In this document: one piece after another, positions 1 through 64,000 of the stretch | Layout: each line of letters opens with the position of its first letter | Numbering within the stretch: the stretch's first letter is position 1 | Source of the DNA: Thermoguttaceae bacterium | GTDB taxonomy: Bacteria; Planctomycetota; Planctomycetia; Pirellulales; Thermoguttaceae | Direction: 5' to 3' | DNA: 64,000 nucleotides | Assembly: GCA_963665265.2 (NCBI GenBank) | Contig: OY762224.2 | Span: forward strand, 3,255,456 to 3,319,455 | Program-made: the position numbers and the translations under genes | The notes under the pieces: generated by a model | Seen by the model: only the letters and a program-made list of their open reading frames with translations | Database searches by the model: none | What the model was told of the DNA's origin: nothing

Positions 1-1
1 C

Positions 2-154
2 GTATGCCAAGCAACGGTCCACCATTTGGTCCAGGCCGGAAAGCTTCGCGAATTTAAGATCGGCGCCAAATGCTATTACGCGCGACGCGCCTTGCTGAAT
101 TTCATCCGATCCGCCGAGTCGGAACAGTTGGCGGGAAAGACGAGCGACGCTTAA
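2..154 (+). CDS. excisionase/AlpA-type helix-turn-helix protein, 5' end outside the window
   Basis: The frame is open from the window edge to TAA at 152-154. It translates VCQATVHHLVQAGKLREFKIGAKCYYARRALLNFIRSAE..., a Xis/AlpA-like HTH pattern. It is absent from the ORF track because no start lies in the window. Confidence 0.4.
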   Translation, partial: VCQATVHHLVQAGKLREFKIGAKCYYARRALLNFIRSAESEQLAGKTSDA

Positions 155-314
155 CTATGACGTTTCGATGCGACAATACCGTCGGCGTTTCGAGCCTTAA
201 GCAGCCCCTCGGACAATCCGAACCGGACGGCCCTGCGGGCTTGACCGCCGACGGTTTTTAACCGATAATGTACATATAGGGCGCCACGTACATTAGTTTC
301 AGGGAGCGAACGCA

Positions 315-560
315 ATGGAAGTCGGAATAGCGGACCTTCGCAAAGACGTTTCGGACATCGTGAACCGGGTTATTTATCAAGGGGAACGAGCGGTTCTGCA
401 ACGCCGGGGTAAGAACGTCGCGGCGATCGTTTCGCTTGAAGACCTCGCCCGGCTCGAAGCTCTTGAAGACGAAGCGGACCTACGAGCGGCGAAGAAAGCC
501 CGCAAGGAAAAAGGCGCCGTCGCGTTAAAAGACGTGAAGGCCCGATTGGGGATGAAGTAG
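315..560 (+). CDS. Phd/YefM-family type II antitoxin
   Basis: 81 aa: MEVGIADLRKDVSDIVNRVIYQGERAVLQRRGKNVAAIVSLEDLARLEALED. This is a typical Phd/YefM N-terminus, and the stop lies 1 nt before the toxin start. Confidence 0.8.
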   Translation: MEVGIADLRKDVSDIVNRVIYQGERAVLQRRGKNVAAIVSLEDLARLEALEDEADLRAAKKARKEKGAVALKDVKARLGMK

Positions 561-561
561 C

Positions 562-828
562 ATGCCCCAGCGTTACGAAATCCTGTTTGCGCCCTCGGTC
601 GAACGGGCGTTGCGAAAGTTGCCGACCGACGCTCAACGTCGAATCGTTCGAGCCGTCGAAGCATTAAGCGACGATCCCCGGCCGGACGGCGTTAAAAAAC
701 TGGCGGGCGACGAAAACCTTTGGCGAATCCGTGTCGGAGATTACCGTATCGTCTATGAGATTCACGATCGACGCCTCGTCGTCTTGATCCTCCGCGTCGC
801 CCATCGAAAAGACGTTTACCGCAATTAG
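562..828 (+). CDS. RelE/ParE-family toxin
   Basis: 88 aa: ...LWRIRVGDYRIVYEIHDRRLVVLILRVAHRKDVY, the RelE/StbE signature. It is tightly coupled to the antitoxin. Confidence 0.8.
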   Translation: MPQRYEILFAPSVERALRKLPTDAQRRIVRAVEALSDDPRPDGVKKLAGDENLWRIRVGDYRIVYEIHDRRLVVLILRVAHRKDVYRN

Positions 829-892
829 AATTACCACGACGAACTGAATGCGAATTCCTGGCTTACGCATTGCACGGAAGGAAACAAAAAAC

Positions 893-2200
893 ATGGCGAG
901 CCTCATTTGCGGAAAAGACGGACGGCGACGGATTTCGTTCTATGACGTAAACCATGATCGCAAAACGATCACGCTCGGCCGGATGGCGAAAAAGGACTGC
1001 GAGAGCGTTTGCGGCTACGTGGAAAAAATCGTTTCGTCGCAGTTGGCCGGCCAGGCGGTCGATCCGAAAACGGCGGCATGGTTAGGGGAGATAGGCGACC
1101 AGTTGCATGCCAAGCTGTCGGCCGTAGGGTTAGCTCCCGAGCGAAACAATATGTCGTTGGAGCGGTTTACGCAGTCTTTTATTGACGGTCGCCATGACGT
1201 AAAGCCCGGAACGAAAGAAATCTGGAAACAAAACGCAAAGGCTTTGATTGAACGTCTTGGGGCAAATTGTCGGCTTACCGACGTTACCGTGGCGGACGCC
1301 GAGGATTACAAACAGGCGTTGGTGAAACGGGGGTTGAAATCGCCGACGATCGGTAAGCGATTGCAGGGGGCGAAGATGTTTTTCGCGGCCGCCTTGAAAC
1401 GCAAGTTGATTGCGGAGAACCCGTTCGCCGATGTTCGGATAAACGCCGTCGTCGATGAAAGCCGTAACGTCTTCGTTGACCGCACGACGATTTACAGGGT
1501 GATGGAGTATGCGCCCGACGCCGAGTGGCGAGCGATCATCGCACTTTGTCGGTTTGCCGGCTTACGCTGTCCATCCGAAGTCCTGTCCCTCAAGTGGACC
1601 GATATTAATTGGGCCGAAAAGACGATTCGAATTACTAGCCCGAAGACGGCGCACCACGAGGGCGGCCAATATCGCCTCATTCCGTTCTTTCCCGAGCTTG
1701 TCACGCCATTGTTGGAAGCCCAAGAGCTTGCGCCCGAGGGAGCGGTTTACGTCATTTCCCGGCATCGGTCGCAAGCCGAGTCGCCTAAGGGGTGGCGAAA
1801 TACGAATTTGCGGAGCGACTTTCTGGACATCATCTGGAAGGCGGGCGTCAAAGAATGGCCAAAATTATTCCATGCTCTTCGAGGAAGCTGCGAGACGGAG
1901 CTAATCGAGCGGTTTCCGATTCAGACCGTCACAAAATGGCTTGGAAACAGCCCGAAAGTAGCCCTAAAGCACTACCTTCGCGTTTTGCCTGAGCATTTTG
2001 AGAAAGCCGTGAGCGAAACGATCGACGATCCTGAAAAGTTGGCGCAAAATCGTGCGCACAACACGTCGAAATGGCGCAAAGTGGCGCAAACCCCAAAAAC
2101 AAGAAACCCCGTTTTTTCCGAGGAAAAGCGAGGTTTTCAAAATTATTCGACGGCCAAAATAGCGGCGGTAGGATTCGAACCTACGACACGCGGATTATGA
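893..2200 (+). CDS. tyrosine-type site-specific integrase
   Basis: Start taken at the ATG of MASLICGKDG. The protein has an SAM-like N-domain and a C-terminal catalytic region (ALCRFAGLRCPSEVLSLKW, HALRGSCETEL, LGNSPKVALKHY). The last 13 codons overlap the antisense tRNA. Confidence 0.85.
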   Translation: MASLICGKDGRRRISFYDVNHDRKTITLGRMAKKDCESVCGYVEKIVSSQLAGQAVDPKTAAWLGEIGDQLHAKLSAVGLAPERNNMSLERFTQSFIDGRHDVKPGTKEIWKQNAKALIERLGANCRLTDVTVADAEDYKQALVKRGLKSPTIGKRLQGAKMFFAAALKRKLIAENPFADVRINAVVDESRNVFVDRTTIYRVMEYAPDAEWRAIIALCRFAGLRCPSEVLSLKWTDINWAEKTIRITSPKTAHHEGGQYRLIPFFPELVTPLLEAQELAPEGAVYVISRHRSQAESPKGWRNTNLRSDFLDIIWKAGVKEWPKLFHALRGSCETELIERFPIQTVTKWLGNSPKVALKHYLRVLPEHFEKAVSETIDDPEKLAQNRAHNTSKWRKVAQTPKTRNPVFSEEKRGFQNYSTAKIAAVGFEPTTRGL

Positions 2201-2233
2201 TTCCGCTGCTCTAACCAACTGAGCTACGCCGCC
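2160..2233 (-). tRNA. tRNA with CAT anticodon (Met, or Ile2 if lysidine-modified)
   Basis: The reverse complement GGCGGCGTAGCTCAGTTGGTTAGAGCAGCGGAATCATAATCCGCGTGTCGTAGGTTCGAATCCTACCGCCGCTA folds as a cloverleaf. The anticodon loop is AUCAUAA and the T-loop is TTCGAAT. Confidence 0.85.
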
Positions 2234-2448
2234 GTGAACTTTTTCCCAACGCCCCGCAAAGCGGTCGCGAATGCGATTAGTTCTATCGGTTGAAAAACGC
2301 CGCTTGTTCCAGGAAAATTCCGCTAGAAATTCTCGCGGTAAAACCGGCCTAAACCACCGAAAAACTCATTATAAATTCCCGAAAAACGGAACGCAATGGG
2401 CTGAAACCGACTTTTCAGCCCCCTCCAATCCATTTTTTCACTAATTTT

Positions 2449-4209
2449 TTACTTGGCCGCTTTTCGTTTCATCGAAAAATAGACGTAATGCACGCCGGTC
2501 TCCTCATCGGTCACGGCCGCGCCCGTCGGAGCAAGATACTTCTGCAACGCCGAAAACGGCGGCAGCGAGTTTCCCTCCACGACGTTAAGAATTCCTTGGA
2601 TTCCAGGATTGAAACGAGCTTGGGCCTTCAGCTTTTCCAAGCCCTCGGGCGTGCTCACTTGATCATAAAGATAGCGATAGCTTTCCTCAGGTCGCGAAAA
2701 CGAAAAGAGCGAAGGAGCCGCCGCGCCGCAAATCCGTTCGGTCTTGTTCGATATTAATTTGTATTCCAAATCGTCGGCCAACGGGCTTTCGTTCTTCGCA
2801 AATAGCTCCGCCGCTTTTTCAACATAACCGGCCTGCGGAGAAAACAAAAACATGTCACCGAACAAACCGAACGCGGGATGGGGGAAATTCTCGGGGTCGG
2901 GGAAATTCTCCGGAACCTTCACAGGAATGACGTAATACGTTCCTCCTTCCACGCCATGCTTCTCAACGTCTTTGCTCACCGTCTTAGCAATTTGATCCAT
3001 GATCTTCTTCGCCGCGTCCGAATCCTTGACCTTAAATCCGTACACGGCCCCTTGGGGGCCTTTTTCGGCCACCCAAGACACCATCTCGACTTGCCCGTCG
3101 ATCAAGGGAAGTATCTGCTTTTCCACGTCGACTCCGAGCGAGCCGTTATTGCGGGCGAGAAATCGGGAAAGAGCGCCGTCGCCCATAAAACTATCGACGA
3201 CCGTCTTCAGCGAAGAAAGCATCTTCGCAAAATCCCATTTTAACGCCACGTAACCGGAGGCGTTGCCCGGAATCCAATGCGACGGCTTCATCTGCGTCTT
3301 ATCGAACGCGAGGACCTTTAGCACGCCGGTTCGCGGATTATCGGTCAGGGCGTGCACATGCATCAAAAATTCGTATCCGTCGGTGTCAAAATAGAGACAT
3401 CCGCCTAACCCCATCAACCCGTCCACGCCCAAGGCGGAAAACATCATGGTTTGAGACTTAAGATTGGGAATGGCGTAGAGAAGACCGATGTAGTCGATGA
3501 AGCCGGTCATCTGCGGCTCGACGTTCGCGCCGCCTCGGCATTTACTCATCGCCGTCGAATAGCTTGAGCTATTCGCAAGCGATGAATTGCTCCCGTTATT
3601 CCATGCGGCGAGAATATCTTTCATCGTCGTCATTTGCGTAGTTATTACGATAGAAGAATCTTTTTCGCAATAAAACGATCGATTGTGTCCGTTCTTATTC
3701 AAATCATAAATCAGAACCTTGTCTTTTCCAATCGTTTCCTCATCGGCGGGAATGCCCGAATCTTTGGCAAAGTTCGAAAGCCGTTCGAAAATCGCGTGAC
3801 ACTTGCCGAACTGATCGCCGCAGTCGATAAAGAGCACGAACGCCGGCTCTTGACCCTCGACGGGCACGACAGCCACGGCGCATTCGCCGACGCCCGCCTT
3901 AATGATCTCGACGATCTCGTCGGCCGAGACGATCGCCGAGTCGCCCTTCATGAGTTTCGCAAATTGCGAAAACTTCGAGTAAGCCGAGTCGGCGAGCGGA
4001 GCCACCTGGGGGTCATTAATCATCTGTCCGAAATTCGTCGTTTGAAATTTCGTAAACAGCTCCGAGGCGTTGCGAACGGTCGCAATCACCACGGTCGTAT
4101 CGGGGAGCAATTGCGCCGCGGTCGGCCTGGCGGCGAACGCAGACGAAGAAATGGCGCCGAAAGCGGCAAGCGTTAAAACGACGCTTCGAACGAATGTATT
4201 CCGAAACAT
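2449..4209 (-). CDS. exported hypothetical protein
   Basis: Start taken at MFRNTFVRSVVLTLAAFGAISSSAFA (signal peptide). Long uninterrupted ORF, no family recognised. Confidence 0.6.
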   Translation of the reverse strand: MFRNTFVRSVVLTLAAFGAISSSAFAARPTAAQLLPDTTVVIATVRNASELFTKFQTTNFGQMINDPQVAPLADSAYSKFSQFAKLMKGDSAIVSADEIVEIIKAGVGECAVAVVPVEGQEPAFVLFIDCGDQFGKCHAIFERLSNFAKDSGIPADEETIGKDKVLIYDLNKNGHNRSFYCEKDSSIVITTQMTTMKDILAAWNNGSNSSLANSSSYSTAMSKCRGGANVEPQMTGFIDYIGLLYAIPNLKSQTMMFSALGVDGLMGLGGCLYFDTDGYEFLMHVHALTDNPRTGVLKVLAFDKTQMKPSHWIPGNASGYVALKWDFAKMLSSLKTVVDSFMGDGALSRFLARNNGSLGVDVEKQILPLIDGQVEMVSWVAEKGPQGAVYGFKVKDSDAAKKIMDQIAKTVSKDVEKHGVEGGTYYVIPVKVPENFPDPENFPHPAFGLFGDMFLFSPQAGYVEKAAELFAKNESPLADDLEYKLISNKTERICGAAAPSLFSFSRPEESYRYLYDQVSTPEGLEKLKAQARFNPGIQGILNVVEGNSLPPFSALQKYLAPTGAAVTDEETGVHYVYFSMKRKAAK

Positions 4210-4257
4210 GCTTATTCCCCACTGGTCAAAAAAAGGCAACTTCTGATAAGCAAACCG

Positions 4258-5595
4258 TTACAATATAAACTTGCTCAAATCCTCGTCCTGCGAGAGGCTA
4301 TCCAATCGTTGGCGCACGTAGGCGGCGTTGATCTCGATGCGTCCCGACTGCATATCGGGGGCCTCGAAGCTGACTTCCTCAAGCAATCGCTCCATAATCG
4401 TGTAGAGCCGACGCGCGCCTATGTTTTGCGACGTCTGATTCACATGAAAGGCGAACTCGGCCAACGATTCAATCGCGTCTTGCTGAAAAACCAACTCGAC
4501 GTTTTCCGTCCGCAGCAAGGCCGTATACTGTTTCGTTAGCGCGCCTTTCGGCTCCGTCAGAATGCGAATGAAATCCTCTTTCGTCAAATCCTCCAACTCG
4601 ACTCGAATCGGGAAACGTCCCTGCAACTCGGGCATCAAGTCGCTCGGCTTTGCACGGTGGAACGCGCCGGCAGCCACGAAAAGAACGTGGTCGGTTTTCA
4701 CGTATCCGTAGCGGGTTTGAATCGTCGTCCCTTCGACGATTGGAAGCAGGTCACGTTGCACGCCTTGCCGTGAAACGTCGGCGCCGTGCGATTGCTCGCT
4801 CGCCACGATTTTGTCGATCTCGTCGATGAAGACGATTCCCATGTTCTCGGCCAGCTCAATCGCCTTGGCGTTCACTTTTTCCTGATTGATGAGCGCTTCG
4901 CATTCCTGTTCGAAAAGCACGCGGCGCGCCTCGGCGACGGACATTTCGCGGCGGGTCGTCGATTTCGGCATGATCTTCTCGAACATTCCTTGGAAATCGA
5001 AGTCCATCTGCTCGCCGCCCATGCCGGGAAACATCATTGGAGCGTTTTTTTGATCGATCGCGATTTCGACTTTGCGATTTTCCAATTCGCCGGCTCGAAG
5101 CATGCCTCGCATCTTTTCCCGAGTATGCTCAAACCGCTCCGGAGAATGAGGGCTGTCGGGCGAAGCGTCGAACGCAGGCGGAGTCGGCGCGAGCAGATCG
5201 ACCAACCGCCGTTCGACTCGCTCCTTCGCCTCTTCTGCCACTTCTTTTCGCTCCTGATCGCGAACGATGCCGATGGCGTTTTCGACCAATTCGCGAATCA
5301 TGCTTTCGACGTCACGTCCGTAGTAGCCGACCTCGGTATATTTCGTGGCTTCGATTTTAATGAACGGCGCGCCGGTCATCTTCGCCAAACGCCGCGCGAT
5401 CTCCGTCTTTCCGACGCCGGTGGGACCGATCATCATGATATTCTTCGGCGCGGCCTCTTGCCGCATGTCGTCGTCCAATTGCTGACGACGCCAACGATTT
5501 CTTATCGCCACGGCTACGGCCCGCTTCGCCTCGTGCTGTCCGACGATATGACGATCCAACTCTGTCACGATTTGACGCGGCGTTAATTCTCGCAC
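4258..5595 (-). CDS. hslU: ATP-dependent protease ATPase subunit HslU
   Basis: [38 protein letters not shown] and [19 protein letters not shown] (Walker A). The start is probably the GTG at 5595, overlapping the hslV stop; the longer tracked ORF would overlap hslV. Confidence 0.9.
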
Positions 5596-6134
5596 GGAAG
5601 CTCCTCCAAGATAATATTCGCGTTCGTATAGACGTCGATATTCGACGCGATGAGCAAGGCTTCGCGAACGATCTCCGCCGCGTTCAAATCGCTGTGCGCG
5701 ATGAGCGCTCTCGCGGCGGCCACGGCGTAGTTTCCGCCGGAGCCGATTCCTAAAACGCCGTCGGTCGGCTGTATCACGTCTCCGTTGCCGGTCAGGAGAA
5801 GCGTGTGCTTCGAATTGACGACGGTCAGCATCGCCTCTAAGCGACGTAAGGCCCGATCCGTCCGCCATTCCTTGGCCAACTCCGTCGCCGCGCGAATCAA
5901 ATTCGCCGGATTGTCTTTCAGTTTCACTTCAAATCGTTCGAGCAGGGCAAAGGCGTCGGCCGTCGAACCGGCGAAACCGGTAACGATTTTGCCGTCGAGG
6001 AGTTTGCGAATTTTCATCGCGTCGGCCTTCATGATCGTGCTGCCGACGGTCACTTGTCCGTCGCCTCCGATGGCGACCGTTCCCTTATGCCGCACCGTCA
6101 AAATTGTCGTCGAATGCGTAATAACTTTGGTCAT
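5583..6134 (-). CDS. hslV: ATP-dependent protease peptidase subunit HslV
   Basis: [23 protein letters not shown]...[10 protein letters not shown]...GIGSGGNYA, the canonical HslV Thr-protease pattern, directly upstream of hslU. Confidence 0.9.
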
Positions 6135-6574
6135 CGTTTCTCACTTGCTATTTTGCAGGTGCGCGCTCGCATAACAAATCGCATCTTGTTTATTCCGCGC
6201 CTCGTACCCGCTTTTAACTTTCTATTCTGGTAATTCGTTTTTGGCCGTCCGATATTAGACGCTTCATTCGTTAAAACCGGTTCATTTTACCGAAAAATAT
6301 TCGCTCCCGGACCGCATAATTCATCCAATTCCGTCTAAAACCGAACGTAAGTTGACATTCTACAGCAAAAAAAGACAATTCTCGACTCTCTGACTCCCCC
6401 GTTAGCTAGATTTTTATACGGATAACGCTTTCTTTACCAGTGGGACGTTATTGATACCGAGGCAGCGAACGCTCGTTTTCCGTTCGCAGGTAAGGCCGTG
6501 CGAGGCCAAACCTGCGAAGAGTTTTAACCGCAAAACGGTTCACTAGCCCTCAGAGAAGTACATAGGAACTCGCC

Positions 6575-7441
6575 ATGATTCGCAAAACGCATCTCTTTAT
6601 CGCATCCGCATTTATTCTTGGTTGTCTCTGGAGCGACGCCGCCCAGGCAGGTAGGCTGTTCGATCACGTTTTTTGCCGTCACCGCGTTCGCGCAGCCCGA
6701 ATCGCTTGCCAACCGGTCGTTCCGTGCTGCACCCCGACCGCATGCTGTATATCTAATAAAACCGGGACCGAATCGACCGGCCCGATCGCTCCGCAAAAAG
6801 CGCCGGAAAAGGCGCCTCAACCGATCGCTCCAGATCGAAAAGAAGCTACCAAGCCGACGACGAAGGAGACGCCGAAACCAGTAATCAAATCGGAGCCGAA
6901 GCCCGAGCCCCCGAAAGCTCCGGTAGTAACGACGCCGCCCGCCCCCAAGCCTGCGGAGCCGAAGGCGGAAGCGCCGGTCGAAAAGCCGGCTCCTCAACCG
7001 CCGATTGCTCAAGCGCCGGCGAAAACGGAAGAGGAGAAACCGTTGCCGCCGAAGGAAACGCCCGCCCCGGTCGTAAAGGAGGAGCCGAAAGAGACGCCCC
7101 AAACGGAACCGAAGCCGGCCGACGAGCCGAAGCCTCGCCAAATGGACGAGGATAATCCGTTCAACATTCCGCCGGTCGAAAAGCCTGCCGCGAAAGAACC
7201 GGAGAAGACGGAAAAGAAACAAGAATCGGCCGAGCCATTCACAAAGAACGACGCCGCTCGTTATCGCCTATGGACCGACGCCAGCGGCACGTTCCAAGTG
7301 GAGGCCCGCTTCGCCGGATACATGGGCGATTCGGTCCGCCTGCAAAAAGCGAACGGGAAATACGTTCGCATCGCGATCACCGCTCTTTCCTCGCTTGATC
7401 GTCACTTCGTCGAAGCGATTTCGTCCATCGCGGCAAAGTAA
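6575..7441 (+). CDS. secreted proline-rich protein with C-terminal SHD1-like domain
   Basis: Signal-like N-terminus, a long PEPK/PAPK low-complexity tract, and a C-terminus YRLWTDASGTFQVEARFAGYMGDSVRLQKANGKYVRIAITALSSLD that resembles the SLA1-homology SHD1 domain. Confidence 0.6.
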   Translation: MIRKTHLFIASAFILGCLWSDAAQAGRLFDHVFCRHRVRAARIACQPVVPCCTPTACCISNKTGTESTGPIAPQKAPEKAPQPIAPDRKEATKPTTKETPKPVIKSEPKPEPPKAPVVTTPPAPKPAEPKAEAPVEKPAPQPPIAQAPAKTEEEKPLPPKETPAPVVKEEPKETPQTEPKPADEPKPRQMDEDNPFNIPPVEKPAAKEPEKTEKKQESAEPFTKNDAARYRLWTDASGTFQVEARFAGYMGDSVRLQKANGKYVRIAITALSSLDRHFVEAISSIAAK

Positions 7442-7530
7442 GAATCGCAACGGTTCCCTCTCCCAAAAGGGAGAGGGCCGAGGGCGAGAGAAATTTCGCA
7501 ATCGCCGCACGAGTCACTTTCGCGAAGGCT

Positions 7531-8868
7531 CTAACGTCCCACGATTTCCATTATCGCTCGTGCGCGATCTTCGGAAAGCCAACTCTTTTTGGCCGCTTTG
7601 AGGTCGGGCAAGCCGTTCGCTTTCGTTTCCGTCGGAAACTGTTCGACGGCGTTCCGATAGGCGTCGGCCGCTTCGGCATCTCGTCCGCAGGCTAAAAAAG
7701 CAAGTCCGAGATTAATCGCCGCGGTATCCAACGTCGGCATCTTCTCGAAAGCCGCATGGGTGTCTTTAAGAAACTCGTCGAAGCGATTATTTTCGTAATG
7801 ATTCCAGCCGCGATTCGCCAGGGCCAAGGCGATTCCTTCCGCCGGAGCGTCGGGCAGTTCAATCGCTTGCGAATAGTCGGCCATCTCTTTTTTCGATTCC
7901 CCTTGCTCGCCCCAGATCAGTCCGCGCTCGATTAACGCCGTAGCAACCTCTTCGACCGGCGCGCCGTCCAATTCGATCGCTTGCGAGTAGTCGGCCAAGG
8001 CCGCCTCGGCATCGCCGGCTTCGCTCCAAATCGATCCGCGATGAACGAGAGCCAACGCGGTCTCCTCGACCGGCGAACCGGACAACTCGATCACGACGGA
8101 GAAATCTTCGAGGGCTTTTTCGGCATCGCCCGCTTCGTTCCACGTCATTCCGCGATTGACGAAAGCGCGAGCGACCTCTTCGATCGGAGCGCCGTCAAGG
8201 TCAATCACATTCGTATAGTCGGCAATCGCCGCTTTCCACTGGCCGGCGCCGCTCCTTTCCGTTCCGCGATTCACGAAAGCCAAGGCTAATTCCTCGACCG
8301 GGGCGTCCGTCATATCGATAACGCGGGAGAAATCGGCGATCGCCTTGTCGGTCTCCTCTTTTTCGCCGAACGCCACACCGCGATTGACTAAGGCTCGTGC
8401 AAGACGCTCGATCGACACGCCGGGCAATGACGCTACTTTTGAATAATCGGCGATCGCTTTGTCGGTTTCACCGCGTTCGCCCCACACGGAGCCGCGATTA
8501 TTGAGCGCATGGGCGACCGCATCGACCGGCGCATCGGGCAGTTCAATCGCTTGCGAATAGTCGGCCATCTCTTTTTCGGTCTCGTCGCGTTCGCCCCAAA
8601 CGATTCCGCGAAAAACGAGCGCCTTGGCGATCTCGGCAGTCGGAGCCTTAGGGAGTTCGATGGCCGCGGTAAAGTCGGCCTGGGCGCCGGCGATGTCCCC
8701 TTTTTCGCCCAAGGCTAGGCCGCGATTCACTAGAGCTGCCGCAAGCTCCTCGACGGAAACGTTCGAGTTTTCGATCGTCTCGGTATACTCGGAGATCATC
8801 TCTTCGGCATCGGCGAATTGTTCAATAGGCGCTTTGCGCTGGTCGTGTTTTGATTTCGAATGAGACAT
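7531..8868 (-). CDS. TPR-repeat protein
   Basis: About 8 tandem copies of a ~42-aa unit (ADYSQAIELPDAPVEEVAxALxNRGxxWGExGExxKA). Start taken at MSHSKSK. Confidence 0.75.
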   Translation of the reverse strand: MSHSKSKHDQRKAPIEQFADAEEMISEYTETIENSNVSVEELAAALVNRGLALGEKGDIAGAQADFTAAIELPKAPTAEIAKALVFRGIVWGERDETEKEMADYSQAIELPDAPVDAVAHALNNRGSVWGERGETDKAIADYSKVASLPGVSIERLARALVNRGVAFGEKEETDKAIADFSRVIDMTDAPVEELALAFVNRGTERSGAGQWKAAIADYTNVIDLDGAPIEEVARAFVNRGMTWNEAGDAEKALEDFSVVIELSGSPVEETALALVHRGSIWSEAGDAEAALADYSQAIELDGAPVEEVATALIERGLIWGEQGESKKEMADYSQAIELPDAPAEGIALALANRGWNHYENNRFDEFLKDTHAAFEKMPTLDTAAINLGLAFLACGRDAEAADAYRNAVEQFPTETKANGLPDLKAAKKSWLSEDRARAIMEIVGR

Positions 8869-8957
8869 ATTCCGCTCAGTTGAGGAAGGTTGCGTTTCGA
8901 GGATAGGCCATCCTACCCTTACCATCGGCCAAAAACAATCGCGTTCTCACGCCTCGG

Positions 8958-9788
8958 CTACAGCGTCGGTCGCTTGATCACGGCGGCGGAGTCACGTTGC
9001 ACGGTGCGCGCGTATCGAATTGCAGGGCGGCCAAAGAGCATCGCGTAGTAATGATGGTCCGGCGGCAGATCGACAAGCTTCTTCAACTCAGGCGCCGTTT
9101 CGAGCGCCAACTTGAGCAGACCGCACCATACAGTTCCCAATCCGGCGCTTTGGGCGAGCAACTCGAAATAGGCCAAGGCGATCGGCACGTCTTCCATCGC
9201 ACAGGGCGCTTGGGCAGGAGCCGAGACGATTAAAACATGCGGAGCGCCGCGAAAGACCACGTCGGCCCGATGCTCCACGTAGGCGTCGATCGCCTTTTCG
9301 ATATAGGAAAGTCGAGGCGGAATCTTTCCCGCCTCCGACGCTTCGACAAGCGCTTTCATCACTTCTTGTCGAAGATGATTCAACTTGCTCTTGTCGTCGA
9401 TAACGGTGAAAGTCAACGATCGGCTGTTTACGCCGGTCGGGGCGTTAGCGACGGTCGCAAGCAGTTGATCGATCAATTCCCGTTTGACGTTCTGATCGGC
9501 GTATTGTCGCACGCTCCGCCGTCCGCGCATAAATCGGTCCATTTGCTCGAAGCTCGGCCACGAATCGCCTGAGGCCAAGAGACTATTCTCCGGCTTGAAA
9601 CCGAGAATGGAAATCGCCGCCGTCGGGCAGATCGCTAAACAGTGCTGACACTGCAAGCAGTTCTCTTCGTCTTCGCCGGAAATGTAGGGCATCTGCTCAG
9701 CGTTTCGTTTGATGATCCGCGAGGGACAATCCAACACGCACAGCCCGCATCGGGTGCAACGATCCTTTTGCACGGTGAAATTGAGCAT
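8958..9788 (-). CDS. nitroreductase-family protein with N-terminal 2x[4Fe-4S] ferredoxin domain
   Basis: CTRCGLCVLDCP and CLQCQHCLAICP motifs, followed by a nitroreductase fold (RRSVRQY...APTGVNSRS). Confidence 0.75.
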   Translation of the reverse strand: MLNFTVQKDRCTRCGLCVLDCPSRIIKRNAEQMPYISGEDEENCLQCQHCLAICPTAAISILGFKPENSLLASGDSWPSFEQMDRFMRGRRSVRQYADQNVKRELIDQLLATVANAPTGVNSRSLTFTVIDDKSKLNHLRQEVMKALVEASEAGKIPPRLSYIEKAIDAYVEHRADVVFRGAPHVLIVSAPAQAPCAMEDVPIALAYFELLAQSAGLGTVWCGLLKLALETAPELKKLVDLPPDHHYYAMLFGRPAIRYARTVQRDSAAVIKRPTL

Positions 9789-10165
9789 CGATCAACCTTT
9801 CGTCTGAATGCCGACAGGAAACGCTTTTGGCAAAAAGACCATTGTAGAACGCACGGTCCGCTCCGTGAAGGATAGTTCGTTGGGCTACGACTACTCCGCG
9901 ACTGTCAGGCACAGAGCGCCTGACCTACTGGACTGACGCAGGCAAGCGCTCGCATCGTTTGCTTAAATGGCGTTTTCCACGAAGCAATAGCCTTTCCTGG
10001 CTAAATATTCCCTTCCCGGGCACGAATAGCTCTATAAGTCGGCGATTCCAGGGGGGGATGTAGTTGCATCCGCCCATTTGGCGGGGTAGATTTGCTGAGC
10101 AACCGCGAGCAGTCAGGCGCTGCTCGTAGCGAAATCGACGGAAGAACTTCCTCGGAGTTTCAGAT

Positions 10166-11713
10166 ATGAACGTCACGAACTTAAAGCAATGGTTTCCCTT
10201 GGCCGTGACCGGCGGAATATTGCTCGTCATTTTTATTCCGTACACGATCTACCAGGAATGTCGGATCGACGTGCCTAACCGCCAGATGGCCGTGCTGGTT
10301 CACAAGACCGGCATGGATTTGGAGCCGGGCAAAGTGATCGCGCCGGGACCGGAGTATAAAGGGGTGCAGGCGAAAGTCCTGACCGAAGGACGCTACTACT
10401 TCAATCCTTACGCATGGGATTGGCAAGTCGTTCCGCAAATTGAAATTCCCGAAGGAAAACTAGGCGTGGAAGTGCGTCTGTACGGCGAAGACCTTCCGTC
10501 CGGCGAATTGATCGCCTCGAAAGACACGCAAAAAGGGATCGTCGAGAATGTTCTTACGCCGGGGCGCTATGCAATCAACGCCTGGATCGCCGGCACGGAG
10601 AGAGATCGCGAAAGCTTCGCCGAAATCATCGAACTGCACGATCCGGTGACGATTCCCGCCGGTTTCAAAGGCTTAATAACGAATCTTTCAGCGTCGGCGC
10701 CGAAAAACGCGAATCAACTCGTTTCGGAGTCTGGCGAGCGCGGAGTTCAATCGAAGACGCTCGAACCGGGAACGTATTATTTGAATCCCTATGTTCAAGA
10801 AGTGCGATTAATCGACTGCCGCAGCCAACGCTACAATTTAAAAGACATCGGCTTCCCGACGCGAGACGGTTTCTGGGTGAGTCTTGAGGCGATCATCGAG
10901 TTTCGAGTGAAGCCGGACACGGCGGCGACCACCTATATCTTGTTCAACGAAGAGCGGGAAAAGAAATCGCTGGCCGAGGAAGTCATCGCAAAAGTAATCT
11001 TGCCGAACGCACGAGCCTACACCCGGTTGCGCGGCTCAAATCACTCGGGTAAGGAATTCATTACCGGCGATACGCGGGCGAATTTCCAAGATGATTTTCA
11101 AAAAGCGATGAAAGCGACGTGCGACGAACACGGCATTGAGGTCATTCAAGCGTTGATTACGACGATCAATCCTCCGGACAAGATCGCCGATCCGGTGCGA
11201 CGCCGTCAGATTGCGTTGCAGCAGGAGTCGCAATACAAAAAGGAAATCGATCAACAAGCGGCAGAACGCGAACTAGCAATACAAAAAGCAACGGTGAATC
11301 AGAAGCGCGAAATCGTCGCGGCGTCGCAAGAAGTCGTGGTCGTGACGACAGAAGCCAGAAAGAAGCAAGAAGTGGCGCTGATCGACGCGAACACGCGTTT
11401 GGCCGTGGCGGAGCAAAAATTATTGGCGGCAAAGGATTTAGCCTCGGCGGTGATGGCGAAGGGAAAGGCGGAAGCCGACGTGATTCGATTTGCGAACGAA
11501 GCGGAGGCGGCCGGTTGGCAAAAAGCGATCGCCGCGTTTAGCGGTAACGGAGACGAGTTCGCCCGCTGGACGTTGTTCCGGAAGATCGCGCCGGCCTATC
11601 GCAGCATGACGATCAACACGGCCGACAGCCCGTTGACGGACATATTCCGTTCGTTCGATTTCAAACACGCGGAGAAACCGTTGACTCAGCCGGCGACCTA
11701 CCCGGCGCGATAA
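10166..11713 (+). CDS. SPFH/band-7 domain membrane protein
   Basis: N-terminal TM helix, SPFH-like core (GFPTRDGFWVSLEAIIEFRVKPD) and a coiled-coil tail rich in A/E/K/Q. Confidence 0.7.
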   Translation: MNVTNLKQWFPLAVTGGILLVIFIPYTIYQECRIDVPNRQMAVLVHKTGMDLEPGKVIAPGPEYKGVQAKVLTEGRYYFNPYAWDWQVVPQIEIPEGKLGVEVRLYGEDLPSGELIASKDTQKGIVENVLTPGRYAINAWIAGTERDRESFAEIIELHDPVTIPAGFKGLITNLSASAPKNANQLVSESGERGVQSKTLEPGTYYLNPYVQEVRLIDCRSQRYNLKDIGFPTRDGFWVSLEAIIEFRVKPDTAATTYILFNEEREKKSLAEEVIAKVILPNARAYTRLRGSNHSGKEFITGDTRANFQDDFQKAMKATCDEHGIEVIQALITTINPPDKIADPVRRRQIALQQESQYKKEIDQQAAERELAIQKATVNQKREIVAASQEVVVVTTEARKKQEVALIDANTRLAVAEQKLLAAKDLASAVMAKGKAEADVIRFANEAEAAGWQKAIAAFSGNGDEFARWTLFRKIAPAYRSMTINTADSPLTDIFRSFDFKHAEKPLTQPATYPAR

Positions 11714-11780
11714 AACTTCAAGATTGAATTTCAATGACAAGACGGCCGAAAACACGGCGACATCATAAGCGAGATAAGAG

Positions 11781-13382
11781 ATGAACGCGAACATATTGAA
11801 AAAGATACTCGGCCCGACGACGATCGGCGTGGTTTTGTTATTCTTCTTCTCATACGAAGCGTTTGATTGGACGATCAATCGCATTTACGTTCCCGAGGGA
11901 AAAAGCCTTCTCCTGCGGTATAAAGGCCCGTTGGTGATGATTTACGGAAACAAGTACGCCGAAAAGGGTTTCGCCGCGGAGGGCGAGATCGGCGTTATGT
12001 CGAAAATGCCTGGGCCGGGCCGACATTTTTATTGTCCAATTTGGTGGGAACGCACGTTGGTTGACGACGTCGTCGTTCAAACCGGCGAATTGGCGATTGT
12101 GACGAGCAAGCTCGGCGAATCGCTTCCAAGCGGGCACTTTTTAGTGGAAGGCGACTTAGGCGATACGAAATATAAAGGAATTTTACGACGCTGCTTCGGT
12201 CCTGGGCGCTATCGCATCAACCCCTACGGGTATGAAGTGAAAATCGTCAAAGCCGAACAGGCGGATATGGGGAACGGGCAATTCAAAAGCTCGGGCTGGG
12301 TGAATATTAACCCCGGTTACGTCGGCGTGATGACTTATTTGACCGATAACCCGGCGACAAGCCGCAAAACAGGAATTCAAAACGACACGCTTCCGCCGGG
12401 ACTCTATGCGGTAAATCCGCGCGAAATGCAGATCGACGTGGTTTCGATCGGATACAATGCGGAGGAAATTTCAACGGATAAGATAAAGGACTCAAAAGGC
12501 CGCACGTTACTAGATGAAAGCGGCGAAGAGCAACCGATTCCTAATACGGGCATCGGATTTCCTTCAAGCGACGGTTTTAAAATTCACATGGATTTTAGCG
12601 CGGTTTGGGGGATTATGCCCGAGCAAGCTCCGAACATCATTCGCAGTTTCGGAAATATCGAGGCGGTACGTCAAAAAGTGATCATTCCGCAATGTGAAAG
12701 CATTTGCCGAAACAACGGTTCAAAGCTTGGAGCAGTCGATTTACTTGTTGGCGACTCTCGGCAGCAGTTTCAAGAGAACGTTGACGTCGCCTTCCAGAAA
12801 GTCCTAAAAGAGAAAGATATTAGTTTGCTGTTCGGGTTGATCCGTCATATTTATATATCGAAAGACGTGCGCGAACCGATTCAAAAGGGATACGTCGCCG
12901 AGGAGTTGAAACTCACGCGAGCGCAAGAGACGACTACGGCTAAAATGGAGGCGAATTTACGCGAAGCCGAACAAAAAGTGCTTTTAGAAGCGGCGAGGAT
13001 CAACGAAGGAACTAAAAAACTTGTGGCCGAAACAAAGGCGTCGGGACAAAAAGAATCGGCGACGATCGCCGCCGAAACGGAACGAAAAGTCGCCGAAATC
13101 GATAAAAAATGCGCCGAACTCGTCGCTCAGAAGACCATCGCGCTTGGTGAAGCGGAAAACGCCGCAAAGAAAATGCAACAAGAGGCGCGAGCGCAATTGT
13201 TCGAATTGGCGGTGAAAGCCTTCGGCGACCCGAGCGCCTATACTAAATGGGAGTTCGCCCAAGGATTGCCCGAAGACGTCGATTTGAAGATGATCTACGC
13301 CGGACAAGGAACCTTGTGGACTGACCTGAAAGGCTTGACGCCGGTTTTAGATTTCAAGCCGGAAAAGGCGAATAGCAAGTAG
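11781..13382 (+). CDS. SPFH/band-7 domain membrane protein (paralogous architecture)
   Basis: Same layout as the upstream gene: TM helix, SPFH-like core (GFPSSDGFKIHMDFSAVWGI) and a coiled-coil tail. Confidence 0.7.
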   Translation: MNANILKKILGPTTIGVVLLFFFSYEAFDWTINRIYVPEGKSLLLRYKGPLVMIYGNKYAEKGFAAEGEIGVMSKMPGPGRHFYCPIWWERTLVDDVVVQTGELAIVTSKLGESLPSGHFLVEGDLGDTKYKGILRRCFGPGRYRINPYGYEVKIVKAEQADMGNGQFKSSGWVNINPGYVGVMTYLTDNPATSRKTGIQNDTLPPGLYAVNPREMQIDVVSIGYNAEEISTDKIKDSKGRTLLDESGEEQPIPNTGIGFPSSDGFKIHMDFSAVWGIMPEQAPNIIRSFGNIEAVRQKVIIPQCESICRNNGSKLGAVDLLVGDSRQQFQENVDVAFQKVLKEKDISLLFGLIRHIYISKDVREPIQKGYVAEELKLTRAQETTTAKMEANLREAEQKVLLEAARINEGTKKLVAETKASGQKESATIAAETERKVAEIDKKCAELVAQKTIALGEAENAAKKMQQEARAQLFELAVKAFGDPSAYTKWEFAQGLPEDVDLKMIYAGQGTLWTDLKGLTPVLDFKPEKANSK

Positions 13383-13516
13383 AGGGCAGGGCGTGGGGCA
13401 TAGGGAATAGGGACGCCAAGGATGAACGAAGAGGAAAGAAGCGAGCGTGGCGGGTCGATGTCCCGCCCTACGAACAGCCATCCTTTCAGGATGAATAAGA
13501 AAGTCCGTTCTCTCGC

Positions 13517-15709
13517 TTAGCTCCACAAGTCGCGGGCTGCGCGGCGGACGTCGCGGCTGTGCGTTCGGACTCGCTCTTGAGTCAAGTCGGCGTCGAAGGC
13601 ATCCTCCTCGCTTGCGTCGGAGGCGATACGCTGATCGAAGCCGTCGAGAATCGCGCTGGGCAAAAACCGTGTTCGCTGCGCGAAGCTGTTGAAATCGCCG
13701 GAGCGAAAGCTGGAATAGTAGCGCAACGGGAAACAAACGTAAAGCCAATTCTTCGCGCGAGTGAGCGCCACGTAAAACAAGCGGCGTTCCTCTTCAATCT
13801 CCTCTTCTTTTCCCGTGGCCATGTCGGAAGGAATGTTTCCGTCGGAAACGTGTATCACGTAAGTAGCGTCCCATTCCAAACCTTTGGCCGAATGGATCGT
13901 GCTAAGTACAAGACAGTCGTCGTCTTTGTCGGGCTTCCCGGCGAAATCTTGCGTCGAGTTCGGGGGATCAAGCGTCAATTCCAAAAGCATGCGGCGACGA
14001 TTGCGATAGCGCGAGGCGATTAATTCGAGCTGCTCCAGGTCGCGAAGTCTCGGCGCCGGGTTGTCGTAATGCGTTTCGAGAAGCGGTTCGTAAAAGACGC
14101 GAACTCGATTAAGTTGCGAGGCTAAGTCTTCTTTGCTGGCTGAAAGCGACCGCATGAGATGCGTCAACTTTTCCCAATATTCCGCGGCGTCGGCCGGGGC
14201 TCGCCATTTGGTCCAACAGACGAAGTCCCCGCCCGACTCTCCGAGCATGTCCATAAGCTGTCGAGCTTTTTTGGGACCGACGCCGGGCAAGAGAGGCAAA
14301 ACCCGCGTTCCGGCGACCATGTCGAGCGGATTATCGGCCAATCGCAGAAAGCCAAGAAGGTCTTTCACATGTGCGGTTTCGGCAAATTTTAGGCCGCCGT
14401 ATTTGTGAAAAGGAATTTCACGGCGGGCCAACTCCGCTTCAAGGAGCATGCTGTGATGCGATGCGCGAAAGAGGACGGCCTGACGCGAAAGATCGACGCC
14501 CTCTTCGCGATGCTCCAGAATTTTTCGGATGACGAACTCGGCTTGGTCGCTTTCGTCTTCACAATGAACGAGTTGAGGCTTTCGTCCGCCAATCCGCGTG
14601 GCGATTAAATTTTTCTCGTAGCGTTCTTTCGCCAAACCGATGACGCGATTCGTGGCGTCGAGGATCGGCTGCACGCTGCGATAATTTTCTTCGAGTTTAA
14701 TGACCTTGGCGGCGGGAAAGTCTTTCGGGAAGTCGAGAATGTTCCGAATCGTAGCGGCGCGAAAAGAGTAGATCGATTGCGCGTCGTCGCCGACGACGGT
14801 CAGACCGTCCCCTTCGGGCGTGAGCAGTTTTAGGATGTCGGCCTGAAGCACGTTCGTGTCTTGGTATTCGTCGACGAGAACGCAATCGAACATACGGCGA
14901 ATGCGCGGTCCGACGGCTTCGTCAGCAAGGAGCGCTCGCCAATACAAGAGGAGATCGTCGTAATCGAGAACGCCGTTCTTTTCTTTGCGGTCAACGTAGG
15001 CGTCGAAAAGTTTTTTCAGGTCATCGGCCCATTGTCGGCACCAAGGAAAAACGGTCGCCAACGTCTCTTCGAGTTTCATGCGGGCGTTGACGCATCGGCT
15101 GTAGATATCGACGCAGGTTCCTTTCTTCGGAAACCGTTTGTCGGTCTTCGCCAAGTTCAACTCGGTTCGCAAGACGTTCATCAGGTCTTCGGAGTCGGTT
15201 CGGTCATGGACCGAAAAATCTTCGGGCAAACCGATCGCTTTGCCGAATCGTCGCAACAATCGCACGGAGACCGCATGGAAAGTTCCGCTCCAAACGCGAG
15301 TGACGGGAACGTGGCCGGACGTCGAGGCTGACAAAGCCCCGAACGGCTCATCGTCGAACAGTAAGTTCGCCTCTTCGGAATTCTTCGCCTCCGCAGAATT
15401 GAATGACGGGGCAGGGGAGGGGGGGGCGATTTGAATTTTACGGACCAGCGAATCGGCGCGGCGGAGCATTTCTGCGGCGGCGCGACGGGAAAACGTAAGC
15501 AAGAGAATCCGACTCGGCTCGACGCCCTGCGAAATGAGCCAAGCCACGCGATGAACCAGAGTGGTCGTCTTTCCCGTGCCCGCTCCGGCCACGATAAGCA
15601 ACGGATTTCGACCATGCGTGACCGCCTCGCATTGCCGAACGTTCAATTTGGCCAACAGCTCGCCGATCGTCGACGTCGATTCCGTTCGTTTTTCCGCAGG
15701 ATTTGTCAT
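13517..15709 (-). CDS. UvrD/Rep/PcrA-family ATP-dependent DNA helicase
   Basis: AGAGTGKTTTLVHRVAWL (Walker A), VLVDEYQDTN, VVGDDAQSIYSFRAA, STIHSAKGLEW. Start taken at MTNPAEK. Confidence 0.85.
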   Translation of the reverse strand: MTNPAEKRTESTSTIGELLAKLNVRQCEAVTHGRNPLLIVAGAGTGKTTTLVHRVAWLISQGVEPSRILLLTFSRRAAAEMLRRADSLVRKIQIAPPSPAPSFNSAEAKNSEEANLLFDDEPFGALSASTSGHVPVTRVWSGTFHAVSVRLLRRFGKAIGLPEDFSVHDRTDSEDLMNVLRTELNLAKTDKRFPKKGTCVDIYSRCVNARMKLEETLATVFPWCRQWADDLKKLFDAYVDRKEKNGVLDYDDLLLYWRALLADEAVGPRIRRMFDCVLVDEYQDTNVLQADILKLLTPEGDGLTVVGDDAQSIYSFRAATIRNILDFPKDFPAAKVIKLEENYRSVQPILDATNRVIGLAKERYEKNLIATRIGGRKPQLVHCEDESDQAEFVIRKILEHREEGVDLSRQAVLFRASHHSMLLEAELARREIPFHKYGGLKFAETAHVKDLLGFLRLADNPLDMVAGTRVLPLLPGVGPKKARQLMDMLGESGGDFVCWTKWRAPADAAEYWEKLTHLMRSLSASKEDLASQLNRVRVFYEPLLETHYDNPAPRLRDLEQLELIASRYRNRRRMLLELTLDPPNSTQDFAGKPDKDDDCLVLSTIHSAKGLEWDATYVIHVSDGNIPSDMATGKEEEIEEERRLFYVALTRAKNWLYVCFPLRYYSSFRSGDFNSFAQRTRFLPSAILDGFDQRIASDASEEDAFDADLTQERVRTHSRDVRRAARDLWS

Positions 15710-15810
15710 GGGATATCGCAAGTTGCCGTATTGCCTCGATAACGCAATATGGTACGATTCCAAGGAGGAAAAAGGAATAGGCGAACCATTCTTGACCGGA
15801 GGCGATCGCA

Positions 15811-16188
15811 ATGAGCGAGCACGACGAATTGCTTAAACGCCAACAAGAAAAGCTGACGCGGGTAGGCGTCCCCACGCTAAAACGGCATATTTTCCTTTGC
15901 TGCGATCAGACGAAACCCAATTGCTCGACGAAAGAGCAATCGCTCGTCGCATGGGAATATCTCAAGCGGCGACTGGACGAATTAAACCTGGTCGATCAAG
16001 GGGGCGTCTATCGAACGAAGGCAAATTGCCTGCGAGTGTGCATGGGGGGGCCGGTGGCGGTGGTCTATCCCGAGGGCGCTTGGTACGCGAAATGCGATCC
16101 GCCAGTTTTGGAACGGATCATCCAGGAACACCTGATCGGCGGAAAAATCGTCGAAGAGTTTTTGATTACGCAAAGGCCGCTGGGTTAG
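15811..16188 (+). CDS. thioredoxin-like [2Fe-2S] ferredoxin-family protein
   Basis: [14 protein letters not shown]...[23 protein letters not shown], a pattern typical of (2Fe-2S) ferredoxin-domain proteins. Confidence 0.6.
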
Positions 16189-16281
16189 CGAAAAACGCCG
16201 TAATTTGACGGCTCGGCGGGTCGTTTTTACAATGAACGTTTCGCCTCGAACGCGCTGTATTTCCAAGTTCTACGAAACGCC

Positions 16282-16614
16282 ATGGACGATTTTTTCGGTA
16301 TTAGCCTGTCGGAGCTGCTCCTCGTCGGGGCGATCGCCGTGATCGTTTTCGGCAAAGATTTGCCAAGCGCTCTGCGAAAAGCGGGCAAAGCCGTCGGCTC
16401 GCTGAAGAAGCTCTTTGACAGTTTTGACCAAGAATTCCGACAAAATATCGACGATATTGGGTTAAACGTCTCGCTTCCGAAGCTCGGTCTGAAACCAGAT
16501 TATTCGTCGGGGCCGCCGACGCGGCAGAAAAATGACGCAAACCGCTATTCGCTCGGCACGGACTATTTGGAGCCGACGGCGCCGAAGTTTGAACCGCCCC
16601 CGGAACGTCCGTAA
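16282..16614 (+). CDS. tatA: Sec-independent translocase TatA/E family
   Basis: N-terminus GISLSELLLVGAIAVIVFGKDLPSALRKAGKAVGSLKK: a TM helix followed by an amphipathic helix. Confidence 0.8.
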   Translation: MDDFFGISLSELLLVGAIAVIVFGKDLPSALRKAGKAVGSLKKLFDSFDQEFRQNIDDIGLNVSLPKLGLKPDYSSGPPTRQKNDANRYSLGTDYLEPTAPKFEPPPERP

Positions 16615-16758
16615 AGCCTGAGGAACAAACCGTTTGAGGTGGGCTTCCCTTCAAAAAAAATCCTGGTTACAATGCTATTTTCGCGTGTAAGAAAGGTCGA
16701 GCACGCGAAAAAGCGCGACGGCCTTAAATCGTTGCGCAATTGGAAGTTACGCGAAATC

Positions 16759-16832
16759 GGGCGGCTAGCTCAGTTGGTTAGAGCGCCATGCTCACACCGT
16801 GGAAGTCGTTGGTTCGAGTCCAATGCCGCCCA
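16759..16832 (+). tRNA. tRNA-Val (CAC)
   Basis: GGGCGGCTAGCTCAGTTGGTTAGAGCGCCATGCTCACACCGTGGAAGTCGTTGGTTCGAGTCCAATGCCGCCCA forms a full cloverleaf with anticodon loop CUCACAC. Confidence 0.9.
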
Positions 16833-16840
16833 CTAGCACA

Positions 16841-16876
16841 AACCCTTGTAGGATAATGACTTACAAGGGTTTTTTC
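16841..16876 (+). terminator. intrinsic terminator after tRNA-Val
   Basis: AACCCTTGTA / TACAAGGGTT stem followed by TTTTT. Confidence 0.6.
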
Positions 16877-16888
16877 GTGCCTGGATTC

Positions 16889-16924
16889 TATATACTTCGA
16901 CGTTTATATACTTTTTATATACTT
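16889..16924 (+). repeat. three direct copies of TATATACTT (16889, 16905, 16916)
   Basis: Exact 9-mers within 36 bp, 57 nt after the tRNA-Val end. They are candidates for recombinase arm sites or iterons. Confidence 0.5.
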
Positions 16925-17171
16925 CTAGTCGGCTGAAAAGTAGGCTGACCGATTCTGGCAACACTCCTCTTCTCAGATCAGCAACAGCGATGTTCAATCG
17001 TTTTTGGTGGGTGCAGTAAGAACGGTCGAGAAGGGGAGCAAACGCCGCTTGCCCTAGAGAGGCAAGACAGGTCATTTGTGGCTGCCACTATCCGGCATGG
17101 AAGATAAACCGTTTAATCCCCCCACCTCCGCCAGTGATTGACAATCCGCCAGCCATCGATAGATTGAATGG

Positions 17172-17238
17172 ACCCCTTCTGGTTGAGTTTTACTCAACTT
17201 TAAGCCGTTTGGTCGCTGCCCCGCCAAGCGGCTTTTTT
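17172..17238 (+). ncRNA. candidate small RNA
   Basis: GATTGACAA -35 box (17138-17143), 16-nt spacer, TAGATT -10 box (17160-17165). There is a small hairpin TTGAG/CTCAA. The terminator stem is GCCGTTTGG/CCAAGCGGC with loop UCGCUGCCCCG, followed by T6. Confidence 0.3.
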
Positions 17239-17296
17239 CGTTTTACGAGGTCCGCTCTAAGTTGAAAAGCCTCCAACTACGGAGAAGCCACGACAA

Positions 17297-17968
17297 ATGA
17301 CGCCCACCGAAGTCTGCTCTTTGATTCAACGCACACTGGAACGATTACCCAGCAAGTCTGTTCCCCGCAATCGTGCATTTTCCAAATATTTTTTGTTCAA
17401 ATCTGGAGACCCAGATTTGGCAATTCGTTACGAAGAGATACTGAGACTGAGAACCTGCCACCCCGATGGCTTTTTTTGGTTGCTATTCCTAAGAAATCAC
17501 CCTGATAATTTTTTCGTGATCCCAAGTGCTGCGGCAAATGAGGTTATTTCTGGCTCGCCAAAAGCAATCCGCATTGGCAAGAAGCATAAAGGGCGTTACT
17601 ACCCCACCTGCTGGAAACTTAAGCATAAAAACACACCACATGCTGAGATTTATTTTCTCCAGAACCAACTTACAAAATCCACGATCGATCTAAAACCCTT
17701 TCATAACGACGCTATTTCGTTCGAAAAAAATATCTTTAGCCACTGGGAAGCTTTGGATGAGCCTGATTCTTGGCAGCCACCGCTGACAAAATGTCCGAAA
17801 TGCGGTGCTATCGTAAAGGACTTCAGACCGTTGGACAGCCAGTGTAAAAACTATAAATGTTCGCTTCGCTGGATCGAAGATCAAAATGATTGGTTTGATT
17901 TTGACGAGAAGACAAACTCGTGGAGTAAACTCTTCGTCGTTCATAGCCCCCAAACTATATCACGCTAA
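17297..17968 (+). CDS. hypothetical protein with C-terminal Cys-pair (zinc-ribbon-like) motif
   Basis: 223-aa ORF containing CPKCG...CKNYKC. No family recognised. Confidence 0.45.
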   Translation: MTPTEVCSLIQRTLERLPSKSVPRNRAFSKYFLFKSGDPDLAIRYEEILRLRTCHPDGFFWLLFLRNHPDNFFVIPSAAANEVISGSPKAIRIGKKHKGRYYPTCWKLKHKNTPHAEIYFLQNQLTKSTIDLKPFHNDAISFEKNIFSHWEALDEPDSWQPPLTKCPKCGAIVKDFRPLDSQCKNYKCSLRWIEDQNDWFDFDEKTNSWSKLFVVHSPQTISR

Positions 17969-18436
17969 TTCGCCAATATTCTCTGGTCCAATTTCAGCTT
18001 GGTGGGGTCCGAGTTGCAGTTCATAACTACCTAAATTAGAATGACGGATGTCCTCCAGTCGGAGGATTTCTTCTTAAAAGCGAGTAAAGGATACATTTCA
18101 GGCTCAACGAAGCCTATATGACACAATTTGAATGACTTGCGAAAGTCAGTTCTGCTCCATCGAAAACCATCAACTTGGGCCTTTGGCCCTCGACTTTTAC
18201 AGGAAGCAGTGCTGGTCTGTCGCTCCCCGTCTGGGAGCGTCGACTATGTGCTGTTCTGTACCCGTGATGGGGTTCGATGGCGGCCGTGGTTTGACGCTCC
18301 CTTTTTCTTTGATTTCTTCGACGAAATTCTGCGTCACCCCGAGCCGCTTTCGGCATCCTTCGGACCTTGTGCGAGTCTCGTTCAACGTTCGGACCTCGTC
18401 TCGTCAGACGTTCATTTACCAGAAGGGAGCGTGCAA

Positions 18437-19075
18437 ATGGCGGTGCTGTGGTATTACATAAAAAACGGTCAACAAGTCGGTCCCGTTTCTTCCGTGCAAC
18501 TGAAACAGTTAGCTGTTTCGGGAGATTTGCAGCCGAACGACTTAGTGTGGAAAGAGGGAATGAGCCAGTGGGTGGCGGCTCAACGGCTTAAAGGGCTTTT
18601 TCACGCAGCGACAGCGGTAGCCCCACCGCCCACCGTCGCAATACAACATGAAGTTCTGCGGCAGCGAACTAAAGGACTCAGGCAGTCAATTGTTCAGCAA
18701 GTCTTGAAAACACTAAAAACGACAAATGAAGGAACCGGCTTGTCCTTGAGCAACTTACCACCTTGGACAAAGAATAAATGGCTGTGGATCGGAGTCGCCT
18801 GCGTCCTTCTAATCATGATGCTGTCGAGCGGCAATTCCGCTGCATACAAAAGGGGGTATGACGACGGAACTCGTTTTGCTGCCGATATGCTCAGCATTCC
18901 TCGTCGCTACGGTGAATCTCCATTGAGTGTGCTCGATGCTATAAAAGATACTGCAAGTGATGAAGACTACACTGGGTTTGCTAGCACTCCATATCCCAAA
19001 GGTTCAACCGAAAACAAAGACTACCGAAGAGGCTACAAAGATGCCATCGAGGCAGTAAAACGTCGGTTAAAGTGA
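18437..19075 (+). CDS. GYF_2 (DUF4339) domain membrane protein
   Basis: ATG at 18437 preceded by GAAGGGAG. MAVLWYYIKNGQQVGPVSSVQLKQLAVSGDLQPNDLVWKEGMSQWVAAQRL is a GYF_2 signature, followed by a TM helix. Confidence 0.6.
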   Translation: MAVLWYYIKNGQQVGPVSSVQLKQLAVSGDLQPNDLVWKEGMSQWVAAQRLKGLFHAATAVAPPPTVAIQHEVLRQRTKGLRQSIVQQVLKTLKTTNEGTGLSLSNLPPWTKNKWLWIGVACVLLIMMLSSGNSAAYKRGYDDGTRFAADMLSIPRRYGESPLSVLDAIKDTASDEDYTGFASTPYPKGSTENKDYRRGYKDAIEAVKRRLK

Positions 19076-19377
19076 TAACACCTAACAAGAGGATGATTAT
19101 GACCCTGGAATACCGCATGAGCCAGTATATGGATATTCAGACCCATCGATGTAGATTCTGCGGTGGGCAATTCATGCCGACAACGGCACCCAATCTTGGC
19201 AGGAACATCGTGGGAACCATTCTTTTCATCATGTGTATCGTAAAATTCGGTATTTTTTCTTTCTCGTTCCCTGATGGACTTATTTCACTTCCATTGCTTA
19301 TGGTCGCCGTTGGTCTAATGTCTATAAAGCGTAAGGCGTGGAAGTGCCACCAGTGTGAGCGGGAGTTCATCCCGTAG
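19072..19377 (+). CDS. small membrane protein with CxxC...CxxC
   Basis: 101 aa with CRFCGG...CHQCE flanking two hydrophobic helices. The start is uncertain. Confidence 0.4.
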   Translation: MITPNKRMIMTLEYRMSQYMDIQTHRCRFCGGQFMPTTAPNLGRNIVGTILFIMCIVKFGIFSFSFPDGLISLPLLMVAVGLMSIKRKAWKCHQCEREFIP

Positions 19378-19386
19378 CACCAAACA

Positions 19387-19604
19387 ATGCTCATCGTTTT
19401 CTCGGCGACCAGCGTCGGCCCTGGAGAATTTGCTGATTCAGCGGGATTACAAAAGAGAGATGTAATCTTAGCCATCAATGGAAAAAAACCGACATCAAGG
19501 ATGACGCATTTTCCATGAGACATAAAGGAAGCATTGGCGGCGCCGTACATTTCAAAATTCGCCGTGGCGACAAGGAAATGGAAATTGCCGTCCCGATTGA
19601 ATAG
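19387..19604 (+). pseudogene. stand-alone PDZ-domain fragment with a frameshift in an A7 run
   Basis: Frame a reads MLIVFSATSVGPGEFADSAGLQKRDVILAINGKKP. After the A-run at about 19482-19488 the sense continues in another frame as TDIKDDAFSMRHKGSIGGAVHFKIRRGDKEMEIAVPIE*. The fragment is similar to the PDZ end of the next gene. Confidence 0.5.
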
Positions 19605-19631
19605 TTCTTTCAGCTTTTTTAGGAGTTATAC

Positions 19632-20867
19632 ATGCGTTTCTTCATGTTTATGGCATTTGCGTTCCTCGTAATGCCTATTGGCACAACCGCTCAAGGTTCA
19701 ACCTCCGAAGTCGACGTGGTTATTAAATCCGTCGACGCAAAAGGTCGTTCAATAACGGCGGAATATACGGTCAAGGACGAAAAGAAGTCCATCGATCTCG
19801 ACGTGAGCCGAAAAGCGGAGATTTCTGTTAACGGCAAAGATACAAAGCTGGATGCAGTCAAGTCCGGTCAAACGGCAAAAATCGTTTACGACAAAGACCT
19901 GCAAATCGTCACCAAGCTCGATGCGACAGGAACGGGCGAAGTTTATCGATTCACTGTTCAACTTTCCGAATTCGGCGACGGAAAAATTCAGATCGAAAAA
20001 ACTGCCGAACCGCCAAAGGAAGATTTCGAGGGTGAGCTGTTTACATTTTCTACAATGCCCCACGCTAAGGCTATTAAGGGAAAGAACGGCATGTTTCGTG
20101 TCGTTCACGATTTTAGCGATTCCAATGACCTCAAGGAATCGTTCTTTGAAAGGAGAAATATTTCAAGTGACGAGAACTCGCTTGTTTTTACGCCTGGACC
20201 GATGGAGAAGGACAATGACGTAAAAAAAGCCTCCAAGCTCGTATATGGAAAAAAACTCGGTCTTCCTTTAATAGCCAGTTTTGACGTAGTTAAGTACGGC
20301 GGCGAACACCTAACCATTGATATTTACGACCCGCCTCGAAAATTTGGAACACTACATTTTCAGCTTTGGGCGAAAGATGCAAATCTTGAAAATCCGATCA
20401 ATTTGAGCGCCATCTGGCTTGAAAACGACAAAGAAGGGAAACGCCACGGCACGGATGTGTTCAAGGAAGAGAATATCCGATTGTCGGAACGTTTTGAAAA
20501 GAAATTTCGCTTGCCGCTGCCAAATGCAAAGATATCCGAGTTGTTTTTCCTTCAGATTAGTACGATTGACGGGGCAAAGCCGACGACGATTTCTCGCCTG
20601 GAGGTCCAAGGAAGACTGGCACCGATGTTCGGAATGCAACTGGCAGAAAAACAAGGGAAAGTATTTGTCGGAGGATTGCTGCCAAACAGTCTTGGAGGAA
20701 AAGCTGGCGTCCAACCAGGCGATGTCGTTCTGGCTATCAACGGCAAAAAACCAAAGGACACGCTCGATGCGACAAATCTATTGGGAAAGCTTCCGGTCGG
20801 TGAAGAAGCCGTTATCAAGGTTCAACGTGGCGAAAACGTCAAAGAATTACATGTGACTGCGGAGTAG
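19632..20867 (+). CDS. secreted protein with C-terminal PDZ domain
   Basis: Signal peptide MRFFMFMAFAFLVMPIGTTAQG. The C-terminus is GGKAGVQPGDVVLAINGKKPKDTLDATNLL...VIKVQRGENVKEL. Confidence 0.65.
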   Translation: MRFFMFMAFAFLVMPIGTTAQGSTSEVDVVIKSVDAKGRSITAEYTVKDEKKSIDLDVSRKAEISVNGKDTKLDAVKSGQTAKIVYDKDLQIVTKLDATGTGEVYRFTVQLSEFGDGKIQIEKTAEPPKEDFEGELFTFSTMPHAKAIKGKNGMFRVVHDFSDSNDLKESFFERRNISSDENSLVFTPGPMEKDNDVKKASKLVYGKKLGLPLIASFDVVKYGGEHLTIDIYDPPRKFGTLHFQLWAKDANLENPINLSAIWLENDKEGKRHGTDVFKEENIRLSERFEKKFRLPLPNAKISELFFLQISTIDGAKPTTISRLEVQGRLAPMFGMQLAEKQGKVFVGGLLPNSLGGKAGVQPGDVVLAINGKKPKDTLDATNLLGKLPVGEEAVIKVQRGENVKELHVTAE

Positions 20868-20873
20868 ATTGAT

Positions 20874-21302
20874 ATGGAACGCACGCCCAAAAAAGTAATC
20901 TGGTTGCGAATGATGTGGTTGCCCATCATCAAGTGGATTTTCATCATGTTCGTGATGTCCATCGGCGGTTTTTCTGCGTTTTTACCCGCTTTTTTTGGCG
21001 GCTTAACAGCCATTGGCGGCGTCACGATTGCACTTTGGGGCGGCGTTAATTTTCTTTTTTGGTTGTTTCGCCCTGAAGAATATCGAATTTGGAAAGCTGG
21101 CGGCGGCGATCCTTTTTTTGATTCGACGAGTTCTCTGTTCAATAGCGATCCCCCGGAAATTCGCTATCAAGAATTTTATCAGGAGCAAGCGAAGAGGGAT
21201 TTGAAAAGAATGTTCGGCGTTGATATGGACGAAGAGGCACGACAGTGTCAACAAGCAACCGTGCCGCAGGATGATTTGTCGATCGACAACTGGGTAATGT
21301 GA
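20874..21302 (+). CDS. hypothetical membrane protein
   Basis: 142 aa with two or three hydrophobic helices, 6 nt after the upstream stop. Confidence 0.45.
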   Translation: MERTPKKVIWLRMMWLPIIKWIFIMFVMSIGGFSAFLPAFFGGLTAIGGVTIALWGGVNFLFWLFRPEEYRIWKAGGGDPFFDSTSSLFNSDPPEIRYQEFYQEQAKRDLKRMFGVDMDEEARQCQQATVPQDDLSIDNWVM

Positions 21303-21542
21303 AGTCCCTGGTATGTTGGCAATTTTTTCGTCGGTGTTTTTTCGAGGAGGTCGATTGGAGGTTTTTGAGGCAATCGGAGGAGCGGAAAGAGTTTCCGAGT
21401 ATCCAAAAATGAAACACGCCTGAAAATGAAACGGGGACGGTGTTGTCCAACAGCCCTAGGAGTGGAGCCTTTTTACAGGGATTTCCGCTGGAATTTCTCT
21501 GTTTCTTTTTTTGCAACAAACTTCTTTTCGGTCCCAAAAGAA

Positions 21543-21575
21543 AACAAGCCCGCCGAGTATTTCGACGGGCTTGTT
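21543..21575 (-). terminator. intrinsic (bidirectional-looking) terminator
   Basis: AACAAGCCCG / CGGGCTTGTT stem, T-rich on the minus side (TTTTCTTTT), directly downstream of the 21587-21889 gene. Confidence 0.55.
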
Positions 21576-21586
21576 CTCTTTTCCGA

Positions 21587-21889
21587 TCAATATTCGTCTG
21601 GAAGCAAAAAAGTGGTGCATTCCCTCCGTCCATTTTCTCCGACAGCCTCTGTTATGCACCAGATTTTAGTATTGTCCTTCAACTGATAAGCCGACATCAA
21701 ACGACTCCCGTCGACGAGGGCTTCGTCGTTCAACAGCTTATCTTCGGGGCACATCTCCCCCCAATCGCCTTGGAGGTGCCGTTGAAGGAATTCAAAAGGA
21801 GTTTGGTTGTTTCGTTGAAACGCTTCAGAAGCTCCAGGAGTTGACAACAAAGCACCGCACGTAAATTTGGGTTTCGTCAACATGATCAT
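21587..21889 (-). CDS. small conserved plasmid-associated protein (GDWG...ITE...TT-LLP-EY type)
   Basis: 100 aa: ...FEFLQRHLQGDWGEMCPEDKLLNDEALVDGSRLMSAYQLKDNTKIWCITEAVGENGRRECTTFLLPDEY. I recall this pattern from roughly 100-aa proteins on plasmids and ICEs; the family name is not certain. Confidence 0.5.
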   Translation of the reverse strand: MIMLTKPKFTCGALLSTPGASEAFQRNNQTPFEFLQRHLQGDWGEMCPEDKLLNDEALVDGSRLMSAYQLKDNTKIWCITEAVGENGRRECTTFLLPDEY

Positions 21890-22002
21890 TTTGGTCTCTC
21901 GTGATTTGAGTTGGTGATCCCGAGGTCAGAAGTCCGACTGGAGGACATCTGACCTCGGCGGTGAACGAGAAGGAGGAACGGTCCGATCCCCGAGGCTGCT
22001 GG

Positions 22003-22413
22003 TCACGCTTCAACAAACTCAGCTTCTTCATCTTCGGCGTCGATTTCCGCCCAATTCTCAGAAAGCCGAAGAGCATGACGACTAGCTTCATCTTCTGAAC
22101 AATTGTCGAGAAGTTCGCCACGGAAAAGCATTCCGTCGTCGCCGAGAGCGTAACCGACGATGAATCGGCTACGAGGTAAACGGAATATGAGAGCCAATCC
22201 GCCATTCCAAAATCGATCAATAACCTCAGAACGACAATCTAAAGTTGCCTCACCTGTCCAAGTCGTCAACCAAAAGTGACCACACTTGAATTTCAGATAA
22301 GCGGTGATTTCTCGCCCATAAACCGTCGCTCCGAGAGCGGAGTATTCATGTCCTTCGTGTTCGATGATTCCGATTTCAATTTGTCCTTGGCGGACGCTGC
22401 GAGTTGCGATCAT
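22003..22413 (-). CDS. hypothetical protein
   Basis: 136-aa ORF in the same-strand gene block with an acidic C-terminus. No family recognised. Confidence 0.4.
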   Translation of the reverse strand: MIATRSVRQGQIEIGIIEHEGHEYSALGATVYGREITAYLKFKCGHFWLTTWTGEATLDCRSEVIDRFWNGGLALIFRLPRSRFIVGYALGDDGMLFRGELLDNCSEDEASRHALRLSENWAEIDAEDEEAEFVEA

Positions 22414-22484
22414 TTTTTGTCTCCTTGAAAAGGTGTTTGGTTAAAAACGCTTTTCAAGGAGGTCCGTCACTCAACTGCAAACAG

Positions 22485-23462
22485 TCAATATGTTACGTTT
22501 TCCGCCGCCATTACCAACTGTTGTTGGTCTTTTTGCGAATAACGAGCCGTCGTTTGTATATTTTCATGACCAAGAATTTGAGCGAGGCTCACGATGTCGT
22601 TGACGTTGTCCTCCAAAAACTTTTTGCTAAACGTATGACGAAAAAGATGCGGATGGAGCCTGACTCCTATCAGGGCGGAGTATTTGCGGCAAAGAGATTG
22701 AACTCCGGCCGTCGTGAGACTTCCTCGTTCGCCGACAAAAACGTAATCCGTAACAATGGGTGGTCGAACTTCAAGATATGCCGCCAACGCCTTTCGAGCG
22801 GAAAGCGGAATCGGCACCGTGCGGACTTTATTTCCTTTCCCTCGCCGATAGGTTGCCGATCCGCTTCGTTCGGTCAGCATAACGTCGGACATTTCAAGAT
22901 TTACGATGTCCGATACTCTGGCTCCCGTATATAGGAGCAGATGGAAAATGGCATTCGCTCGAACGTCACCTCTCAATTCGACCTCCCGCAATAATTTCCG
23001 CACTTCATCACGAGCAAGTCCCTTCGGAGCCAGTTGTTGACGGCGAATTTCCTTGACCTGTTTGGCGACGTTTGCCTGAAGATAGCCGATCCGAACCAAA
23101 TGATCCAAAAATCGGCGAATAGTCACTAAACATCGGTTTACGCTCGCCACGGCTTGTTTTTGGTCCCGATGTAGGTGGTTTCGAAAATCAACCACGTCCC
23201 GAACGGTGATCCGCTTAACGGCGAACCGTTCGTGATTGATGGATGAGAACCAACGGGTGAACTTTCGCAGGTCGTTGCATATCGCCTCCCTCGTGTTGTC
23301 GGAGAAGTCGTTCCCTTGGAGGTATTTCAACACGAGCGATGGCTCGTCCGCTCCGACGAATAGACCGTTAAAAACATTATGGTGACAATTCTCACGGGCT
23401 TCTGAACACATTTTGGACAGTCCTTTGACAGGTTTTTGATGAAACTCACTGCATAATGCCAA
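22485..23462 (-). CDS. tyrosine recombinase/integrase (XerC/D-like)
   Basis: TGARVSDIVNLEMSDV, HPHLFRHTFSKKFL and LGHENIQTTARY catalytic motifs. Confidence 0.85.
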   Translation of the reverse strand: MALCSEFHQKPVKGLSKMCSEARENCHHNVFNGLFVGADEPSLVLKYLQGNDFSDNTREAICNDLRKFTRWFSSINHERFAVKRITVRDVVDFRNHLHRDQKQAVASVNRCLVTIRRFLDHLVRIGYLQANVAKQVKEIRRQQLAPKGLARDEVRKLLREVELRGDVRANAIFHLLLYTGARVSDIVNLEMSDVMLTERSGSATYRRGKGNKVRTVPIPLSARKALAAYLEVRPPIVTDYVFVGERGSLTTAGVQSLCRKYSALIGVRLHPHLFRHTFSKKFLEDNVNDIVSLAQILGHENIQTTARYSQKDQQQLVMAAENVTY

Positions 23463-23480
23463 TTATGGTGACGCATTACG

Positions 23481-23945
23481 CTAACGATTCTGACGCATCA
23501 GAGCCACGAAAATGGTCCGAATTAAGGTTGCCTCGTCGACGCCGACCGTTCCGTGCGGATACAATTTTTGGATTGCCGTTTCAACCTGCTGGTCGGTAAC
23601 GCCGCTCATTCCCAATCCCTTCAAACCGTTGATGATGTTGGAATACTTGGCGGGGAGCTTTTTGGTTCTAGGGGAACCGATTTGTTTTTTTAGTGAAGAA
23701 ACGCCAGGACGGCGAGAGTAAAACAAAATCGGTTTGCCATCGATCCCGCAATTCTTCCTCCGAACTTCCAGACAGACTTTTTGCAATTCTTCTACAAAAA
23801 GTGGACGCCTTGTCGACACACTATAAACGGGATGAGGAAACGCCGTTCCGATAAGCTGATAAAATCTTGCTCGACTCAATCCCAACATCCGAGCCATTTC
23901 ACTTACAGTAACGGCGGACTTAAATTCAACGATCATCTGACTCAC
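23481..23945 (-). CDS. helix-turn-helix DNA-binding protein (excisionase/regulator candidate)
   Basis: VTVSEMARMLGLSRARFYQLIGTAFPHPVY HTH motif, adjacent to the integrase. Confidence 0.55.
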   Translation of the reverse strand: MSQMIVEFKSAVTVSEMARMLGLSRARFYQLIGTAFPHPVYSVSTRRPLFVEELQKVCLEVRRKNCGIDGKPILFYSRRPGVSSLKKQIGSPRTKKLPAKYSNIINGLKGLGMSGVTDQQVETAIQKLYPHGTVGVDEATLIRTIFVALMRQNR

Positions 23946-23957
23946 TTTCTACTGAAA

Positions 23958-24932
23958 TTAGACGGTTTGTTGACGACTTCTAGCCAAATGGTCCAATCCT
24001 TCTTGGGTGAGTTGCCTCAAACCGTTCTTGTCTTTAGTGAGCAATCCCGAACGAACGAGGAACGGCTCAATCACGTCGGATACGGTTTTTGAAGCCATGC
24101 CCATCAGCGACGCCAGTACATTCAATCGCAACGAACTATTTCCCAGCAGTTGGATGTATTTTTGTTCCTGGCTTGTAAGTCCTCGGCAGTCGATCCGATC
24201 AAGTTCACACGCTTTGCGAACATGATCGAGGGTAATTCGTTCCTCACCTTCACTACGAGCGACACGACGAGAGGATTGAAGAATCCTTAAAACGATTCGT
24301 GGCGTTCCTCTTCCTCTCATGGCAATTTCGGGAAGAGCAACGTCCTCAATGGTCCAACCGAGAGCTTTACTTCGCCGCCGAACGACTTCCTGGAGTTCGA
24401 TTTCTGTAAGGTATTCGAGTTCCAGCGTTAGCCGCATCCGATCTCGAAGCGGGTGAAGGACTTTGTGGGGATCGGTCGTGGAAAGTAATAGCGAGAAATT
24501 CTCTAGTGGCAAAAACATCTGCCCTTTGCCGTTTTGAACGATCAACTTCCGTTGGTCCAACGCCATAAAGAGCGTGGTTTGCTGCTCGGTCGGAAGTTCG
24601 TGGACTTCATCAATATGAATGATTTCTCCCTCGTTTGTCGAAAGAAGCAATGCGTTTAGCTCGGCAGGTCCAGAAAGTGATTGTCCGAGCGTTTCGTGCA
24701 AATCGACCGCAAGTTCTTTGGATATAACGTTCGCCCAGGTACTTTTGCCCAATCCAGGAGGTCCAGATAACAATGTATCGGGGAACCTCACTTGGTCCTC
24801 GAAACACGCATCGAGTGCCACCTGAACCTGCCTTCTGACGTGGTTATTTCCGATCAAATGACTCAAACTACTCGGTTTAACGTCGTGAATGTCGTTCGCT
24901 CGGTCGTTATCCATTTGTTTCCTCTTCTTCAA
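23958..24932 (-). CDS. RuvB-like AAA+ ATPase
   Basis: LIGNNHVRRQVQVALDA...LLSGPPGLGKSTWANVISKEL (Walker A), IIHIDEVHEL (Walker B) and a winged-helix-like C-terminus, as in the RuvB layout. Confidence 0.7.
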   Translation of the reverse strand: MKKRKQMDNDRANDIHDVKPSSLSHLIGNNHVRRQVQVALDACFEDQVRFPDTLLSGPPGLGKSTWANVISKELAVDLHETLGQSLSGPAELNALLLSTNEGEIIHIDEVHELPTEQQTTLFMALDQRKLIVQNGKGQMFLPLENFSLLLSTTDPHKVLHPLRDRMRLTLELEYLTEIELQEVVRRRSKALGWTIEDVALPEIAMRGRGTPRIVLRILQSSRRVARSEGEERITLDHVRKACELDRIDCRGLTSQEQKYIQLLGNSSLRLNVLASLMGMASKTVSDVIEPFLVRSGLLTKDKNGLRQLTQEGLDHLARSRQQTV

Positions 24933-25191
24933 CTTTCCTAACGCTCCGAATGGCGGGGATGACCACGTCCAAATAGTCGATGGAGCCGATCTTCAAAAGT
25001 TCGTTTGCCAAGCCGATCGCCTCGTCGACGCAAATCCCCCTATCATTGTCGATCTCCACAAACTCCAACGATCCTTCGACAAGGTCCGCTAGTCCTCGAT
25101 AAGTTCGTGTTATCGCTTCGACCTCGTCTGCGGCTTCGACTCGATATCGTTGAATGTAAAGTTCGTATCTCTCAACCTCGTACTGCGGCAT
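24907..25191 (-). CDS. small hypothetical protein, paralogue of 25204-25467
   Basis: MPQYEVERYELYIQRYRVEAADEVEAI... aligns with MPLYEIEQYEIHAATFQVEAKNEAEAI... Confidence 0.45.
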   Translation of the reverse strand: MPQYEVERYELYIQRYRVEAADEVEAITRTYRGLADLVEGSLEFVEIDNDRGICVDEAIGLANELLKIGSIDYLDVVIPAIRSVRKVEEEETNG

Positions 25192-25203
25192 AGTTTTGGT
25201 CCG

Positions 25204-25467
25204 TTATCCGATTTCTGTGATGCAGCGAATTGATGGGATTACGTCGGGTCCGACTGTCACCCCGAGTTTTTGCAACTGTGCCACCAGTTCCCTATACTCT
25301 TCGACAGGAAGCCCGACATCTTCGGCAGTTTCCACATAATCCAAGGAATTGTCCTGAAACTCCGCTTCGCCATTGAAGAGTTTGGCGATCGCTTCGGCTT
25401 CATTCTTCGCCTCGACTTGAAATGTGGCGGCATGAATCTCGTATTGTTCGATCTCATAGAGGGGCAT
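25204..25467 (-). CDS. small hypothetical protein, paralogue of 24907-25191
   Basis: ATG at 25467 preceded by AGGAG. See the paralogue alignment in the previous entry. Confidence 0.45.
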   Translation of the reverse strand: MPLYEIEQYEIHAATFQVEAKNEAEAIAKLFNGEAEFQDNSLDYVETAEDVGLPVEEYRELVAQLQKLGVTVGPDVIPSIRCITEIG

Positions 25468-25471
25468 ATTC

Positions 25472-25720
25472 TTACTCCTGGTCCAAATTGGCATTTTGTC
25501 GTTTTGACGTTCTGACATTGGCTTTCTTCGCTTCGAGCCGTTTCTTTCTCTTTGCCCACCACGGTCCGCAGATACGCCTGATCTTTTCGATGACCCGTTC
25601 GGCTTTTTCCGTTTTACCCTCGTCCTGATATACGAAATGTCGAAGGCTGATACGCCGGAGCGTTTTTTCGTATTTGTGGAAACGTTGGTTATCTCGAATG
25701 GCTCGTTTAAGTGAATTCAT
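25472..25720 (-). CDS. small basic hypothetical protein
   Basis: 82-aa Lys/Arg-rich ORF in the operon-like block. Confidence 0.3.
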   Translation of the reverse strand: MNSLKRAIRDNQRFHKYEKTLRRISLRHFVYQDEGKTEKAERVIEKIRRICGPWWAKRKKRLEAKKANVRTSKRQNANLDQE

Positions 25721-25732
25721 TTCTTCCTCCTG

Positions 25733-26014
25733 TTATGTGGTCCGAACGGCAGTCGTTTTTTCAACTTGCCTTCGGATCGCTGTTTCGGTCAGATACGTGA
25801 AATTGAAGATCAGTTTGTCTTCAACCCGAATATAGTTTCCGAGTTGGTCCATTTTGCCCTTCATCTTGAAAGCAATTTCCGTGCAAATGGCGTCAAGCTG
25901 GATCAAGAATTGTTCTTGATTGCGAAACTTCTCGTTCATTCGGCGAACGATCTCGCTAAAACGGTCTCCTTTTGCCAAAGACGATTCGATGACGATCAAC
26001 TGAAACTGGCTCAT
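25733..26014 (-). CDS. hypothetical protein
   Basis: 93-aa ORF in the same-strand block. Confidence 0.4.
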   Translation of the reverse strand: MSQFQLIVIESSLAKGDRFSEIVRRMNEKFRNQEQFLIQLDAICTEIAFKMKGKMDQLGNYIRVEDKLIFNFTYLTETAIRRQVEKTTAVRTT

Positions 26015-26097
26015 TTGCTTCCTCCGTTGTTTCGCTGGTCCAAGAAAGCACGGAGCGATGATCGCAAAACCACCGCCCCGTGCTTCACCAGGGAGAA

Positions 26098-27003
26098 CTA
26101 AAACGCCACTTCGAGAGGCTCAGGTTGTCGGGAGAAACTCAGCACGAAGTCAGCCGCTTTTGACGCCGCCGAAGCCGCACGGAAGATGAATCTGCTGTCC
26201 TTGTTCAAGGCTTCAAGCCAATTCGCTACATACGCTTTGTGGTTGTCTAAGTTGTCGCTTTGAGGAATTCCAAGAGCCGCCGATACAAAAGCCGATCCGA
26301 TCTCGGCTCTCAACTCGCCCTCGGCATAATTGCCGCTCCAATTACACCGTGGCTCGGTCCAATGGGTTAATTCATGCAAAATCGTGTTGTAGTATTCGTT
26401 TTCTCGTTCAAAACGTCGTTTGTCGGGGACTTGGATATAATCTTCGCTTTTGCAGTAAAAAGCGTGGTCGCCGCCGAATCGAAGATCGACTCCTACATTT
26501 CGGATCAACTCCTCTGCAGGCTCGTAATCAATGAAATTGGAATTGACCGTCATCGATTCATCGTTTGCTCGCAAATGGTCGAAAGGTCCGTCCACTTGGT
26601 CAACGTTAAAAATCGTATAGGACTTCAAAATGGGAAATGATGTCTCCTCTTCTTCACCAGTGATCGGGTCCACTTTCGTCTTGTTCACTTTTGTGAAGAA
26701 AACGATGGATTGTCCCCACTGCCCAGGCTCAACGTCCTCTGGACGCCGTTTAATCCGACCTCCAAGGTCTTGCCACTGCTTAAAAGTCGCCCAAAACTTG
26801 CTTGAAAAGCCATGCTTCATCGACGCCAAACGCAGTAAGAGGACATTCACGCCGCTATAACGGCGATTAGAAACGACGTTCGTTGGGAAGCCTGAATTTG
26901 GACTGATTCCCCAGGGACGACGCCAGGGCGGAATTTCGCCGCTTTGCAGAGCCTCTATGATCTGATGAGTGATCGTTTCTCGGATTTGCTCTTGAGAAGC
27001 CAT
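26098..27003 (-). CDS. ardC: ArdC-like antirestriction protein (ssDNA-binding N-domain plus zincin)
   Basis: EIPPWRRPW...YSGVNVLLL...FWATFKQWQDLGGRIKR (DUF1738-like) and the C-terminal ILHELTHWTEPR metalloprotease motif. Confidence 0.8.
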   Translation of the reverse strand: MASQEQIRETITHQIIEALQSGEIPPWRRPWGISPNSGFPTNVVSNRRYSGVNVLLLRLASMKHGFSSKFWATFKQWQDLGGRIKRRPEDVEPGQWGQSIVFFTKVNKTKVDPITGEEEETSFPILKSYTIFNVDQVDGPFDHLRANDESMTVNSNFIDYEPAEELIRNVGVDLRFGGDHAFYCKSEDYIQVPDKRRFERENEYYNTILHELTHWTEPRCNWSGNYAEGELRAEIGSAFVSAALGIPQSDNLDNHKAYVANWLEALNKDSRFIFRAASAASKAADFVLSFSRQPEPLEVAF

Positions 27004-27268
27004 TTGGTCGTCTCCCTGATTGGTTGTTTGTCGTTTGTTGACGATCAGGGAGACGGTCCGATGAGAATACGGATCGCAAAGAGGAGATGGAAGAAAAAAG
27101 GTAGCTCGAAAATTGGCTACCTTTTTGAAGGTTTGAATGAGCTAGCCGTTGCTATAGTTTTTCAGAATGTCCGATTGTCCGTAGAAACAAAGAAAATGAC
27201 GGACCTTCCCCGTCATCAAGCGTTTGAGAAGCTGATTTTCAACTTTTTTATAGTTTGTTTTTTCTCGA

Positions 27269-29077
27269 TCACCAAGGAGGAGGTCGAACTTCTTTATTTG
27301 AAGGGGATGGGACCGAAAAATCTCCGACGAGTTGATACAGGGTATTATGTTCATTCTCTCTATTACTAATTAAATCCTCGAAGCTCTTGTCCAACTCAGA
27401 AGGTAGCCGATGTTCATCCCTTAACTTTCTTTGATCTTCTCTCCAACTATCCGTGGGCATGTTCTTTCCGACTTCCCACTTCCAAGCTTTTCCGACATGA
27501 TGTTCACGATCAAAAATGCTGACTACTCCCAAACGATGAAGTCGATTTCTCACGACTTGAAAGTATTTTTGATTCCAAGATGATCCTCCCCTAACCATGT
27601 TCCAGATTTTTTTGATACGATTAGTCGGTACGGCTTGGTTTTGAAGAGGATCATCTTTCAAACAGAAATTGATGACCGTTAAGAACGTATCCACGAATTC
27701 TGCAGGAACTTTCACGATTGAAGTCGGAGCTTTCATCGTCTTGGCGTCAAAACGATCAACGTCAGAAATCCGAGCGATTAACGTTTGACCGAACTTTTGG
27801 CGAACCCACCACATATACTTCCCGCTTTTCAATGAAAGCGAACTACTTCCCGACGATAACAGCGAAGGATCGAACGTTTGCTCGATGAACGAAAGAATTT
27901 GACCGACTCTTCTTTCACGGCGGTCAAAGTTGTCTTCCCAACAACCAGAGAACCGTCCTTCTTCGTGTAGCCAATTCAAAGCCTCTTCGGATGACGGAAA
28001 ACGACGCTCCTGGCGATAAAAATCCCGAACGAAAGGAAGCAAATCACCAAAATTACGACGAAAAGCGTCGTCAGGATGTTCTGATGAAGAAAATTCACTC
28101 TTCAACCGACTTCTCCGCAGCTTGACCAACGGCTTTGGTTGGGATGGAGCTATAGCGACAACTGCAGGAACGACTGGAGCAATAACCGTTGGCTGTTTGA
28201 CTGGCTGGACGGTTTCTATGGACTTTTCCTCGGCTTCAAGTTGCTCTTTTTTTGCGAGCGTTTGATGAACTTTCTCCTCATCGATTGGAAGCTCGTCCAC
28301 CATTCGCTCCAGCCGTCTCAGATTGATGGTCGGGCAGTTTTTGAACTGTTCCAAGGAGGCTTCAGTCCAATCGTCGGTTTCGTCTCTTTTCAAGCATGGA
28401 CGATATGGCGTGTTAAATGGAAGTTTTGCAAGTCTGCCTGACTTACGATCCGTCGTGATCGATCCTTTGATCTCGAAATCGCAGAGAATCCCACGGGATA
28501 AGAGATATGTCCTCAGTTTTTTCTCCAAACGGTCCACGACTGTGTTGTATTCGATTGCAGAAACGTAGCTGACTTTCAGATAACCGTTCTGTCCACGGTT
28601 AGAAGATCGGAAGAATCCGAAGGGGAAAAGCTCTTGGAGAATTCTTTTCGCTTCTTGTTCGTCTTTTTGCCACGAATGGTGGGCGTCGATGTCGAGATAA
28701 ATCAGCCCTTTGCCGTCTCTTCCGGACGTATAATAGCTGACTTCACCTCCCTCAAGATGCCGTTGGACGTGGCGAGGACTGTAAATGTCGAGGACGACGT
28801 TTTGGGGGCGGAATTCGTTGCCGTTTGCGTATTTTAAGCCACGTTCACCGTTTTTATACCGACGGAAAAGTACCCAATCCTCTTTGGTGATGAGATGACA
28901 CACGGAGAAGGCTCCCAGGACGCCGCAGTCAAAGATGTTGATGAAAGGCTTGAATGCGTCGAAAGAATCCTTAGCCAACTGAGAAATCGGATTTTTTGTT
29001 TTTCTTTTAGAAGATTTTGTCTTATTACTACTATTATATTGTATATTATTCATCGCAATATAATATAGTGTTTTCAC
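27269..29077 (-). CDS. putative replication/primase-polymerase-like protein
   Basis: 602-aa ORF with GKGLIYLDIDAHHSW (a DxD-type motif) in the N-terminal third and a position next to ArdC. The assignment is an inference, and the AT-rich 5' end makes the start uncertain. Confidence 0.35.
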   Translation of the reverse strand: MKTLYYIAMNNIQYNSSNKTKSSKRKTKNPISQLAKDSFDAFKPFINIFDCGVLGAFSVCHLITKEDWVLFRRYKNGERGLKYANGNEFRPQNVVLDIYSPRHVQRHLEGGEVSYYTSGRDGKGLIYLDIDAHHSWQKDEQEAKRILQELFPFGFFRSSNRGQNGYLKVSYVSAIEYNTVVDRLEKKLRTYLLSRGILCDFEIKGSITTDRKSGRLAKLPFNTPYRPCLKRDETDDWTEASLEQFKNCPTINLRRLERMVDELPIDEEKVHQTLAKKEQLEAEEKSIETVQPVKQPTVIAPVVPAVVAIAPSQPKPLVKLRRSRLKSEFSSSEHPDDAFRRNFGDLLPFVRDFYRQERRFPSSEEALNWLHEEGRFSGCWEDNFDRRERRVGQILSFIEQTFDPSLLSSGSSSLSLKSGKYMWWVRQKFGQTLIARISDVDRFDAKTMKAPTSIVKVPAEFVDTFLTVINFCLKDDPLQNQAVPTNRIKKIWNMVRGGSSWNQKYFQVVRNRLHRLGVVSIFDREHHVGKAWKWEVGKNMPTDSWREDQRKLRDEHRLPSELDKSFEDLISNRENEHNTLYQLVGDFSVPSPSNKEVRPPPW

Positions 29078-29118
29078 CAGAGATTTTTGGAGAAGAAAAT
29101 ACTAAAAAGAAAGAAAAA

Positions 29119-29146
29119 GTCCCGGAATTACGCCGGGACTTTTTTG
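29119..29146. terminator. bidirectional-looking intrinsic terminator
   Basis: AGTCCCGG / CCGGGACT stem flanked by an A-run upstream and T6 downstream. Confidence 0.5.
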
Positions 29147-29230
29147 TTGGCGGGGAGGAGAGAATCGATATACCAGATTCATCGCTGGAATTGACGATGC
29201 TGACGGAATCTGTTAATTCTTGACGGTTGG

Positions 29231-30073
29231 CTACGGAGTCAAGGGCGAAGCGGCAAAACCTGCGTCTTTCATGCACTCCATATATCGTCGGTCGGCGTCG
29301 AGAAGATGTTCTTCCAGCCACGATTTCATCGATTCTAATAATTCCAGTCCTAACAAGTCGGTGCCCCAATCCGCTCGACTCACTAAATCATGCACTTTTT
29401 CCACAAATTCGTCGTGTGCGAGCTTGTGTTCCTCATATTCAGGGAAATGAGCCTGAATCATGTAGTCTTCCTCGGATTGGAAATGCCTTGCCGTATATTC
29501 GACTAATTCATCAAGTATTCGCTTTGCCTCTAAGCTCCTCGTGTCGATTAGCATGGCGGATTGCAGGGCGTTGATCATTTCGACAAGCTCTCGGTGTTGT
29601 GCGTCGATCTCCGCAACTCCCACGGAAAAATCGTCCGTCCACACCATGAACTCTGACACGATCTCCGCAACTCCTTTTTGCTGCTGCCTGAGAATCCATG
29701 GAGCGTGCTTTTTATCCGTGCCGAGGATATGCCCTCTCAACCAAGCGTGAAGCATCGGCAGCGATTCTAGTTCGGCAATGCTCTCTCCTTGCTCCATCTT
29801 CGCTAACCGCTCTGACAATTTCTTTTCAAATCCTTCATGGGCGAAACGGTGGGCGAGAAGACCAGAGCAACGGTATTTCTGCATATACCCTTCCTCCAGT
29901 CGGCAATGCAGCCGCCAAAGATCGATCAATTGCAAAAGACATGCTTTGACGTCTTCGCCATTTCCTTTCGTAGCCTCATTTAATTCGTCAAGCAAACGAA
30001 ACAACTCTCGGTGTTGCGAATCGATTTCCGCAACGCCGACGGCGTAATCATTTGACCAACGAACGAGAACCAT
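29231..30073 (-). CDS. tandem (two-domain) hemerythrin-like metal-binding protein
   Basis: Two copies of W(S/T)DD(Y/F)(A/S)VGVAEID(S/A)QHRELF...H...HF..EE.YM...H...H. GAGAGG SD lies before the ATG. Confidence 0.8.
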   Translation of the reverse strand: MVLVRWSNDYAVGVAEIDSQHRELFRLLDELNEATKGNGEDVKACLLQLIDLWRLHCRLEEGYMQKYRCSGLLAHRFAHEGFEKKLSERLAKMEQGESIAELESLPMLHAWLRGHILGTDKKHAPWILRQQQKGVAEIVSEFMVWTDDFSVGVAEIDAQHRELVEMINALQSAMLIDTRSLEAKRILDELVEYTARHFQSEEDYMIQAHFPEYEEHKLAHDEFVEKVHDLVSRADWGTDLLGLELLESMKSWLEEHLLDADRRYMECMKDAGFAASPLTP

Positions 30074-30436
30074 TTTTGCCTCTCAAGAACACGCAAATTC
30101 TATAGGGGTTAAATTCCGCCAGTTTCGAGCTTCATCGGCAAGCGTTGCTGGCTGACGAATGGAGCCTTTATACGTCCCTTCCCGAATATTTGATCTCTAA
30201 GCAATTATAGTATGCTAAATATGCCTTTGCGTTGCAGGATCGTTCGAATCGGAAAAACAGAGAAGCGACCGATTGTATAGATTTGATCGAACATAATAGC
30301 GGGACTTTTTTGTGGCCGAGAATACGGACGTGACTTTGGTTAAATGGTCTTGCGGTTCGTTGCGAATGGAGCTTGGGGGGGACTAGAAACGGACTGCGTC
30401 ATCAAATTTGCATCGAGCAATCTAGGATATCTAAAA

Positions 30437-30544
30437 ACAAAAAAGCCTGTTAGGCGGGGCAGGATTCCTAACAGGCGAGCGGTGCTTGAGCGAATGCGAA
30501 GGACCGAAGCAGGTATCCGTCGCTTGGGGATATATCCGCTCACC
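30437..30544 (-). ncRNA. structured small-RNA-like element, copy A (more degenerate)
   Basis: On the minus strand there is a GGACAA -35-like box and GATAAT (30551-30556). The outer stem is GAGCGG/CCGCUC. The inner hairpin is GCGACGGA/UCCUUCGC. The terminator GCCUGUUAGG/CCUAACAGGC has loop AAUCCUGCCCCG and a U-run. Confidence 0.45.
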
Positions 30545-30737
30545 CCGCATATTATCTTTTAACGAATTTTTTACTTGTCCGCACGAGAAATAATTCGCAT
30601 TTTCTGGGGAATGGAAAAACGATGATGATACGGAAACCCAATTGCCGTTAAAACACGAGGGTATCCACATTTTCTGTGGTCTTCTGAGGAGATTGCGACG
30701 GAATCGTTTGAGGCGGTCTGACAGACCTACCGCTAAC

Positions 30738-30892
30738 CACGATTGCATTAATTCAAGTCCCCGTAAATCGGCGCCCCAATTCGCTCGATTTGCGAACTCA
30801 GTTGAAATTCGTCGTGAGCGAGCTTGTGTTTTTCGTATTCAGGGAAATGAGTCTGAATCATGTGGTCTTCTTCGGATTGGAACCGCCTTATC
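30738..30892 (-). pseudogene. hemerythrin gene remnant (C-terminal part only)
   Basis: About 155 bp aligns closely with 29325-29480 of the intact gene. It translates FQSEEDHMIQTHFPEYEKHKLAHDEF and then diverges and stops. It abuts the response-regulator stop codon. Confidence 0.6.
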
Positions 30893-31538
30893 AAATATTT
30901 GCAGCCGGACATAAACTGTCAGAGTCGATCATTAATGCGTCCAGATTCAAGAACTGAAGAAGCTGTGTTCTGCTTTTGACGGACAATTTTGCATATGCTT
31001 TGGAACGTCTTGCTTCAACGCCACGAACGCTTAAACCGAGTTCTGCCGCAATTTGCACATTCGTTTTTCCTTTGACCACTCGCAACATAACGTCCAATTC
31101 GCCTTTTTTTAACGCCGAAAGTTTTTGCTTAACGAGCATATCTACGGTTCTGCAGGTCCACTTGCGTTCATCGTTGGACAAAGCGATCTTTACCTCCTCC
31201 ATAAGAGAAAACGACGAAAAGGGCTTTTCAAAAAACTGGATCGCTCCGTTCCGCATTGCGGATACGGCCGTCTTTACGTCGCCGTGTCCCGTAAGAACGA
31301 TCGTTGGAATTTGAATCTTTCTCTGCGAGAATAGTTTTAGCAGCTCCAATCCTCCCATCCCGGGCAATTTGATATCTAACACTAAGCAGGCGGGGCCAGT
31401 CGGCTGGTAATGTGCGAGGAATTTCTCCGCAGATCCAAACGCTAGGATTTTTGCCTCAAGTGGCGCCATGAAGTGAACAAGGGCCTCTACCAATGCGGAA
31501 TCATCATCCACAAGATATACGATCCTAGTTTTCGGCAT
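30891..31538 (-). CDS. FixJ/NarL-type response regulator (REC plus LuxR HTH)
   Basis: Start at MPKTRIVYLVDDD. Also LVLDIKLPGMGG, and a C-terminus LDVMLRVVKGKTNVQIAAELGLSVRGVEARRSKAYAKL. The start overlaps the kinase stop by 14 nt. Confidence 0.85.
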   Translation of the reverse strand: MPKTRIVYLVDDDSALVEALVHFMAPLEAKILAFGSAEKFLAHYQPTGPACLVLDIKLPGMGGLELLKLFSQRKIQIPTIVLTGHGDVKTAVSAMRNGAIQFFEKPFSSFSLMEEVKIALSNDERKWTCRTVDMLVKQKLSALKKGELDVMLRVVKGKTNVQIAAELGLSVRGVEARRSKAYAKLSVKSRTQLLQFLNLDALMIDSDSLCPAANI

Positions 31539-33534
31539 GATTAGTGTCCTCTTGATATTCGCATGGAAGCGTAAACGAGAAGGTGGCGCCTCGATAAGAG
31601 TTTTTGCTAGCCGATATAGAACCGCCGAGACTTTCGATAATTCGGCGACAAATCGAAAGCCCGAGTCCCAGCCCATTCGGCTTAGTTGAAAAGAAAGGGT
31701 TGAAAATCTCACTGTAGTCCAAGTCAATTCCGCAACCTACGTCGCTTATCGAAGTCGTAACGAAGCATCCGTCCGTGTGAGCTTTTACCGAGATAGTTGG
31801 CGTCGAGCAATCCGCTTGCTCCATAGCCTCGACGGCATTGCAGACGAGATTCACTAATACTTGCTGAACGAGCGTTTTATCGCCCAACAATCGAGGGATC
31901 GAATCGGGGATGTCAACAGCCAACACGATACCTGCTTTTCTGATCTTATGTTCCAATAATGCGACTGTTTCTGCAAAAGCCTCGCCAATCGAAACGGGGG
32001 CGACCGAATTTCTTTCTTTTCCAATATAGTCTTTGAAGTGTTGAGCAACCGCAGTAGCATGGACCAAAGATTCGCCAATCCGATCCAAGGCGAGACGAAT
32101 TTCACGCTGGTCGTCCAAAAGACAATTCATGACGGACCGGCTAGCGACATCAAGCCACGTCCGGGCGGCCGCCAACGGTTGATTGACGTCATGAGCTATG
32201 CAACAAGCCAACTCGCCTAGCACGGACAATCGATTGGCGTGTGATAGTTCTAAAAACAAGGCCTCGTTACGTTCTTTGTTTCGGATTTTCTCCGTTACGT
32301 CACGAATTACGCCTCGGAAGCGAATGACTTCCCCCTGTTTGTTTTTCATCGCAGTTAACGCACAGTAAGCCACTATGACGTCGCCATTCTTTTTCTTTAC
32401 TGATACGTTATATTCTCCTCTTCCGGAGCGAATGATTTTTTCCAGGATGCGTTCCCTGTCCTCTGGATATGCATAAACATCCTTGGAAAGATCAATTGCA
32501 TAAAGCTCTTCTTTGGTCGAGTACCCAAGAATACCGACTACGTTCTGATTAGCTTCGACAATGCGACCATTCGGCGATGTGAAAAATAGGCCGTCAAAGG
32601 ACTCTTCAAAGAAATCTCTATACTTTTCTTCGCTAGCTCTAATTGCGATATCCTCTGTCTTTTTTTCTGTAACGTCTCGCCTCGCACCAACGATGGAAAA
32701 AGCGTCTCCATCGTAACTGCTTACGGGATTCAACACTGTTGAAAAGTAACGAATTCCAAACGGGCAAGCCAATTTCTCTTCAAAGGATTGGGGTTCCCCT
32801 GTATGCATGCACGTTTGACATCGGGCGATGAGGTCGCTTGACGATCCAACGGGTACTAACGAGCCGACGTCCATGCCTAGTAATTGTCTTTTTGTCTTTC
32901 CTGCGATTTTAAAGCTCGTCTCGTTCGCATCTAATACTCTGCTGACGGATCCGTTGGCGAACTCAATGAGAAAAAAAGCGTCCGAGGACGAGTCCATTAT
33001 GCTACGAAGGGATTGCAAAACGCTGCGGCTGGATTGTGAATTCTCGGCGTCAACATCCGCACGATTTCTTAAAGACGGAATAGGATTCAAAAAATCCTCA
33101 AAACGTTTTTGATCGGAGCGATTGAGAAAAGTGACCGTCCTCGCAAGATATGAAGCCCCTTCTAAATCACATGGCCAAGTAAAGTCCGCATCATGCTCGA
33201 ACTGTATGTCATTCTGTTCCCTGCTATTAAGGTATATTACTAGTGGCTTTTTCTTGTGACCATAATTCTTTAAAATCCACTCCCTTAATTCGCTGCACTC
33301 TGAAAACAAGCTGTGGTCAATAAAAAGAGCGTCTGGAGCATATTTATCAAGTTCTACAATACAGAATGTCGGCGCTGAGATTTCTAGAACTTTTATGTTA
33401 AGAGAATGAAAGAACGAAGCTGTCCTGGCCCTTCGCACGCTGTTTGAATCCACTACAAAGAATAATGCCGGACGACTCACGACGGCTCCTTGATAAGGTT
33501 CAGAAAACTCGATAAGTGACGTGGTCAGAATCAC
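31525..33534 (-). CDS. PAS-domain sensor histidine kinase with degenerate N-terminal receiver-like domain
   Basis: Two PAS-like segments, HisKA (LGELACCIAHDVNQPL) and HATPase_c (NLVCNAVEAM...DVGCGID...GLGLGLSICRRIIE). Confidence 0.8.
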   Translation of the reverse strand: MILTTSLIEFSEPYQGAVVSRPALFFVVDSNSVRRARTASFFHSLNIKVLEISAPTFCIVELDKYAPDALFIDHSLFSECSELREWILKNYGHKKKPLVIYLNSREQNDIQFEHDADFTWPCDLEGASYLARTVTFLNRSDQKRFEDFLNPIPSLRNRADVDAENSQSSRSVLQSLRSIMDSSSDAFFLIEFANGSVSRVLDANETSFKIAGKTKRQLLGMDVGSLVPVGSSSDLIARCQTCMHTGEPQSFEEKLACPFGIRYFSTVLNPVSSYDGDAFSIVGARRDVTEKKTEDIAIRASEEKYRDFFEESFDGLFFTSPNGRIVEANQNVVGILGYSTKEELYAIDLSKDVYAYPEDRERILEKIIRSGRGEYNVSVKKKNGDVIVAYCALTAMKNKQGEVIRFRGVIRDVTEKIRNKERNEALFLELSHANRLSVLGELACCIAHDVNQPLAAARTWLDVASRSVMNCLLDDQREIRLALDRIGESLVHATAVAQHFKDYIGKERNSVAPVSIGEAFAETVALLEHKIRKAGIVLAVDIPDSIPRLLGDKTLVQQVLVNLVCNAVEAMEQADCSTPTISVKAHTDGCFVTTSISDVGCGIDLDYSEIFNPFFSTKPNGLGLGLSICRRIIESLGGSISASKNSYRGATFSFTLPCEYQEDTNHAEN

Positions 33535-34006
33535 GTAGCGTCATTCAATATTTCATATAAACGGCAAGGAGTCTAGGGGGGAATGATAAGTCGAAGACCG
33601 AATAAAATGTGGTAGTTCTGGCAGGAGATACGCAGTCTAATTCTTATTGAAGAAATGTGTGTGGTGCGAGTGTGGGATTGTCTGCTTAATGCTTGTTTTT
33701 CCAATTTATTTTTTGCAACAATCTCATCCGCAATCTACTTTTTCTCAACGTTTCGGATTCACCAAGTTCCAGATTCACCAACCCTAAGCATCAAGAAGCT
33801 CTCCTTAATGGGGGTCACAAGCTTCGTATGAGGTCAACCCCTAGCGGGGCGCTTGGCGATCTAAACGTAGCCCCAAACCCGTCAATCTGACATTTCTGTA
33901 ATTAATTGTCGTCGAGGCAACGAATAGTTACGTTGTGAATGTCTCAAATGAGGGGATCACGTGCAGATTTGTTTTGTGCCATCACTCTTAGGTAAGGAGC
34001 ATACTT

Positions 34007-36397
34007 GTGCTAAAGAATTTTTCCATCCGAACCAAACTGTTCACTGTAGTCGGCGTATTAGCGGCTTTGGCCGCTGGGTTGACCGCCCTTTCGCTAAATA
34101 AGCTAAAAGGCATCGACGATCAACTCAACGAAATTGTTGACGTCACGTCGCAAAAGGCGTTGCTTTCAGCCAACATCAATGAGGACCTCGTCCGAATCAA
34201 TCGTGCCGAAAAAAATCATATTATGGCCACGAAAGACGAGGAAATGGATCTCTATGAAAAACGAATCGCCGATCGCAAGACGGTGATGAGCGATCGATTG
34301 AAAAAGTTGGAAAATCTATCCAACGAAGAAGAAAAGAAACAGCTTGCGGAATTTCAAAAGGCATTTGGCGAGTACGAGGCGATTTTCAGTCAAGTACGAG
34401 ATAATTCACGGAAAGGAACCAACAATCTCGCCGGAAGTCTCTCACGTGGTAAAGAGCATGTCGCTCAATTTGAAGCGGCAGAGAAAGCTCTCGATAATTT
34501 CTTTGAAAAGGTCGCAAAATCCACGGACGAACAATACCAGAATTTGCATCAACTGAAGAATCAACGTGTCGAAGACGCATTAAAGGTGAGCGAGGCGAAC
34601 GCAAAGCGATTGGAGCAACTTGCAGTCTGCCGTGAGGCATTGCCTCACCTGGCGAGGCACGAGAAGAATTTGATTTTGGCTACGGAAGATGCGGAGATGG
34701 ATAAATTCGCCAAGTTGTATGAGGCGAAAAAGAATACCATTCTTACGTCCTTAAGCGAACTTGAAAAGACGGCCTCTGGAGATGAAAAGAAAGAAATTGC
34801 GGCGGCTCTTCGGGCGGTAAACGATTACTCAGAGATGAATAAGAAGATTGAAAAACTTTCTCGTGAAAACACCTGTGAAGTCGCCCGAGTTCTTTCCTGC
34901 ACGAAGGGGCAAGATGCCATCGACAAGGCTCAAAAAGCCATGGAGTCGATAGCCGAAGGCGCTAATAAGAGCATGGCTGCTGACAAGGAAGCGAGCGCCG
35001 AAGCTTACGCCGCCGCAAAGTGGATGATGTACTCGGTCAGCGCCATCGGGATTATTGCGGCAATCGGTTTGGCGTTCCTCGTCGTTACGGGCATCGTCAA
35101 CGCCATCCGCAAAGCTGTCGAGGTCATCACCGCCTTCGCCTCCGGCGACTACTCCAAACATTTGGAGATTGACGGCAAGGACGAAATCGCCGTGATGGCT
35201 GTCTCGCTCAACAAGGCGATCGACGCCACGGGCGACGCAATGAACAAAATCAAGGAAGCCGCCGAACGTGATCGCCAAGCTCAGATCGAGGCAGATCGCA
35301 AGGTTAAGCACATCCTTGAGGTCGCCAACAAGGTCGGTCAAAAGGATTACACGAAGTCGGTCGAAGTGACCGGCGAAGACGCCCTTGGTCAGCTTGGCAA
35401 CGGCTTGCGAAAATTCTTCGCCGACAAACAAGAGACCGAACGTCGAGAGGAAGAAAAAGCCGCCGAAGAGCGTACCGCAGCAGAGGTCTTGCGTCGCAAA
35501 GTGGACGGTTTGCTCAATGTAGTCAGCGCCGCAGCCCAAGGCGATCTAACCAAGCAAGTCAGAGTTGAAGGCGATGAACCGGTTGACGAGTTGGCCGGAG
35601 GCATTAAAAAGATGTTGGAAGATTTGTCCGGCGTGATCGGTCAAGTTACCGACAGCGCCATGCAATTTAACGAAGGTTCCCGAATTATCGCCGAGAGTTC
35701 GCAAACATTGGCTCAAGGCGCTCAAACGCAAAGCTCCAGCGTCGAAGAAATGACCGCCTCAATCGAGGAGTTGGAACGCTCGATCCAAGCCGTGAAGGAG
35801 AACGCCACAGAGGCGAATCGAGTCGCCTCGGACGCCAATCGCTTGGCCGAGGAGGGGGGCAAGGCCGTCCAAAAGTCAGTTGAGTCAATGTCCCAGATTC
35901 GTGAGAGTTCACAAAAGATTAGCGAGATCATTCAAGTGATTTCGGAGATCGCTAGCCAAACGAATCTTTTGGCCTTAAACGCCGCTATTGAAGCGGCACG
36001 AGCGGGCGAACACGGCATGGGATTTGCCGTCGTCGCCGACGAGGTTCGTAAACTCGCAGAGCGATCCAATCAAGCGGCCCGAGAAATCTCCACGCTCATC
36101 AAGGAATCGACTCAAACTGTGGAGCAGGGCGTTCAACTTAGTGACGAGACCGGCAAGTCGTTGACGCAAATTATCGAAGCCGTTCAGACAACTGCAGCGA
36201 AGATCGCCGAGATCGCCGAAGCGACGGTGGAGCAAGCCGCCGGAGCCCACGAAGTGTCAAAGGCCATCCAGAGCGTAGCCCACGTCACGGAAACGTCGGC
36301 CGCAGGCAGCGAAGAACTGGCGTCCAGCAGCGAAGAGCTTGGAGCTCAATCCGTTGCGTTAAAAGACCTTGTTTCTCGATTTCAAACGAGCAAGTAA
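34007..36397 (+). CDS. methyl-accepting chemotaxis protein with multiple HAMP-like repeats
   Basis: GTG start after AAGGAG. Two TM helices flank a helical sensor domain. The signalling domain is [41 protein letters not shown]. Confidence 0.85.
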
Positions 36398-36440
36398 TCG
36401 CTCGTAACGGTTGATAGAATAGTGATCTTTCTTCCAAGCG

Positions 36441-36485
36441 TTTGGCGACGAGGACAACGCCCTTCCAAGAGTCCTCGTCGCCAAA
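36441..36485 (+). terminator. 15-bp perfect hairpin after the mcp gene (no U-run)
   Basis: TTTGGCGACGAGGAC ... GTCCTCGTCGCCAAA. Confidence 0.4.
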
Positions 36486-36516
36486 ACTTGGCAGAAGTGA
36501 TTGAAAAGGTAATGTT

Positions 36517-36567
36517 ACGACGGTGCGGAGTGAAAGTTCCCTCCTATTAGCTCCGCACCGTCGTTTT
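36517..36567 (+). terminator. intrinsic terminator/attenuator between mcp and cheW
   Basis: ACGACGGTGCGGAG ... CTCCGCACCGTCGT followed by TTTT. Confidence 0.5.
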
Positions 36568-36698
36568 GAATAGCGCCCGACGGTGTTACGACCAGAAACG
36601 AGACAATGAGTCGACTCGACGGCGGAAGACGCTTTCTCCGTCGCTTCACTGGCGTTTCATCGATTATCCAGCAACAATTCCGTAAAGGATAAATTAAA

Positions 36699-37190
36699 AT
36701 GGCAACCAGTTCGGTTTCCGCAACAACGCTCTCCGCCAACGAAAGTCTCGATACGCTGCAGTTAGTTAGTTTTCGACTTGGTCAAGAACTGTTCGGAATC
36801 GAGATTACTAAAGTGCGTGAAATCATTCTCCTTACCGACATCACTCGCATTCCCCAGGCCGAATCTCACGTCATGGGCGTTTTGAACTTGCGAAGTAATG
36901 TAATACCGGTGATCAATCCGCAGATTCTCTTCGGGCTTTCCGAGAGCGAGCAGTCGGAAGAAAGCCGTATTATGGTTTTGCAGTCCGAGAATAAAACGGT
37001 CGGCATTATCGTCGATTCAGTAAGCGAAGTTTTGCGAGTCAAGCGAGATCAAATCGCCCCGCCGCCACCTACGGTTTCCGGGTTGGGCCGGGAGTATTTG
37101 AACGGATTGGTCAAGTTAGATCACGAATTGCTGATCCTTCTTGACATCGACAAATTGTTGATTGGGCAAGATCAATACGCCAATGCGTAA
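36699..37190 (+). CDS. cheW: chemotaxis coupling protein CheW
   Basis: LQLVSFRLGQELFGIEITKVREII...VMGVLNLRSNVIPVINP...VGIIVDSVSEVL. Confidence 0.85.
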   Translation: MATSSVSATTLSANESLDTLQLVSFRLGQELFGIEITKVREIILLTDITRIPQAESHVMGVLNLRSNVIPVINPQILFGLSESEQSEESRIMVLQSENKTVGIIVDSVSEVLRVKRDQIAPPPPTVSGLGREYLNGLVKLDHELLILLDIDKLLIGQDQYANA

Positions 37191-37301
37191 GTGGTCCAGA
37201 TATTTCCCGGCTTCTATTACGACGATCAGGTGAATTCCGTTAAGGCTTCAAGAGTGTACTCAACTTCCCTGCCGAAACTCCAAAGATAAGGAGTGCGTGA
37301 T

Positions 37302-37709
37302 ATGGCATTGCTGGTATGGAATGAAAATATGAGCGTGGGCGTAGCCGGATTAGACGTCCACCATAAAAGGCTGATCCTGCTCGTGAGAGATTTGAATGAC
37401 GCCATGCTCGCCGGTAAGGGAAAAGACGTTCTCGGCAATATTTTCTCCGATCTGATAAATTATACGAAAACGCATTTTGCGGCTGAAGAGAAGTATTTCG
37501 ATCAATTCGGCTATCCTGCGTCCGATTTTCACAAACAAGAGCACAGGCGACTCGTGCAAAAAGTGACGGATTTTCAAAAGCAATTTGAAGACGGGAAAAT
37601 CGGACTTTCCTTACAAGTCATGGATTTTTTGTCTGATTGGTTGCTTAACCACATCCAAAAAGAGGACAAGAAATACGGCTCGTTCTTCAACGAAAAAGGA
37701 TTTTTTTAG
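37302..37709 (+). CDS. single-domain hemerythrin (bacteriohemerythrin-like)
   Basis: MALLVWNENMSVGVAGLDVHHKRLI...HFAAEEKYF...HKQEHRRL...WLLNHIQKEDKKY. Confidence 0.8.
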   Translation: MALLVWNENMSVGVAGLDVHHKRLILLVRDLNDAMLAGKGKDVLGNIFSDLINYTKTHFAAEEKYFDQFGYPASDFHKQEHRRLVQKVTDFQKQFEDGKIGLSLQVMDFLSDWLLNHIQKEDKKYGSFFNEKGFF

Positions 37710-38502
37710 TTATCAACCCAGAGGCGGAGTTGCCAGAATCGCTATCGCTTCCACGATTAAGAACGTAAATCTTAAGAGAAATACGCTACGATAATTAGCC
37801 TTCTCAGCATGTTTTGAGAAGCGCTGGCAAGGCGAGCGTCCGACGCAATTCACCGTGCATCGTGAAAGATTGCGTCGTTCCAAAATCTTGCCAAATAAAA
37901 TATGTCCGCCATATCGGTCTAATCATCCTTCCAAGCGGTGGAGAAACGAAGACGGGAAAATCGGAATTGCTTATCAAATGATGCCAATCTTTATCCCTTA
38001 CCTATAATTCCGACCGCTAGTTCCCGTCTCATTTCAAAATCGTCAAATCGGACCGATATGGCGGCATTTTCTTTCAGCATTGCCCTTAATATCCGCTCTC
38101 ATGTCACGGAAAGAGACGGCGTTCAACCGTCGCACAAATCTGTCGCATAGCGATCCGGATGGGGTCGCCGAACATAATCTGAGCGTTGAAGAGCGAAAGC
38201 TGCTTGGCTTAACAAAAACGCCGGAACGTCATCCGCCAATCGAGGTGGCGAACATCTAAACCTGGCATGAGGACGGGCAGAACAAAGTCGGGGTGTTTCG
38301 TATCACTTTGGTTCGACTTGTGCGATAACATTTCCTGTAATAACTGTTGTGATCGGAAAGGTAGCCAAAAAATATGCGACCTTTTTCTTGGAACCACGGC
38401 ACCCGGGAGCTAGAAATCGATTTTAAGGCACCTGGAAGCGTATTTGGAGAATCCAAAACAAAAAAATGGTCGGGGAGTCGAGCGGATACTTTTGATTGTT
38501 TT

Positions 38503-38865
38503 TTAATCGTTCTGAGTCTCCAGCAACGTCTCCAGTTCCTCTTTCGTCAATCTGCCCTCGCAGCGACCGTTTTTCTCTAAGTTCTTCCAAAAATACTTTC
38601 GCTCGTCCTCAACGTGTTTTTCGACATCGTCCCGGGTGTAAAACCCCATCTTGCTTGCCCAATAGCGACCTTCTCCGAGACCGTACATGATCGAGATTAT
38701 TTTTTCATCTTTGGGACGAGGCGATTTGTCCGTGTTGTAGGAGATAACGGCAATTTCGTCGTCTCTGATGCTGACGACGTGAATGCTCTCTTGAGTTCCG
38801 GCAACTGAGCGTCGGGTTCGCTCGTCAAGGGCGGCATTGAGCTTTTCAGTAACCTCTGGTTTCAT
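38503..38865 (-). CDS. hypothetical protein
   Basis: 120-aa ORF. No family recognised. Confidence 0.4.
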   Translation of the reverse strand: MKPEVTEKLNAALDERTRRSVAGTQESIHVVSIRDDEIAVISYNTDKSPRPKDEKIISIMYGLGEGRYWASKMGFYTRDDVEKHVEDERKYFWKNLEKNGRCEGRLTKEELETLLETQND

Positions 38866-38995
38866 GTGTTCTCCGTTTTGGATGGACAGTCCTGGTATTT
38901 AGACGTTTGCTTGATGAATATGCGGGGTATTTCTTTTCCTTTCTGTCGGGTTGTTCGACAGAAAGGAAAAGATGGTCCGCCAAAGCGACAGAACG

Positions 38996-39670
38996 TCAAA
39001 ATAGTTCCCGCTGCGGCAGAATACAGTCCGGAGAATCGTGCAACGGCGAATTTACGGCGGAGCCGACCGGAATTGCGACCATCTCGCTCTCCGTGTAAGG
39101 AACGAGCAGCGACTTTAAATCGAAGGTATCTTCAGCCTTCGCATCCAACCAAGTTGTTGCGGAAGAATTTGAAAGAACGACCGGCATCCGATCATGAATC
39201 TCAGCGGTAACTTCGTTCGGCGTCGTTGTGATGATGGTGCATGACTCAATCGTCGTTTGGGACTTAGACCAGCGCTCCCAAAGCCCTGCAAATACAAACG
39301 GTCGTTCGTCGGCCATCCTGATGAAATAAGGTTGCTTTCGCTTGCCGTTCTTTTTCCACTCGTAATACCCGTCGGCAAGAACGACGCACCGGCGAGATTT
39401 CAGGGCGTTTTTGAAGGAGGATTTTTCGTCGATAGTCTCGGCACGGGCGTTGATTAGGCGATTGCCAATGCGAATGTCATCAGCCCAAGACGGCACCAGT
39501 CCCCAACGAAGCATCGCCAGTTCCCTCATTCCGGTATCAACGGAGTTTCTGATCACGGCGACCGATTGGGAGGGGGCGATATTAAACCTCGGCTCCCAAT
39601 CAAGTTCCGTCTCGACGGCGAATATCTGCAGAAAGGCGTTGAGTTCTTGAAGCGTGTACCGTCCGCACAT
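38996..39670 (-). CDS. SOS-response-associated peptidase (SRAP/YedK family)
   Basis: N-terminal MCGRYTL catalytic Cys2, then FNIAPSQ...LRWGLVPSW...INARAETI. Confidence 0.85.
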   Translation of the reverse strand: MCGRYTLQELNAFLQIFAVETELDWEPRFNIAPSQSVAVIRNSVDTGMRELAMLRWGLVPSWADDIRIGNRLINARAETIDEKSSFKNALKSRRCVVLADGYYEWKKNGKRKQPYFIRMADERPFVFAGLWERWSKSQTTIESCTIITTTPNEVTAEIHDRMPVVLSNSSATTWLDAKAEDTFDLKSLLVPYTESEMVAIPVGSAVNSPLHDSPDCILPQRELF

Positions 39671-39938
39671 GGGATTTCCTACTAAATTGGCGAAAAACTG
39701 GACTTAGGGAATGTGCTTGACGAATAGTGAACATTAGTATATTGTCGTCGGCGTGGTGAGAAAATGCCAACCAAATTCAACCAACAGCAAACCATTGTAG
39801 AGCTTCGCACGAAATTGCTGAACTGGGAGCGGAACATCCGGTGATCATCGTCGGCTAACCGCCTCCCCAAGAAACAAAGAACGCTGGCAGGGGTAGGAGA
39901 CTGCCTCAAACAAAATGGCTCATAGGGATTGATATTTT

Positions 39939-41276
39939 TCACGAAGGAAAGCATCTTCCGAACGCAGCCAGCAATTTCGCCGAGCCTCGCAGTCGGAGTT
40001 TTCCACGCAACAATCCCCAAATCAACTTTCGCTCTTTTGATAGGAAACCAAGCCACCATCGGCTATCGGCGGTAATCCGCAGGTCGGCAATTCCTTCATG
40101 CCCTTCAGTTGTGCGGACCGTTCCTTCTCGAATGACTACCGTTCCCCGCAACTCCTCCTCGCCCGTGAATGTGAAGTGATAGATGGCGTTCAATTCCTTC
40201 GATTTCTCTCTCTGAAAAACCAACGGCAAAGAATTGAGAAAAACTTGGATGGATCGAGGACGCAATCCGTTTCCAACTCGTTTAATCCGTTTTTTCGGAA
40301 AACGGCGAGCGACATGGTCTTCAGCGTCGGAACCGGGAACGACGTATATCGTTTCTTGCTTTTCGTTTAGCGGTCGCACAACGTCATTGACATAGCTTTT
40401 TTTGTCGGTCGAGTATTGCTTGACGACGTCCCTGCCCGCCGGGCAAACAGCCAAGCAATAGACGCATTTATAAACGCCTCCGCAGGTCAGGCTCTGCCAG
40501 ACCGATGCAGTCTCTGAATCGGTAAACTTCCGGCGGTAATCGGCTGCGTTCTTACTGTCGGCGATTCCCTCAACCCAATTCGTAAATCCGCCCGCAAAGT
40601 CCCTGTAATTGTGCGTAATACATGCGGAGAAATTGAAATATCCATCGGATGAAATCGCTCCCGTGGGACATGCCGCCACGCATAATTTACAACCGAGACA
40701 AAGATCGTCGATAAGCGGCTGCCCATATTCGTTTACTTCAGCGTCGATAAGCACCGTTCCCAGCAAGATAAAGTTTCCGAATTGAGGATGAATCACGCAT
40801 CGATGCAATCCCATTCGGCCTAATCCGGCGGCAACTGCGACCGTTTTATGTGATACCGCCCATCCCTTTCCGGACGCATTATCCATCTCCGTCGGAAAGG
40901 CTACGGAAGGATTGACGGCACGAACGCCTTGCCGTTCCAACGCCGCAACAATTCGGTGACATGCTTTGTGAACTCTATCGGCGGTTTCATGTGACTCTAA
41001 ACTGGCCGTGGAGCGGGCCGAATTCCGAATCGGCTCACGGTTCATCCGACATACCACGCTGGCAAGGGTTTTTGTCGGCGGAAAGTATTTCAGCAGTTCG
41101 GTTCGCTCCTTATCAAAGGCGGGATTGCTTATGTTCGCAAAACCGACTTCATCGGCTCCGGACTCCAAACACAAAGCTCGTAAGATGTTTGAGTCCAGTT
41201 TTGCGGGCGACGAAGCATGATTGCCTGCTTGACCGTAATCGATTATCGCCTTTTCGGATAAATCATTTGAATTCAT
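39939..41276 (-). CDS. QueG-like 4Fe-4S protein fused to a C-terminal SCP2-like domain
   Basis: CLGCKLCVAACPTGAI and CVYCLAVCPAG cluster motifs in a DUF1730/epoxyqueuosine-reductase-like context. The C-terminus has an SCP2-type pattern (AIYHFTFTGEE...LRGKLRLRGSAKLL). Confidence 0.55.
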   Translation of the reverse strand: MNSNDLSEKAIIDYGQAGNHASSPAKLDSNILRALCLESGADEVGFANISNPAFDKERTELLKYFPPTKTLASVVCRMNREPIRNSARSTASLESHETADRVHKACHRIVAALERQGVRAVNPSVAFPTEMDNASGKGWAVSHKTVAVAAGLGRMGLHRCVIHPQFGNFILLGTVLIDAEVNEYGQPLIDDLCLGCKLCVAACPTGAISSDGYFNFSACITHNYRDFAGGFTNWVEGIADSKNAADYRRKFTDSETASVWQSLTCGGVYKCVYCLAVCPAGRDVVKQYSTDKKSYVNDVVRPLNEKQETIYVVPGSDAEDHVARRFPKKRIKRVGNGLRPRSIQVFLNSLPLVFQREKSKELNAIYHFTFTGEEELRGTVVIREGTVRTTEGHEGIADLRITADSRWWLGFLSKERKLIWGLLRGKLRLRGSAKLLAAFGRCFPS

Positions 41277-41326
41277 GTGACGATCCTTATTGTTGTATAT
41301 GCAACTATAGCGGTAAAAAAATCCAG

Positions 41327-41773
41327 TTAATCGGGAAACCCCAGCTTGCTAGCCATCTTGCGGATTAGGACGATTCCGTCGTCGCCCAGAAGCCGCTTCG
41401 TCTCAGCTTGTGCTTGCTCCCACCCAGGGGCGGCTTTTTCCAACAGCTTCCTCCCTTTTACGGTCAAGCGGAAAGGTTGCTCCCGAGCGTCGTCAGTTGG
41501 GACCACTTCTACCCAACCTTGAACTCGCATCCGATCGACGTTACGGCTTACGGTAGAAGCGTCAAGCCGAAGAAACTCGCACACTTGAGCGGGGAGAATC
41601 TGTCCACGCTTTTCCGCAACGACCAAGATGTTGAATTGACTGGCCTTGATGCCTAACGGGCGGAGAGCGTTATCATAGAGGCTCGTCACGACACGATTGA
41701 TCAGTCGCAAACGTCCTGCAACGCAGTTTTGAGCGATAACGTCGGCAATATTAGTAGATTTTTTGTTTGGCAT
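41327..41773 (-). CDS. MarR-family transcriptional regulator
   Basis: LRPLGIKASQFNILVVAEKRGQILPAQVCEFLRLDASTVSRNVDRMRVQGWVE. Confidence 0.8.
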   Translation of the reverse strand: MPNKKSTNIADVIAQNCVAGRLRLINRVVTSLYDNALRPLGIKASQFNILVVAEKRGQILPAQVCEFLRLDASTVSRNVDRMRVQGWVEVVPTDDAREQPFRLTVKGRKLLEKAAPGWEQAQAETKRLLGDDGIVLIRKMASKLGFPD

Positions 41774-42904
41774 GGGAAATCGCCTGCGAGGTTAAATATA
41801 TTTGTACATACAACCAACACTTCCTGTCAAGCCATTTGGCGACCTGCATGCCGAAAATATATTCCGATTTCGTTGTGTGATTGTCGTTGAATCACCGAAA
41901 AAAATGGTCCAGAGGTTGGGTGGACAAGAAACCAAAAGCCCTCCAGGCAGGGAAGAACCCGGAGGGCGATGCGATATTGACTGTGCGACAACTGACCGAC
42001 ATTGCCTCAGCCAAGCAGGAGAAATACCACCCAAGGCTAACATCGTCATAAATTACAAACTTCTGCCAGATAAAAATGCGACAACCGTTTTGGAAGGAAA
42101 AGGCAATATTGATCATATTTTTCATGCAAATTGGGAAGCGACAAATTTGTAACATCGCTAGAAAATCCGAGGTGGAAGATGTTGAAGCCTTATAAAAACA
42201 ATGTTCGCCTGACGATCTATACTTGAAATACAGAGCAGCACATCGTGCGGAGGGCAAAATGGATGAAATCTACCTGAAAGCATTGGAAGATTACGGTCAA
42301 TGGCTTTGCGAACAGATCGACAATCTCGTCAAGCTGGAAGGTGATTCTCACGAAACGGCGTTGAGATTCGCCGCCAGCGTCGTAAAAGAAGCGGGGGACC
42401 GTGGTCTGAAGCTGGGCTTAACCGGTCTCTATGAAGCGACCCGTGTCAATTCTGACATGCTTGACGCAATTCCGGCTCGGTTTGGTCTTGAATGTTGTCT
42501 TGCCAAAGCACGCAATCCCCAAAAAGAAGTCAACTTTTCCGTCGACGAATATGTTCGGCAAAATCATAGATGGCAGGGACCGACATGCCGTGGATAACCG
42601 ACGCCGCTACGGTCCGGCTGCCCCGACCCGGAACGTAGCGTGTGTTTCGCAGAATTAGCGATAGATGCCCCCCAGCAATTTCGTCCACATTGATATCGGC
42701 ATCGACGGTGACAGCATGTTGTCACCGCCGGGGGAAATTTTGCATTTTTCCCAAAAAAGCCGCCAGTTAACATTTTTGTCGCAGGCGTCGTCGATTTCAT
42801 GTAGATTCCGAAATATTTTGACGGCTCAACGTGAAAAAACGTAGAGTAGATTATGTCGCCGCAGTCGTTCATGCAGTTATCGAAACTGTTGATTCCGGAC
42901 GTCC

Positions 42905-43189
42905 ATGATGCCGCTGACCAAGTTTCGTTCTTTGCAACACCGACTAGATGATCTGAAGCAAAACGTCGCCCGCCTTCCCTCCCAGTATCGCCTGGGAGAC
43001 GTCTCCGTGCTGACGGTTCATGAATACGACGGCGTTCTTGACGCCATCATCAAAGAATATCCGGAAATTAGAGTAGCCTTGCCCGACCACATCCATTTGG
43101 CAGGCGTGACAAGCGGAATTTCGTATAACGAATTTGAAACCTTGATCGACGAAACAATCACCATTCTCGATATCATGTCGCCCAGCTAA
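42905..43189 (+). CDS. small hypothetical protein, paralogue of 44545-44865
   Basis: MMPLTKFRSLQHRLDDLKQNVARLPSQYRLGDVSVLTVHEYDGVLDAIIKEYPEIRVALP aligns with MPSPMFRPLQLRLNSLKRSIVRLPAQNRLGDVSVQSVKEYNDVLDAIIKVFPEIRMALP. Confidence 0.5.
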   Translation: MMPLTKFRSLQHRLDDLKQNVARLPSQYRLGDVSVLTVHEYDGVLDAIIKEYPEIRVALPDHIHLAGVTSGISYNEFETLIDETITILDIMSPS

Positions 43190-43242
43190 TGTTTTCATCA
43201 GCTTCTCCGAGCGATCTTCGGAGTTCTTGTATTTTTTCAACG

Positions 43243-44073
43243 TTATTGCAGTCCGGCGGCTTTGAAGCACTCCATGTACTTCTTATCGACCCCGACGAGG
43301 TGCTCCTCGAACCACGTTTTTATGAAGTCCAACACGTCGAGTCCTAATAGATCGCTTCCCCATTTTGCTCGATTCTGCAAATCAAGAACTTTGCCGACAA
43401 ACTCGTCATGGGCTTGTTTATGCTCCGCATATTCGGAAAAGTGAAAGAGAAGCATGTAATCTTCTTCGGTTTTGAAGTGTCGCTGCGTGTAATCGGCTAA
43501 TTCTGCGAGAATTCGTGTTGTTTCCGGACTTTGCACGTTCTCCGTCATAGAAGCATGTAAAGTATTGATCATTTCAACGAGTTCTTGATGTTGCGAATCA
43601 ATTTCCGCAACGCCGACGGAGAAATCGTCCGTCCACTTCACATAAGCCGACGAGTCTTCGGCTATCGCCGCTCGTTGTTGCTTTATTATCCATTGCGAAT
43701 GCTTTTTGTCCGTGCCGAGAATGTGTCCCCTCAACCAAGCATGAAGAATCGGCAACGATTCGAGTTCGGAAATCGTTTCCCCTCGTTTCATTTTCTCCAG
43801 GACGCCATGCAACTTTTTCTTAAACCCATCATGGGCGAAATGGTGTGCATGAAGACCGGAGCAGCCGAATTGCTTCATGTAGTTCTCTTCCATTTTGCAG
43901 TGCATGTCCCAGAAGTCAATCAATTGGGAGAGCAGTTTTTCGGTAACCTGCTTTTCCTTATGAGTAGCCATTGCGTCGTTCAAGTCGTCAAACAATTTGA
44001 ACAGCTCTCGATGTTGCGAATCGATTTCAGCAACGCCGACGGCGTAATCATTTGACCATTTAATAAGAACCAT
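43243..44073 (-). CDS. tandem (two-domain) hemerythrin-like protein, paralogue of 29231-30073
   Basis: MVLIKWSNDYAVGVAEIDSQHRELF... plus a second WTDDFSVGVAEIDSQHQELV domain. ATG at 44073 follows GAGG. Confidence 0.8.
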   Translation of the reverse strand: MVLIKWSNDYAVGVAEIDSQHRELFKLFDDLNDAMATHKEKQVTEKLLSQLIDFWDMHCKMEENYMKQFGCSGLHAHHFAHDGFKKKLHGVLEKMKRGETISELESLPILHAWLRGHILGTDKKHSQWIIKQQRAAIAEDSSAYVKWTDDFSVGVAEIDSQHQELVEMINTLHASMTENVQSPETTRILAELADYTQRHFKTEEDYMLLFHFSEYAEHKQAHDEFVGKVLDLQNRAKWGSDLLGLDVLDFIKTWFEEHLVGVDKKYMECFKAAGLQ

Positions 44074-44544
44074 TGCACTCACCTCAGCAATCTCTCCACC
44101 GGCGAACAGCCCTTGCTACAAGCTACGTTTTGAACAAGCGGGTTCCGTTTTGCCGCAATATGCCGATTGTCAGGCTTCTGGTAAAACCGACGGTAACATT
44201 TTCGTCAGGAAAAACGAACTCAACTCACTTATGCAAATATAGACTGGCAAAATTGTTGGCGTCGGCGGCGTGCTTCATTAACCGCCCCGGAGACGGGTGC
44301 GACCCCTTGTTGGTCGTATCGACGATGTGCATGAACGGCATTTTCGGAATGACTAGACCTCGTAAGTGACTTTCGGCGGAATATTTTCCCTGGCGAATCA
44401 CGTAGGCGTCTTCGGTGAAAGCGCCAAATCGTTCAGATAAAAAACTCTGTGACTATTAGCTTGGAGAATGAAAAAGAACAACCTAGATTGATTGTGTTCG
44501 CCGTTTGCTTGCCTCATCGAAACCACTGTCGTCGAATGCTCCTC

Positions 44545-44865
44545 ATGCCGTCTCCGATGTTTCGTCCCCTGCAACTGCGACTGAATAGCCTAAAGCGAAG
44601 CATCGTTCGCTTACCGGCTCAAAATCGACTTGGCGACGTCTCCGTTCAATCGGTAAAAGAGTACAACGACGTTCTTGACGCCATTATTAAAGTGTTTCCC
44701 GAGATCAGAATGGCCTTGCCTGAACATGTCAATTTGAAAAGCGACGATGCCCAAGCCTTGACCGTAGGGAAGGACGGGATTTCGTATGAGGATTTCGAAG
44801 CTCTGATCGACGAAGCGATTGTCATCTTAGACATCATAAGCCCCACCGGCGACAAATTCCTCTGA
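44545..44865 (+). CDS. small hypothetical protein, paralogue of 42905-43189
   Basis: See the alignment in the 42905-43189 entry. Nucleotide similarity extends about 35 nt upstream of both starts. Confidence 0.5.
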   Translation: MPSPMFRPLQLRLNSLKRSIVRLPAQNRLGDVSVQSVKEYNDVLDAIIKVFPEIRMALPEHVNLKSDDAQALTVGKDGISYEDFEALIDEAIVILDIISPTGDKFL

Positions 44866-44975
44866 GATATTCGTCCAAGCGTCTCCGAAAATGGGTGATC
44901 TTGTCGAAAAGATAGGAAGACGTCAATGTTTTTCCGCTAGTCGCAAATATGTAGATTAAACTCCGACATTCGTTC

Positions 44976-46688
44976 TTAGACGTAATTTTCATTATCCGCC
45001 GCACTAAGCGGCAAGCGAATTATGAATGTTGTGCCTTTCCCCACTTCACTCTCGAATGTTATGGAACCTCCGTGCCGTTGAACGACGCAGCTATACACGA
45101 GAGCAAGCCCTTGTCCGGTTCCTTTTCCGACTTCCTTCGTCGTGAAAAATGGTTCAAAGATGCGGGAGCGAATGTTTTCTGGTATTCCCGTTCCCGTATC
45201 GCTGACACGTATTTCGACGAAGCGGTTCAGCATGCGAGTGCTAACGCTGATTATTCCCATTTCATCTGATTTTATCTCGCCAATGGCATGGGCGGCGTTG
45301 ACTACCAGATTAAGGATGGCCTGATTGAACTCTCCTCGAAAGCATGGCGTCGGCGGCAAGTTCGGATCGAGATCCAGCTTTAAATTCGCCACGTACTTCC
45401 ATTCATTTCTTGCCATAGTCGTCGTGTTTTCAATCGCTTTATTTAAGTCGGTACTCATTTTCTCCTTGTCGCCAGGGTGTGAAAACGCTTTCATCGCAAG
45501 AACCAATTGCGAAATGCGTTCAACTCCTTCCAAAGCCTGCGAGACGGCGACGGGAACTTCCTCGAAAAGATAATCCAAATCTCTGGATTCCTTAGCCTTC
45601 ACGAACTTATCCAGGAGTTCCGGCGTCACCTTGTTTTCTTTCGCCGCCTGGGCCACGTCAGTAACGAGGGAATACACTTCTTGGAAGGTTTCAAACGACT
45701 CTTGCACGAAACGGGCGTTGTCGCCGACATATTGAATGGGCGTATTGATTTCGTGAGCGATACCTGCGGTTATTTGTCCCAGAGCCTCCATTTTTTGCGA
45801 TTCTCGAAGAAGCGCCTCCGCCGTCTCACGCTCGGCTTGAGCTTTTATGCGGGCGTCATCGGCTTTTTGACGTTCGATGATTTCCGTTTTCATAGCCTCG
45901 TTCGCCAAGGAAAGCTCCGCCGTTCGTCGTTGAATTCGGAGTTCCAGGTCGTCGTGGGATTGAAGCAAGGCGTCTTCCGCCCGAAAACGCTCGGACATTT
46001 CGGAGGTGATCTTTTTTGTAACGAAAACCATAATGGAGATAGCGAATATTACAGCCAGAGCCAATATTGCCCACATTGCCTTGCGGGCAGTTTGGTATCG
46101 CTCTTCCGCTCGTTGAGCCGCCAAGTCCATTTGGTCGCTTTGAAATTGGACAAACGAATTCCAAGCTGCGTGATAGCGAATCAACAAGGGAGCCGTAACT
46201 GTCGCCATGACGTTTCTTGCTTCGGCATGCTTCCCTTCTTCGAATTGCAACTTAAGCGCTCGTTTGTAGCTTTCTACATACAGCACTCGGGTTTTGTCGA
46301 CCTTTTCAATCAGATCCCGCTCCTCCTGCGAATCCGCTTTTCGTTTTATCTCTCGGACCAACTCCGATATCTTTTCCGTGTTCTGAATTCGCTCGGACAG
46401 CAGAGCGTCAATCTCGCTTTTGTCGTTCATCAAGAAGACTTGTAGGGTAATACGGTTGTTGACCGAGGAATATGCAAGAGCCTTCCTTGCCAACTGAACC
46501 TTCGACCACTGACGGCTTACCAAAGCGGACATATCCTCATTTACCTGCTGCGTTCGGCTCAACGCCAAATATCCCACGGCGATTAAGAGAGCGATCAGAA
46601 CAAAAAAAGCTCCGGATAGTTTAACGGCGACGGAATTGCGATTTATTTTTGATTTTTGCATGATTCTGGTTGATGATTTTCGCTTCAC
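44976..46688 (-). CDS. membrane sensor histidine kinase (helical-bundle sensor, HisKA, HATPase_c)
   Basis: Two TM helices, AGIAHEINTPIQYV H-box, and NLVVNAAHAI...DTGTGIP...GTGQGLALV. Confidence 0.8.
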   Translation of the reverse strand: MKRKSSTRIMQKSKINRNSVAVKLSGAFFVLIALLIAVGYLALSRTQQVNEDMSALVSRQWSKVQLARKALAYSSVNNRITLQVFLMNDKSEIDALLSERIQNTEKISELVREIKRKADSQEERDLIEKVDKTRVLYVESYKRALKLQFEEGKHAEARNVMATVTAPLLIRYHAAWNSFVQFQSDQMDLAAQRAEERYQTARKAMWAILALAVIFAISIMVFVTKKITSEMSERFRAEDALLQSHDDLELRIQRRTAELSLANEAMKTEIIERQKADDARIKAQAERETAEALLRESQKMEALGQITAGIAHEINTPIQYVGDNARFVQESFETFQEVYSLVTDVAQAAKENKVTPELLDKFVKAKESRDLDYLFEEVPVAVSQALEGVERISQLVLAMKAFSHPGDKEKMSTDLNKAIENTTTMARNEWKYVANLKLDLDPNLPPTPCFRGEFNQAILNLVVNAAHAIGEIKSDEMGIISVSTRMLNRFVEIRVSDTGTGIPENIRSRIFEPFFTTKEVGKGTGQGLALVYSCVVQRHGGSITFESEVGKGTTFIIRLPLSAADNENYV

Positions 46689-46719
46689 TCACAATAACAA
46701 ATGCTGTCGACTTCAAAGT

Positions 46720-48327
46720 CTAATTGAGTTTAGGGGGAGCTGGAGGCAGATGGTTAGGTCGAACCGGCAACAGGATTGTAAACGTCGTTCCTTTGTCGAC
46801 TTCGCTTTTAAAAGTCAACGAGCCGCCGTGTTTATCCACTACGATGGAGTATGCTATTGCCAGTCCTTGACCGCTCCCCCGTCCGACTTCCTTCGTAGTA
46901 AAGAACGGATCGAAGATTCGTTCCCGATATTCCGACGGGATGCCGCATCCCGTGTCTTCGATCTCAATGCGAACATTTTTGCCTTCATGTCTTGTGCGTA
47001 TGCGGACTCGACCTTTTTCGCCTGTCTTTGCCACGACTTCGGCGACGGCATGGGCGGCGTTCATTAATAAATTCAAGAAAACTTGATTCAAATCCCCTAC
47101 ATGACAGAACACTTGCGGCAGCGGTCCTAAATCCGTTTCAACGTTCGCAATGTTATTAAACAAATTTCCCGCCACGGTAAGCGTCGTCGTTAGAGCGTGA
47201 TTTAGGTCCGCTGGGGTCTTCTCACGCCGGTCAGGATGGGCGAAATCCTTCATTGCCCGAACTATCCTGGAGATGCGAGAGACTCCGTCAAAAGCGTCAT
47301 CGAATGCTGCGGGGATGCTTTGTTCGAGATAACCTAGATCTATGTCCTGTTCCGCTTCAACGATCGCCTTCACAGTTTCTTCATGACCTGGTGCGGCGGT
47401 GAATGTCCCAAGAGCTTGTTTGTACTTAGCCAAAATTATTCTGAAATCATCATAGCCGCTACGGAGGAAGTTCAGGTTGTCACCGACAAATTGCGTCGGC
47501 GTATTAATTTCATGGGAGATGCCTGCGGCGAGTTGCCCGACGGCCTCTAGTTTGTTCGCTTGTCTTAGCTGCATCTCCGCCTGCTGGCGACGTTCCATTT
47601 CCAACTTCAGTTCCTCTTCCGCCTCCTCACGTTGATGTAGCGCCTCCAAAAGCTGATCCGTCTGCCTCTTCAATTGTTCATTGAGTTGTCCAAGCTGAAT
47701 GTTTCGGTCCTTGACCTCTTGCTCCAGCGAAACCCTCGTGGTGACGTTCCGGCATACTTCGACGCCGGCGATGACGTTCTTATCTTTGTCAAAGATAGGA
47801 AAACAGGCGTTTTCCCAAAACGAGGTCGTTCCGTCAGCGCTGGCGGCGGCACGTAACACCAACGTCGCTTCTCCCGTGCGAATCGCTTTCGCCACCCCGC
47901 AACCTTCGCACATCTCGGTTCGCTTCTCGTAGCAAACGTAGCACTTCTCTCCAAGATGACTGCCAAACACCTGCTGCATGGCGTCATTTTGATAAATGAT
48001 GTTGAAATCTCGATCCTGAACGGTAATGCCGTCGGCAAGATTATGTAAAATGTGTTCTCGAAGAAGGAATGCGTTTTCTGCGTGGAGGAGATTTTTCGAG
48101 GCTTCCGTTACGTCGAGCGGAACCAGAAACAAGTCAGACACGCAGATTGCCCGTTTATGTTCGAGCGATACGATTCGATCCCGCAGTTTTTGATTTTCCT
48201 CGTCTAATCCAAGAATGAGTTGACAAGCCTCCTCAAGAGCCTCGCCGCAGGGGGGCTTTGTTGAGGCAGCTTGAGCGACAAGTCGCTTCGTTACTGTCTG
48301 GATGTCAGTGTGAGAAAAATCGTTCAT
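46720..48327 (-). CDS. cytoplasmic PAS sensor histidine kinase with a 4-Cys motif in the PAS domain
   Basis: PAS segment containing CYVCYEKRTEMCEGC, AGISHEINTPTQFV H-box, and NLLMNAAHAV...DTGCGIP...GSGQGLAIA. Confidence 0.8.
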   Translation of the reverse strand: MNDFSHTDIQTVTKRLVAQAASTKPPCGEALEEACQLILGLDEENQKLRDRIVSLEHKRAICVSDLFLVPLDVTEASKNLLHAENAFLLREHILHNLADGITVQDRDFNIIYQNDAMQQVFGSHLGEKCYVCYEKRTEMCEGCGVAKAIRTGEATLVLRAAASADGTTSFWENACFPIFDKDKNVIAGVEVCRNVTTRVSLEQEVKDRNIQLGQLNEQLKRQTDQLLEALHQREEAEEELKLEMERRQQAEMQLRQANKLEAVGQLAAGISHEINTPTQFVGDNLNFLRSGYDDFRIILAKYKQALGTFTAAPGHEETVKAIVEAEQDIDLGYLEQSIPAAFDDAFDGVSRISRIVRAMKDFAHPDRREKTPADLNHALTTTLTVAGNLFNNIANVETDLGPLPQVFCHVGDLNQVFLNLLMNAAHAVAEVVAKTGEKGRVRIRTRHEGKNVRIEIEDTGCGIPSEYRERIFDPFFTTKEVGRGSGQGLAIAYSIVVDKHGGSLTFKSEVDKGTTFTILLPVRPNHLPPAPPKLN

Positions 48328-48514
48328 TTACAGACCCGCCATTTGAACGGACATTACAATATTCCGCTTCAAAACCATACGTTAGAATAATCAGCGGAAA
48401 TGGCGTGTTTTTGGTGCGAACAAACATGCGGAGACGTTTTGATTGAGTCGTTAGCGTTGCATTTCGTTCATCACAAAGATCATGTGATTGGAGCCAACAA
48501 AACTTCGCCAAGAA

Positions 48515-48618
48515 ATAATAAAGCCTGTTAGGAGGGGCAGGATTCCTAACAGGCGACTCGCAATTGGGCGGGGCGACGGAGCGGGGCAGGTGTCCGTCGC
48601 TAGAGTATTTCCACCCAA
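48515..48618 (-). ncRNA. structured small-RNA-like element, copy B
   Basis: On the minus strand GGATTGACAAAAA gives a -35 box (48648-48653). The outer stem is AUUGGGUGG/CCGCCCAAU. The inner hairpin GCGACGGA/UCCGUCGC has loop CACCUGCCCCGC. The terminator GCCUGUUAGG/CCUAACAGGC has loop AAUCCUGCCCCU and is followed by UUUAUUAUUU. Confidence 0.5.
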
Positions 48619-49054
48619 TGCGATTCATTCTTTTCTAACGAGTTTTTTGTCAATCCACGCTAGAAAAATCACATGTTTTTTGTCGTTTCTTGTGTTTAAT
48701 GGCGGGGATAGTCTGGTCAGGCAGGCTTTTTATATCAAATAGATTATGCGATACGTGTCCATCCACGTTTTGAGAAAATTCTAGTGGAGAACATGCCAAA
48801 GGAGCCGCAACTTTCCCGCCAACGACTTTTCGATTATCCCTGGATGCCGATCAAATGGCTCAACGCCGTCGTCAACTCTTCATTAACGTCCCTTCTGAAC
48901 CATCTCAGGAGATGTCAAAAGCATACTCGATTAGGGATGTTGCCGATTCGATTCATGCCGATTACCCGACCGTCTTTCCGACTTTCGTAAGGAGCGGTCT
49001 ATACTTGCGTAACCCGTTTGAACGATCCGACTATTAAAACGCCGCAACGAGCGA

Positions 49055-49612
49055 TTGATAAGAAGCCCCGCTCATGTGGATCAACCGCCTTTGGAGGAAT
49101 ACAGTCCTACCGTGTCTTCGATCACCCCGCACGAAATCGTTCGCAAAGCGATAGAAGAAGACGCAATCGATTTGCTTTTGCTTGGGAAGCAGGAGTATCG
49201 ATATCTTCCATACTGGTCCTCCGCCTACGGCGATACAGACTTGCCAGATTTGTTGGAGGCTCTGCACGGGGAGGCGAAGAGAAAACCTGAGTTGGAAGTC
49301 GAAGAATCTCTGACCTATGCAATTCAAAAGATTCTCAAGACATACGAGGGATTATTGCCGACGGCGGAGTGCATATTCTACGAGTCTTACCTGCGATCAG
49401 AATCGCTTTCATCGTTCAACTTGCCGCTTGAAGAAATCGCAGTCATGCTTCGAGACCAGATCGAAAAATATAAAATCAGTTTGTTTACGGACAAATCTGG
49501 ACGTGGCGTGTTGTGGAAAGACGGTCTTCTAGGGGTATTGAGGCAGTTGAACATTGTAACGCAAGAATTCGGCGGTCCGTCCTTCTTCGATGTTCCGCTT
49601 AGCGTATTCTAA
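49055..49612 (+). CDS. hypothetical protein
   Basis: 185-aa ORF. No family recognised. Confidence 0.4.
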   Translation: MIRSPAHVDQPPLEEYSPTVSSITPHEIVRKAIEEDAIDLLLLGKQEYRYLPYWSSAYGDTDLPDLLEALHGEAKRKPELEVEESLTYAIQKILKTYEGLLPTAECIFYESYLRSESLSSFNLPLEEIAVMLRDQIEKYKISLFTDKSGRGVLWKDGLLGVLRQLNIVTQEFGGPSFFDVPLSVF

Positions 49613-49780
49613 ACGACTCCATTCTCATCGTCTCGGCGTCCCGGCGGCAAATGGGGACTTTCTTGGTTCTCGGTTTGTTTACGGGGGATGCGGAATGTGT
49701 CGCACTTAACCAACATCTTCAGCGTTGATACTCAAGCAGAACGCCATTCATCTGGCGTTACCGTTAACGGTTCATCAAGA

Positions 49781-49889
49781 AACAAAAAAGCCCGTCGGCA
49801 GGGGCAGGTGCCGAACGGGCAATTCGCTATTGGGCGTGGTGCGACGGATCGGGGCAGGTGTCCATCGCTAATAGAATTAACGCCCAAGT
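49781..49889 (-). ncRNA. structured small-RNA-like element, copy C
   Basis: On the minus strand GGATTGACA (49918-49923), a 17-nt spacer and GAAAAT (49896-49901). The outer stem is UUGGGCGU/ACGCCCAA. The inner hairpin GCGAUGGA/UCCGUCGC has loop CACCUGCCCCGA. The terminator GCCCGU(U)CGGC/GCCGACGGGC has loop ACCUGCCCCU and is followed by U6. Confidence 0.5.
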
Positions 49890-50133
49890 TCTTGTATTTT
49901 CGTAGATGCTGTTTTTTTGTCAATCCCCACCGAAAATTGGCTCGTTTACTTCCAGTTGCCTTTTCTGACTTTCTGGTCAAATCGACGGTCGTAACTGGCA
50001 AAAGTATTCCGATTCTGCGGGCTTCCAGGGGAGCAGCAGACCGTTTTTCCGTCGCAGAGAAACGGATATAATGGCCGAATCTGATCTGAGAAAGTCAGCC
50101 TCAAAACATCGAGATCGAAAGGGACAGCGATTT

Positions 50134-50625
50134 ATGCGTTATGTAATGAAACAAAAGATGTTTTCTTGGGGAGATGACTTCTTCATTAAGAACGACCAAG
50201 GACAAGATGTGTTTTTCGTAGACGGAAAAGCCTTTAGCTTTGGCAAAAAGCTTTCTTTTCAGGACATGAATCACAAGGAATTGCTGTTCATTCGAGAGAA
50301 GCTTCTTTCTTGGGGACCGACTTACGAGATAAGTCGTGATACCGAACTGGTCGCCGTCGTTAAGAAATCGCTCTTCACGCTGTTTCGCTGCAAGTTCACG
50401 GTGGATGTTCCTGGTCCGGACGACCTAGAGGCGGAAGGAGATTTTCTTGATCACGAATATGCGTTTACCAAAAACGGTAGAACCGTAGCTGTCGTATCAA
50501 AACAATGGTTCACTTGGACGGATACTTACGGCGTGGACGTTGCCGACGGTGAGGACGACGTTTTGATTTTGGCGAGTACCGTGGTAATCGACATGATTTG
50601 TCATGGCGACCAGAAAAACCGATGA
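50134..50625 (+). CDS. LURP-one-related / DUF567 (Tubby-C-like) family protein
   Basis: MRYVMKQKMFSWGDDFFIKNDQGQDVFFVDGKAFSFGKKLSFQDMNHKELLFIREKLLSWGPTYEI matches the family pattern. Confidence 0.6.
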   Translation: MRYVMKQKMFSWGDDFFIKNDQGQDVFFVDGKAFSFGKKLSFQDMNHKELLFIREKLLSWGPTYEISRDTELVAVVKKSLFTLFRCKFTVDVPGPDDLEAEGDFLDHEYAFTKNGRTVAVVSKQWFTWTDTYGVDVADGEDDVLILASTVVIDMICHGDQKNR

Positions 50626-50670
50626 TGTTCTTTAGAGAAAGCCCATCCATACCCCGCACCGCCTTCACGA

Positions 50671-51075
50671 TCAGAATCCTTCTCTTCGCCAATTGACCTC
50701 TTTCAGATCGACTGAATGATAATACGGTGAGTCTTTCACCAATCTTCGCAAAAGTCCCGCCAGTCGTTCGCTCGTTTCTGAGTCGATCCCAATAAAAACG
50801 GATTTGATACGGATGACGGATTGCTGCTCGGCATTTTTCCAAGCGATCAAGGAATCCGAACTCGTCGGCAAATTCTCCATGTCGATCGCCGAATCTCCCG
50901 TCAGATAAAACAAGAGTTGGAGTGCCTGAAAGCCGGTCAGAGATAAAGTCAGGGCTTCATCGATCTCGATTTGAATGTAGCCGTCGACGGGTTCAAGCCA
51001 GTGGTGTGAATTCGTTGGTCCGTCAGCAGTCCACCAAGTCGCCGAGATTGTCGTTTCTTCGTCGAGCGTAGTCAT
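50671..51075 (-). CDS. hypothetical protein
   Basis: 134-aa ORF with GGAG before the ATG. Confidence 0.4.
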   Translation of the reverse strand: MTTLDEETTISATWWTADGPTNSHHWLEPVDGYIQIEIDEALTLSLTGFQALQLLFYLTGDSAIDMENLPTSSDSLIAWKNAEQQSVIRIKSVFIGIDSETSERLAGLLRRLVKDSPYYHSVDLKEVNWRREGF

Positions 51076-51339
51076 ATTTCTCTCCTTATTCTTTAGGAGA
51101 GTAAGGAGGGAAAAAACTTGTGGAGATTTTTTGATTGCGGATTTGGTTTGTCCGAAAAATCTCGGAAACTCCGACTCATCCGCCGCACCATTATTCGCTT
51201 TCCCTCCAGGAATCTATCTCCCTCGTGGGGGCTATTGATTCCACCCCCCATACAGAAGTAAAATCGGGGGTTGAGGTGATTTTCATCTATACCAGAACCT
51301 TTTCTTATCTGGCAAATCTCAAACAGATAGGGGCTTGGC

Positions 51340-54300
51340 ATGAGAACTAATAAAGAGTTTTTTAAGACCTTGGGTGCCGAAAGAGCAAGATTCTTTCTGT
51401 GCGACCTTCATGTCCATAGCCCAGCTTCAAAGGACATGATCGAAGGCGAGAGGTTTGAAGCCCTCTCGGACGAGGAAAAAAAACGTCTTACCCTCGCAAA
51501 AGATTTGCGAGGGAATTTTCTTGAATACGAGACTCATTTGATTGAGCAAAACATATTTCCGATCGAAGACTACCTTGATCTGCTTATACGCCGGCGAGAC
51601 TCCGTTTTAAGCACGTTTCAGGCTTGTGAAGGTGATAAATGGGGAATCGTAGCTATAACCGACCACAACGTCTGCTCATATGCCTGCCGCCTTTCGACTT
51701 ACGCCTGGGACAATCGAAACTCTTCTCGATTAATTGTGCTCCCCGGAATTGAACTCGACGTTAGATTTCCCATTTCGGATGCTTCCATTTCTACTTCTGC
51801 TCACATTTTACTAATCTTCGCCCCAACAACTATCGATCGCAACATTGCATATGCAATTCGAGAGGCATCTGGGAATGACTGGGACTTTGGGCGACCGCTA
51901 GAAGTGAGTTCGCTTCAACATTTCGTGAACAGCATCCGACATCATTTGGTTTCTCCAGCAATTGCCATTGCTGCACACGTTGACACAGGAAAGGGAGTTC
52001 AGGCCCGCACTGTAAAGGCCATTGGCAAATCGTTCCGGGCACCAGAAGCGGAGTTTGCCCGCCTTTCCGGTGAGTTAGAAATTATGTCACTGAAGGGGCG
52101 AAACGATGTCTTGCCTTCGTGGGAGATGGTAGAAGTTAAGCAGAGCATTGAGGGCATCAAGGAAGAGATTGCAAACGAGAGTGAGATTCCGTTGAGGGTA
52201 CTGGAACTAATAGGCGGCTGCGGTTTTGATGGTCTTCAAGTCCACGACATATCTGCTGGGCGACACTATCGGAGACTTCATCGGTTCGAGCAGAAAATTG
52301 GTAGGGCTGTTCCCCTTATTTGTTCTGACGCCCATCGAATCGACGACGTGTTTGTATGTAAGAGCGGTGAAGTCCCCTTCATCAAGCTTTCAGATATCAC
52401 TGCCGACGACTCTCCCGAGAGGAAAAGTGTATGGGAGAATGCCGAAGTCCCATTTATGAAGCTTTCGAATCTTTCCAGCACCCGATCTCCAGAAGATGTG
52501 TTCCATGAGATTCGCACTCGGGGTATTCGATACGGAGAGACACGCTTTAGCGTCCAATCTCCTGGTGAAGTAACTTGCTGGATTTCCGGCATTGAAATTA
52601 TCCCCGATTCCCCAAAAGCAAAGACTTTTTGGCCATTTTCAGACACAGAATCCAACTCGTTTAACTTGTCGTTGTCTCGCAACCTCAACTGCTTGATAGG
52701 AGGAAGAGGCTCAGGAAAGAGTGCTGCAATAGAAGCCCTCTCGTTCGCCGCCCAGCCGAAGTTTCTTGAGGATCGAGATTCAGGGCCATTTGTTGATGAC
52801 TTCCGACGACGAGCCGACGCAACTATTTCCGGCTGCAATGTGCGATTGTGTTGGATTTGTCTGGATGAACAAGGAGCGTACCTGCAAAAACGTGCCATCT
52901 TTTCCACGAGATACTTCAACGAATCGGGGAGGCACCAATCAATCTCTTGTTCGGACATAGATAACAAAGAGATACCCTTGGTCTCACTTCCGATAGAGAT
53001 ATTTCGATTGCATGAAATTGAAGACCTGGTCGAGAAGCCAGAGCAACTCCGTGACCTCTTCGATAACCTCTGTGGTGAAGACGTTGCAGCAAGGACGAAA
53101 AAGATTACATCTCTCGTGGGGCAACTGCAAGGACAGAGAAAGGTACTAATTGGGATCGCAAAGGAAATCTGTCTGCTAACAAGAGAAGGCTCACCGTTGA
53201 GGGCTTATGCGTATCGCAAAATGCTGTATGACGCAGTTAATTCCAATGACGTTCGAGCCAAGTACGAACGTTTGGACGGAGCGGCAAAAGCCGCCGAGAT
53301 AGCGAAAACAGCAGAAGATAACTGGAAAACGCTTTACGATGAATTCGACCTTAAGGATAAAAAACGGCAGCTTGAGGACTTCTTCGTTAAAGTCGAGAAT
53401 GCAGCAACTGATTTCGATAAGAACCTTCTGCCCTTTTGTTCTCCGTTTGAAGATTTCGTCAAAGCCCCTGCTGACGGCGATGAAACCAGTAGGAACCTCA
53501 AAGCTCGGGTCATTGGGGCGGTCACGCAGCTTGATACCGAGCTATCGGCAGTAACGCAGGTTGCGGACAACGCCGGGAAGACTACCCTCGACGCCATTAA
53601 GATCGAGAGAGAAAAACTTGCTGGAGAAGGATTGCCCGTAGGTGGAAAGGAGCGTGAAGCAAAAAAACTAGAATTTGATGAATCTGTTCAGGCCCTTGAG
53701 TCCTACAAAAAGCAAGTCGAACTATGGACGCAAGAGATGCAATTAAGGAACGCTACGTTTGCATATCTTGAAGCCGAGTGTAGAGCTCGCACTGAAGAAC
53801 GAAAGAAGAAGGCGGCGGAGATCACAACAAAACTACGCCATGAGCTTGACCCAGGAACCCTTGTGATCGAAATAGATGCCCGGCCGATGGCAGATAAACG
53901 AGGATTGGCGGAATGGATTAATGGGCATCTATACCCCCCAAATACGAGGTCAAAAGATGTTCGCACGGACGCACTCATTGAAGACGGTTTGATGCCAAAG
54001 ACGCTCCGAAATGCTTTGCTTGGAGAAGAAGAATTTCCTTGTGTCGAACGAGCTAGTGTAACAACAGGGCAAATCGATAAAGCGGCGACCGCTCTTTTTG
54101 TCGGGCATTGTTGGGGAATGCGACGGCTTCCTCCAGAGAAACAGCAAACCGAAGTGTCTCCGGAGCAATGGACTAGTTTACCAGAAGATATTCGAAACGG
54201 GTTACTTTGCTTCCCCGTCGTTCCTGACACTGATGGAAAACTAGATGAGAAGCGGCTCAGTAATGTCTTGGAAATTGACGAAATTATCTTCGACGACCTG

Positions 54301-54765
54301 CCGGAAATCCGGTTAATGGATCGACCAGGTGAAATGACGACGGCACGCCCTCTGCCAGAGCTTTCCCCCGGACAACGTTGCAGTGCAATTCTTCCCATTC
54401 TTCTTTTGAACGGAACGTGCCCTTTGGTAATAGATCAACCCGAGGACAATTTGGACAATCGTCTGATCCGTGAGGTTGTAGTTAAAATACTTGCCTCAAT
54501 CAAGCTGAAAAGGCAAGTTATCATCGCTACCCATAACCCCAATCTGCCGGTCTTGGGGGATGTTGAACAAGCCATTGTCTTACGGGCAGTTGAAGACAAT
54601 AAGTGCCAATTACAGGTCACTGGCAATTTGGATGACCCAAAGGTAGTGCGGCTTATCACCGAAGTGATGGAGGGCGGTCGTGAGGCATTCCAGTACCGCC
54701 ACTCCATTTATCAACCGTATTGGGAAGGACCAGTTGCCACAGAAGATGGAAGGTCGGAAGCTTGA
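51340..54765 (+). CDS. PHP-domain phosphoesterase fused to an ABC/SMC-like ATPase with a long coiled-coil insert
   Basis: N-terminus FFLCDLHVHSPASKD...AITDHN...GIELD...AAHVD...SDAH (PHP metal ligands). Walker A is LIGGRGSGKSAAIEAL at about residue 470. About 400 aa are coiled-coil-like. The signature-like segment is LSPGQR, Walker B is LVIDQPEDNLD, and the H-loop region is IIATHNPN. Confidence 0.75.
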   Translation: MRTNKEFFKTLGAERARFFLCDLHVHSPASKDMIEGERFEALSDEEKKRLTLAKDLRGNFLEYETHLIEQNIFPIEDYLDLLIRRRDSVLSTFQACEGDKWGIVAITDHNVCSYACRLSTYAWDNRNSSRLIVLPGIELDVRFPISDASISTSAHILLIFAPTTIDRNIAYAIREASGNDWDFGRPLEVSSLQHFVNSIRHHLVSPAIAIAAHVDTGKGVQARTVKAIGKSFRAPEAEFARLSGELEIMSLKGRNDVLPSWEMVEVKQSIEGIKEEIANESEIPLRVLELIGGCGFDGLQVHDISAGRHYRRLHRFEQKIGRAVPLICSDAHRIDDVFVCKSGEVPFIKLSDITADDSPERKSVWENAEVPFMKLSNLSSTRSPEDVFHEIRTRGIRYGETRFSVQSPGEVTCWISGIEIIPDSPKAKTFWPFSDTESNSFNLSLSRNLNCLIGGRGSGKSAAIEALSFAAQPKFLEDRDSGPFVDDFRRRADATISGCNVRLCWICLDEQGAYLQKRAIFSTRYFNESGRHQSISCSDIDNKEIPLVSLPIEIFRLHEIEDLVEKPEQLRDLFDNLCGEDVAARTKKITSLVGQLQGQRKVLIGIAKEICLLTREGSPLRAYAYRKMLYDAVNSNDVRAKYERLDGAAKAAEIAKTAEDNWKTLYDEFDLKDKKRQLEDFFVKVENAATDFDKNLLPFCSPFEDFVKAPADGDETSRNLKARVIGAVTQLDTELSAVTQVADNAGKTTLDAIKIEREKLAGEGLPVGGKEREAKKLEFDESVQALESYKKQVELWTQEMQLRNATFAYLEAECRARTEERKKKAAEITTKLRHELDPGTLVIEIDARPMADKRGLAEWINGHLYPPNTRSKDVRTDALIEDGLMPKTLRNALLGEEEFPCVERASVTTGQIDKAATALFVGHCWGMRRLPPEKQQTEVSPEQWTSLPEDIRNGLLCFPVVPDTDGKLDEKRLSNVLEIDEIIFDDLPEIRLMDRPGEMTTARPLPELSPGQRCSAILPILLLNGTCPLVIDQPEDNLDNRLIREVVVKILASIKLKRQVIIATHNPNLPVLGDVEQAIVLRAVEDNKCQLQVTGNLDDPKVVRLITEVMEGGREAFQYRHSIYQPYWEGPVATEDGRSEA

Positions 54766-54836
54766 GTATCCAAGCTTCCGCTACACGAGCTGATAGGCCG
54801 CCAACCACGGCGTTGCTTAGCCTTGAGGATATTCAC

Positions 54837-55322
54837 ATGCCATTTGAAAAAGAATTTACAATACGGACGGCGACCTTCAATGAAGTTGGTTGGTTTTTTC
54901 GCAGTGCTTCCCAACAGGATTGGAATGGCATTGTTCCAGCTTTTATCGACGATACACGGCTCGAACTCTGCGATGGTTTTTCTGTGGCAGAATACCAGGG
55001 TGAAGTCATCGGGGCTGTCGCAACTTCGTCAAAGGGCATGGATGGAAAGTCCTTGCCGACAATCGTGAACCTTTACGTCTTGCGTAAATTCACCAAAAAA
55101 GGCGTTGGGTTACGTCTACTCGTGGATGCGATGAAACGTTTGCTTTCGCCAGAAAGCCCCAAGGTATACTGCCTGGCAATCACAAGAGCGATGGTGAGAA
55201 CAATCGAGAAGCTTCCACAGGAATTAAGGGATTGCTTGGAATACAAGGTTGACCTCAGCGAAGATTTCGTGGCAGCATGGGAGTCGCTGCAAAAAATCAA
55301 GGGGATTGATAGTTGCGAATAA
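54837..55322 (+). CDS. GNAT-family N-acetyltransferase (probable)
   Basis: 162 aa: EVIGAVATSS...VNLYVLRKFTKKGVGLRLLVDAMKRL resembles the GNAT acetyl-CoA binding segment. Confidence 0.55.
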   Translation: MPFEKEFTIRTATFNEVGWFFRSASQQDWNGIVPAFIDDTRLELCDGFSVAEYQGEVIGAVATSSKGMDGKSLPTIVNLYVLRKFTKKGVGLRLLVDAMKRLLSPESPKVYCLAITRAMVRTIEKLPQELRDCLEYKVDLSEDFVAAWESLQKIKGIDSCE

Positions 55323-55512
55323 ACCGGACATGAGCAGAGGTCGAATTCAAAGACGATTCCGATGAGTGGTCCGCCGTCGCCGTGTTTGCTATGGATGTCA
55401 TCAACGACAGTGGATCCGTTCTCGGCGATTACGGAAGCGTTGAAGAGGCAATATTGATACCAATAAGTCGGCTTTTATATCGCACAAATCGATTTACCGA
55501 AGGACACATTAC

Positions 55513-57201
55513 ATGACACGCATTCAGATCAAGGGTGGTGAATATCCAATTGGGAAAATTTTTGGAAAGGATTTTGTCTTCCGAATCCCGTTGTATCAAC
55601 GTCCATACGCATGGCAACAAGACCAAACAGAGGAGCTTCTGGATGACCTTCTTTCTTTCGTTGGTGACGGGAATGAGCCAGTTGATGACCTTAATCCCTA
55701 TTTTCTCGGCAACATCGTGGTCATTAAGGAAGACCATAAGCCTGATGCCGACGTAGTAGATGGTCAGCAACGACTGACAACCCTGGCGATTCTTCTGTCC
55801 GTGATACGTTCACTGACAGACGGAGATTTTGCCAAAGGACTTACGGAGTTCATCTACGAGAAGGGAAATCCCGTCGAGGAGACCCAAGACCGTTTTCGGC
55901 TGACTCTTCGGGATCGTGACGCCACGTTCTTTCAAGATTATATCCAGAAGGAGGGGCAGTTGCAGGGACTCTTATCGCTTGATGAGGTAAAGCTAAGTGA
56001 CAGCCAGAAGAACATTCGCTCAAATACAGCCTCTCTTTTTAAACGCCTTAAGGAATTTCCGAAAGACGCCTGCAAACGCTTGGCTCAGTTCGTAATCAAG
56101 CAGTGCTTCTTGGTGGTTGTATCGACTCCAGACTTCGAGTCAGCCTATCGCATCTTTACCGTCCTGAACAGTCGTGGGCTTGACCTTTCACATGCCGATA
56201 TCCTGAAGTCGGAGATCGTTGGCAAAGTCTCATCGGAGGAACAAGATAAATACGGTAAGCGTTGGGAAGATACGGAAGAACTGTTGGGCCGAGAGTCGTT
56301 CGCCGACCTTTTCTCGCATATTCGGACGGTCTATCGAAAGTTGAAACTGAAGGGAACTGTCCTGGCAGAGTTCAGGCAATATGTGATGTCAGAAGTCAAG
56401 GATTCCAGAACCCTGATTGATGATGTAATCGTCCCATACGCCAACGCATTCTCGGATATCAGAGAAGCCAATTACGAGAGTTCAAAGGGAGCAGATGATG
56501 TCAATACTCTTCTGAAGTGGCTTGGCGAGATCGACAACGCTGACTGGTTGCCTTCGGCCATGCTCTACATGTCACAAAATACAAATGCACCTGATGAACT
56601 TCGGCTGTTTTTCACCAATCTTGAACGTCTTGCCGTGATGCAGATGCTTACGAGATCAAGCATTAACGAACGAATCGAGCGATATGGGCGTTTAATAAAT
56701 GCCATACAGAAGATGGCTGATCTATATGCTGAGGAATCGCCGCTCAAAATCTCAAGGGACGAACAAGAGAGAATGCTCTGTGTTCTTGATGGAGACGTGT
56801 ATAACCTTCTCCCCAAAGTACGTAAATACGTTATGCTTCGGCTTGACTCCGCTTTGTCTGGAGGAGGTGCGACTTACGATCATGGGGTCTTTAGCATCGA
56901 GCATGTTCTTCCTCAACAACCCAAGGCTGGGAGTGTGTGGGAGTCATGGTTTCCTGATTCTGCTGAACGTGAGCAACTCGTTCATCGTCTTGGAAATCTT
57001 GTCATATTGAGCCGACGGAAGAATAGTAGTGCAAGCAATTACGATTTTGACAAAAAGAAGGCAAGTTACTTCACGAAAGATGGTGTTTCACCATTTCAGA
57101 TTACGACCCAGGTGGTTAGCGAAGAGACATGGACGTCCGTTGTAATCAAACGTCGCCAAACGGAGCTTGTCACCAAACTAAAGTCAATATGGAACCTGTA
57201 G
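55513..57201 (+). CDS. GmrSD-type DUF262/DUF1524 protein (type IV modification-dependent restriction candidate)
   Basis: N-terminus IPLYQRPYAWQQDQTEELLDDL...VVDGQQRLTTL (DUF262/ParB-like). C-terminus IEHVLPQ...HRLGNLVILSRRKNSSASNYDF (DUF1524 His-Me finger). Confidence 0.85.
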   Translation: MTRIQIKGGEYPIGKIFGKDFVFRIPLYQRPYAWQQDQTEELLDDLLSFVGDGNEPVDDLNPYFLGNIVVIKEDHKPDADVVDGQQRLTTLAILLSVIRSLTDGDFAKGLTEFIYEKGNPVEETQDRFRLTLRDRDATFFQDYIQKEGQLQGLLSLDEVKLSDSQKNIRSNTASLFKRLKEFPKDACKRLAQFVIKQCFLVVVSTPDFESAYRIFTVLNSRGLDLSHADILKSEIVGKVSSEEQDKYGKRWEDTEELLGRESFADLFSHIRTVYRKLKLKGTVLAEFRQYVMSEVKDSRTLIDDVIVPYANAFSDIREANYESSKGADDVNTLLKWLGEIDNADWLPSAMLYMSQNTNAPDELRLFFTNLERLAVMQMLTRSSINERIERYGRLINAIQKMADLYAEESPLKISRDEQERMLCVLDGDVYNLLPKVRKYVMLRLDSALSGGGATYDHGVFSIEHVLPQQPKAGSVWESWFPDSAEREQLVHRLGNLVILSRRKNSSASNYDFDKKKASYFTKDGVSPFQITTQVVSEETWTSVVIKRRQTELVTKLKSIWNL

Positions 57202-57243
57202 GTTGCTGACTTTCGACGTCAAGTTGGAGGGTAGTGTGATCCC

Positions 57244-57519
57244 ATGAAACTCTTCCGCTACCGAAAACCGTCCCTCAAAACCCTTCTCGGCGTGACCAAA
57301 GCCAAGAAGCGATTGAAAAAAGAACTCGGTATCACCGACGCCTTGAAACCATTTTGATGATGGACGAACAAGAAACGGAAGATCAAACGTGATGTCGGTT
57401 ACGAATCGGACGCCGGTCGGTTGATACGAAATGGATTGCCGAAGCCGGGAGGGTGTTTGGTGGTGATTTTGGTTGGAGTCGGCGTATTGGTGATGGCGGC
57501 GGTGGTGATGGCTAGGTGA
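57244..57519 (+). pseudogene. small ORF interrupted by two consecutive in-frame TGA codons
   Basis: MKLFRYRKPSLKTLLGVTKAKKRLKKELGITDALKPF-TGA-TGA-WTNKKRKIKRDVGYESDAGRLIRNGLPKPGGCLVVILVGVGVLVMAAVVMAR*. One frame is kept throughout and there is a C-terminal hydrophobic helix. Confidence 0.3.
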
Positions 57520-57535
57520 AAAAGGAGGTGCATTA

Positions 57536-58669
57536 ATGACCGATAACATTTTTATAATTCAGGATGATGGAAAACTTGTTGAAATGGGTGAAAAAGTCTA
57601 CGACTCCGAGGCTCTGTTGCAAGAACTTCTTGCAAATTACCCGAAGTTGTTGAGCGGCAGTCAAATAGATATGGATTCTCCTCGACGTTGGTTGCTTATT
57701 AAACGAGAGATGGGAATCCCCGCCGAGGAGTTCGGCGGTGGTCGGTGGTCGGTGGATCACCTTTTCCTTGATCAAGACGGCATTCCCACTCTAATAGAAG
57801 TAAAAAGAAGTAGCGACACTCGTATTCGCCGAGAAGTCGTTGGGCAAATGTTGGATTACGCAGCCAACGCCGTCGTCTATTGGCCTGTTGAGCAAATCCG
57901 AATCGAGTTCGAAAAAAACAGTGCCGATCCCGAACAAACGCTTGCTGATTTCTTAGGCGAAGACGGCGATTTGGAAGATTATTGGCAACGTGTCAAAACC
58001 AATCTTCAAGCTGGTAGAATACGGATGCTCTTCGTGGCCGACTGCATTCCGCCGGAACTTCGGCGGATTGTCGAGTTTCTAAACGAACAGATGGACCCTG
58101 CTGAAGTCTTAGCCGTTGAAATCAAACAGTATGTTGGCGAGGGCATGAAGACTTTGGTGCCACGCATCATAGGGCAAACAGCCGAGGCAGAAAAGAAACA
58201 TCGCACACCCTCGGCGTGGTCCGGATACTGGTTTGTGAACGTTGGAGACGGAGACCATAGGAATTGGGATGACTGCATGAAGCACGGTTTTTTAAGCGCT
58301 GGGCAGGGGAAAATTTATGGCGAGGCGATGAAGAAGCTTAAGGTCGGTGACAAAGTGTTTGCGTACATGAAAGGAAACGGCTATGTGGGATTCGGCAGTG
58401 TGACGCAGGAAGCGGTCATGGCGAAGGATTTCAAAGTCGACGGGCAATGCCTTTTTGATCTCCCTTTGGTTCAGCCTGGGATAAAGAATAATGCCGACAA
58501 CCCCGAGCTTTCAGAATGGCCCATAGGGATTAAATGGGAACAGACTTATCCGAGAAATCAAGCAAAGACGTTTTCAGGAGTATTTGCCAACCCGAACATC
58601 GTCTGCAAAATCAGGGACGAACGAACGGTAAAGTTTCTGAAACAGCAATTTGGTATCGAGGAAGAGTAG
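57536..58669 (+). CDS. NucS-like PD-(D/E)xK nuclease domain fused to an EVE/PUA-like C-terminal domain (prediction)
   Basis: AGGAGG SD. VDHLFLDQDGIPTLIEVKRSSDTRIRREVVGQMLDYAAN has a D...E-x-K layout. The C-terminus is YWFVNVGDGDHRNWDDCMKHGFLSAGQG...LKVGDKVFAYMKGNGYVGFGSV. Confidence 0.5.
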   Translation: MTDNIFIIQDDGKLVEMGEKVYDSEALLQELLANYPKLLSGSQIDMDSPRRWLLIKREMGIPAEEFGGGRWSVDHLFLDQDGIPTLIEVKRSSDTRIRREVVGQMLDYAANAVVYWPVEQIRIEFEKNSADPEQTLADFLGEDGDLEDYWQRVKTNLQAGRIRMLFVADCIPPELRRIVEFLNEQMDPAEVLAVEIKQYVGEGMKTLVPRIIGQTAEAEKKHRTPSAWSGYWFVNVGDGDHRNWDDCMKHGFLSAGQGKIYGEAMKKLKVGDKVFAYMKGNGYVGFGSVTQEAVMAKDFKVDGQCLFDLPLVQPGIKNNADNPELSEWPIGIKWEQTYPRNQAKTFSGVFANPNIVCKIRDERTVKFLKQQFGIEEE

Positions 58670-58767
58670 TGCAAGGCGAGGTTTCGCAGTCAAAGCGATT
58701 GCAATGAAAATACAAAAGCGCTCGGCGGCGGTGGTGGCGAAGTAAGGCATTTTTCGGAGTAAGTCAA

Positions 58768-59808
58768 ATGTTAAGAATTGATCGTCAACAAAAACGGTTT
58801 GAATCACTTCCGGCACCGGCCCTCGCTGACGTAGCTTTTAGGGAAGTCGGCGATCTGCAAAAGTGCATAGCCAACAATCCAGACGCATTTTTTGGTGAAA
58901 TTGGGCAAAAGCTCTTTTTACTAAAGACCGAAGTTCATCCTTCCCAGACGGTGCAGGATCGAATTGATCTGCTGGCACTCGATGAAGAAGGAAACTCCGT
59001 CGTCATTGAACTAAAGCGGGACAACCACAAGCTACATTTGCTCCAAGCGATCTCCTACGCAGCCATGATTGCTCACTGGCAGCCGAATGACTTTTTGGAA
59101 TTACTGGATGAAAGCGGCGTAGAAAGATTAGAAAACTTTCTTGAGGAAGACAAGGAAAACATCAATCGTCGGCAAAAAATCATTCTAATCGCCGAAGCTT
59201 TTGATTATTCCGTTTTGGTGAGTGCCGAATGGCTAAGCGAGAACTTTGGAGTGGACATCGTATGTTGTCGCCTTTCTTTATCCAAGGATGAACAAACGGA
59301 TACCGAATATCTTGTTTGCACAAACGTATTTCCGGCACCAGAAATTGCACGACAAGCAATCGCTCGTGGGCGAATGAATCCCCCCACGAGCGAAATCAGA
59401 TGGTCCGACTGGGATACAGCCCTCTCCGACAATGACAATCCGGCGGTTACCTCTTACTTTCGACAAGCGTTGGTAACGCAGGAGAGTAATCTAGGAAAAC
59501 GAATATTGTGGTATCGCATCAACGATAAGCGGTATTGGTTTGTGTCCGTTCGAAATGGTTTCGCATACGCCTGGCAATATGCTCGTTTTGCGGGCGACAT
59601 TCAATATTGGCAAGAACGTTTGAGTCATCCTGAAGATGTTTGCCCTGTAAAAGCCGAAAAATCTTTACGCTTTCGTTTATATACAGAAAAAGACTTCGAG
59701 AATTTCCATAAGGCTGCCACGAACGACCTTCAAACGGTCCAATGGCTCAGTTCCGCTCCCGATAATGAGACCGATCAAGTTGAGTCGGACTTGGATGAAC
59801 AGCCGTAG
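58768..59808 (+). CDS. NucS-like PD-(D/E)xK nuclease-domain protein with an uncharacterised C-terminal domain
   Basis: RIDLLALDEEGNSVVIELKRDNHKLHLLQAISYAAM, the same motif architecture as the upstream gene. Confidence 0.5.
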   Translation: MLRIDRQQKRFESLPAPALADVAFREVGDLQKCIANNPDAFFGEIGQKLFLLKTEVHPSQTVQDRIDLLALDEEGNSVVIELKRDNHKLHLLQAISYAAMIAHWQPNDFLELLDESGVERLENFLEEDKENINRRQKIILIAEAFDYSVLVSAEWLSENFGVDIVCCRLSLSKDEQTDTEYLVCTNVFPAPEIARQAIARGRMNPPTSEIRWSDWDTALSDNDNPAVTSYFRQALVTQESNLGKRILWYRINDKRYWFVSVRNGFAYAWQYARFAGDIQYWQERLSHPEDVCPVKAEKSLRFRLYTEKDFENFHKAATNDLQTVQWLSSAPDNETDQVESDLDEQP

Positions 59809-59832
59809 AACAAATCAGAAAACCAACTAATC

Positions 59833-60750
59833 ATGCCCATCCCTGACTATCAAGGTTTCATGTTGCCGTTGCTCAAATTCATTGCAGACGACAAAGAGCA
59901 TAATATTCGAGACGTGGTCGCCGGATTGTCCGACGAGCTTGGTTTGTCCGAAACCGAACGGCTTCAAATGTTGCCGAGCGGACAGCAAGCGGTTGTTCCC
60001 AATCGAATCGGCTGGAGTAGAACTTATCTCAAAAAGGCGGGGCTGCTTTCCAGCCCGAGAAGAGGATTCGTGCAGATTTCGGATGTAGGAAAGGAAGTGT
60101 TGAAAGAAAACCCGATCAAAATCGACTATCATTTCCTGAAACGTTTCCCTTCATTTCTCGAATTCGTCCAACCTTCTGTTGCAGATGGCGACGAATCTCC
60201 TGCCGCTACCGAAGTCGAAGACACCCAAACTCCTGACGAAGTTCTTGAATCGTCCTACCAAAGCCTTCGAGACGCTCTCGCAGACGATTTATTGGAACAA
60301 GTGAAATCCTGTTCGCCCGCCTTCTTTGAACGACTGGTGGTCGATTTGCTGGTCGCAATGGGATATGGCGGATCGTTGGCGGACGCCGGACAAGCTATCG
60401 GGAAAACGGGCGACGGCGGCATCGACGGAATTATCAAGGAGGACAAGCTCGGTTTGGACGTGATTTGCATTCAAGCCAAACGCTGGGAAGGTACGGTCGG
60501 TCGACCTGTGGTTCAAGCCTTTACCGGAAGTATGGAAGGGGTGCGAGCCAGAAAAGGCGTGCTTTTGACGACCGGTTCGTTTTCAAAGGACGCTGTGGAG
60601 TACGTCGAGCGAATTGAGCGGAAAATCGTGTTGATCGACGGAAAGCGTTTGGCGGAATTGATGATCGACTATAACATCGGCGTGACGACGAACAGAACCT
60701 ATTTGATCAAGAAACCGGATTCGGACTATTTCGCCGAGGACGAGGCGTGA
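59833..60750 (+). CDS. mrr: Mrr-family restriction endonuclease (Mrr_N winged helix plus Mrr catalytic domain)
   Basis: MPIPDYQGFMLPLLKFIADDKEHNIRDV...NRIGWSRTYLKKAGLL and FERLVVDLLVAMGYGG...GDGGIDGII...VICIQAKRW. Confidence 0.85.
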   Translation: MPIPDYQGFMLPLLKFIADDKEHNIRDVVAGLSDELGLSETERLQMLPSGQQAVVPNRIGWSRTYLKKAGLLSSPRRGFVQISDVGKEVLKENPIKIDYHFLKRFPSFLEFVQPSVADGDESPAATEVEDTQTPDEVLESSYQSLRDALADDLLEQVKSCSPAFFERLVVDLLVAMGYGGSLADAGQAIGKTGDGGIDGIIKEDKLGLDVICIQAKRWEGTVGRPVVQAFTGSMEGVRARKGVLLTTGSFSKDAVEYVERIERKIVLIDGKRLAELMIDYNIGVTTNRTYLIKKPDSDYFAEDEA

Positions 60751-60904
60751 CGGTGAACTAGTGAAATATCTAGCGTGGATGAAAGGCAAGGCATACTACG
60801 GCAACGGAAATTGGATAAGATTATCAACTCCGTTTCAGTGAAATCATAGAGAACCTTCGATAAGAAGTTGTCGCAAAGTCGAGCGGATTTAGGAGGAAAT
60901 TTGC

Positions 60905-61516
60905 ATGACTATAGAAAAGGAAATTCGGTTCAGGGAAAAAACCTACCAAATCACGATTGAAGACGATTTTGTCGAACCTCCTGTGTGGATGGAAGTCAAA
61001 TCATGTCTTGTGCCTTCAGGGCAAATAAAAAACGAGCTTGATCGACGTTTTCTGGACCAATATGCAGCGAAATTACTTCAGTGCTGGGGAAACGACCATT
61101 TAGAAAGTTTCTTATCCTTACTGCACGACATGGGTGCTTCTGTTGAAGAACTACACAAACTTGGTCTCGACTTTCTAGTTGAAACCGAGGATAGCAGAAC
61201 TTGGTTTTTCCGAAGTCCGATTCACGCAATGGGTTACAAGGTTGGGAAGAGTGGAATTTCGGAAGACGAACGTCATGCAATCTTACGAGAAGCGTTTCTC
61301 GGAACAATTCCAAATGTTGGTGCCGAAAAGTATATGGTTACATGGGGACTCCCTGGTTCTGAAAAGCGTTTGGCGGCAATTGCACACCATATTCGTTTCA
61401 AATGCCGAGGCAATCCGACTACGGATCTTTCTGTAGCCAATGCTGATTGGCAAAGCGATCTGAAGTGGCTGAAAGCCACATTTTATGATGGACATTTCAC
61501 ATTTCCGTGGATTTAG
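60905..61516 (+). CDS. hypothetical protein
   Basis: 203-aa ORF preceded by AGGAGG. No family recognised. Confidence 0.45.
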   Translation: MTIEKEIRFREKTYQITIEDDFVEPPVWMEVKSCLVPSGQIKNELDRRFLDQYAAKLLQCWGNDHLESFLSLLHDMGASVEELHKLGLDFLVETEDSRTWFFRSPIHAMGYKVGKSGISEDERHAILREAFLGTIPNVGAEKYMVTWGLPGSEKRLAAIAHHIRFKCRGNPTTDLSVANADWQSDLKWLKATFYDGHFTFPWI

Positions 61517-61604
61517 CACTCGCAGGAACAGATTTTTTACGTTCGGCTCATTCGTTTGCCTGTAAAAATTATCACCGTGATCGCTAAATCATCACGCCAC
61601 TCCC

Positions 61605-62342
61605 ATGAAACACTTACTCCTCCCCATCCTGCTCATCGTCCTCGTCGTTTCCTCCTGCCAAGCCCAGCAGCAGACGGCAACTTCTTCAAATCCGTCCTCG
61701 GTCGAAGTCTATTTCAGCCCCAAGGGCGGTTGCACGGAAGCTGTCGTTCGGGAATTAGACTCAGCCAAGAAGACAGTTCTGGTTCAAGCCTATAGTTTCA
61801 CCTCGGTTCCTATCGCCAAAGCCCTCGTCGAAGCTCATAAACGTGGAGTTGACGTCCGAGTGATCTTGGACAAAAGCCAGCGAACGGAGAAATACAGTTC
61901 CGCCGACTTCGTTCAGCACGCCGGCATTCCAGTTTGGATCGACGCCAAACATGCAATTGCTCACAACAAGATCATGGTGATCGATTCGCAAACGGTCATT
62001 ACCGGCAGTTTCAATTTCACCAAAGCCGCTGAGGAGAATAACGCAGAGAACTTATTGGCGATCCGTTCCCCGGAATTGGCTGCGAAATACGCCAACAACT
62101 GGAAAGTTCATTTAGAACATGCTGAAAAGTACGAAGGAAAAGGCGAAGTTGACGCTCGCTCCGACGATCCGCAGGCTGACGCCAATATCGGAGGATACAT
62201 AGCTTCCAAGAATTCAGAAATCTTTCATAAACCTGACTGCAAATCCGCCGCCAAGATTTCGTCGAAGAATCTAGTGCATTTTGACACGAGGGACGAAGCG
62301 ATTCAGGCAGGGAAGAAACCGTGTGGAAATTGTAAGCCGTGA
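61605..62342 (+). CDS. phospholipase-D-family (Nuc-like) nuclease with signal peptide and C-terminal Ada-type Zn-binding domain
   Basis: MKHLLLPILLIVLVVSSCQA signal or lipobox-like sequence. HKD motif AIAHNKIMVIDSQTVITGSFNFTKAAEENNAENL. C-terminus FHKPDCKSA...FDTRDEAIQAGKKPCGNCKP. Confidence 0.75.
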   Translation: MKHLLLPILLIVLVVSSCQAQQQTATSSNPSSVEVYFSPKGGCTEAVVRELDSAKKTVLVQAYSFTSVPIAKALVEAHKRGVDVRVILDKSQRTEKYSSADFVQHAGIPVWIDAKHAIAHNKIMVIDSQTVITGSFNFTKAAEENNAENLLAIRSPELAAKYANNWKVHLEHAEKYEGKGEVDARSDDPQADANIGGYIASKNSEIFHKPDCKSAAKISSKNLVHFDTRDEAIQAGKKPCGNCKP

Positions 62343-62467
62343 CACTCCAATATGCAACAACACCACAACCCACTGACAGGATATGACAGAAGGCAGTGAG
62401 TATCGTTTCATTACCAGTGCATGTAAATAAAACGTTGCACATGTATTTACGCTATGGATGAGAGAAT

Positions 62468-64000
62468 ATGAGCAGCTTACTTGAAAACCCGATCTTTTGG
62501 AGAGGGGTTCACGGAACCCTCCAGGTATTTGGATTAATCCTTTGCGGACTAATCGGTTTGTATCTGGTGCTCCGTCGCAGTCGAACAACGTCAACTATCT
62601 CAATGCGATCTCCGATTCTACGACTTCTGTTCACGGGGCATTCAGTCGGCATTGTATTAGTAGTGATTTCCGGAGTAGGCTTGGCAATTGGGCTACTTTC
62701 AGGTGAAGCAAGAAGAACCAGCGACGGCAAGAGCGACGTGTTGCATTACTCGGGTAGTCGGAAAGCCGAAGATTTAACTGCTAAAGAATGGTATTTTCGA
62801 GTTGCGGACGAACAAAAATTCGGCGGGCGGCCTCTATCGCCCGAAAGAAAGAGCGAATTGATTGAGATGACGGCAAAATTGCGTCCGGAATTGTCGCATA
62901 ACGAAATTGCGGAATTTGTTAGCAACTACGATCCAAGACGACATCTTGAACCATTGCTCGACGATGTTATGCGGAATCTCCCATACAAGTACGAGCGGAA
63001 GATATCTGATGTTTACGCAGGAGAGCTTCCTTCTAACGCTTTGGATGCTGCTGTTATAACCACACCCGGAGGCGGTCACATGATACTGCTCCCAGCGGGA
63101 ACGTCCCACAATCTCCATCAATGGGCAAAACCAATTTGTGCATACATTATTCAGAAAACTCGTGAAGATCGTTCTGGAGTTATTGAAAAGATAAAAAGAT
63201 CTTTCATCGCCTATAACACCCATGATACAACACCTGACTTTTCAGAATATAACGATCCGGACGTGGTTCATACAGCAAGCATAATCACCTCAGCCGCAAT
63301 TGAGTTTCTGATTGCACATGAAATTGCACATATCGGGCTTGGGCACACAAAAGCAAATACCTACAGCACCGAGCAGGAAGAGGAAGCGGATATAGCTGCT
63401 ATCGAAATAGTCTTACATAATTTGCCAGACCATGCAGATGAGACAGCAGTAAAAAAAGGCCGTCTGATTATGGATAAACAAATCGGATACTGCGGAATAC
63501 TATATGCAACCTCCTGCCTATTATTTGCGGAGCATGAGCCACGTACTCAAAGAATGACGCTCAGATTCGCAAAAATCCTTACAAAAATTGGTCACGGGGA
63601 AGACATGGAGAAGTTTAGCTTCTATCTGAATTTTTCAAATATGGTACGACTAACTTATGAGGGGCTTAACACTACTGTACCGCCACCAGATGAGCTTGAC
63701 GCCGAAAGTAGATATTTGGGGAGGATATACATTGCATACAAAGCAGGAGATGAGAAAGAGCTAAGCTCAATTGTCAATGAAACTCCAGATGATATTCTGT
63801 ACAGAAAATATATAACAATGCTAGTAGAAGGGGCGTTGGCACTGGCTAGAAATCGTATTGCTGACACATCTACGGATTGGAGTAGAGGTGACTTCCTAAA
63901 TCCCGCAGGTCTGTACCGCCTGGCCTGTTCAATGCACGCCGCACGAATCCACTATCTCGGCAAAACGAAAATTGCCGAAAAGTCGGAATGGCTTAACCGT
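62468..64000 (+). CDS. membrane-anchored HExxH zinc-metallopeptidase-like protein, 3' end outside the window
   Basis: Translated by hand; it is not in the ORF track because no stop lies in the window. MSSLLENPIFWRGVHGTLQVFGLILCGLIGLYLVL... has two TM helices, then ...ITSAAIEFLIAHEIAHIGLGH...EQEEEADIAAIE. The frame is open from 62468 to the window end. Confidence 0.55.
   Translation, partial: MSSLLENPIFWRGVHGTLQVFGLILCGLIGLYLVLRRSRTTSTISMRSPILRLLFTGHSVGIVLVVISGVGLAIGLLSGEARRTSDGKSDVLHYSGSRKAEDLTAKEWYFRVADEQKFGGRPLSPERKSELIEMTAKLRPELSHNEIAEFVSNYDPRRHLEPLLDDVMRNLPYKYERKISDVYAGELPSNALDAAVITTPGGGHMILLPAGTSHNLHQWAKPICAYIIQKTREDRSGVIEKIKRSFIAYNTHDTTPDFSEYNDPDVVHTASIITSAAIEFLIAHEIAHIGLGHTKANTYSTEQEEEADIAAIEIVLHNLPDHADETAVKKGRLIMDKQIGYCGILYATSCLLFAEHEPRTQRMTLRFAKILTKIGHGEDMEKFSFYLNFSNMVRLTYEGLNTTVPPPDELDAESRYLGRIYIAYKAGDEKELSSIVNETPDDILYRKYITMLVEGALALARNRIADTSTDWSRGDFLNPAGLYRLACSMHAARIHYLGKTKIAEKSEWLNR

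Follow-up and report, generated by a model that had tools for sequence, protein, structure and literature searches.

What are the three similar segments that lie on the minus strand of a stretch of planctomycete DNA, and what might they do? The stretch analysed (hereafter the window) is 64 kb long, and all window counts given below refer to those 64 kb. A preliminary description of it had proposed a family of structured RNA genes, each running from a promoter to a terminator and displaying a C-rich motif in its loops. The reading that we favour, with a probability of roughly 0.5, is that the segments belong to an orphan, island-borne family of independently transcribed candidate sRNAs of roughly 105 nt, whose C-rich loops would pair with G-rich sites in mRNAs. 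Such a family would be new in sequence, while the kind of sRNA, with C-rich loops, is already known; it stands as an unconfirmed candidate.

The three segments, here called A, B and C, are minus-strand paralogues with 71-81% identity (BLAST E 5e-6 to 5e-19). Pairwise BLAST gave 75% identity over 139 nt for A and B (E 5e-19), 81% over 95 nt for B and C (E 5e-19), and 71% over 91 nt for A and C (E 5e-6), and together with the alignments it bears out the earlier observation that the three align with one another. Column identity in the joint alignment is 76% over about 200 nt when the promoters are included and 81% when the transcript alone is counted. The duplication spans about 165 bp, from about position -60 to the U-run, with the promoter inside it; the similarity ends beyond these points, and the DNA beyond about -60 is unrelated, as had been described. 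A covariance model of A, B and C was used to scan the window and the loci fetched from other collections. In the window it added two weaker relatives, D on the minus strand and E on the plus strand. In silico, A, B and C are paralogous genes, and D and E are looser relatives. These two family members had been overlooked in the preliminary description. The features of the three main copies are as follows.

30437-30582, minus: copy A, whole unit (alignments; covariance model 109 bits)
30575-30582 and 30551-30556, minus: promoter of A, with -35-like CGGACAAG (a poor -35) and -10 GATAAT
about 30543-30437, minus: predicted transcript of A
30487-30542, minus: 5' domain of A (fold z -2.4, alignment)
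30542-30534 and 30495-30487, minus: outer stem of A, UGAGCGGAU / AUUCGCUCA
30523-30516 and 30503-30496, minus: inner hairpin of A, GCGACGGA / UCCUUCGC, with one C-U mismatch
30515-30504, minus: inner loop of A, 12 nt, UACCUGCUUCGG, a degenerate version of the motif
30439-30476, minus: terminator of A, stem GCCUGUUAGG / CCUAACAGGC, loop AAUCCUGCCCCG, then U6
30463-30456, minus: terminator-loop motif of A, CCUGCCCC
48513-48653, minus: copy B, whole unit (alignments; covariance model 124 bits)
48653-48648 and 48632-48627, minus: promoter of B, -35 TTGACA and -10-like AAGAAT, 15-nt spacer
about 48620-48513, minus: predicted transcript of B
48563-48619, minus: 5' domain of B (fold -51.3 kcal/mol, z -6.4)
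48619-48611 and 48571-48563, minus: outer stem of B, AUUGGGUGG / CCGCCCAAU
48600-48593 and 48580-48573, minus: inner hairpin of B, GCGACGGA / UCCGUCGC
48592-48581, minus: inner loop of B, CACCUGCCCCGC, with CCUGCCCC at 48590-48583
48513-48554, minus: terminator of B, stem GCCUGUUAGGA / UCCUAACAGGC, loop AUCCUGCCCC, tail UUUAUUAUUU
48541-48534, minus: terminator-loop motif of B, CCUGCCCC
49781-49923, minus: copy C, whole unit (promoter scan; covariance model 118 bits)
49923-49918 and 49901-49896, minus: promoter of C, -35 TTGACA and -10 GAAAAT, 16-nt spacer, 10/12 match
about 49889-49781, minus: predicted transcript of C
49830-49887, minus: 5' domain of C (fold z -4.7)
49887-49880 and 49837-49830, minus: outer stem of C, UUGGGCGU / ACGCCCAA
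49868-49861 and 49848-49841, minus: inner hairpin of C, GCGAUGGA / UCCGUCGC
49860-49849, minus: inner loop of C, CACCUGCCCCGA, with CCUGCCCC at 49858-49851
49784-49820, minus: terminator of C, stem GCCCGU(U)CGGCA / UGCCGACGGGC with one bulged U, then U6
49808-49801, minus: terminator loop of C, 8 nt, exactly CCUGCCCC

All three copies have the same layout. A promoter-like region comes first, followed by the outer stem, which encloses a conserved inner hairpin, and the unit closes with a terminator hairpin rich in G+C and its U-run. Each copy, folded individually, adopts the three-helix architecture that had been claimed, including the 12-nt loop of the inner hairpin, with fold z-scores of -2.4 (A), -6.4 (B) and -4.7 (C). 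One detail did not hold: GAGCGG/CCGCUC had been given as the outer stem of A, and the fold and the alignment place the homologous partner at AUUCGCUC(A) beside the inner hairpin, with CCGCUC in the linker. The predicted transcripts of A, B and C are about 100-108 nt long and start at the foot of the outer stem. The two relatives are looser.

41929-42040, minus: element D, a probable diverged relative (covariance model 29 bits, E about 1e-5), with terminator GCCCUCCGGGU / GCCUGGAGGGC and pyrimidine-rich loop UCUUCCCU
17138-17242, plus: element E, a short sRNA-like gene with the common terminator module (covariance model 24.5 bits)
17138-17165, plus: promoter of E, TTGACA-16-TAGATT (scan, 10/12)
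from about 17172, plus: predicted transcript of E, about 70 nt
17181-17199, plus: hairpin of E, preceded at the 5' end by single-stranded CCCC
17204-17232, plus: terminator of E, loop UCGCUGCCCCG (CUGCCCC at 17216-17222), then U6

Element D agrees with B at the 5' end (UUGGGUGG), in the linker (CAAU..UCGC.UCGCC) and at the foot of the terminator stem, and differs in the middle. It folds at -42 kcal/mol, against -28 on the opposite strand, and has neither BLAST similarity nor a called consensus promoter. Element E has a fold z-score of -6.1 and is 84% identical to the terminator of A over 31 nt (BLAST).

Signals for independent transcription accompany the architecture. All the -35 and -10 hexamers reported earlier for A, B and C are present, C having a 10/12 match in the scan (TTGACA-16-GAAAAT), and a 14-nt sequence in the -35 region, GGATTGACAAAAAA, is identical in B and C. 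The consensus promoter scan made calls for C and E and none for A, B or D. The terminators, G+C-rich helices of 10-11 bp followed by U6, are strong. The elements have the marks of independent sRNA genes, namely an own promoter, an intrinsic terminator and no conserved ORF, with the promoters of A and D weak or uncalled. The orientation of A, B and C follows from the promoter and the U-run. The wobble pairs, which had been put forward as fixing the strand, are weak proof, as there are just one or two G-U pairs per copy, and the plus-strand folds (-41.9, -54.5 and -42.6 kcal/mol for A, B and C) are about as stable as those of the minus strand. The alternative that the terminators are generic ones, serving the upstream genes, was rejected: the elements have promoters of their own, and other terminators lack the motif.

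That motif is the most specific trait of the family. As first reported, B and C carry CCUGCCCC in each of their two apical loops, and A carries it only in the terminator loop. In context the loops read (CA/AU)CCUGCCCC(GC), and in C both loops are CACCUGCCCC. By chance 0.85 occurrences of CCTGCCCC would be expected in the window, and there are 6, an excess of about 7-fold; none of 100 shuffles reached 6, and five of the six occurrences lie inside A, B and C; other good terminators in the window have loops unrelated to it. The motif loops measure 8-12 nt and sit on stems of 8-11 bp. A run of at least four C in a loop on a stable stem is found twice in B and in C, once per loop, and once in A and in E, where the terminator loop has it. 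In A and B the loops are closed by GGA...UCC; GGA is confined to the three uppermost pairs of the stems (GGA/UCC).

The stems had also been described as covarying. Compensatory changes are indeed seen when the copies are compared by hand; statistical significance is not reached with three sequences. Read in register, B and C differ by five double changes that preserve pairing, one in the outer stem (G-C to U-A) and four in the terminator (U-A to C-G twice, A-U to G-C, and G-C to C-G). Two further one-sided changes swap G-U and G-C, and the sole loss is a terminal pair. In the unpaired 5' spacer, about one position in two differs. Between A and B the outer stem shows one double change, G-C to A-U. 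In an unfitted alignment of A, B and C, two pairs change on both sides, a count equalled by 121 of 500 shuffles. An alignment of A to E fitted to the structure has 90.6% of its cells paired; it yields 11 double-change pairs against 4.8 +/- 1.6 in shuffles and 1-4 in slid controls, a count to be read with the fitting to structure and the inclusion of D and E in mind.

We searched for the family in known collections. The earlier statement that the element matches no named RNA family agrees with our scan of Rfam 15 (4227 models), at gathering thresholds and at E<=10. At gathering thresholds the whole window gave two tRNAs only, and at E<=10 nothing relevant overlapped B/C, A, D or E; the best permissive match was that of E to suhB/mmgR, with 17.4 bits against a threshold of 41. 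The pattern GAYGGAYACCTGC-N35-60-CCTGCCCC had 82 matches in genome contigs, a collection evidently without the source genome, and all were chance or coding matches, negative with the covariance model. The pattern GA..CCTGCCCC..TC-N30-44-CCTGCCCC had at least 120 matches in metagenomes; among the matches listed all were chance or coding repeats, and none of the first 100 of those at least 120 was positive with the covariance model. DNA-pattern scans of viral contigs gave nothing related, and blastn against plasmid and phage collections gave no match. Neighbouring genes were followed as well. Neither the four loci with orthologues (at most 63% identical) of the histidine kinase downstream of B nor three loci with relatives (70-79% identical) of a RuvB-like island gene contained a match to the model, and the latter three had no C-rich terminator loop; no locus related to the RuvB-like protein was found in viral contigs. 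For the double-hemerythrin gene adjoining A no orthologue was found, its sole relative being a paralogue in the window. None of the papers searched speaks of the motif in bacteria or of such sRNAs in Planctomycetes. The family of A to E is absent from known families, and no homologue turned up in the collections searched. Riboswitches, tRNA-like RNAs or tmRNA, retrons, and CRISPR or type III antitoxin repeats were set aside, with no Rfam match, tandem array or associated genes. ANTAR targets consist of two small hairpins whose hexaloops have A as the first and G as the fourth base, and their second hairpin competes with a terminator. This candidate was also rejected: the loops here have 8-12 nt and another consensus, the terminator and the second hairpin are one and the same, and no gene lies downstream of C.

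The genomic setting of the elements, which the preliminary description had overlooked, is a low-GC genomic island.

16759-16833, plus: tRNA-Val gene, likely integration site, at the left edge of the low-GC island

At this gene the GC content falls from 53-56% to 47-49%, and it stays low through to the window end. All five elements lie within the low-GC island (five in 47 kb, none in the 16.7 kb outside), which contains an integrase and ArdC and is rich in defence genes and in signalling genes (two-component systems, hemerythrins, MCP/CheW). From this location, the family was probably either acquired with the island or enlarged once there. Copy A comes directly after two genes, one for a PAS histidine kinase (31525-33534) and one for a LuxR/NarL-type response regulator (30891-31727), and lies 364 nt ahead of a same-orientation hemerythrin gene; B directly precedes two histidine kinase genes, one at 191 nt in the same orientation. 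Also in the same orientation, D is 156 nt before a MarR gene and E is 55 nt before an ORF at 17297-17968, while C faces a convergent neighbouring gene. Between B and C lies ORF185, without a Pfam, NCBIfam or PDB match and with an unusable AlphaFold model (pLDDT 42).

Under the favoured reading, a sigma-70-type promoter would drive an RNA of about 100-108 nt, made of the outer stem, the inner hairpin and the intrinsic terminator, in which the two apical loops present the same C-rich (CA)CCUGCCCC and, to judge from sRNAs built alike, may serve as seeds. These seeds would pair with single-stranded, G-rich GGGGCAGG-like sites in mRNAs, typically near start codons, and the pairing would block translation or change mRNA stability. 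With two equivalent loops per RNA and the gene in several copies, dosage could be additive, or separate signals could come in through separate promoters. We infer the transcription of the A to E family, its base pairing in trans and the identity of its targets. Within the window there is no perfect GGGGCAGG in a sense mRNA; GGGGCAGG-like sites are not enriched at gene starts, and the duplex energies of 40 start regions are no better than background. One of 40 window genes (51340-54765) has GGGG near its start, with GGGGCUUGG at the ribosome-binding site (AUAGGGGCUUGGCAUG); window genes have ordinary GGAG-type ribosome-binding sites, an imperfect match to CCUGCCCC.

We know of no planctomycete sRNA with a known mechanism. 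Base-pairing sRNAs with C-rich loops are a recognised kind elsewhere, including sX13, 6C, RsaE/RoxS and RepG, and multicopy sibling sRNAs with an identical seed are known in CcsR1-4 ('cuckoo') of Rhodobacter and Qrr1-5 of Vibrio. The hairpin loops of CcsR carry C-rich, anti-Shine-Dalgarno-like motifs, and its genes are in tandem and co-transcribed with an upstream ORF; the Qrr genes adjoin, and are controlled by, a two-component-type regulator and use sigma-54 promoters and Hfq. The family resembles both in its multicopy siblings, with no common sequence or structure and no Rfam match. In RepG (HPnc5490) of Helicobacter pylori, a C/U-rich terminator loop is the seed for a G-rich stretch in an mRNA leader. 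The candidate seed in the terminator loop here is alike, whereas the sequence is unrelated, and RepG is a single-copy gene that targets a homopolymeric G-repeat. The PVC group has 8 distinct annotated sRNAs, against 345 in Proteobacteria (PMC9029176, Table 1). In Xanthomonas, sX13 has stable stem-loops with three apical C-rich loops (CCCC/CCCCC) and represses mRNAs with G-rich motifs near the start codon, independently of Hfq (PMC3771888). The family is similar in having C-rich apical loops on stable stem-loops, but has no sequence or covariance-model similarity to sX13, which has three hairpins and is a single gene; here the first hairpin sits inside the outer stem, the terminator supplies the second C-rich loop, the motif reads CCUGCCCC, and several paralogues lie on a planctomycete genomic island. 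The actinobacterial 6C RNA (B11) has two C-rich hairpin loops that directly bind G-rich single-stranded mRNA, and binds its targets without a chaperone (PMC6486639). B and C likewise have two C-rich hairpin loops, but there is no Rfam match to 6C at E<=10, and the phylum, the loop sequence (runs of C in 6C) and the architecture differ; 6C is a single conserved core-genome gene, in contrast to an island-borne multigene family. If the C-rich-loop pairing reading is correct, the pairing of C-rich loops with G-rich sites would extend to another phylum, and the family could exemplify horizontally acquired riboregulators that tie island-encoded sensing to host gene expression. With its several copies, plain seed motif and defined promoters and terminators, the candidate family is easy to test.

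The loops could instead bind protein. Under this reading, which we consider unlikely, the twin loops would be sites for a dimeric protein that the copies titrate, in the manner of CsrB/RsmY/RsmZ and possibly under two-component control. CsrB, RsmY and RsmZ are sponges, paralogous sRNAs with a repeated GGA (A(N)GGA) loop motif and a two-component link, and the likeness lies in the several paralogues, the one repeated loop motif and the two-component genes that flank A and B. The occurrence of the same extended motif in both loops, identical in C, looks like selection for one recognition element and not for two target-specific seeds, and the lack of complementary mRNA sites in the window also fits. 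However, the loops lack the GGA motif of CsrA ligands, GGA being in stems rather than exposed, two sites per RNA are few, and the first loop of A has decayed. No candidate RNA-binding protein was recognised among the nearby genes; ORF185 has no family match, and a CsrA gene is likewise not seen anywhere in the window. A bolder version, which we hold to be quite improbable, is a novel island-borne system of post-transcriptional control, a Csr-like titration circuit in which the twin CCUGCCCC loops, closed by GGA/UCC, would be the ligand of a new dimeric C-rich-loop protein. Were it true, several sRNA genes, each wired to a different sensor (two-component systems, hemerythrins, MarR) that arrived with the mobile element, would enable the island to reprogramme the host.

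It is similarly doubtful that the elements are cis-acting leaders or attenuators, in which the terminator would be conditional, read-through would express the downstream gene, and the loops would be the handle of a factor for termination or antitermination. Of the five elements, four are upstream of a same-orientation gene, and a simple scan shows no separate promoter between the terminators and the downstream genes. But four of five is not significant, the scan has low sensitivity, having overlooked even the promoters of A and B, and the 150-360 nt that separate the elements from the start codons could house promoters of the genes' own. The terminators are strong, and no alternative antiterminator pairing is evident. 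Since C, with B the best preserved copy, is convergent with its neighbour and has nothing downstream to regulate, it cannot be a leader.

We regard as very unlikely that the elements are a non-functional or selfish repeat, either REP/MITE-like or copies of a terminator region that multiplied in the island and are now decaying. Their density in the island is high, A and D look partly decayed, and a 17-nt inverted repeat (48473-48489 / 48667-48683) brackets B, the only element to have one. Against this, the copies have no REP/MITE-type terminal inverted repeats and no target-site duplications in common. The unit has its own promoter, changes in the stems are compensated while the spacers drift, the loop motif is kept exactly, and nothing similar is found in the plasmid, phage and viral collections.

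Finally, that the elements are small protein-coding genes is hardly credible: mechanical ORFs over B (48305-48628, 107 aa) and C (49732-50001, 89 aa) have the peptide SDGHLPRSVAP in common, but indels of 1, 2 and 1 nt between the copies shift the frame within the conserved region and rule out a common ORF, in line with the earlier statement that no consistent ORF exists, the copies have no start codon or ribosome-binding site in common, and the substitutions track base pairing, not codons.

Five related elements in the window, A to E, form a candidate family of small RNAs (sRNAs) that is new, orphan and carried by a low-GC island, and that is of a known functional kind. This places a candidate sRNA family in a phylum in which sRNAs are almost unannotated (PMC9029176).

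Elements of the candidate family
30437-30582 (approximate), minus strand: A, paralogous candidate sRNA unit
48513-48653 (approximate), minus strand: B, paralogous candidate sRNA unit
49781-49923 (approximate), minus strand: C, paralogous candidate sRNA unit
41929-42040, minus strand: D, covariance-model match (29 bits, E about 1e-5)
17138-17242, plus strand: E, covariance-model match; compact predicted gene of about 70 nt

A, B and C had been read in the preliminary description as minus-strand genes running from promoter to terminator within unrelated flanks. The three segments do align and this anatomy is borne out: column identity is 81% over the transcript and 76% when the promoter region is taken in as well (about 200 nt). 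In BLAST comparisons within the window, identity was 75% over 139 nt between A and B (E 5e-19), 81% over 95 nt between B and C (E 5e-19) and 71% over 91 nt between A and C (E 5e-6). Similarity sets in at about -60 relative to the predicted start and extends to the U-run, and the flanks beyond are unrelated, as stated; the duplicated unit is therefore promoter plus transcript.

Folded individually, the three copies adopt a common structure. A short linker connects an outer stem and an inner hairpin (GCGAYGGA/UCCKUCGC, loop of 12 nt) to a G+C-rich 10-11-bp hairpin, after which comes a U-run (fold z-scores -2.4, -6.4 and -4.7 for A, B and C). There are six instances of the C-rich motif CCTGCCCC in the window, where 0.85 would be expected and each of 100 shuffles gave fewer than six; five of these instances fall in predicted loops. 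A scan of all terminator-like hairpins found unrelated loops in the remaining good terminators of the window, so the C-rich loop is a trait of this family and not of the terminators of this genome.

The orientation of A-C is set by the predicted promoter and the U-run. C has TTGACA-16-GAAAAT (10/12 matches), and 14 nt (GGATTGACAAAAAA) are identical between B and C; the promoter of B was not called by the scan because of the 15-nt spacer preceding its AAGAAT. That of A, which combines a good -10 (GATAAT) with a poor -35, was not called either. Transcripts from the predicted starts, which coincide with the foot of the outer stem, would be about 100-108 nt long. The wobble pairs put forward earlier as proof of the strand are weak, since each copy has only 1-2 G-U pairs and the plus strands fold about equally well.

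A, B and C were used to build a covariance model, which, run over the whole window with filters off, recovered all three copies and two new matches, D and E. D retains the 5' UUGGGUGG, the linker and the terminator base of B, with a different middle and a pyrimidine-rich loop (UCUUCCCU); its fold energy is -42 kcal/mol on the minus strand versus -28 on the other. In E (fold z -6.1), a predicted promoter (TTGACA-16-TAGATT) is followed by CCCC, single-stranded at the 5' end, and a small hairpin; the terminator is 84% identical to that of A over 31 nt, and its loop includes CUGCCCC. E lies 340 nt past a tRNA-Val gene, at the extreme edge of the island. Its region 17166-17248 (plus strand) has a sub-threshold match to Rfam suhB/mmgR, an alphaproteobacterial sRNA family with a C-rich motif (17.4 bits against a threshold of 41, E 0.23), probably reflecting common design rather than homology.

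The stems had also been described as covarying. In the register of each copy's own fold, B and C differ by five stem pairs changed on both sides with pairing kept: one in the outer stem (G-C to U-A) and four in the terminator (U-A to C-G twice, A-U to G-C, G-C to C-G). Two further pairs toggle between G-U and G-C, and the only pair lost is a terminal one, while about half of the positions in the unpaired 5' spacer differ. A versus B adds one outer-stem double change. An unfitted MAFFT alignment of the three sequences, in which register shifts mask most changes, gave only two double-change pairs, a number reached in 121 of 500 shuffles. In a model-fitted alignment of the five elements, which is biased towards the structure, 90.6% of cells are paired and there are 11 double-change pairs (4.8 +/- 1.6 in shuffles, 1-4 in slid controls). 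Given the shuffle result and the leaning of the fitted alignment, the covariation is suggestive, not established. The earlier observation is confirmed and extended, and its interpretation partly supported.

The island holds all five elements, and the 16.7 kb of the window outside it has none. GC content drops from 53-56% to 47-49% at about 16 kb, where the tRNA-Val gene lies, and stays at the lower level up to the window end; no att repeat of this tRNA was found inside the window.

Genes of the island
16759-16833: tRNA-Val, start of the island (16759-64000, to the window end)
22485-23462: tyrosine integrase
23958-24932: RuvB-like AAA protein
26098-27003: ArdC
29231-30073 and 43243-44082, minus strand: double-hemerythrin proteins, two paralogues, 63% identical
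51340-54765: SMC/AAA_21 (AbiEii-like) ATPase, 1141 aa, defence cluster
55513-57201: GmrSD, defence cluster
59833-60750: Mrr, defence cluster
61605-62342: PLD nuclease with Ada zinc-binding domain, defence cluster

The order integrase, 154-aa ORF, RuvB-like protein, ArdC is that of two metagenomic loci (L335 and L336) of an unrelated element, so the "RuvB" is an element gene and not a housekeeping ruvB. The low-GC part also carries chemotaxis and two-component genes, and the defence cluster (51340-62342) adjoins B and C. Among 5.8 billion proteins, the double-hemerythrin proteins have no orthologue except one another. Just upstream of the A promoter lies a 95-nt fragment (30805-30899), 86% identical to the interior of the first hemerythrin gene, which points to a local rearrangement or duplication in the surroundings of A. 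The window also has, at its left end, a second integrase (848-2200, plus strand) that abuts tRNA-Met (2160-2233, minus strand), suggesting another integration hotspot or its remnant. Internal repeats at 7806-8727 (periods 114 and 228 nt), inside a TPR protein gene (7531-8925), are ordinary coding repeats.

RepG is an sRNA of the C-rich-loop design that pairs with a G-rich mRNA site. The likeness of RepG, sX13 and 6C to A-C lies in C-rich loops on stable stems. Where sRNAs of this design have been studied experimentally, as with sX13 (PMC3771888) and 6C (PMC6486639), such loops pair with single-stranded, G-rich mRNA sites close to start codons. The predicted stable stems of A-C likewise present one and the same C-rich sequence at their tips, the terminator loop being one of the loops involved. 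By analogy, the most likely mode is that A-C are transcribed sRNAs pairing through these loops with G-rich mRNA sites (probability about 0.5); we are more confident that they are transcribed sRNA genes than of this mechanism. The loops may occlude ribosome-binding sites, which would fit the loop context GGA-CACCUGCCCC, resembling the 16S 3' end, GGAUCACCUCCUU. Genes in the window use GGAG-type ribosome-binding sites, which the loop matches imperfectly, and no target signal for the loops was found within the window. GGGG occurs between -40 and +20 of the start in one of 40 genes, that of the SMC/AAA_21 ATPase, with AUAGGGGCUUGGCAUG. Two stretches of its leader (51255-51342, plus strand) show partial complementarity to CACCUGCCCC: GGGGGUUGAGGUG, at about -75, and, in the ribosome-binding site, AUAGGGGCUUGG. 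The duplex energy, -16.9 kcal/mol, is unexceptional, and this putative target is a lead, not evidence.

The two identical loops and the nearby two-component systems would also suit an RNA that titrates a protein, an unlikely reading for which no protein candidate was found. We consider it just as doubtful that the elements are conditional-terminator leaders. Four of the five have a codirectional gene downstream: B is 191 nt from two kinases, D 156 nt from a MarR gene, E, which adjoins the tRNA, 55 nt from an ORF of unknown function, and A is flanked on one side by a PAS kinase and a LuxR-type regulator and on the other by a hemerythrin gene. C contradicts this reading, being convergent with the ORF 49055-49612 and having no downstream gene. 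A selfish or decaying repeat appears improbable; the check for a REP/MITE-type element found no terminal inverted repeats common to the copies. B alone is bracketed exactly, from promoter to terminator, by a 17-nt inverted repeat (48473-48489 / 48667-48683; ACAAAGATCATGTGATT / AATCACATGTTTTTTGT, 88% complementary); this repeat may have arisen by chance, serve as a regulator site or be a trace of mobility. A small ORF is scarcely credible: the B/C indels of 1, 2 and 1 nt exclude a shared reading frame, in line with the earlier statement that no consistent ORF exists.

The candidate sRNA family also matches no named RNA family, as first described: at gathering thresholds Rfam 15 returned two tRNAs and nothing else in the window, and in permissive mode no relevant match overlapping A, B, C, D or E. 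Plasmid and phage records gave no match to the elements. Pattern scans of genome, metagenome and viral collections yielded, by inspection, chance or coding matches only, the metagenome result (at least 120 matches) applying among the matches listed. Covariance-model rescoring of the genome matches, one viral match set and 100 of the at least 120 metagenome loci found no homologue. The kinase encoded downstream of B has orthologues of no more than 63% identity, and the element is absent from their loci, as it is from those around relatives of the island RuvB-like gene. The family is therefore an orphan within what was searched. A weak model match (15 bits, E 0.55) on an Agrobacterium sp. contig (L121, 1521-1647, plus strand) covers a hairpin-plus-terminator unit unrelated to the pattern match that retrieved the locus, and is probably an unrelated alphaproteobacterial sRNA.

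What the first reader, a model, noticed from the sequence alone, without database searches (positions are those of the whole stretch)
51340..62342. One-strand defence island with several predicted modification-dependent nucleases and no methyltransferase
Nine co-directional genes occupy this interval. In order they are:
- a PHP+ATPase giant protein;
- a GNAT;
- a GmrSD-type DUF262/DUF1524 enzyme;
- a disrupted small ORF;
- a NucS-like nuclease with an EVE-like domain;
- a second NucS-like nuclease;
- Mrr;
- an unknown 203-aa protein;
- a PLD nuclease.

GmrSD, Mrr and EVE-fused nucleases are all families that attack modified DNA. Stacking them without any cognate methylase fits an anti-phage island aimed at hypermodified phage genomes. 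Uncharacterised genes embedded in such islands (58768-59808, 60905-61516, and the GNAT) are good candidates for new defence components.
Basis: partly seen in the sequence, partly recalled or inferred. Interest (0 to 1): 0.7.

Follow-up and report, generated by a model that had tools for sequence, protein, structure and literature searches.

The report
Mosaic island of modified-DNA nucleases
This stretch of a probable planctomycete chromosome is a one-strand row of independent anti-phage genes, several from families that cut modified DNA, with no methyltransferase; it is a good but fairly ordinary defence island, plus one small protein of a confidently predicted fold with no match in PDB or BFVD.

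Summary
Eight intact + strand ORFs and one disrupted small ORF occupy 51340-62342. A tenth co-directional ORF (62468 to beyond 64000, Lit-like membrane metalloprotease) extends the row.

HMMs give these assignments:
- PHP + Rad50-like ATPase related to TrlF/Ppl
- marginal GNAT
- GmrSD
- two PD-(D/E)xK NucS-like nucleases of PADLOC candidate family PDC-S11
- Mrr
- a PLD nuclease

No methyltransferase domain was found in any ORF scanned, and no motif anywhere in the window.

- The EVE call rests on one sub-threshold Pfam hit.
- The second NucS-like protein carries an unrelated C-terminal domain.
- The PLD nuclease has a lipoprotein signal peptide, so it is probably extracytoplasmic.

The 203-aa "unknown" is not an orphan. 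It has 1345 relatives, a pLDDT 94 model with no PDB or BFVD match, and a C-terminal domain fused elsewhere to HNH and UvrD-like proteins.

In about 130 related loci the genes almost never co-occur, so this is a mosaic of stand-alone modules, not one system. The closest tested analogue is MdgA (NucS+DUF4268), a modification-dependent anti-T4 nuclease. Verdict: new member of a known kind; function is inferred from homology only.

The parts
51340..54765 (+). p1, 1141 aa: N-terminal PHP-type phosphoesterase fused to a Rad50/SMC-like ABC ATPase with a ~540-aa insertion. A distant TrlF/Ppl-family protein.
   Evidence: NCBIfam TrlF_fam_ATP 2.4e-86 (291 bits, below the 350 cut-off), Spaf_1101 6e-47, Ppl 3e-32. 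PADLOC Ppl 3.8e-25. Pfam AAA_21, SMC_N, AAA_23. PHP motifs DLHVHS22, ITDHN106, GIELD136, SAHILL153, AAHVD211, SDAHR329; Walker A GGRGSGKS454, signature LSPGQR1008, Walker B VIDQPED1030, ATHNP1063. No Pfam PHP hit for residues 1-437.
54834..55322 (+). p2, 162 aa from ATG (200 aa from TTG 54720, which would overlap the end of p1): marginal GNAT acetyltransferase.
   Evidence: Pfam Acetyltransf_1 E 1.8e-4, 22.2 bits against cut-off 20.7. The only PDB sequence hits are GNATs (PH1933, YpeA) at E about 0.4. xxGxG motif KKGVG. No PADLOC hit.
55513..57201 (+). p3, 562 aa: GmrSD-family (DUF262 + DUF1524) type IV restriction enzyme.
   Evidence: Pfam GmrSD_N 2.2e-40, GmrSD_C 6.5e-28. PADLOC Orf5 1.3e-200, HEC-06 1.2e-64. 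DGQQR at residue 83; His-Me finger region EHVLPQ463 and HRLGN491.
57244..57519 (+). Disrupted small ORF: 92 codons with two adjacent in-frame TGA codons (57355-57360). Intact relatives encode an 88-92-aa very basic protein with a C-terminal membrane helix.
   Evidence: Intact or decayed copies lie next to p4, p5 and p7 homologues in L003/L004, L005-L007, L010, L011 and L138.
57536..58669 (+). p4, 377 aa: PDC-S11-family PD-(D/E)xK/NucS-like nuclease (residues 1-215) plus a rare C-terminal domain that may be EVE/PUA-like (216-377).
   Evidence: PADLOC PDC-S11 6.9e-68, full length. Motifs D79, E88-V-K90, QMLDY104-108. At least 7997 relatives, with the N-terminal domain 55-86% identical across phyla. 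Pfam EVE E 0.01, 16.3 bits, sub-threshold. This C-terminus occurs in only 4 of 109 top relatives.
58670..58767 (+). Intergenic stretch with a possible remnant of the 3' end of the small ORF (...SAAVVAK* against ...MAAVVMAR*).
   Evidence: read by eye, not tested statistically.
58768..59808 (+). p5, 346 aa: divergent NucS-like PD-(D/E)xK nuclease (1-~195) plus an unrelated C-terminal alpha/beta domain (~210-330).
   Evidence: PADLOC PDC-S11 2.4e-28, N-terminal part only. NCBIfam NucS 3e-5 and Pfam NucS_C 3e-3. AF2 model pLDDT 83. Foldseek EndoMS 5gke and NucS 2vld, prob 1.0, E 1e-4. Motifs D67, D72, E81-L-K83, QAISY93-97 invariant in 57 relatives. Catalytic motifs align in register with p4. The C-terminal domain has only weak fold matches to YjbR/YdhG-like proteins (TM about 0.45).
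59833..60750 (+). p6, 305 aa: Mrr-type type IV restriction endonuclease.
   Evidence: Pfam Mrr_N 2.5e-30, Mrr_cat 9.9e-37. PADLOC mREase_IV 2.1e-93.
60905..61516 (+). p7, 203 aa: member of an uncharacterised family without a Pfam model. It has an N-terminal beta-hairpin/helical part and a ~100-aa C-terminal domain (consensus GYxVG...WGxP..RL...DWExDLxWLK..FY..F.WP).
   Evidence: No Pfam, PADLOC, NCBIfam or PDB sequence hit. 1345 relatives by exhaustive HMMER. AF2 pLDDT 94.2, pTM 0.85. No fold match in PDB or BFVD, best E 0.14-0.6. Fusions to HNH_2, a UvrD-like helicase and coiled-coil proteins.
61605..62342 (+). p8, 245 aa: Nuc/NucT-like single-HKD PLD nuclease with an N-terminal lipoprotein signal peptide and a C-terminal Ada-type zinc-ribbon.
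   Evidence: Pfam PLDc_2 1.9e-29, Ada_Zn_binding 2.8e-7. NCBIfam NucT 6e-17, DrmC 4e-17, both far below their cut-offs. N-terminus MKHLLLPILLIVLVVSSC read as a lipobox (my reading, no predictor run). Homologues of 72% and 62% identity lie near p5 homologues in L009/L011 and L027.
62468..64000 (+). p9, at least 511 aa and cut by the window end: two N-terminal membrane helices plus an HExxH metalloprotease, Lit-like.
   Evidence: Translation. PADLOC Lit 5.6e-11. Pfam Peptidase_U49 3e-4, 20.9 bits against cut-off 23.9. Motif HEIAH.

Best explanation
The interval is a mosaic defence island: a one-strand row of at least ten genes that are mostly self-contained, single-gene anti-phage modules acquired independently. 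They do not form one multi-gene machine.

Four modules are modification-dependent (type IV-style) nucleases: GmrSD, Mrr and two NucS-like PD-(D/E)xK enzymes of the PDC-S11 kind. In the NucS-like enzymes a conserved catalytic core (D...ExK plus QxxxY) is joined to a swappable C-terminal module. That module most likely reads the DNA feature, such as a modified base, and licenses cleavage.

Because these enzymes attack only modified DNA, the host needs no protective methylase. Carrying several with different reader domains widens the range of phage hypermodifications covered.

The remaining modules add other layers:
- a Ppl/TrlF-like PHP-nuclease/ATPase
- a membrane-anchored Lit-like protease, which is an abortive-infection type
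- a secreted or periplasmic Nuc-like PLD nuclease that could degrade DNA outside the cytoplasm

Shown here: gene structure, domain and family assignments, intact catalytic motifs, absence of an MTase in the window, and non-conserved neighbourhoods.
For: -
- The p5 model matches EndoMS/NucS.
- Catalytic residues are intact and invariant across relatives.
- p4's nuclease core is joined to at least six C-terminal domain classes that show no detectable sequence relationship, apart from one weak pair at 35% probability. These include DUF4268 and DUF5655.
- The NucS+DUF4268 protein MdgA is necessary and sufficient against T4 but not against the T4-GT7 control phage (non-glucosylated, unmodified C). 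It degrades T4 DNA in vitro, and an E77A change in a VIVENK motif abolishes activity (bioRxiv 10.1101/2025.02.28.640651).
- HEC-06 (GmrSD-like) was validated in the same paper.
- Ppl is a tested single-gene defence (PMC11482910).
- Homologues of p4 sit after type I R-M genes (L001) and next to a TIR protein (L003). Homologues of p5 sit after BREX genes (L005).
- Independence: among 79 genomic loci with p5 homologues, none has a p4, GmrSD, Mrr, p1 or p7 homologue within 10 kb, and only 4 have a PLD.
- Every island protein is a singleton at 90% identity.
- No MTase was found.
Against: - Nothing here is an experiment on these proteins.
- p1 scores below the curated cut-offs of TrlF, Ppl and Spaf_1101.
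- GNAT, EVE and Lit hits are marginal or sub-threshold.
- The window ends at 64000, so an MTase further downstream cannot be excluded.
- p4 and p5 homologues do co-occur in two metagenomic islands (L005, L008).
- The short gaps between genes (16-190 nt) would allow co-transcription, so some functional coupling is not excluded.
Confidence: 0.75

Rival explanations
1. The row is one coordinated multi-gene system or operon whose parts depend on each other. For example, p7 could be a DNA sensor for the neighbouring Mrr or PLD nuclease, the GNAT could regulate the PHP-ATPase, and p4 and p5 could act as a heteromeric pair.
For: All genes are co-directional with short gaps. p4 and p5 homologues lie in the same island in L005/L006 and L008. 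PLD homologues lie 2-9 kb from p5 homologues in L009/L011 and L027. The p7 module is fused to HNH nucleases in P0246 and P0251, so elsewhere it does work with a nuclease.
Against: Neighbourhoods are not conserved. 0 of 79 p5 loci carry p4, p7, Mrr, GmrSD or p1 relatives. The p4 close homologues in L001 and L003 have other neighbours. The p7 homologue in L010 has different neighbours. PADLOC treats PDC-S11, Mrr, GmrSD-like HEC-06, Ppl and Lit as single-gene entries.
Confidence: 0.1
2. These are housekeeping DNA-repair or recombination nucleases, not phage defence: NucS as mismatch repair, PHP-Rad50-like as an SbcCD analogue, PLD as a transformation or competence nuclease.
For: p5's fold matches the mismatch endonuclease EndoMS/NucS. 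p1 has an SMC/Rad50-type ATPase. NucT is a transformation-associated nuclease by NCBIfam name. The TrlF namesake was described through a temperature-restriction phenotype, not phage defence (bioRxiv 10.1101/2020.06.02.129163).
Against: p4 and p5 lack the NucS N-terminal dimerisation/DNA-binding domain and score far below the NucS cut-off (23 against 216 bits). Their relatives are patchily distributed and sit beside R-M, BREX and TIR genes. All proteins are singletons at 90% identity. GmrSD and Mrr have no repair role.
Confidence: 0.07
3. The island is a decaying relic whose genes are no longer functional.
For: The small ORF carries two in-frame stops, and a further possible remnant lies at 58670-58767. 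No convincing promoters or terminators were found above chance.
Against: All eight large ORFs are full length relative to their families, with intact catalytic motifs. The promoter scan uses a sigma-70 consensus that may not apply to this organism.
Confidence: 0.05

Closest known systems
MdgA (NucS + DUF4268 modification-dependent anti-phage nuclease; bioRxiv 10.1101/2025.02.28.640651) and PADLOC candidate family PDC-S11
   Same: Single-gene architecture: N-terminal NucS-like PD-(D/E)xK nuclease plus a C-terminal putative recognition domain. The catalytic hhhExK motif matches (MdgA VIVENK, p4 LIEVK, p5 VIELK). p4 matches PDC-S11 models over their full length. Close relatives of p4 carry DUF4268 on the same nuclease core.
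   Different: p4's C-terminal domain is a rare class (4 of 109 relatives) with only a sub-threshold EVE hit. p5's is another domain with no detectable relationship to it. No activity data exist for p4 or p5.
GmrSD / BrxU / HEC-06 type IV restriction enzymes
   Same: p3 has both defining domains (DUF262 with DGQQR, DUF1524 His-Me finger) in one polypeptide, as in fused GmrSD (family analysis in PMC4619093).
   Different: Substrate specificity is unknown. The best PADLOC model is 'Orf5', not HEC-06.
Mrr (E. coli type IV enzyme) and the E. coli K-12 'immigration control region' (hsd-mrr-mcrBC; from my own knowledge)
   Same: p6 has Mrr_N plus Mrr_cat. Several modification-dependent enzymes are clustered at one locus.
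   Different: The E. coli region also carries a type I R-M system with its methylase, whereas none is present in this window. Here the companions are PDC-S11, Ppl-like and Lit-like genes.
Ppl (Gao et al. 2020 single-gene defence) and TrlF (Photorhabdus temperature-restricted locus)
   Same: PHP-type N-terminus plus AAA/ABC-like ATPase in one large protein.
   Different: p1 scores below all three curated cut-offs (291/350, 161/475, 111/1000 bits). No TrlG- or TrlR-like partner was identified by the domain scans, but no TrlG or TrlR sequence was compared directly. p1 is followed by a GNAT gene instead.
Lit protease of E. coli e14 (Peptidase U49)
   Same: HExxH core matched by the PADLOC Lit model (5.6e-11).
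   Different: The match covers only about 60 residues around the active site and is below the Pfam cut-off. p9 has two N-terminal membrane helices and is truncated by the window end.
Nuc (pKM101) / NucT (Helicobacter) secreted PLD nucleases; DrmC of DISARM
   Same: Single HKD PLD domain of about 120 aa. The N-terminal signal sequence resembles that of periplasmic Nuc (family knowledge).
   Different: It has an extra C-terminal Ada-type zinc ribbon. It is far below the NucT and DrmC equivalog cut-offs, and no DISARM genes are nearby.

Membership tests
GmrSD type IV restriction enzyme | DUF262 (GmrSD_N) NTPase/ParB-like domain with the DGQQR motif | tested here: met
   Pfam GmrSD_N 2.2e-40, 139 bits against cut-off 33; DGQQR at residue 83.
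GmrSD type IV restriction enzyme | DUF1524 (GmrSD_C) His-Me finger nuclease domain | tested here: met
   Pfam GmrSD_C 6.5e-28, 98 bits against cut-off 23.
GmrSD type IV restriction enzyme | Cleavage depends on modified (e.g. glc-hmC) DNA | not testable with these tools
   Needs enzyme or phage assays.
Mrr | Mrr_N winged-helix domain plus Mrr_cat PD-(D/E)xK domain | tested here: met
   Pfam 2.5e-30 and 9.9e-37; PADLOC mREase_IV 2.1e-93 over residues 1-301.
PADLOC PDC-S11 (candidate single-gene defence) | Full-length match to a PDC-S11 model | tested here: met
   p4: PDLC04916 6.9e-68, residues 11-375 against model 11-357 of 358.
PADLOC PDC-S11 (candidate single-gene defence) | Full-length match to a PDC-S11 model (p5) | tested here: not met
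   p5 matches only the N-terminal ~200 positions of the models (2.4e-28). Its C-terminal 150 aa have no hit.
NucS/EndoMS mismatch endonuclease | C-terminal RecB-like PD-(D/E)xK nuclease fold | tested here: met
   The p5 model against 5gke and 2vld: prob 1.0, E 1e-4. D..ExK and QxxxY motifs are present in p4 and p5.
NucS/EndoMS mismatch endonuclease | NucS N-terminal domain and an equivalog-level score | tested here: not met
   NCBIfam NucS 23 bits against cut-off 216 for p5, none for p4. Pfam NucS_C 17.9 bits against 24. No NucS_N hit.
EVE/PUA-like modified-base reader fused to a nuclease | Recognisable EVE domain in p4 residues 216-377 | tested here: inconclusive
   Pfam EVE E 0.01, 16.3 bits against cut-off 23, covering model positions 33-72 of 145. 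No EVE structure was found by sequence or profile search of PDB.
MdgA (NucS + DUF4268) | DUF4268 C-terminal domain | tested here: not met
   No DUF4268 hit in p4 or p5. hhalign of the DUF4268-class C-termini against p4C and p5C gives prob below 1%. DUF4268 occurs on the same nuclease core in relatives P0012, P0016 and P0023.
MdgA (NucS + DUF4268) | Sequence homology to MdgA itself | not tested
   The MdgA sequence is not in the held text or supplements. Only the mutagenic primer motif VIV(E77)NKLDD could be compared.
Ppl / TrlF / Spaf_1101 PHP-ATPases | Score above the curated NCBIfam equivalog cut-off | tested here: not met
   TrlF 291/350, Spaf_1101 161/475, Ppl 111/1000 bits.
Ppl / TrlF / Spaf_1101 PHP-ATPases | PHP phosphoesterase motifs plus a P-loop ATPase in one polypeptide | tested here: met
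   Motifs at residues 22, 106, 136, 153, 211 and 329; Walker A at 454, signature at 1008, Walker B at 1030. Pfam AAA_21 and SMC_N. The Pfam PHP model itself gave no hit.
GNAT acetyltransferase | Pfam Acetyltransf_1 above the gathering score; acetyl-CoA motif | tested here: met
   22.2 bits against 20.7, a marginal pass. KKGVG motif. PDB hits are all GNATs but at E about 0.4.
Lit (Peptidase U49) | Pfam Peptidase_U49 above the gathering score | tested here: not met
   20.9 bits against 23.9. PADLOC Lit 5.6e-11 over about 60 residues. The ORF is truncated by the window end.
Classical restriction-modification system | A DNA methyltransferase gene in or beside the cluster | tested here: not met
   No MTase family in the 61 scanned ORFs of the window. 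No N6/N4 or C5 catalytic motif in any open frame of at least 150 aa. Sequence beyond 64000 was not seen.
Integron cassette array | attC-like imperfect inverted repeats between co-directional cassettes and a nearby IntI | tested here: not met
   No recurrent inverted or direct repeat at the gene junctions. The only integrases are about 28 kb and 50 kb away.

The most novel reading that the evidence does not exclude
The 203-aa protein (60905-61516) may represent a new nucleic-acid-sensing domain family used in prokaryotic immunity. It has no Pfam model. It is confidently folded (pLDDT 94) yet has no structural neighbour in PDB or BFVD. Its ~100-aa C-terminal module sits at the extreme C-terminus of more than 1000 proteins, including fusions to HNH_2 endonucleases, a UvrD-like helicase and coiled-coil proteins with a motif I read by eye as BRCT-like (not tested). 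Family members lie beside type I HsdR, BrxL and GmrSD genes. Alongside this, the PDC-S11/MdgA-like enzymes would be one very large modular type IV family: a highly conserved nuclease core carrying at least six interchangeable reader domains, of which the two in this window are uncharacterised classes.
Probability: 0.25. Interest if true: 0.6.

Novelty: new member of a known kind. Interest (0 to 1): 0.35.

Why it matters
Islands that stack type IV enzymes show which DNA hypermodifications the local phages use, and they are a source of modification-specific nucleases for epigenetic tools.

This island offers three concrete leads:
- two untested C-terminal domain classes on a nuclease core whose relative MdgA is already shown to be modification-dependent
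- a divergent Ppl/TrlF-like PHP-ATPase paired with a GNAT
- a confidently folded small protein, with no fold match in PDB or BFVD, whose domain is widespread yet unannotated

All come from Planctomycetota-like lineages, where defence systems are little studied. The overall phenomenon, a defence island without a methylase, is expected for type IV systems and is not surprising in itself.

Tried and rejected
- **Near-identical DNA elsewhere:** none in E. coli genomes or plasmids. Exact-protein look-ups for GmrSD and P0001 in the contig index found nothing, so the source organism is inferred only from the relatives' taxa.
- **p4+p5 as a conserved pair:** suggested by matching contig lengths and by L005 and L008. 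Rejected as a rule, because 0 of 79 genomic p5 loci carry a p4 relative.
- **Integron or attC-type cassette array:** no junction repeats.
- **Island borders:** no second copy of the tRNA-Val 3' end in the window, and no GC step at 51 kb.
- **Promoter and terminator scans:** not above shuffled expectation.
- **Rfam:** only two tRNAs.
- **EVE confirmation:** PDB sequence and profile searches gave nothing relevant.
- **PHP confirmation:** Pfam and PDB searches of p1 residues 1-437 gave nothing.
- **GNAT as a conserved partner of p1:** plasmid relatives cover only the C-terminal ATPase and have other partners. The viral-contig scan found no locus. This remains untested.
- **Relatedness among C-terminal domain classes:** hhalign found none, except 35% probability for one pair.
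- **MdgA sequence:** not retrievable.
- **First scan with alignment A1:** failed because the alignment was too divergent.

Full report
**Observation**

The + strand of 51340-62342 carries eight intact ORFs:

| Gene | Coordinates | Length |
|---|---|---|
| p1 | 51340-54765 | 1141 aa |
| p2 | 54720 (TTG) or 54834 (ATG) to 55322 | 200 or 162 aa |
| p3 | 55513-57201 | 562 aa |
| p4 | 57536-58669 | 377 aa |
| p5 | 58768-59808 | 346 aa |
| p6 | 59833-60750 | 305 aa |
| p7 | 60905-61516 | 203 aa |
| p8 | 61605-62342 | 245 aa |

Seven of these exact sequences are on record as called proteins from one 4.2-Mb NCBI/ENA contig. Each is a singleton at 90% identity.

The "disrupted small ORF" is a single 92-codon frame (57244-57519) interrupted by two adjacent in-frame TGA codons.

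The row continues past the stated end. An ORF starting at 62468 stays open to the window edge. It encodes two membrane helices and an HEIAH metalloprotease motif.

The genes immediately upstream (50671-51341) are on the other strand and have no family hits.

**What the genes are**

- **p3** is a fused GmrSD. Pfam gives GmrSD_N 2e-40 and GmrSD_C 6e-28. PADLOC gives Orf5 1e-200 and HEC-06 1e-64. The DGQQR motif is present.
- **p6** is Mrr: Mrr_N plus Mrr_cat, and PADLOC mREase_IV 2e-93.
- **p4** matches the PADLOC candidate family PDC-S11 over its full length (7e-68). It shows a PD-(D/E)xK core (D79, E88-V-K90) followed by a RecB-type QxxxY motif.
- **p5** matches only the N-terminal half of the PDC-S11 models (2e-28).
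  - An AlphaFold model built on 57 relatives (pLDDT 83) hits EndoMS/NucS structures at probability 1.0.
  - Its D67, D72, E81, K83, Q93 and Y97 are invariant in the family.
  - They align in register with p4's motifs.
- **p1** scores 291 bits on NCBIfam's TrlF model (cut-off 350) and lower on Spaf_1101 and Ppl. PADLOC Ppl is 4e-25.
  - No PHP HMM fired.
  - The six PHP motifs are readable in the sequence. Walker A, signature and Walker B flank a ~540-aa insertion, as in Rad50/SMC.
- **p2** is a marginal GNAT: 22 bits against a cut-off of 20.7, with weak PDB hits that are all GNATs.
- **p8** is a single-HKD PLD nuclease with a C-terminal Ada-type zinc ribbon. Its N-terminus MKHLLLPILLIVLVVSSC reads as a lipoprotein signal (my reading). 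This fits the secreted Nuc/NucT type better than a cytoplasmic effector.
- **p9** is Lit-like: PADLOC 5.6e-11, Pfam Peptidase_U49 just below its cut-off.

**The EVE claim**

The C-terminal 160 aa of p4 give only a sub-threshold Pfam EVE hit: E 0.01, 16 bits, 40 of 145 positions. PDB searches with the sequence and with a profile found nothing relevant. The call stays open.

More informative is what the relatives show. At least 7997 proteins share p4's nuclease core at 55-86% identity, across Planctomycetota, Acidobacteriota, Armatimonadota and Euryarchaeota. Among the top 109, this core carries at least six C-terminal classes:

- a dominant unannotated class (88 proteins)
- DUF4268 (5)
- DUF5655 (4)
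- the window's class (4)
- two further classes

These classes are not detectably related in profile-profile comparison. p5's C-terminal domain is yet another class, with weak fold resemblance to YjbR/YdhG-like proteins. A constant cutter joined to a variable module is the standard layout of modification-dependent enzymes (PMC6765204, PMC7641849).

**Published analogue**

- MdgA degrades T4 DNA in vitro.
- It is inactivated by E77A in a VIVENK motif.
- MdgB and a HEC-06 homologue behaved likewise (bioRxiv 10.1101/2025.02.28.640651).

The MdgA motif corresponds to LIEVK in p4 and VIELK in p5. I could not obtain the MdgA sequence, so membership is untested. Ppl is a tested single-gene defence of unknown mechanism (PMC11482910). 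TrlF is known only from a temperature-restriction locus in Photorhabdus.

**No methyltransferase**

Pfam scans of 61 ORFs across all 64 kb found no MTase family. A motif scan of every open frame of at least 150 aa found no credible N6/N4 or C5 catalytic motif. The refutation condition "hidden methyltransferase" is therefore not met within the window. Sequence beyond 64000 is unknown.

**One system or many?**

Close homologues of p4 lie downstream of a type I R-M operon (L001) and beside a cNMP-TIR protein (L003). p5 homologues lie downstream of BREX pglX-pglZ-brxL (L005) and elsewhere.

p4 and p5 relatives share an island in L005/L006 and L008. But in 79 genomic loci with p5 relatives and 10-kb flanks, mostly Planctomycetota and Acidobacteriota, there were no p4, p1, GmrSD, Mrr or p7 relatives, and only four PLD hits.

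The island is therefore a mosaic of independently mobile modules.

**The 203-aa protein**

The word-indexed search found only the protein itself. Exhaustive HMMER found 1345 relatives, 288 of them below 1e-10.

- The model is very confident (pLDDT 94, pTM 0.85), yet it has no match in PDB or BFVD.
- The conserved part is the C-terminal ~100 aa, which always lies at the extreme C-terminus of proteins of 100-715 aa.
- Partners include HNH_2 endonucleases (P0246, P0251), a UvrD-like helicase (L132), a WYL protein and many coiled-coil proteins with a shared GxGPF...VVGR...IYSQEMF module.
- Pfam does not cover the domain: 0 hits on it in 99 members.
- Among 57 neighbours from 22 non-redundant loci there are two type I HsdR, one BrxL, one GmrSD and several helicase-nucleases. 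This is suggestive, but no background was computed.
- No catalytic-looking motif is conserved (G110, Y111, G114, R123, W147, G148, R155, D185), so a binding or sensor role is more likely than an enzyme. This is inference.

**A recurrent junction element**

Intact homologues of the small ORF are 88-92 aa, very basic, and end in a membrane helix. Their positions are:

- directly upstream of p4 homologues (L005 13191-13457; L003 9707-9985)
- after the p7 homologue (L010)
- after a BrxL-led array on a predicted viral contig (L138)

Decayed fragments follow p5 and p4 homologues (L005 9064-9156; L003 11048-11236; L011). In the window, 58670-58767 looks like another 3' remnant. Whether this is a small partner protein or a recombination scar is open.

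**Verdict**

The island is a new instance of a known kind, with two modest novelties: untested reader classes on an MdgA-like core, and a p7 domain family without Pfam coverage or a PDB/BFVD fold match. Interest 0.35.

Noticed in passing
window 57244-57519 and 58670-58767; L003 9707-9985 and 11048-11236; L005 9064-9156 and 13191-13457; L010 1998-2195; L011 1399-1539; L138 6001-6252: A small basic, tail-anchored ORF (MxFFRYRxPSLxTLLGITKAKKRIKKELGIT..KPFRWWTNTKRRFKRKIGYESDGGRLIRNGLPRPGG plus a membrane helix) recurs between unrelated defence genes in several genomes. Copies are intact, pseudogenised or fragmentary. In the window it carries two adjacent TGA stops where relatives have R-W. It may be a partner of PDC-S11 nucleases or a cassette-junction scar.
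   Followed up: partly
window 62468-64000 (+): A tenth co-directional gene beyond the reported end: two membrane helices plus an HEIAH protease, Lit-like (PADLOC 5.6e-11). It is cut by the window edge.
   Followed up: partly
window 48504-48660 and 49771-49930 (+): Two copies (about 80% identical, 1267 nt apart) of a ~150-nt element with two hairpins that each present GGGGCAGG in the loop. Hairpin 1 keeps pairing through compensatory changes, and copy A folds with z = -4.3. There is no Rfam match. Each copy lies upstream of a + strand ORF, and the two downstream proteins are unrelated.
   Followed up: partly
window 61605-61660: The PLD nuclease begins with a lipoprotein-type signal peptide (…LVVSSC) and ends with an Ada-like CxxxC…CxxC zinc ribbon, suggesting an extracytoplasmic DNA-binding nuclease. 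Homologues of 72% and 62% identity recur near p5 homologues in L009/L011 and L027.
   Followed up: partly
P0001-P0120 (relatives of window 57536-58669): The PDC-S11 nuclease core is unusually conserved (55-86% identity across bacterial phyla and Euryarchaeota; at least 7997 hits). None of the 120 listed hits has a precomputed Pfam domain on the core itself. Its C-terminal domain is swapped among at least six classes with no detectable relationship.
   Followed up: partly
window 22485-27003 (-): A tyrosine integrase (22485-23462), a RuvB-like AAA+ protein (23958-24932) and an ArdC-type antirestriction/zincin protein (26098-27003) suggest a mobile-element remnant about 25 kb upstream of the island.
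   Followed up: no
window 848-2233 and 16759-16833: A second integrase (848-2200) abuts tRNA-Met (2160-2233, - strand). GC falls from about 0.55 to about 0.47 right after tRNA-Val (16759-16833), but no repeat of the tRNA 3' end occurs in the window.
   Followed up: partly
window 29231-30073, 37293-37709, 43243-44082: Three hemerythrin-domain proteins are interspersed with PAS histidine kinases, an MCP and CheW. This looks like an oxygen- or iron-sensing signalling neighbourhood unrelated to defence.
   Followed up: no
L091, L096, L100 and many P02xx/P03xx proteins: Longer relatives of the 203-aa protein insert a conserved GxGPF…VVGR…IYSQEMF…GHPALE module, which I read by eye as BRCT-like, between its N- and C-terminal halves. 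Pfam detects nothing there.
   Followed up: no
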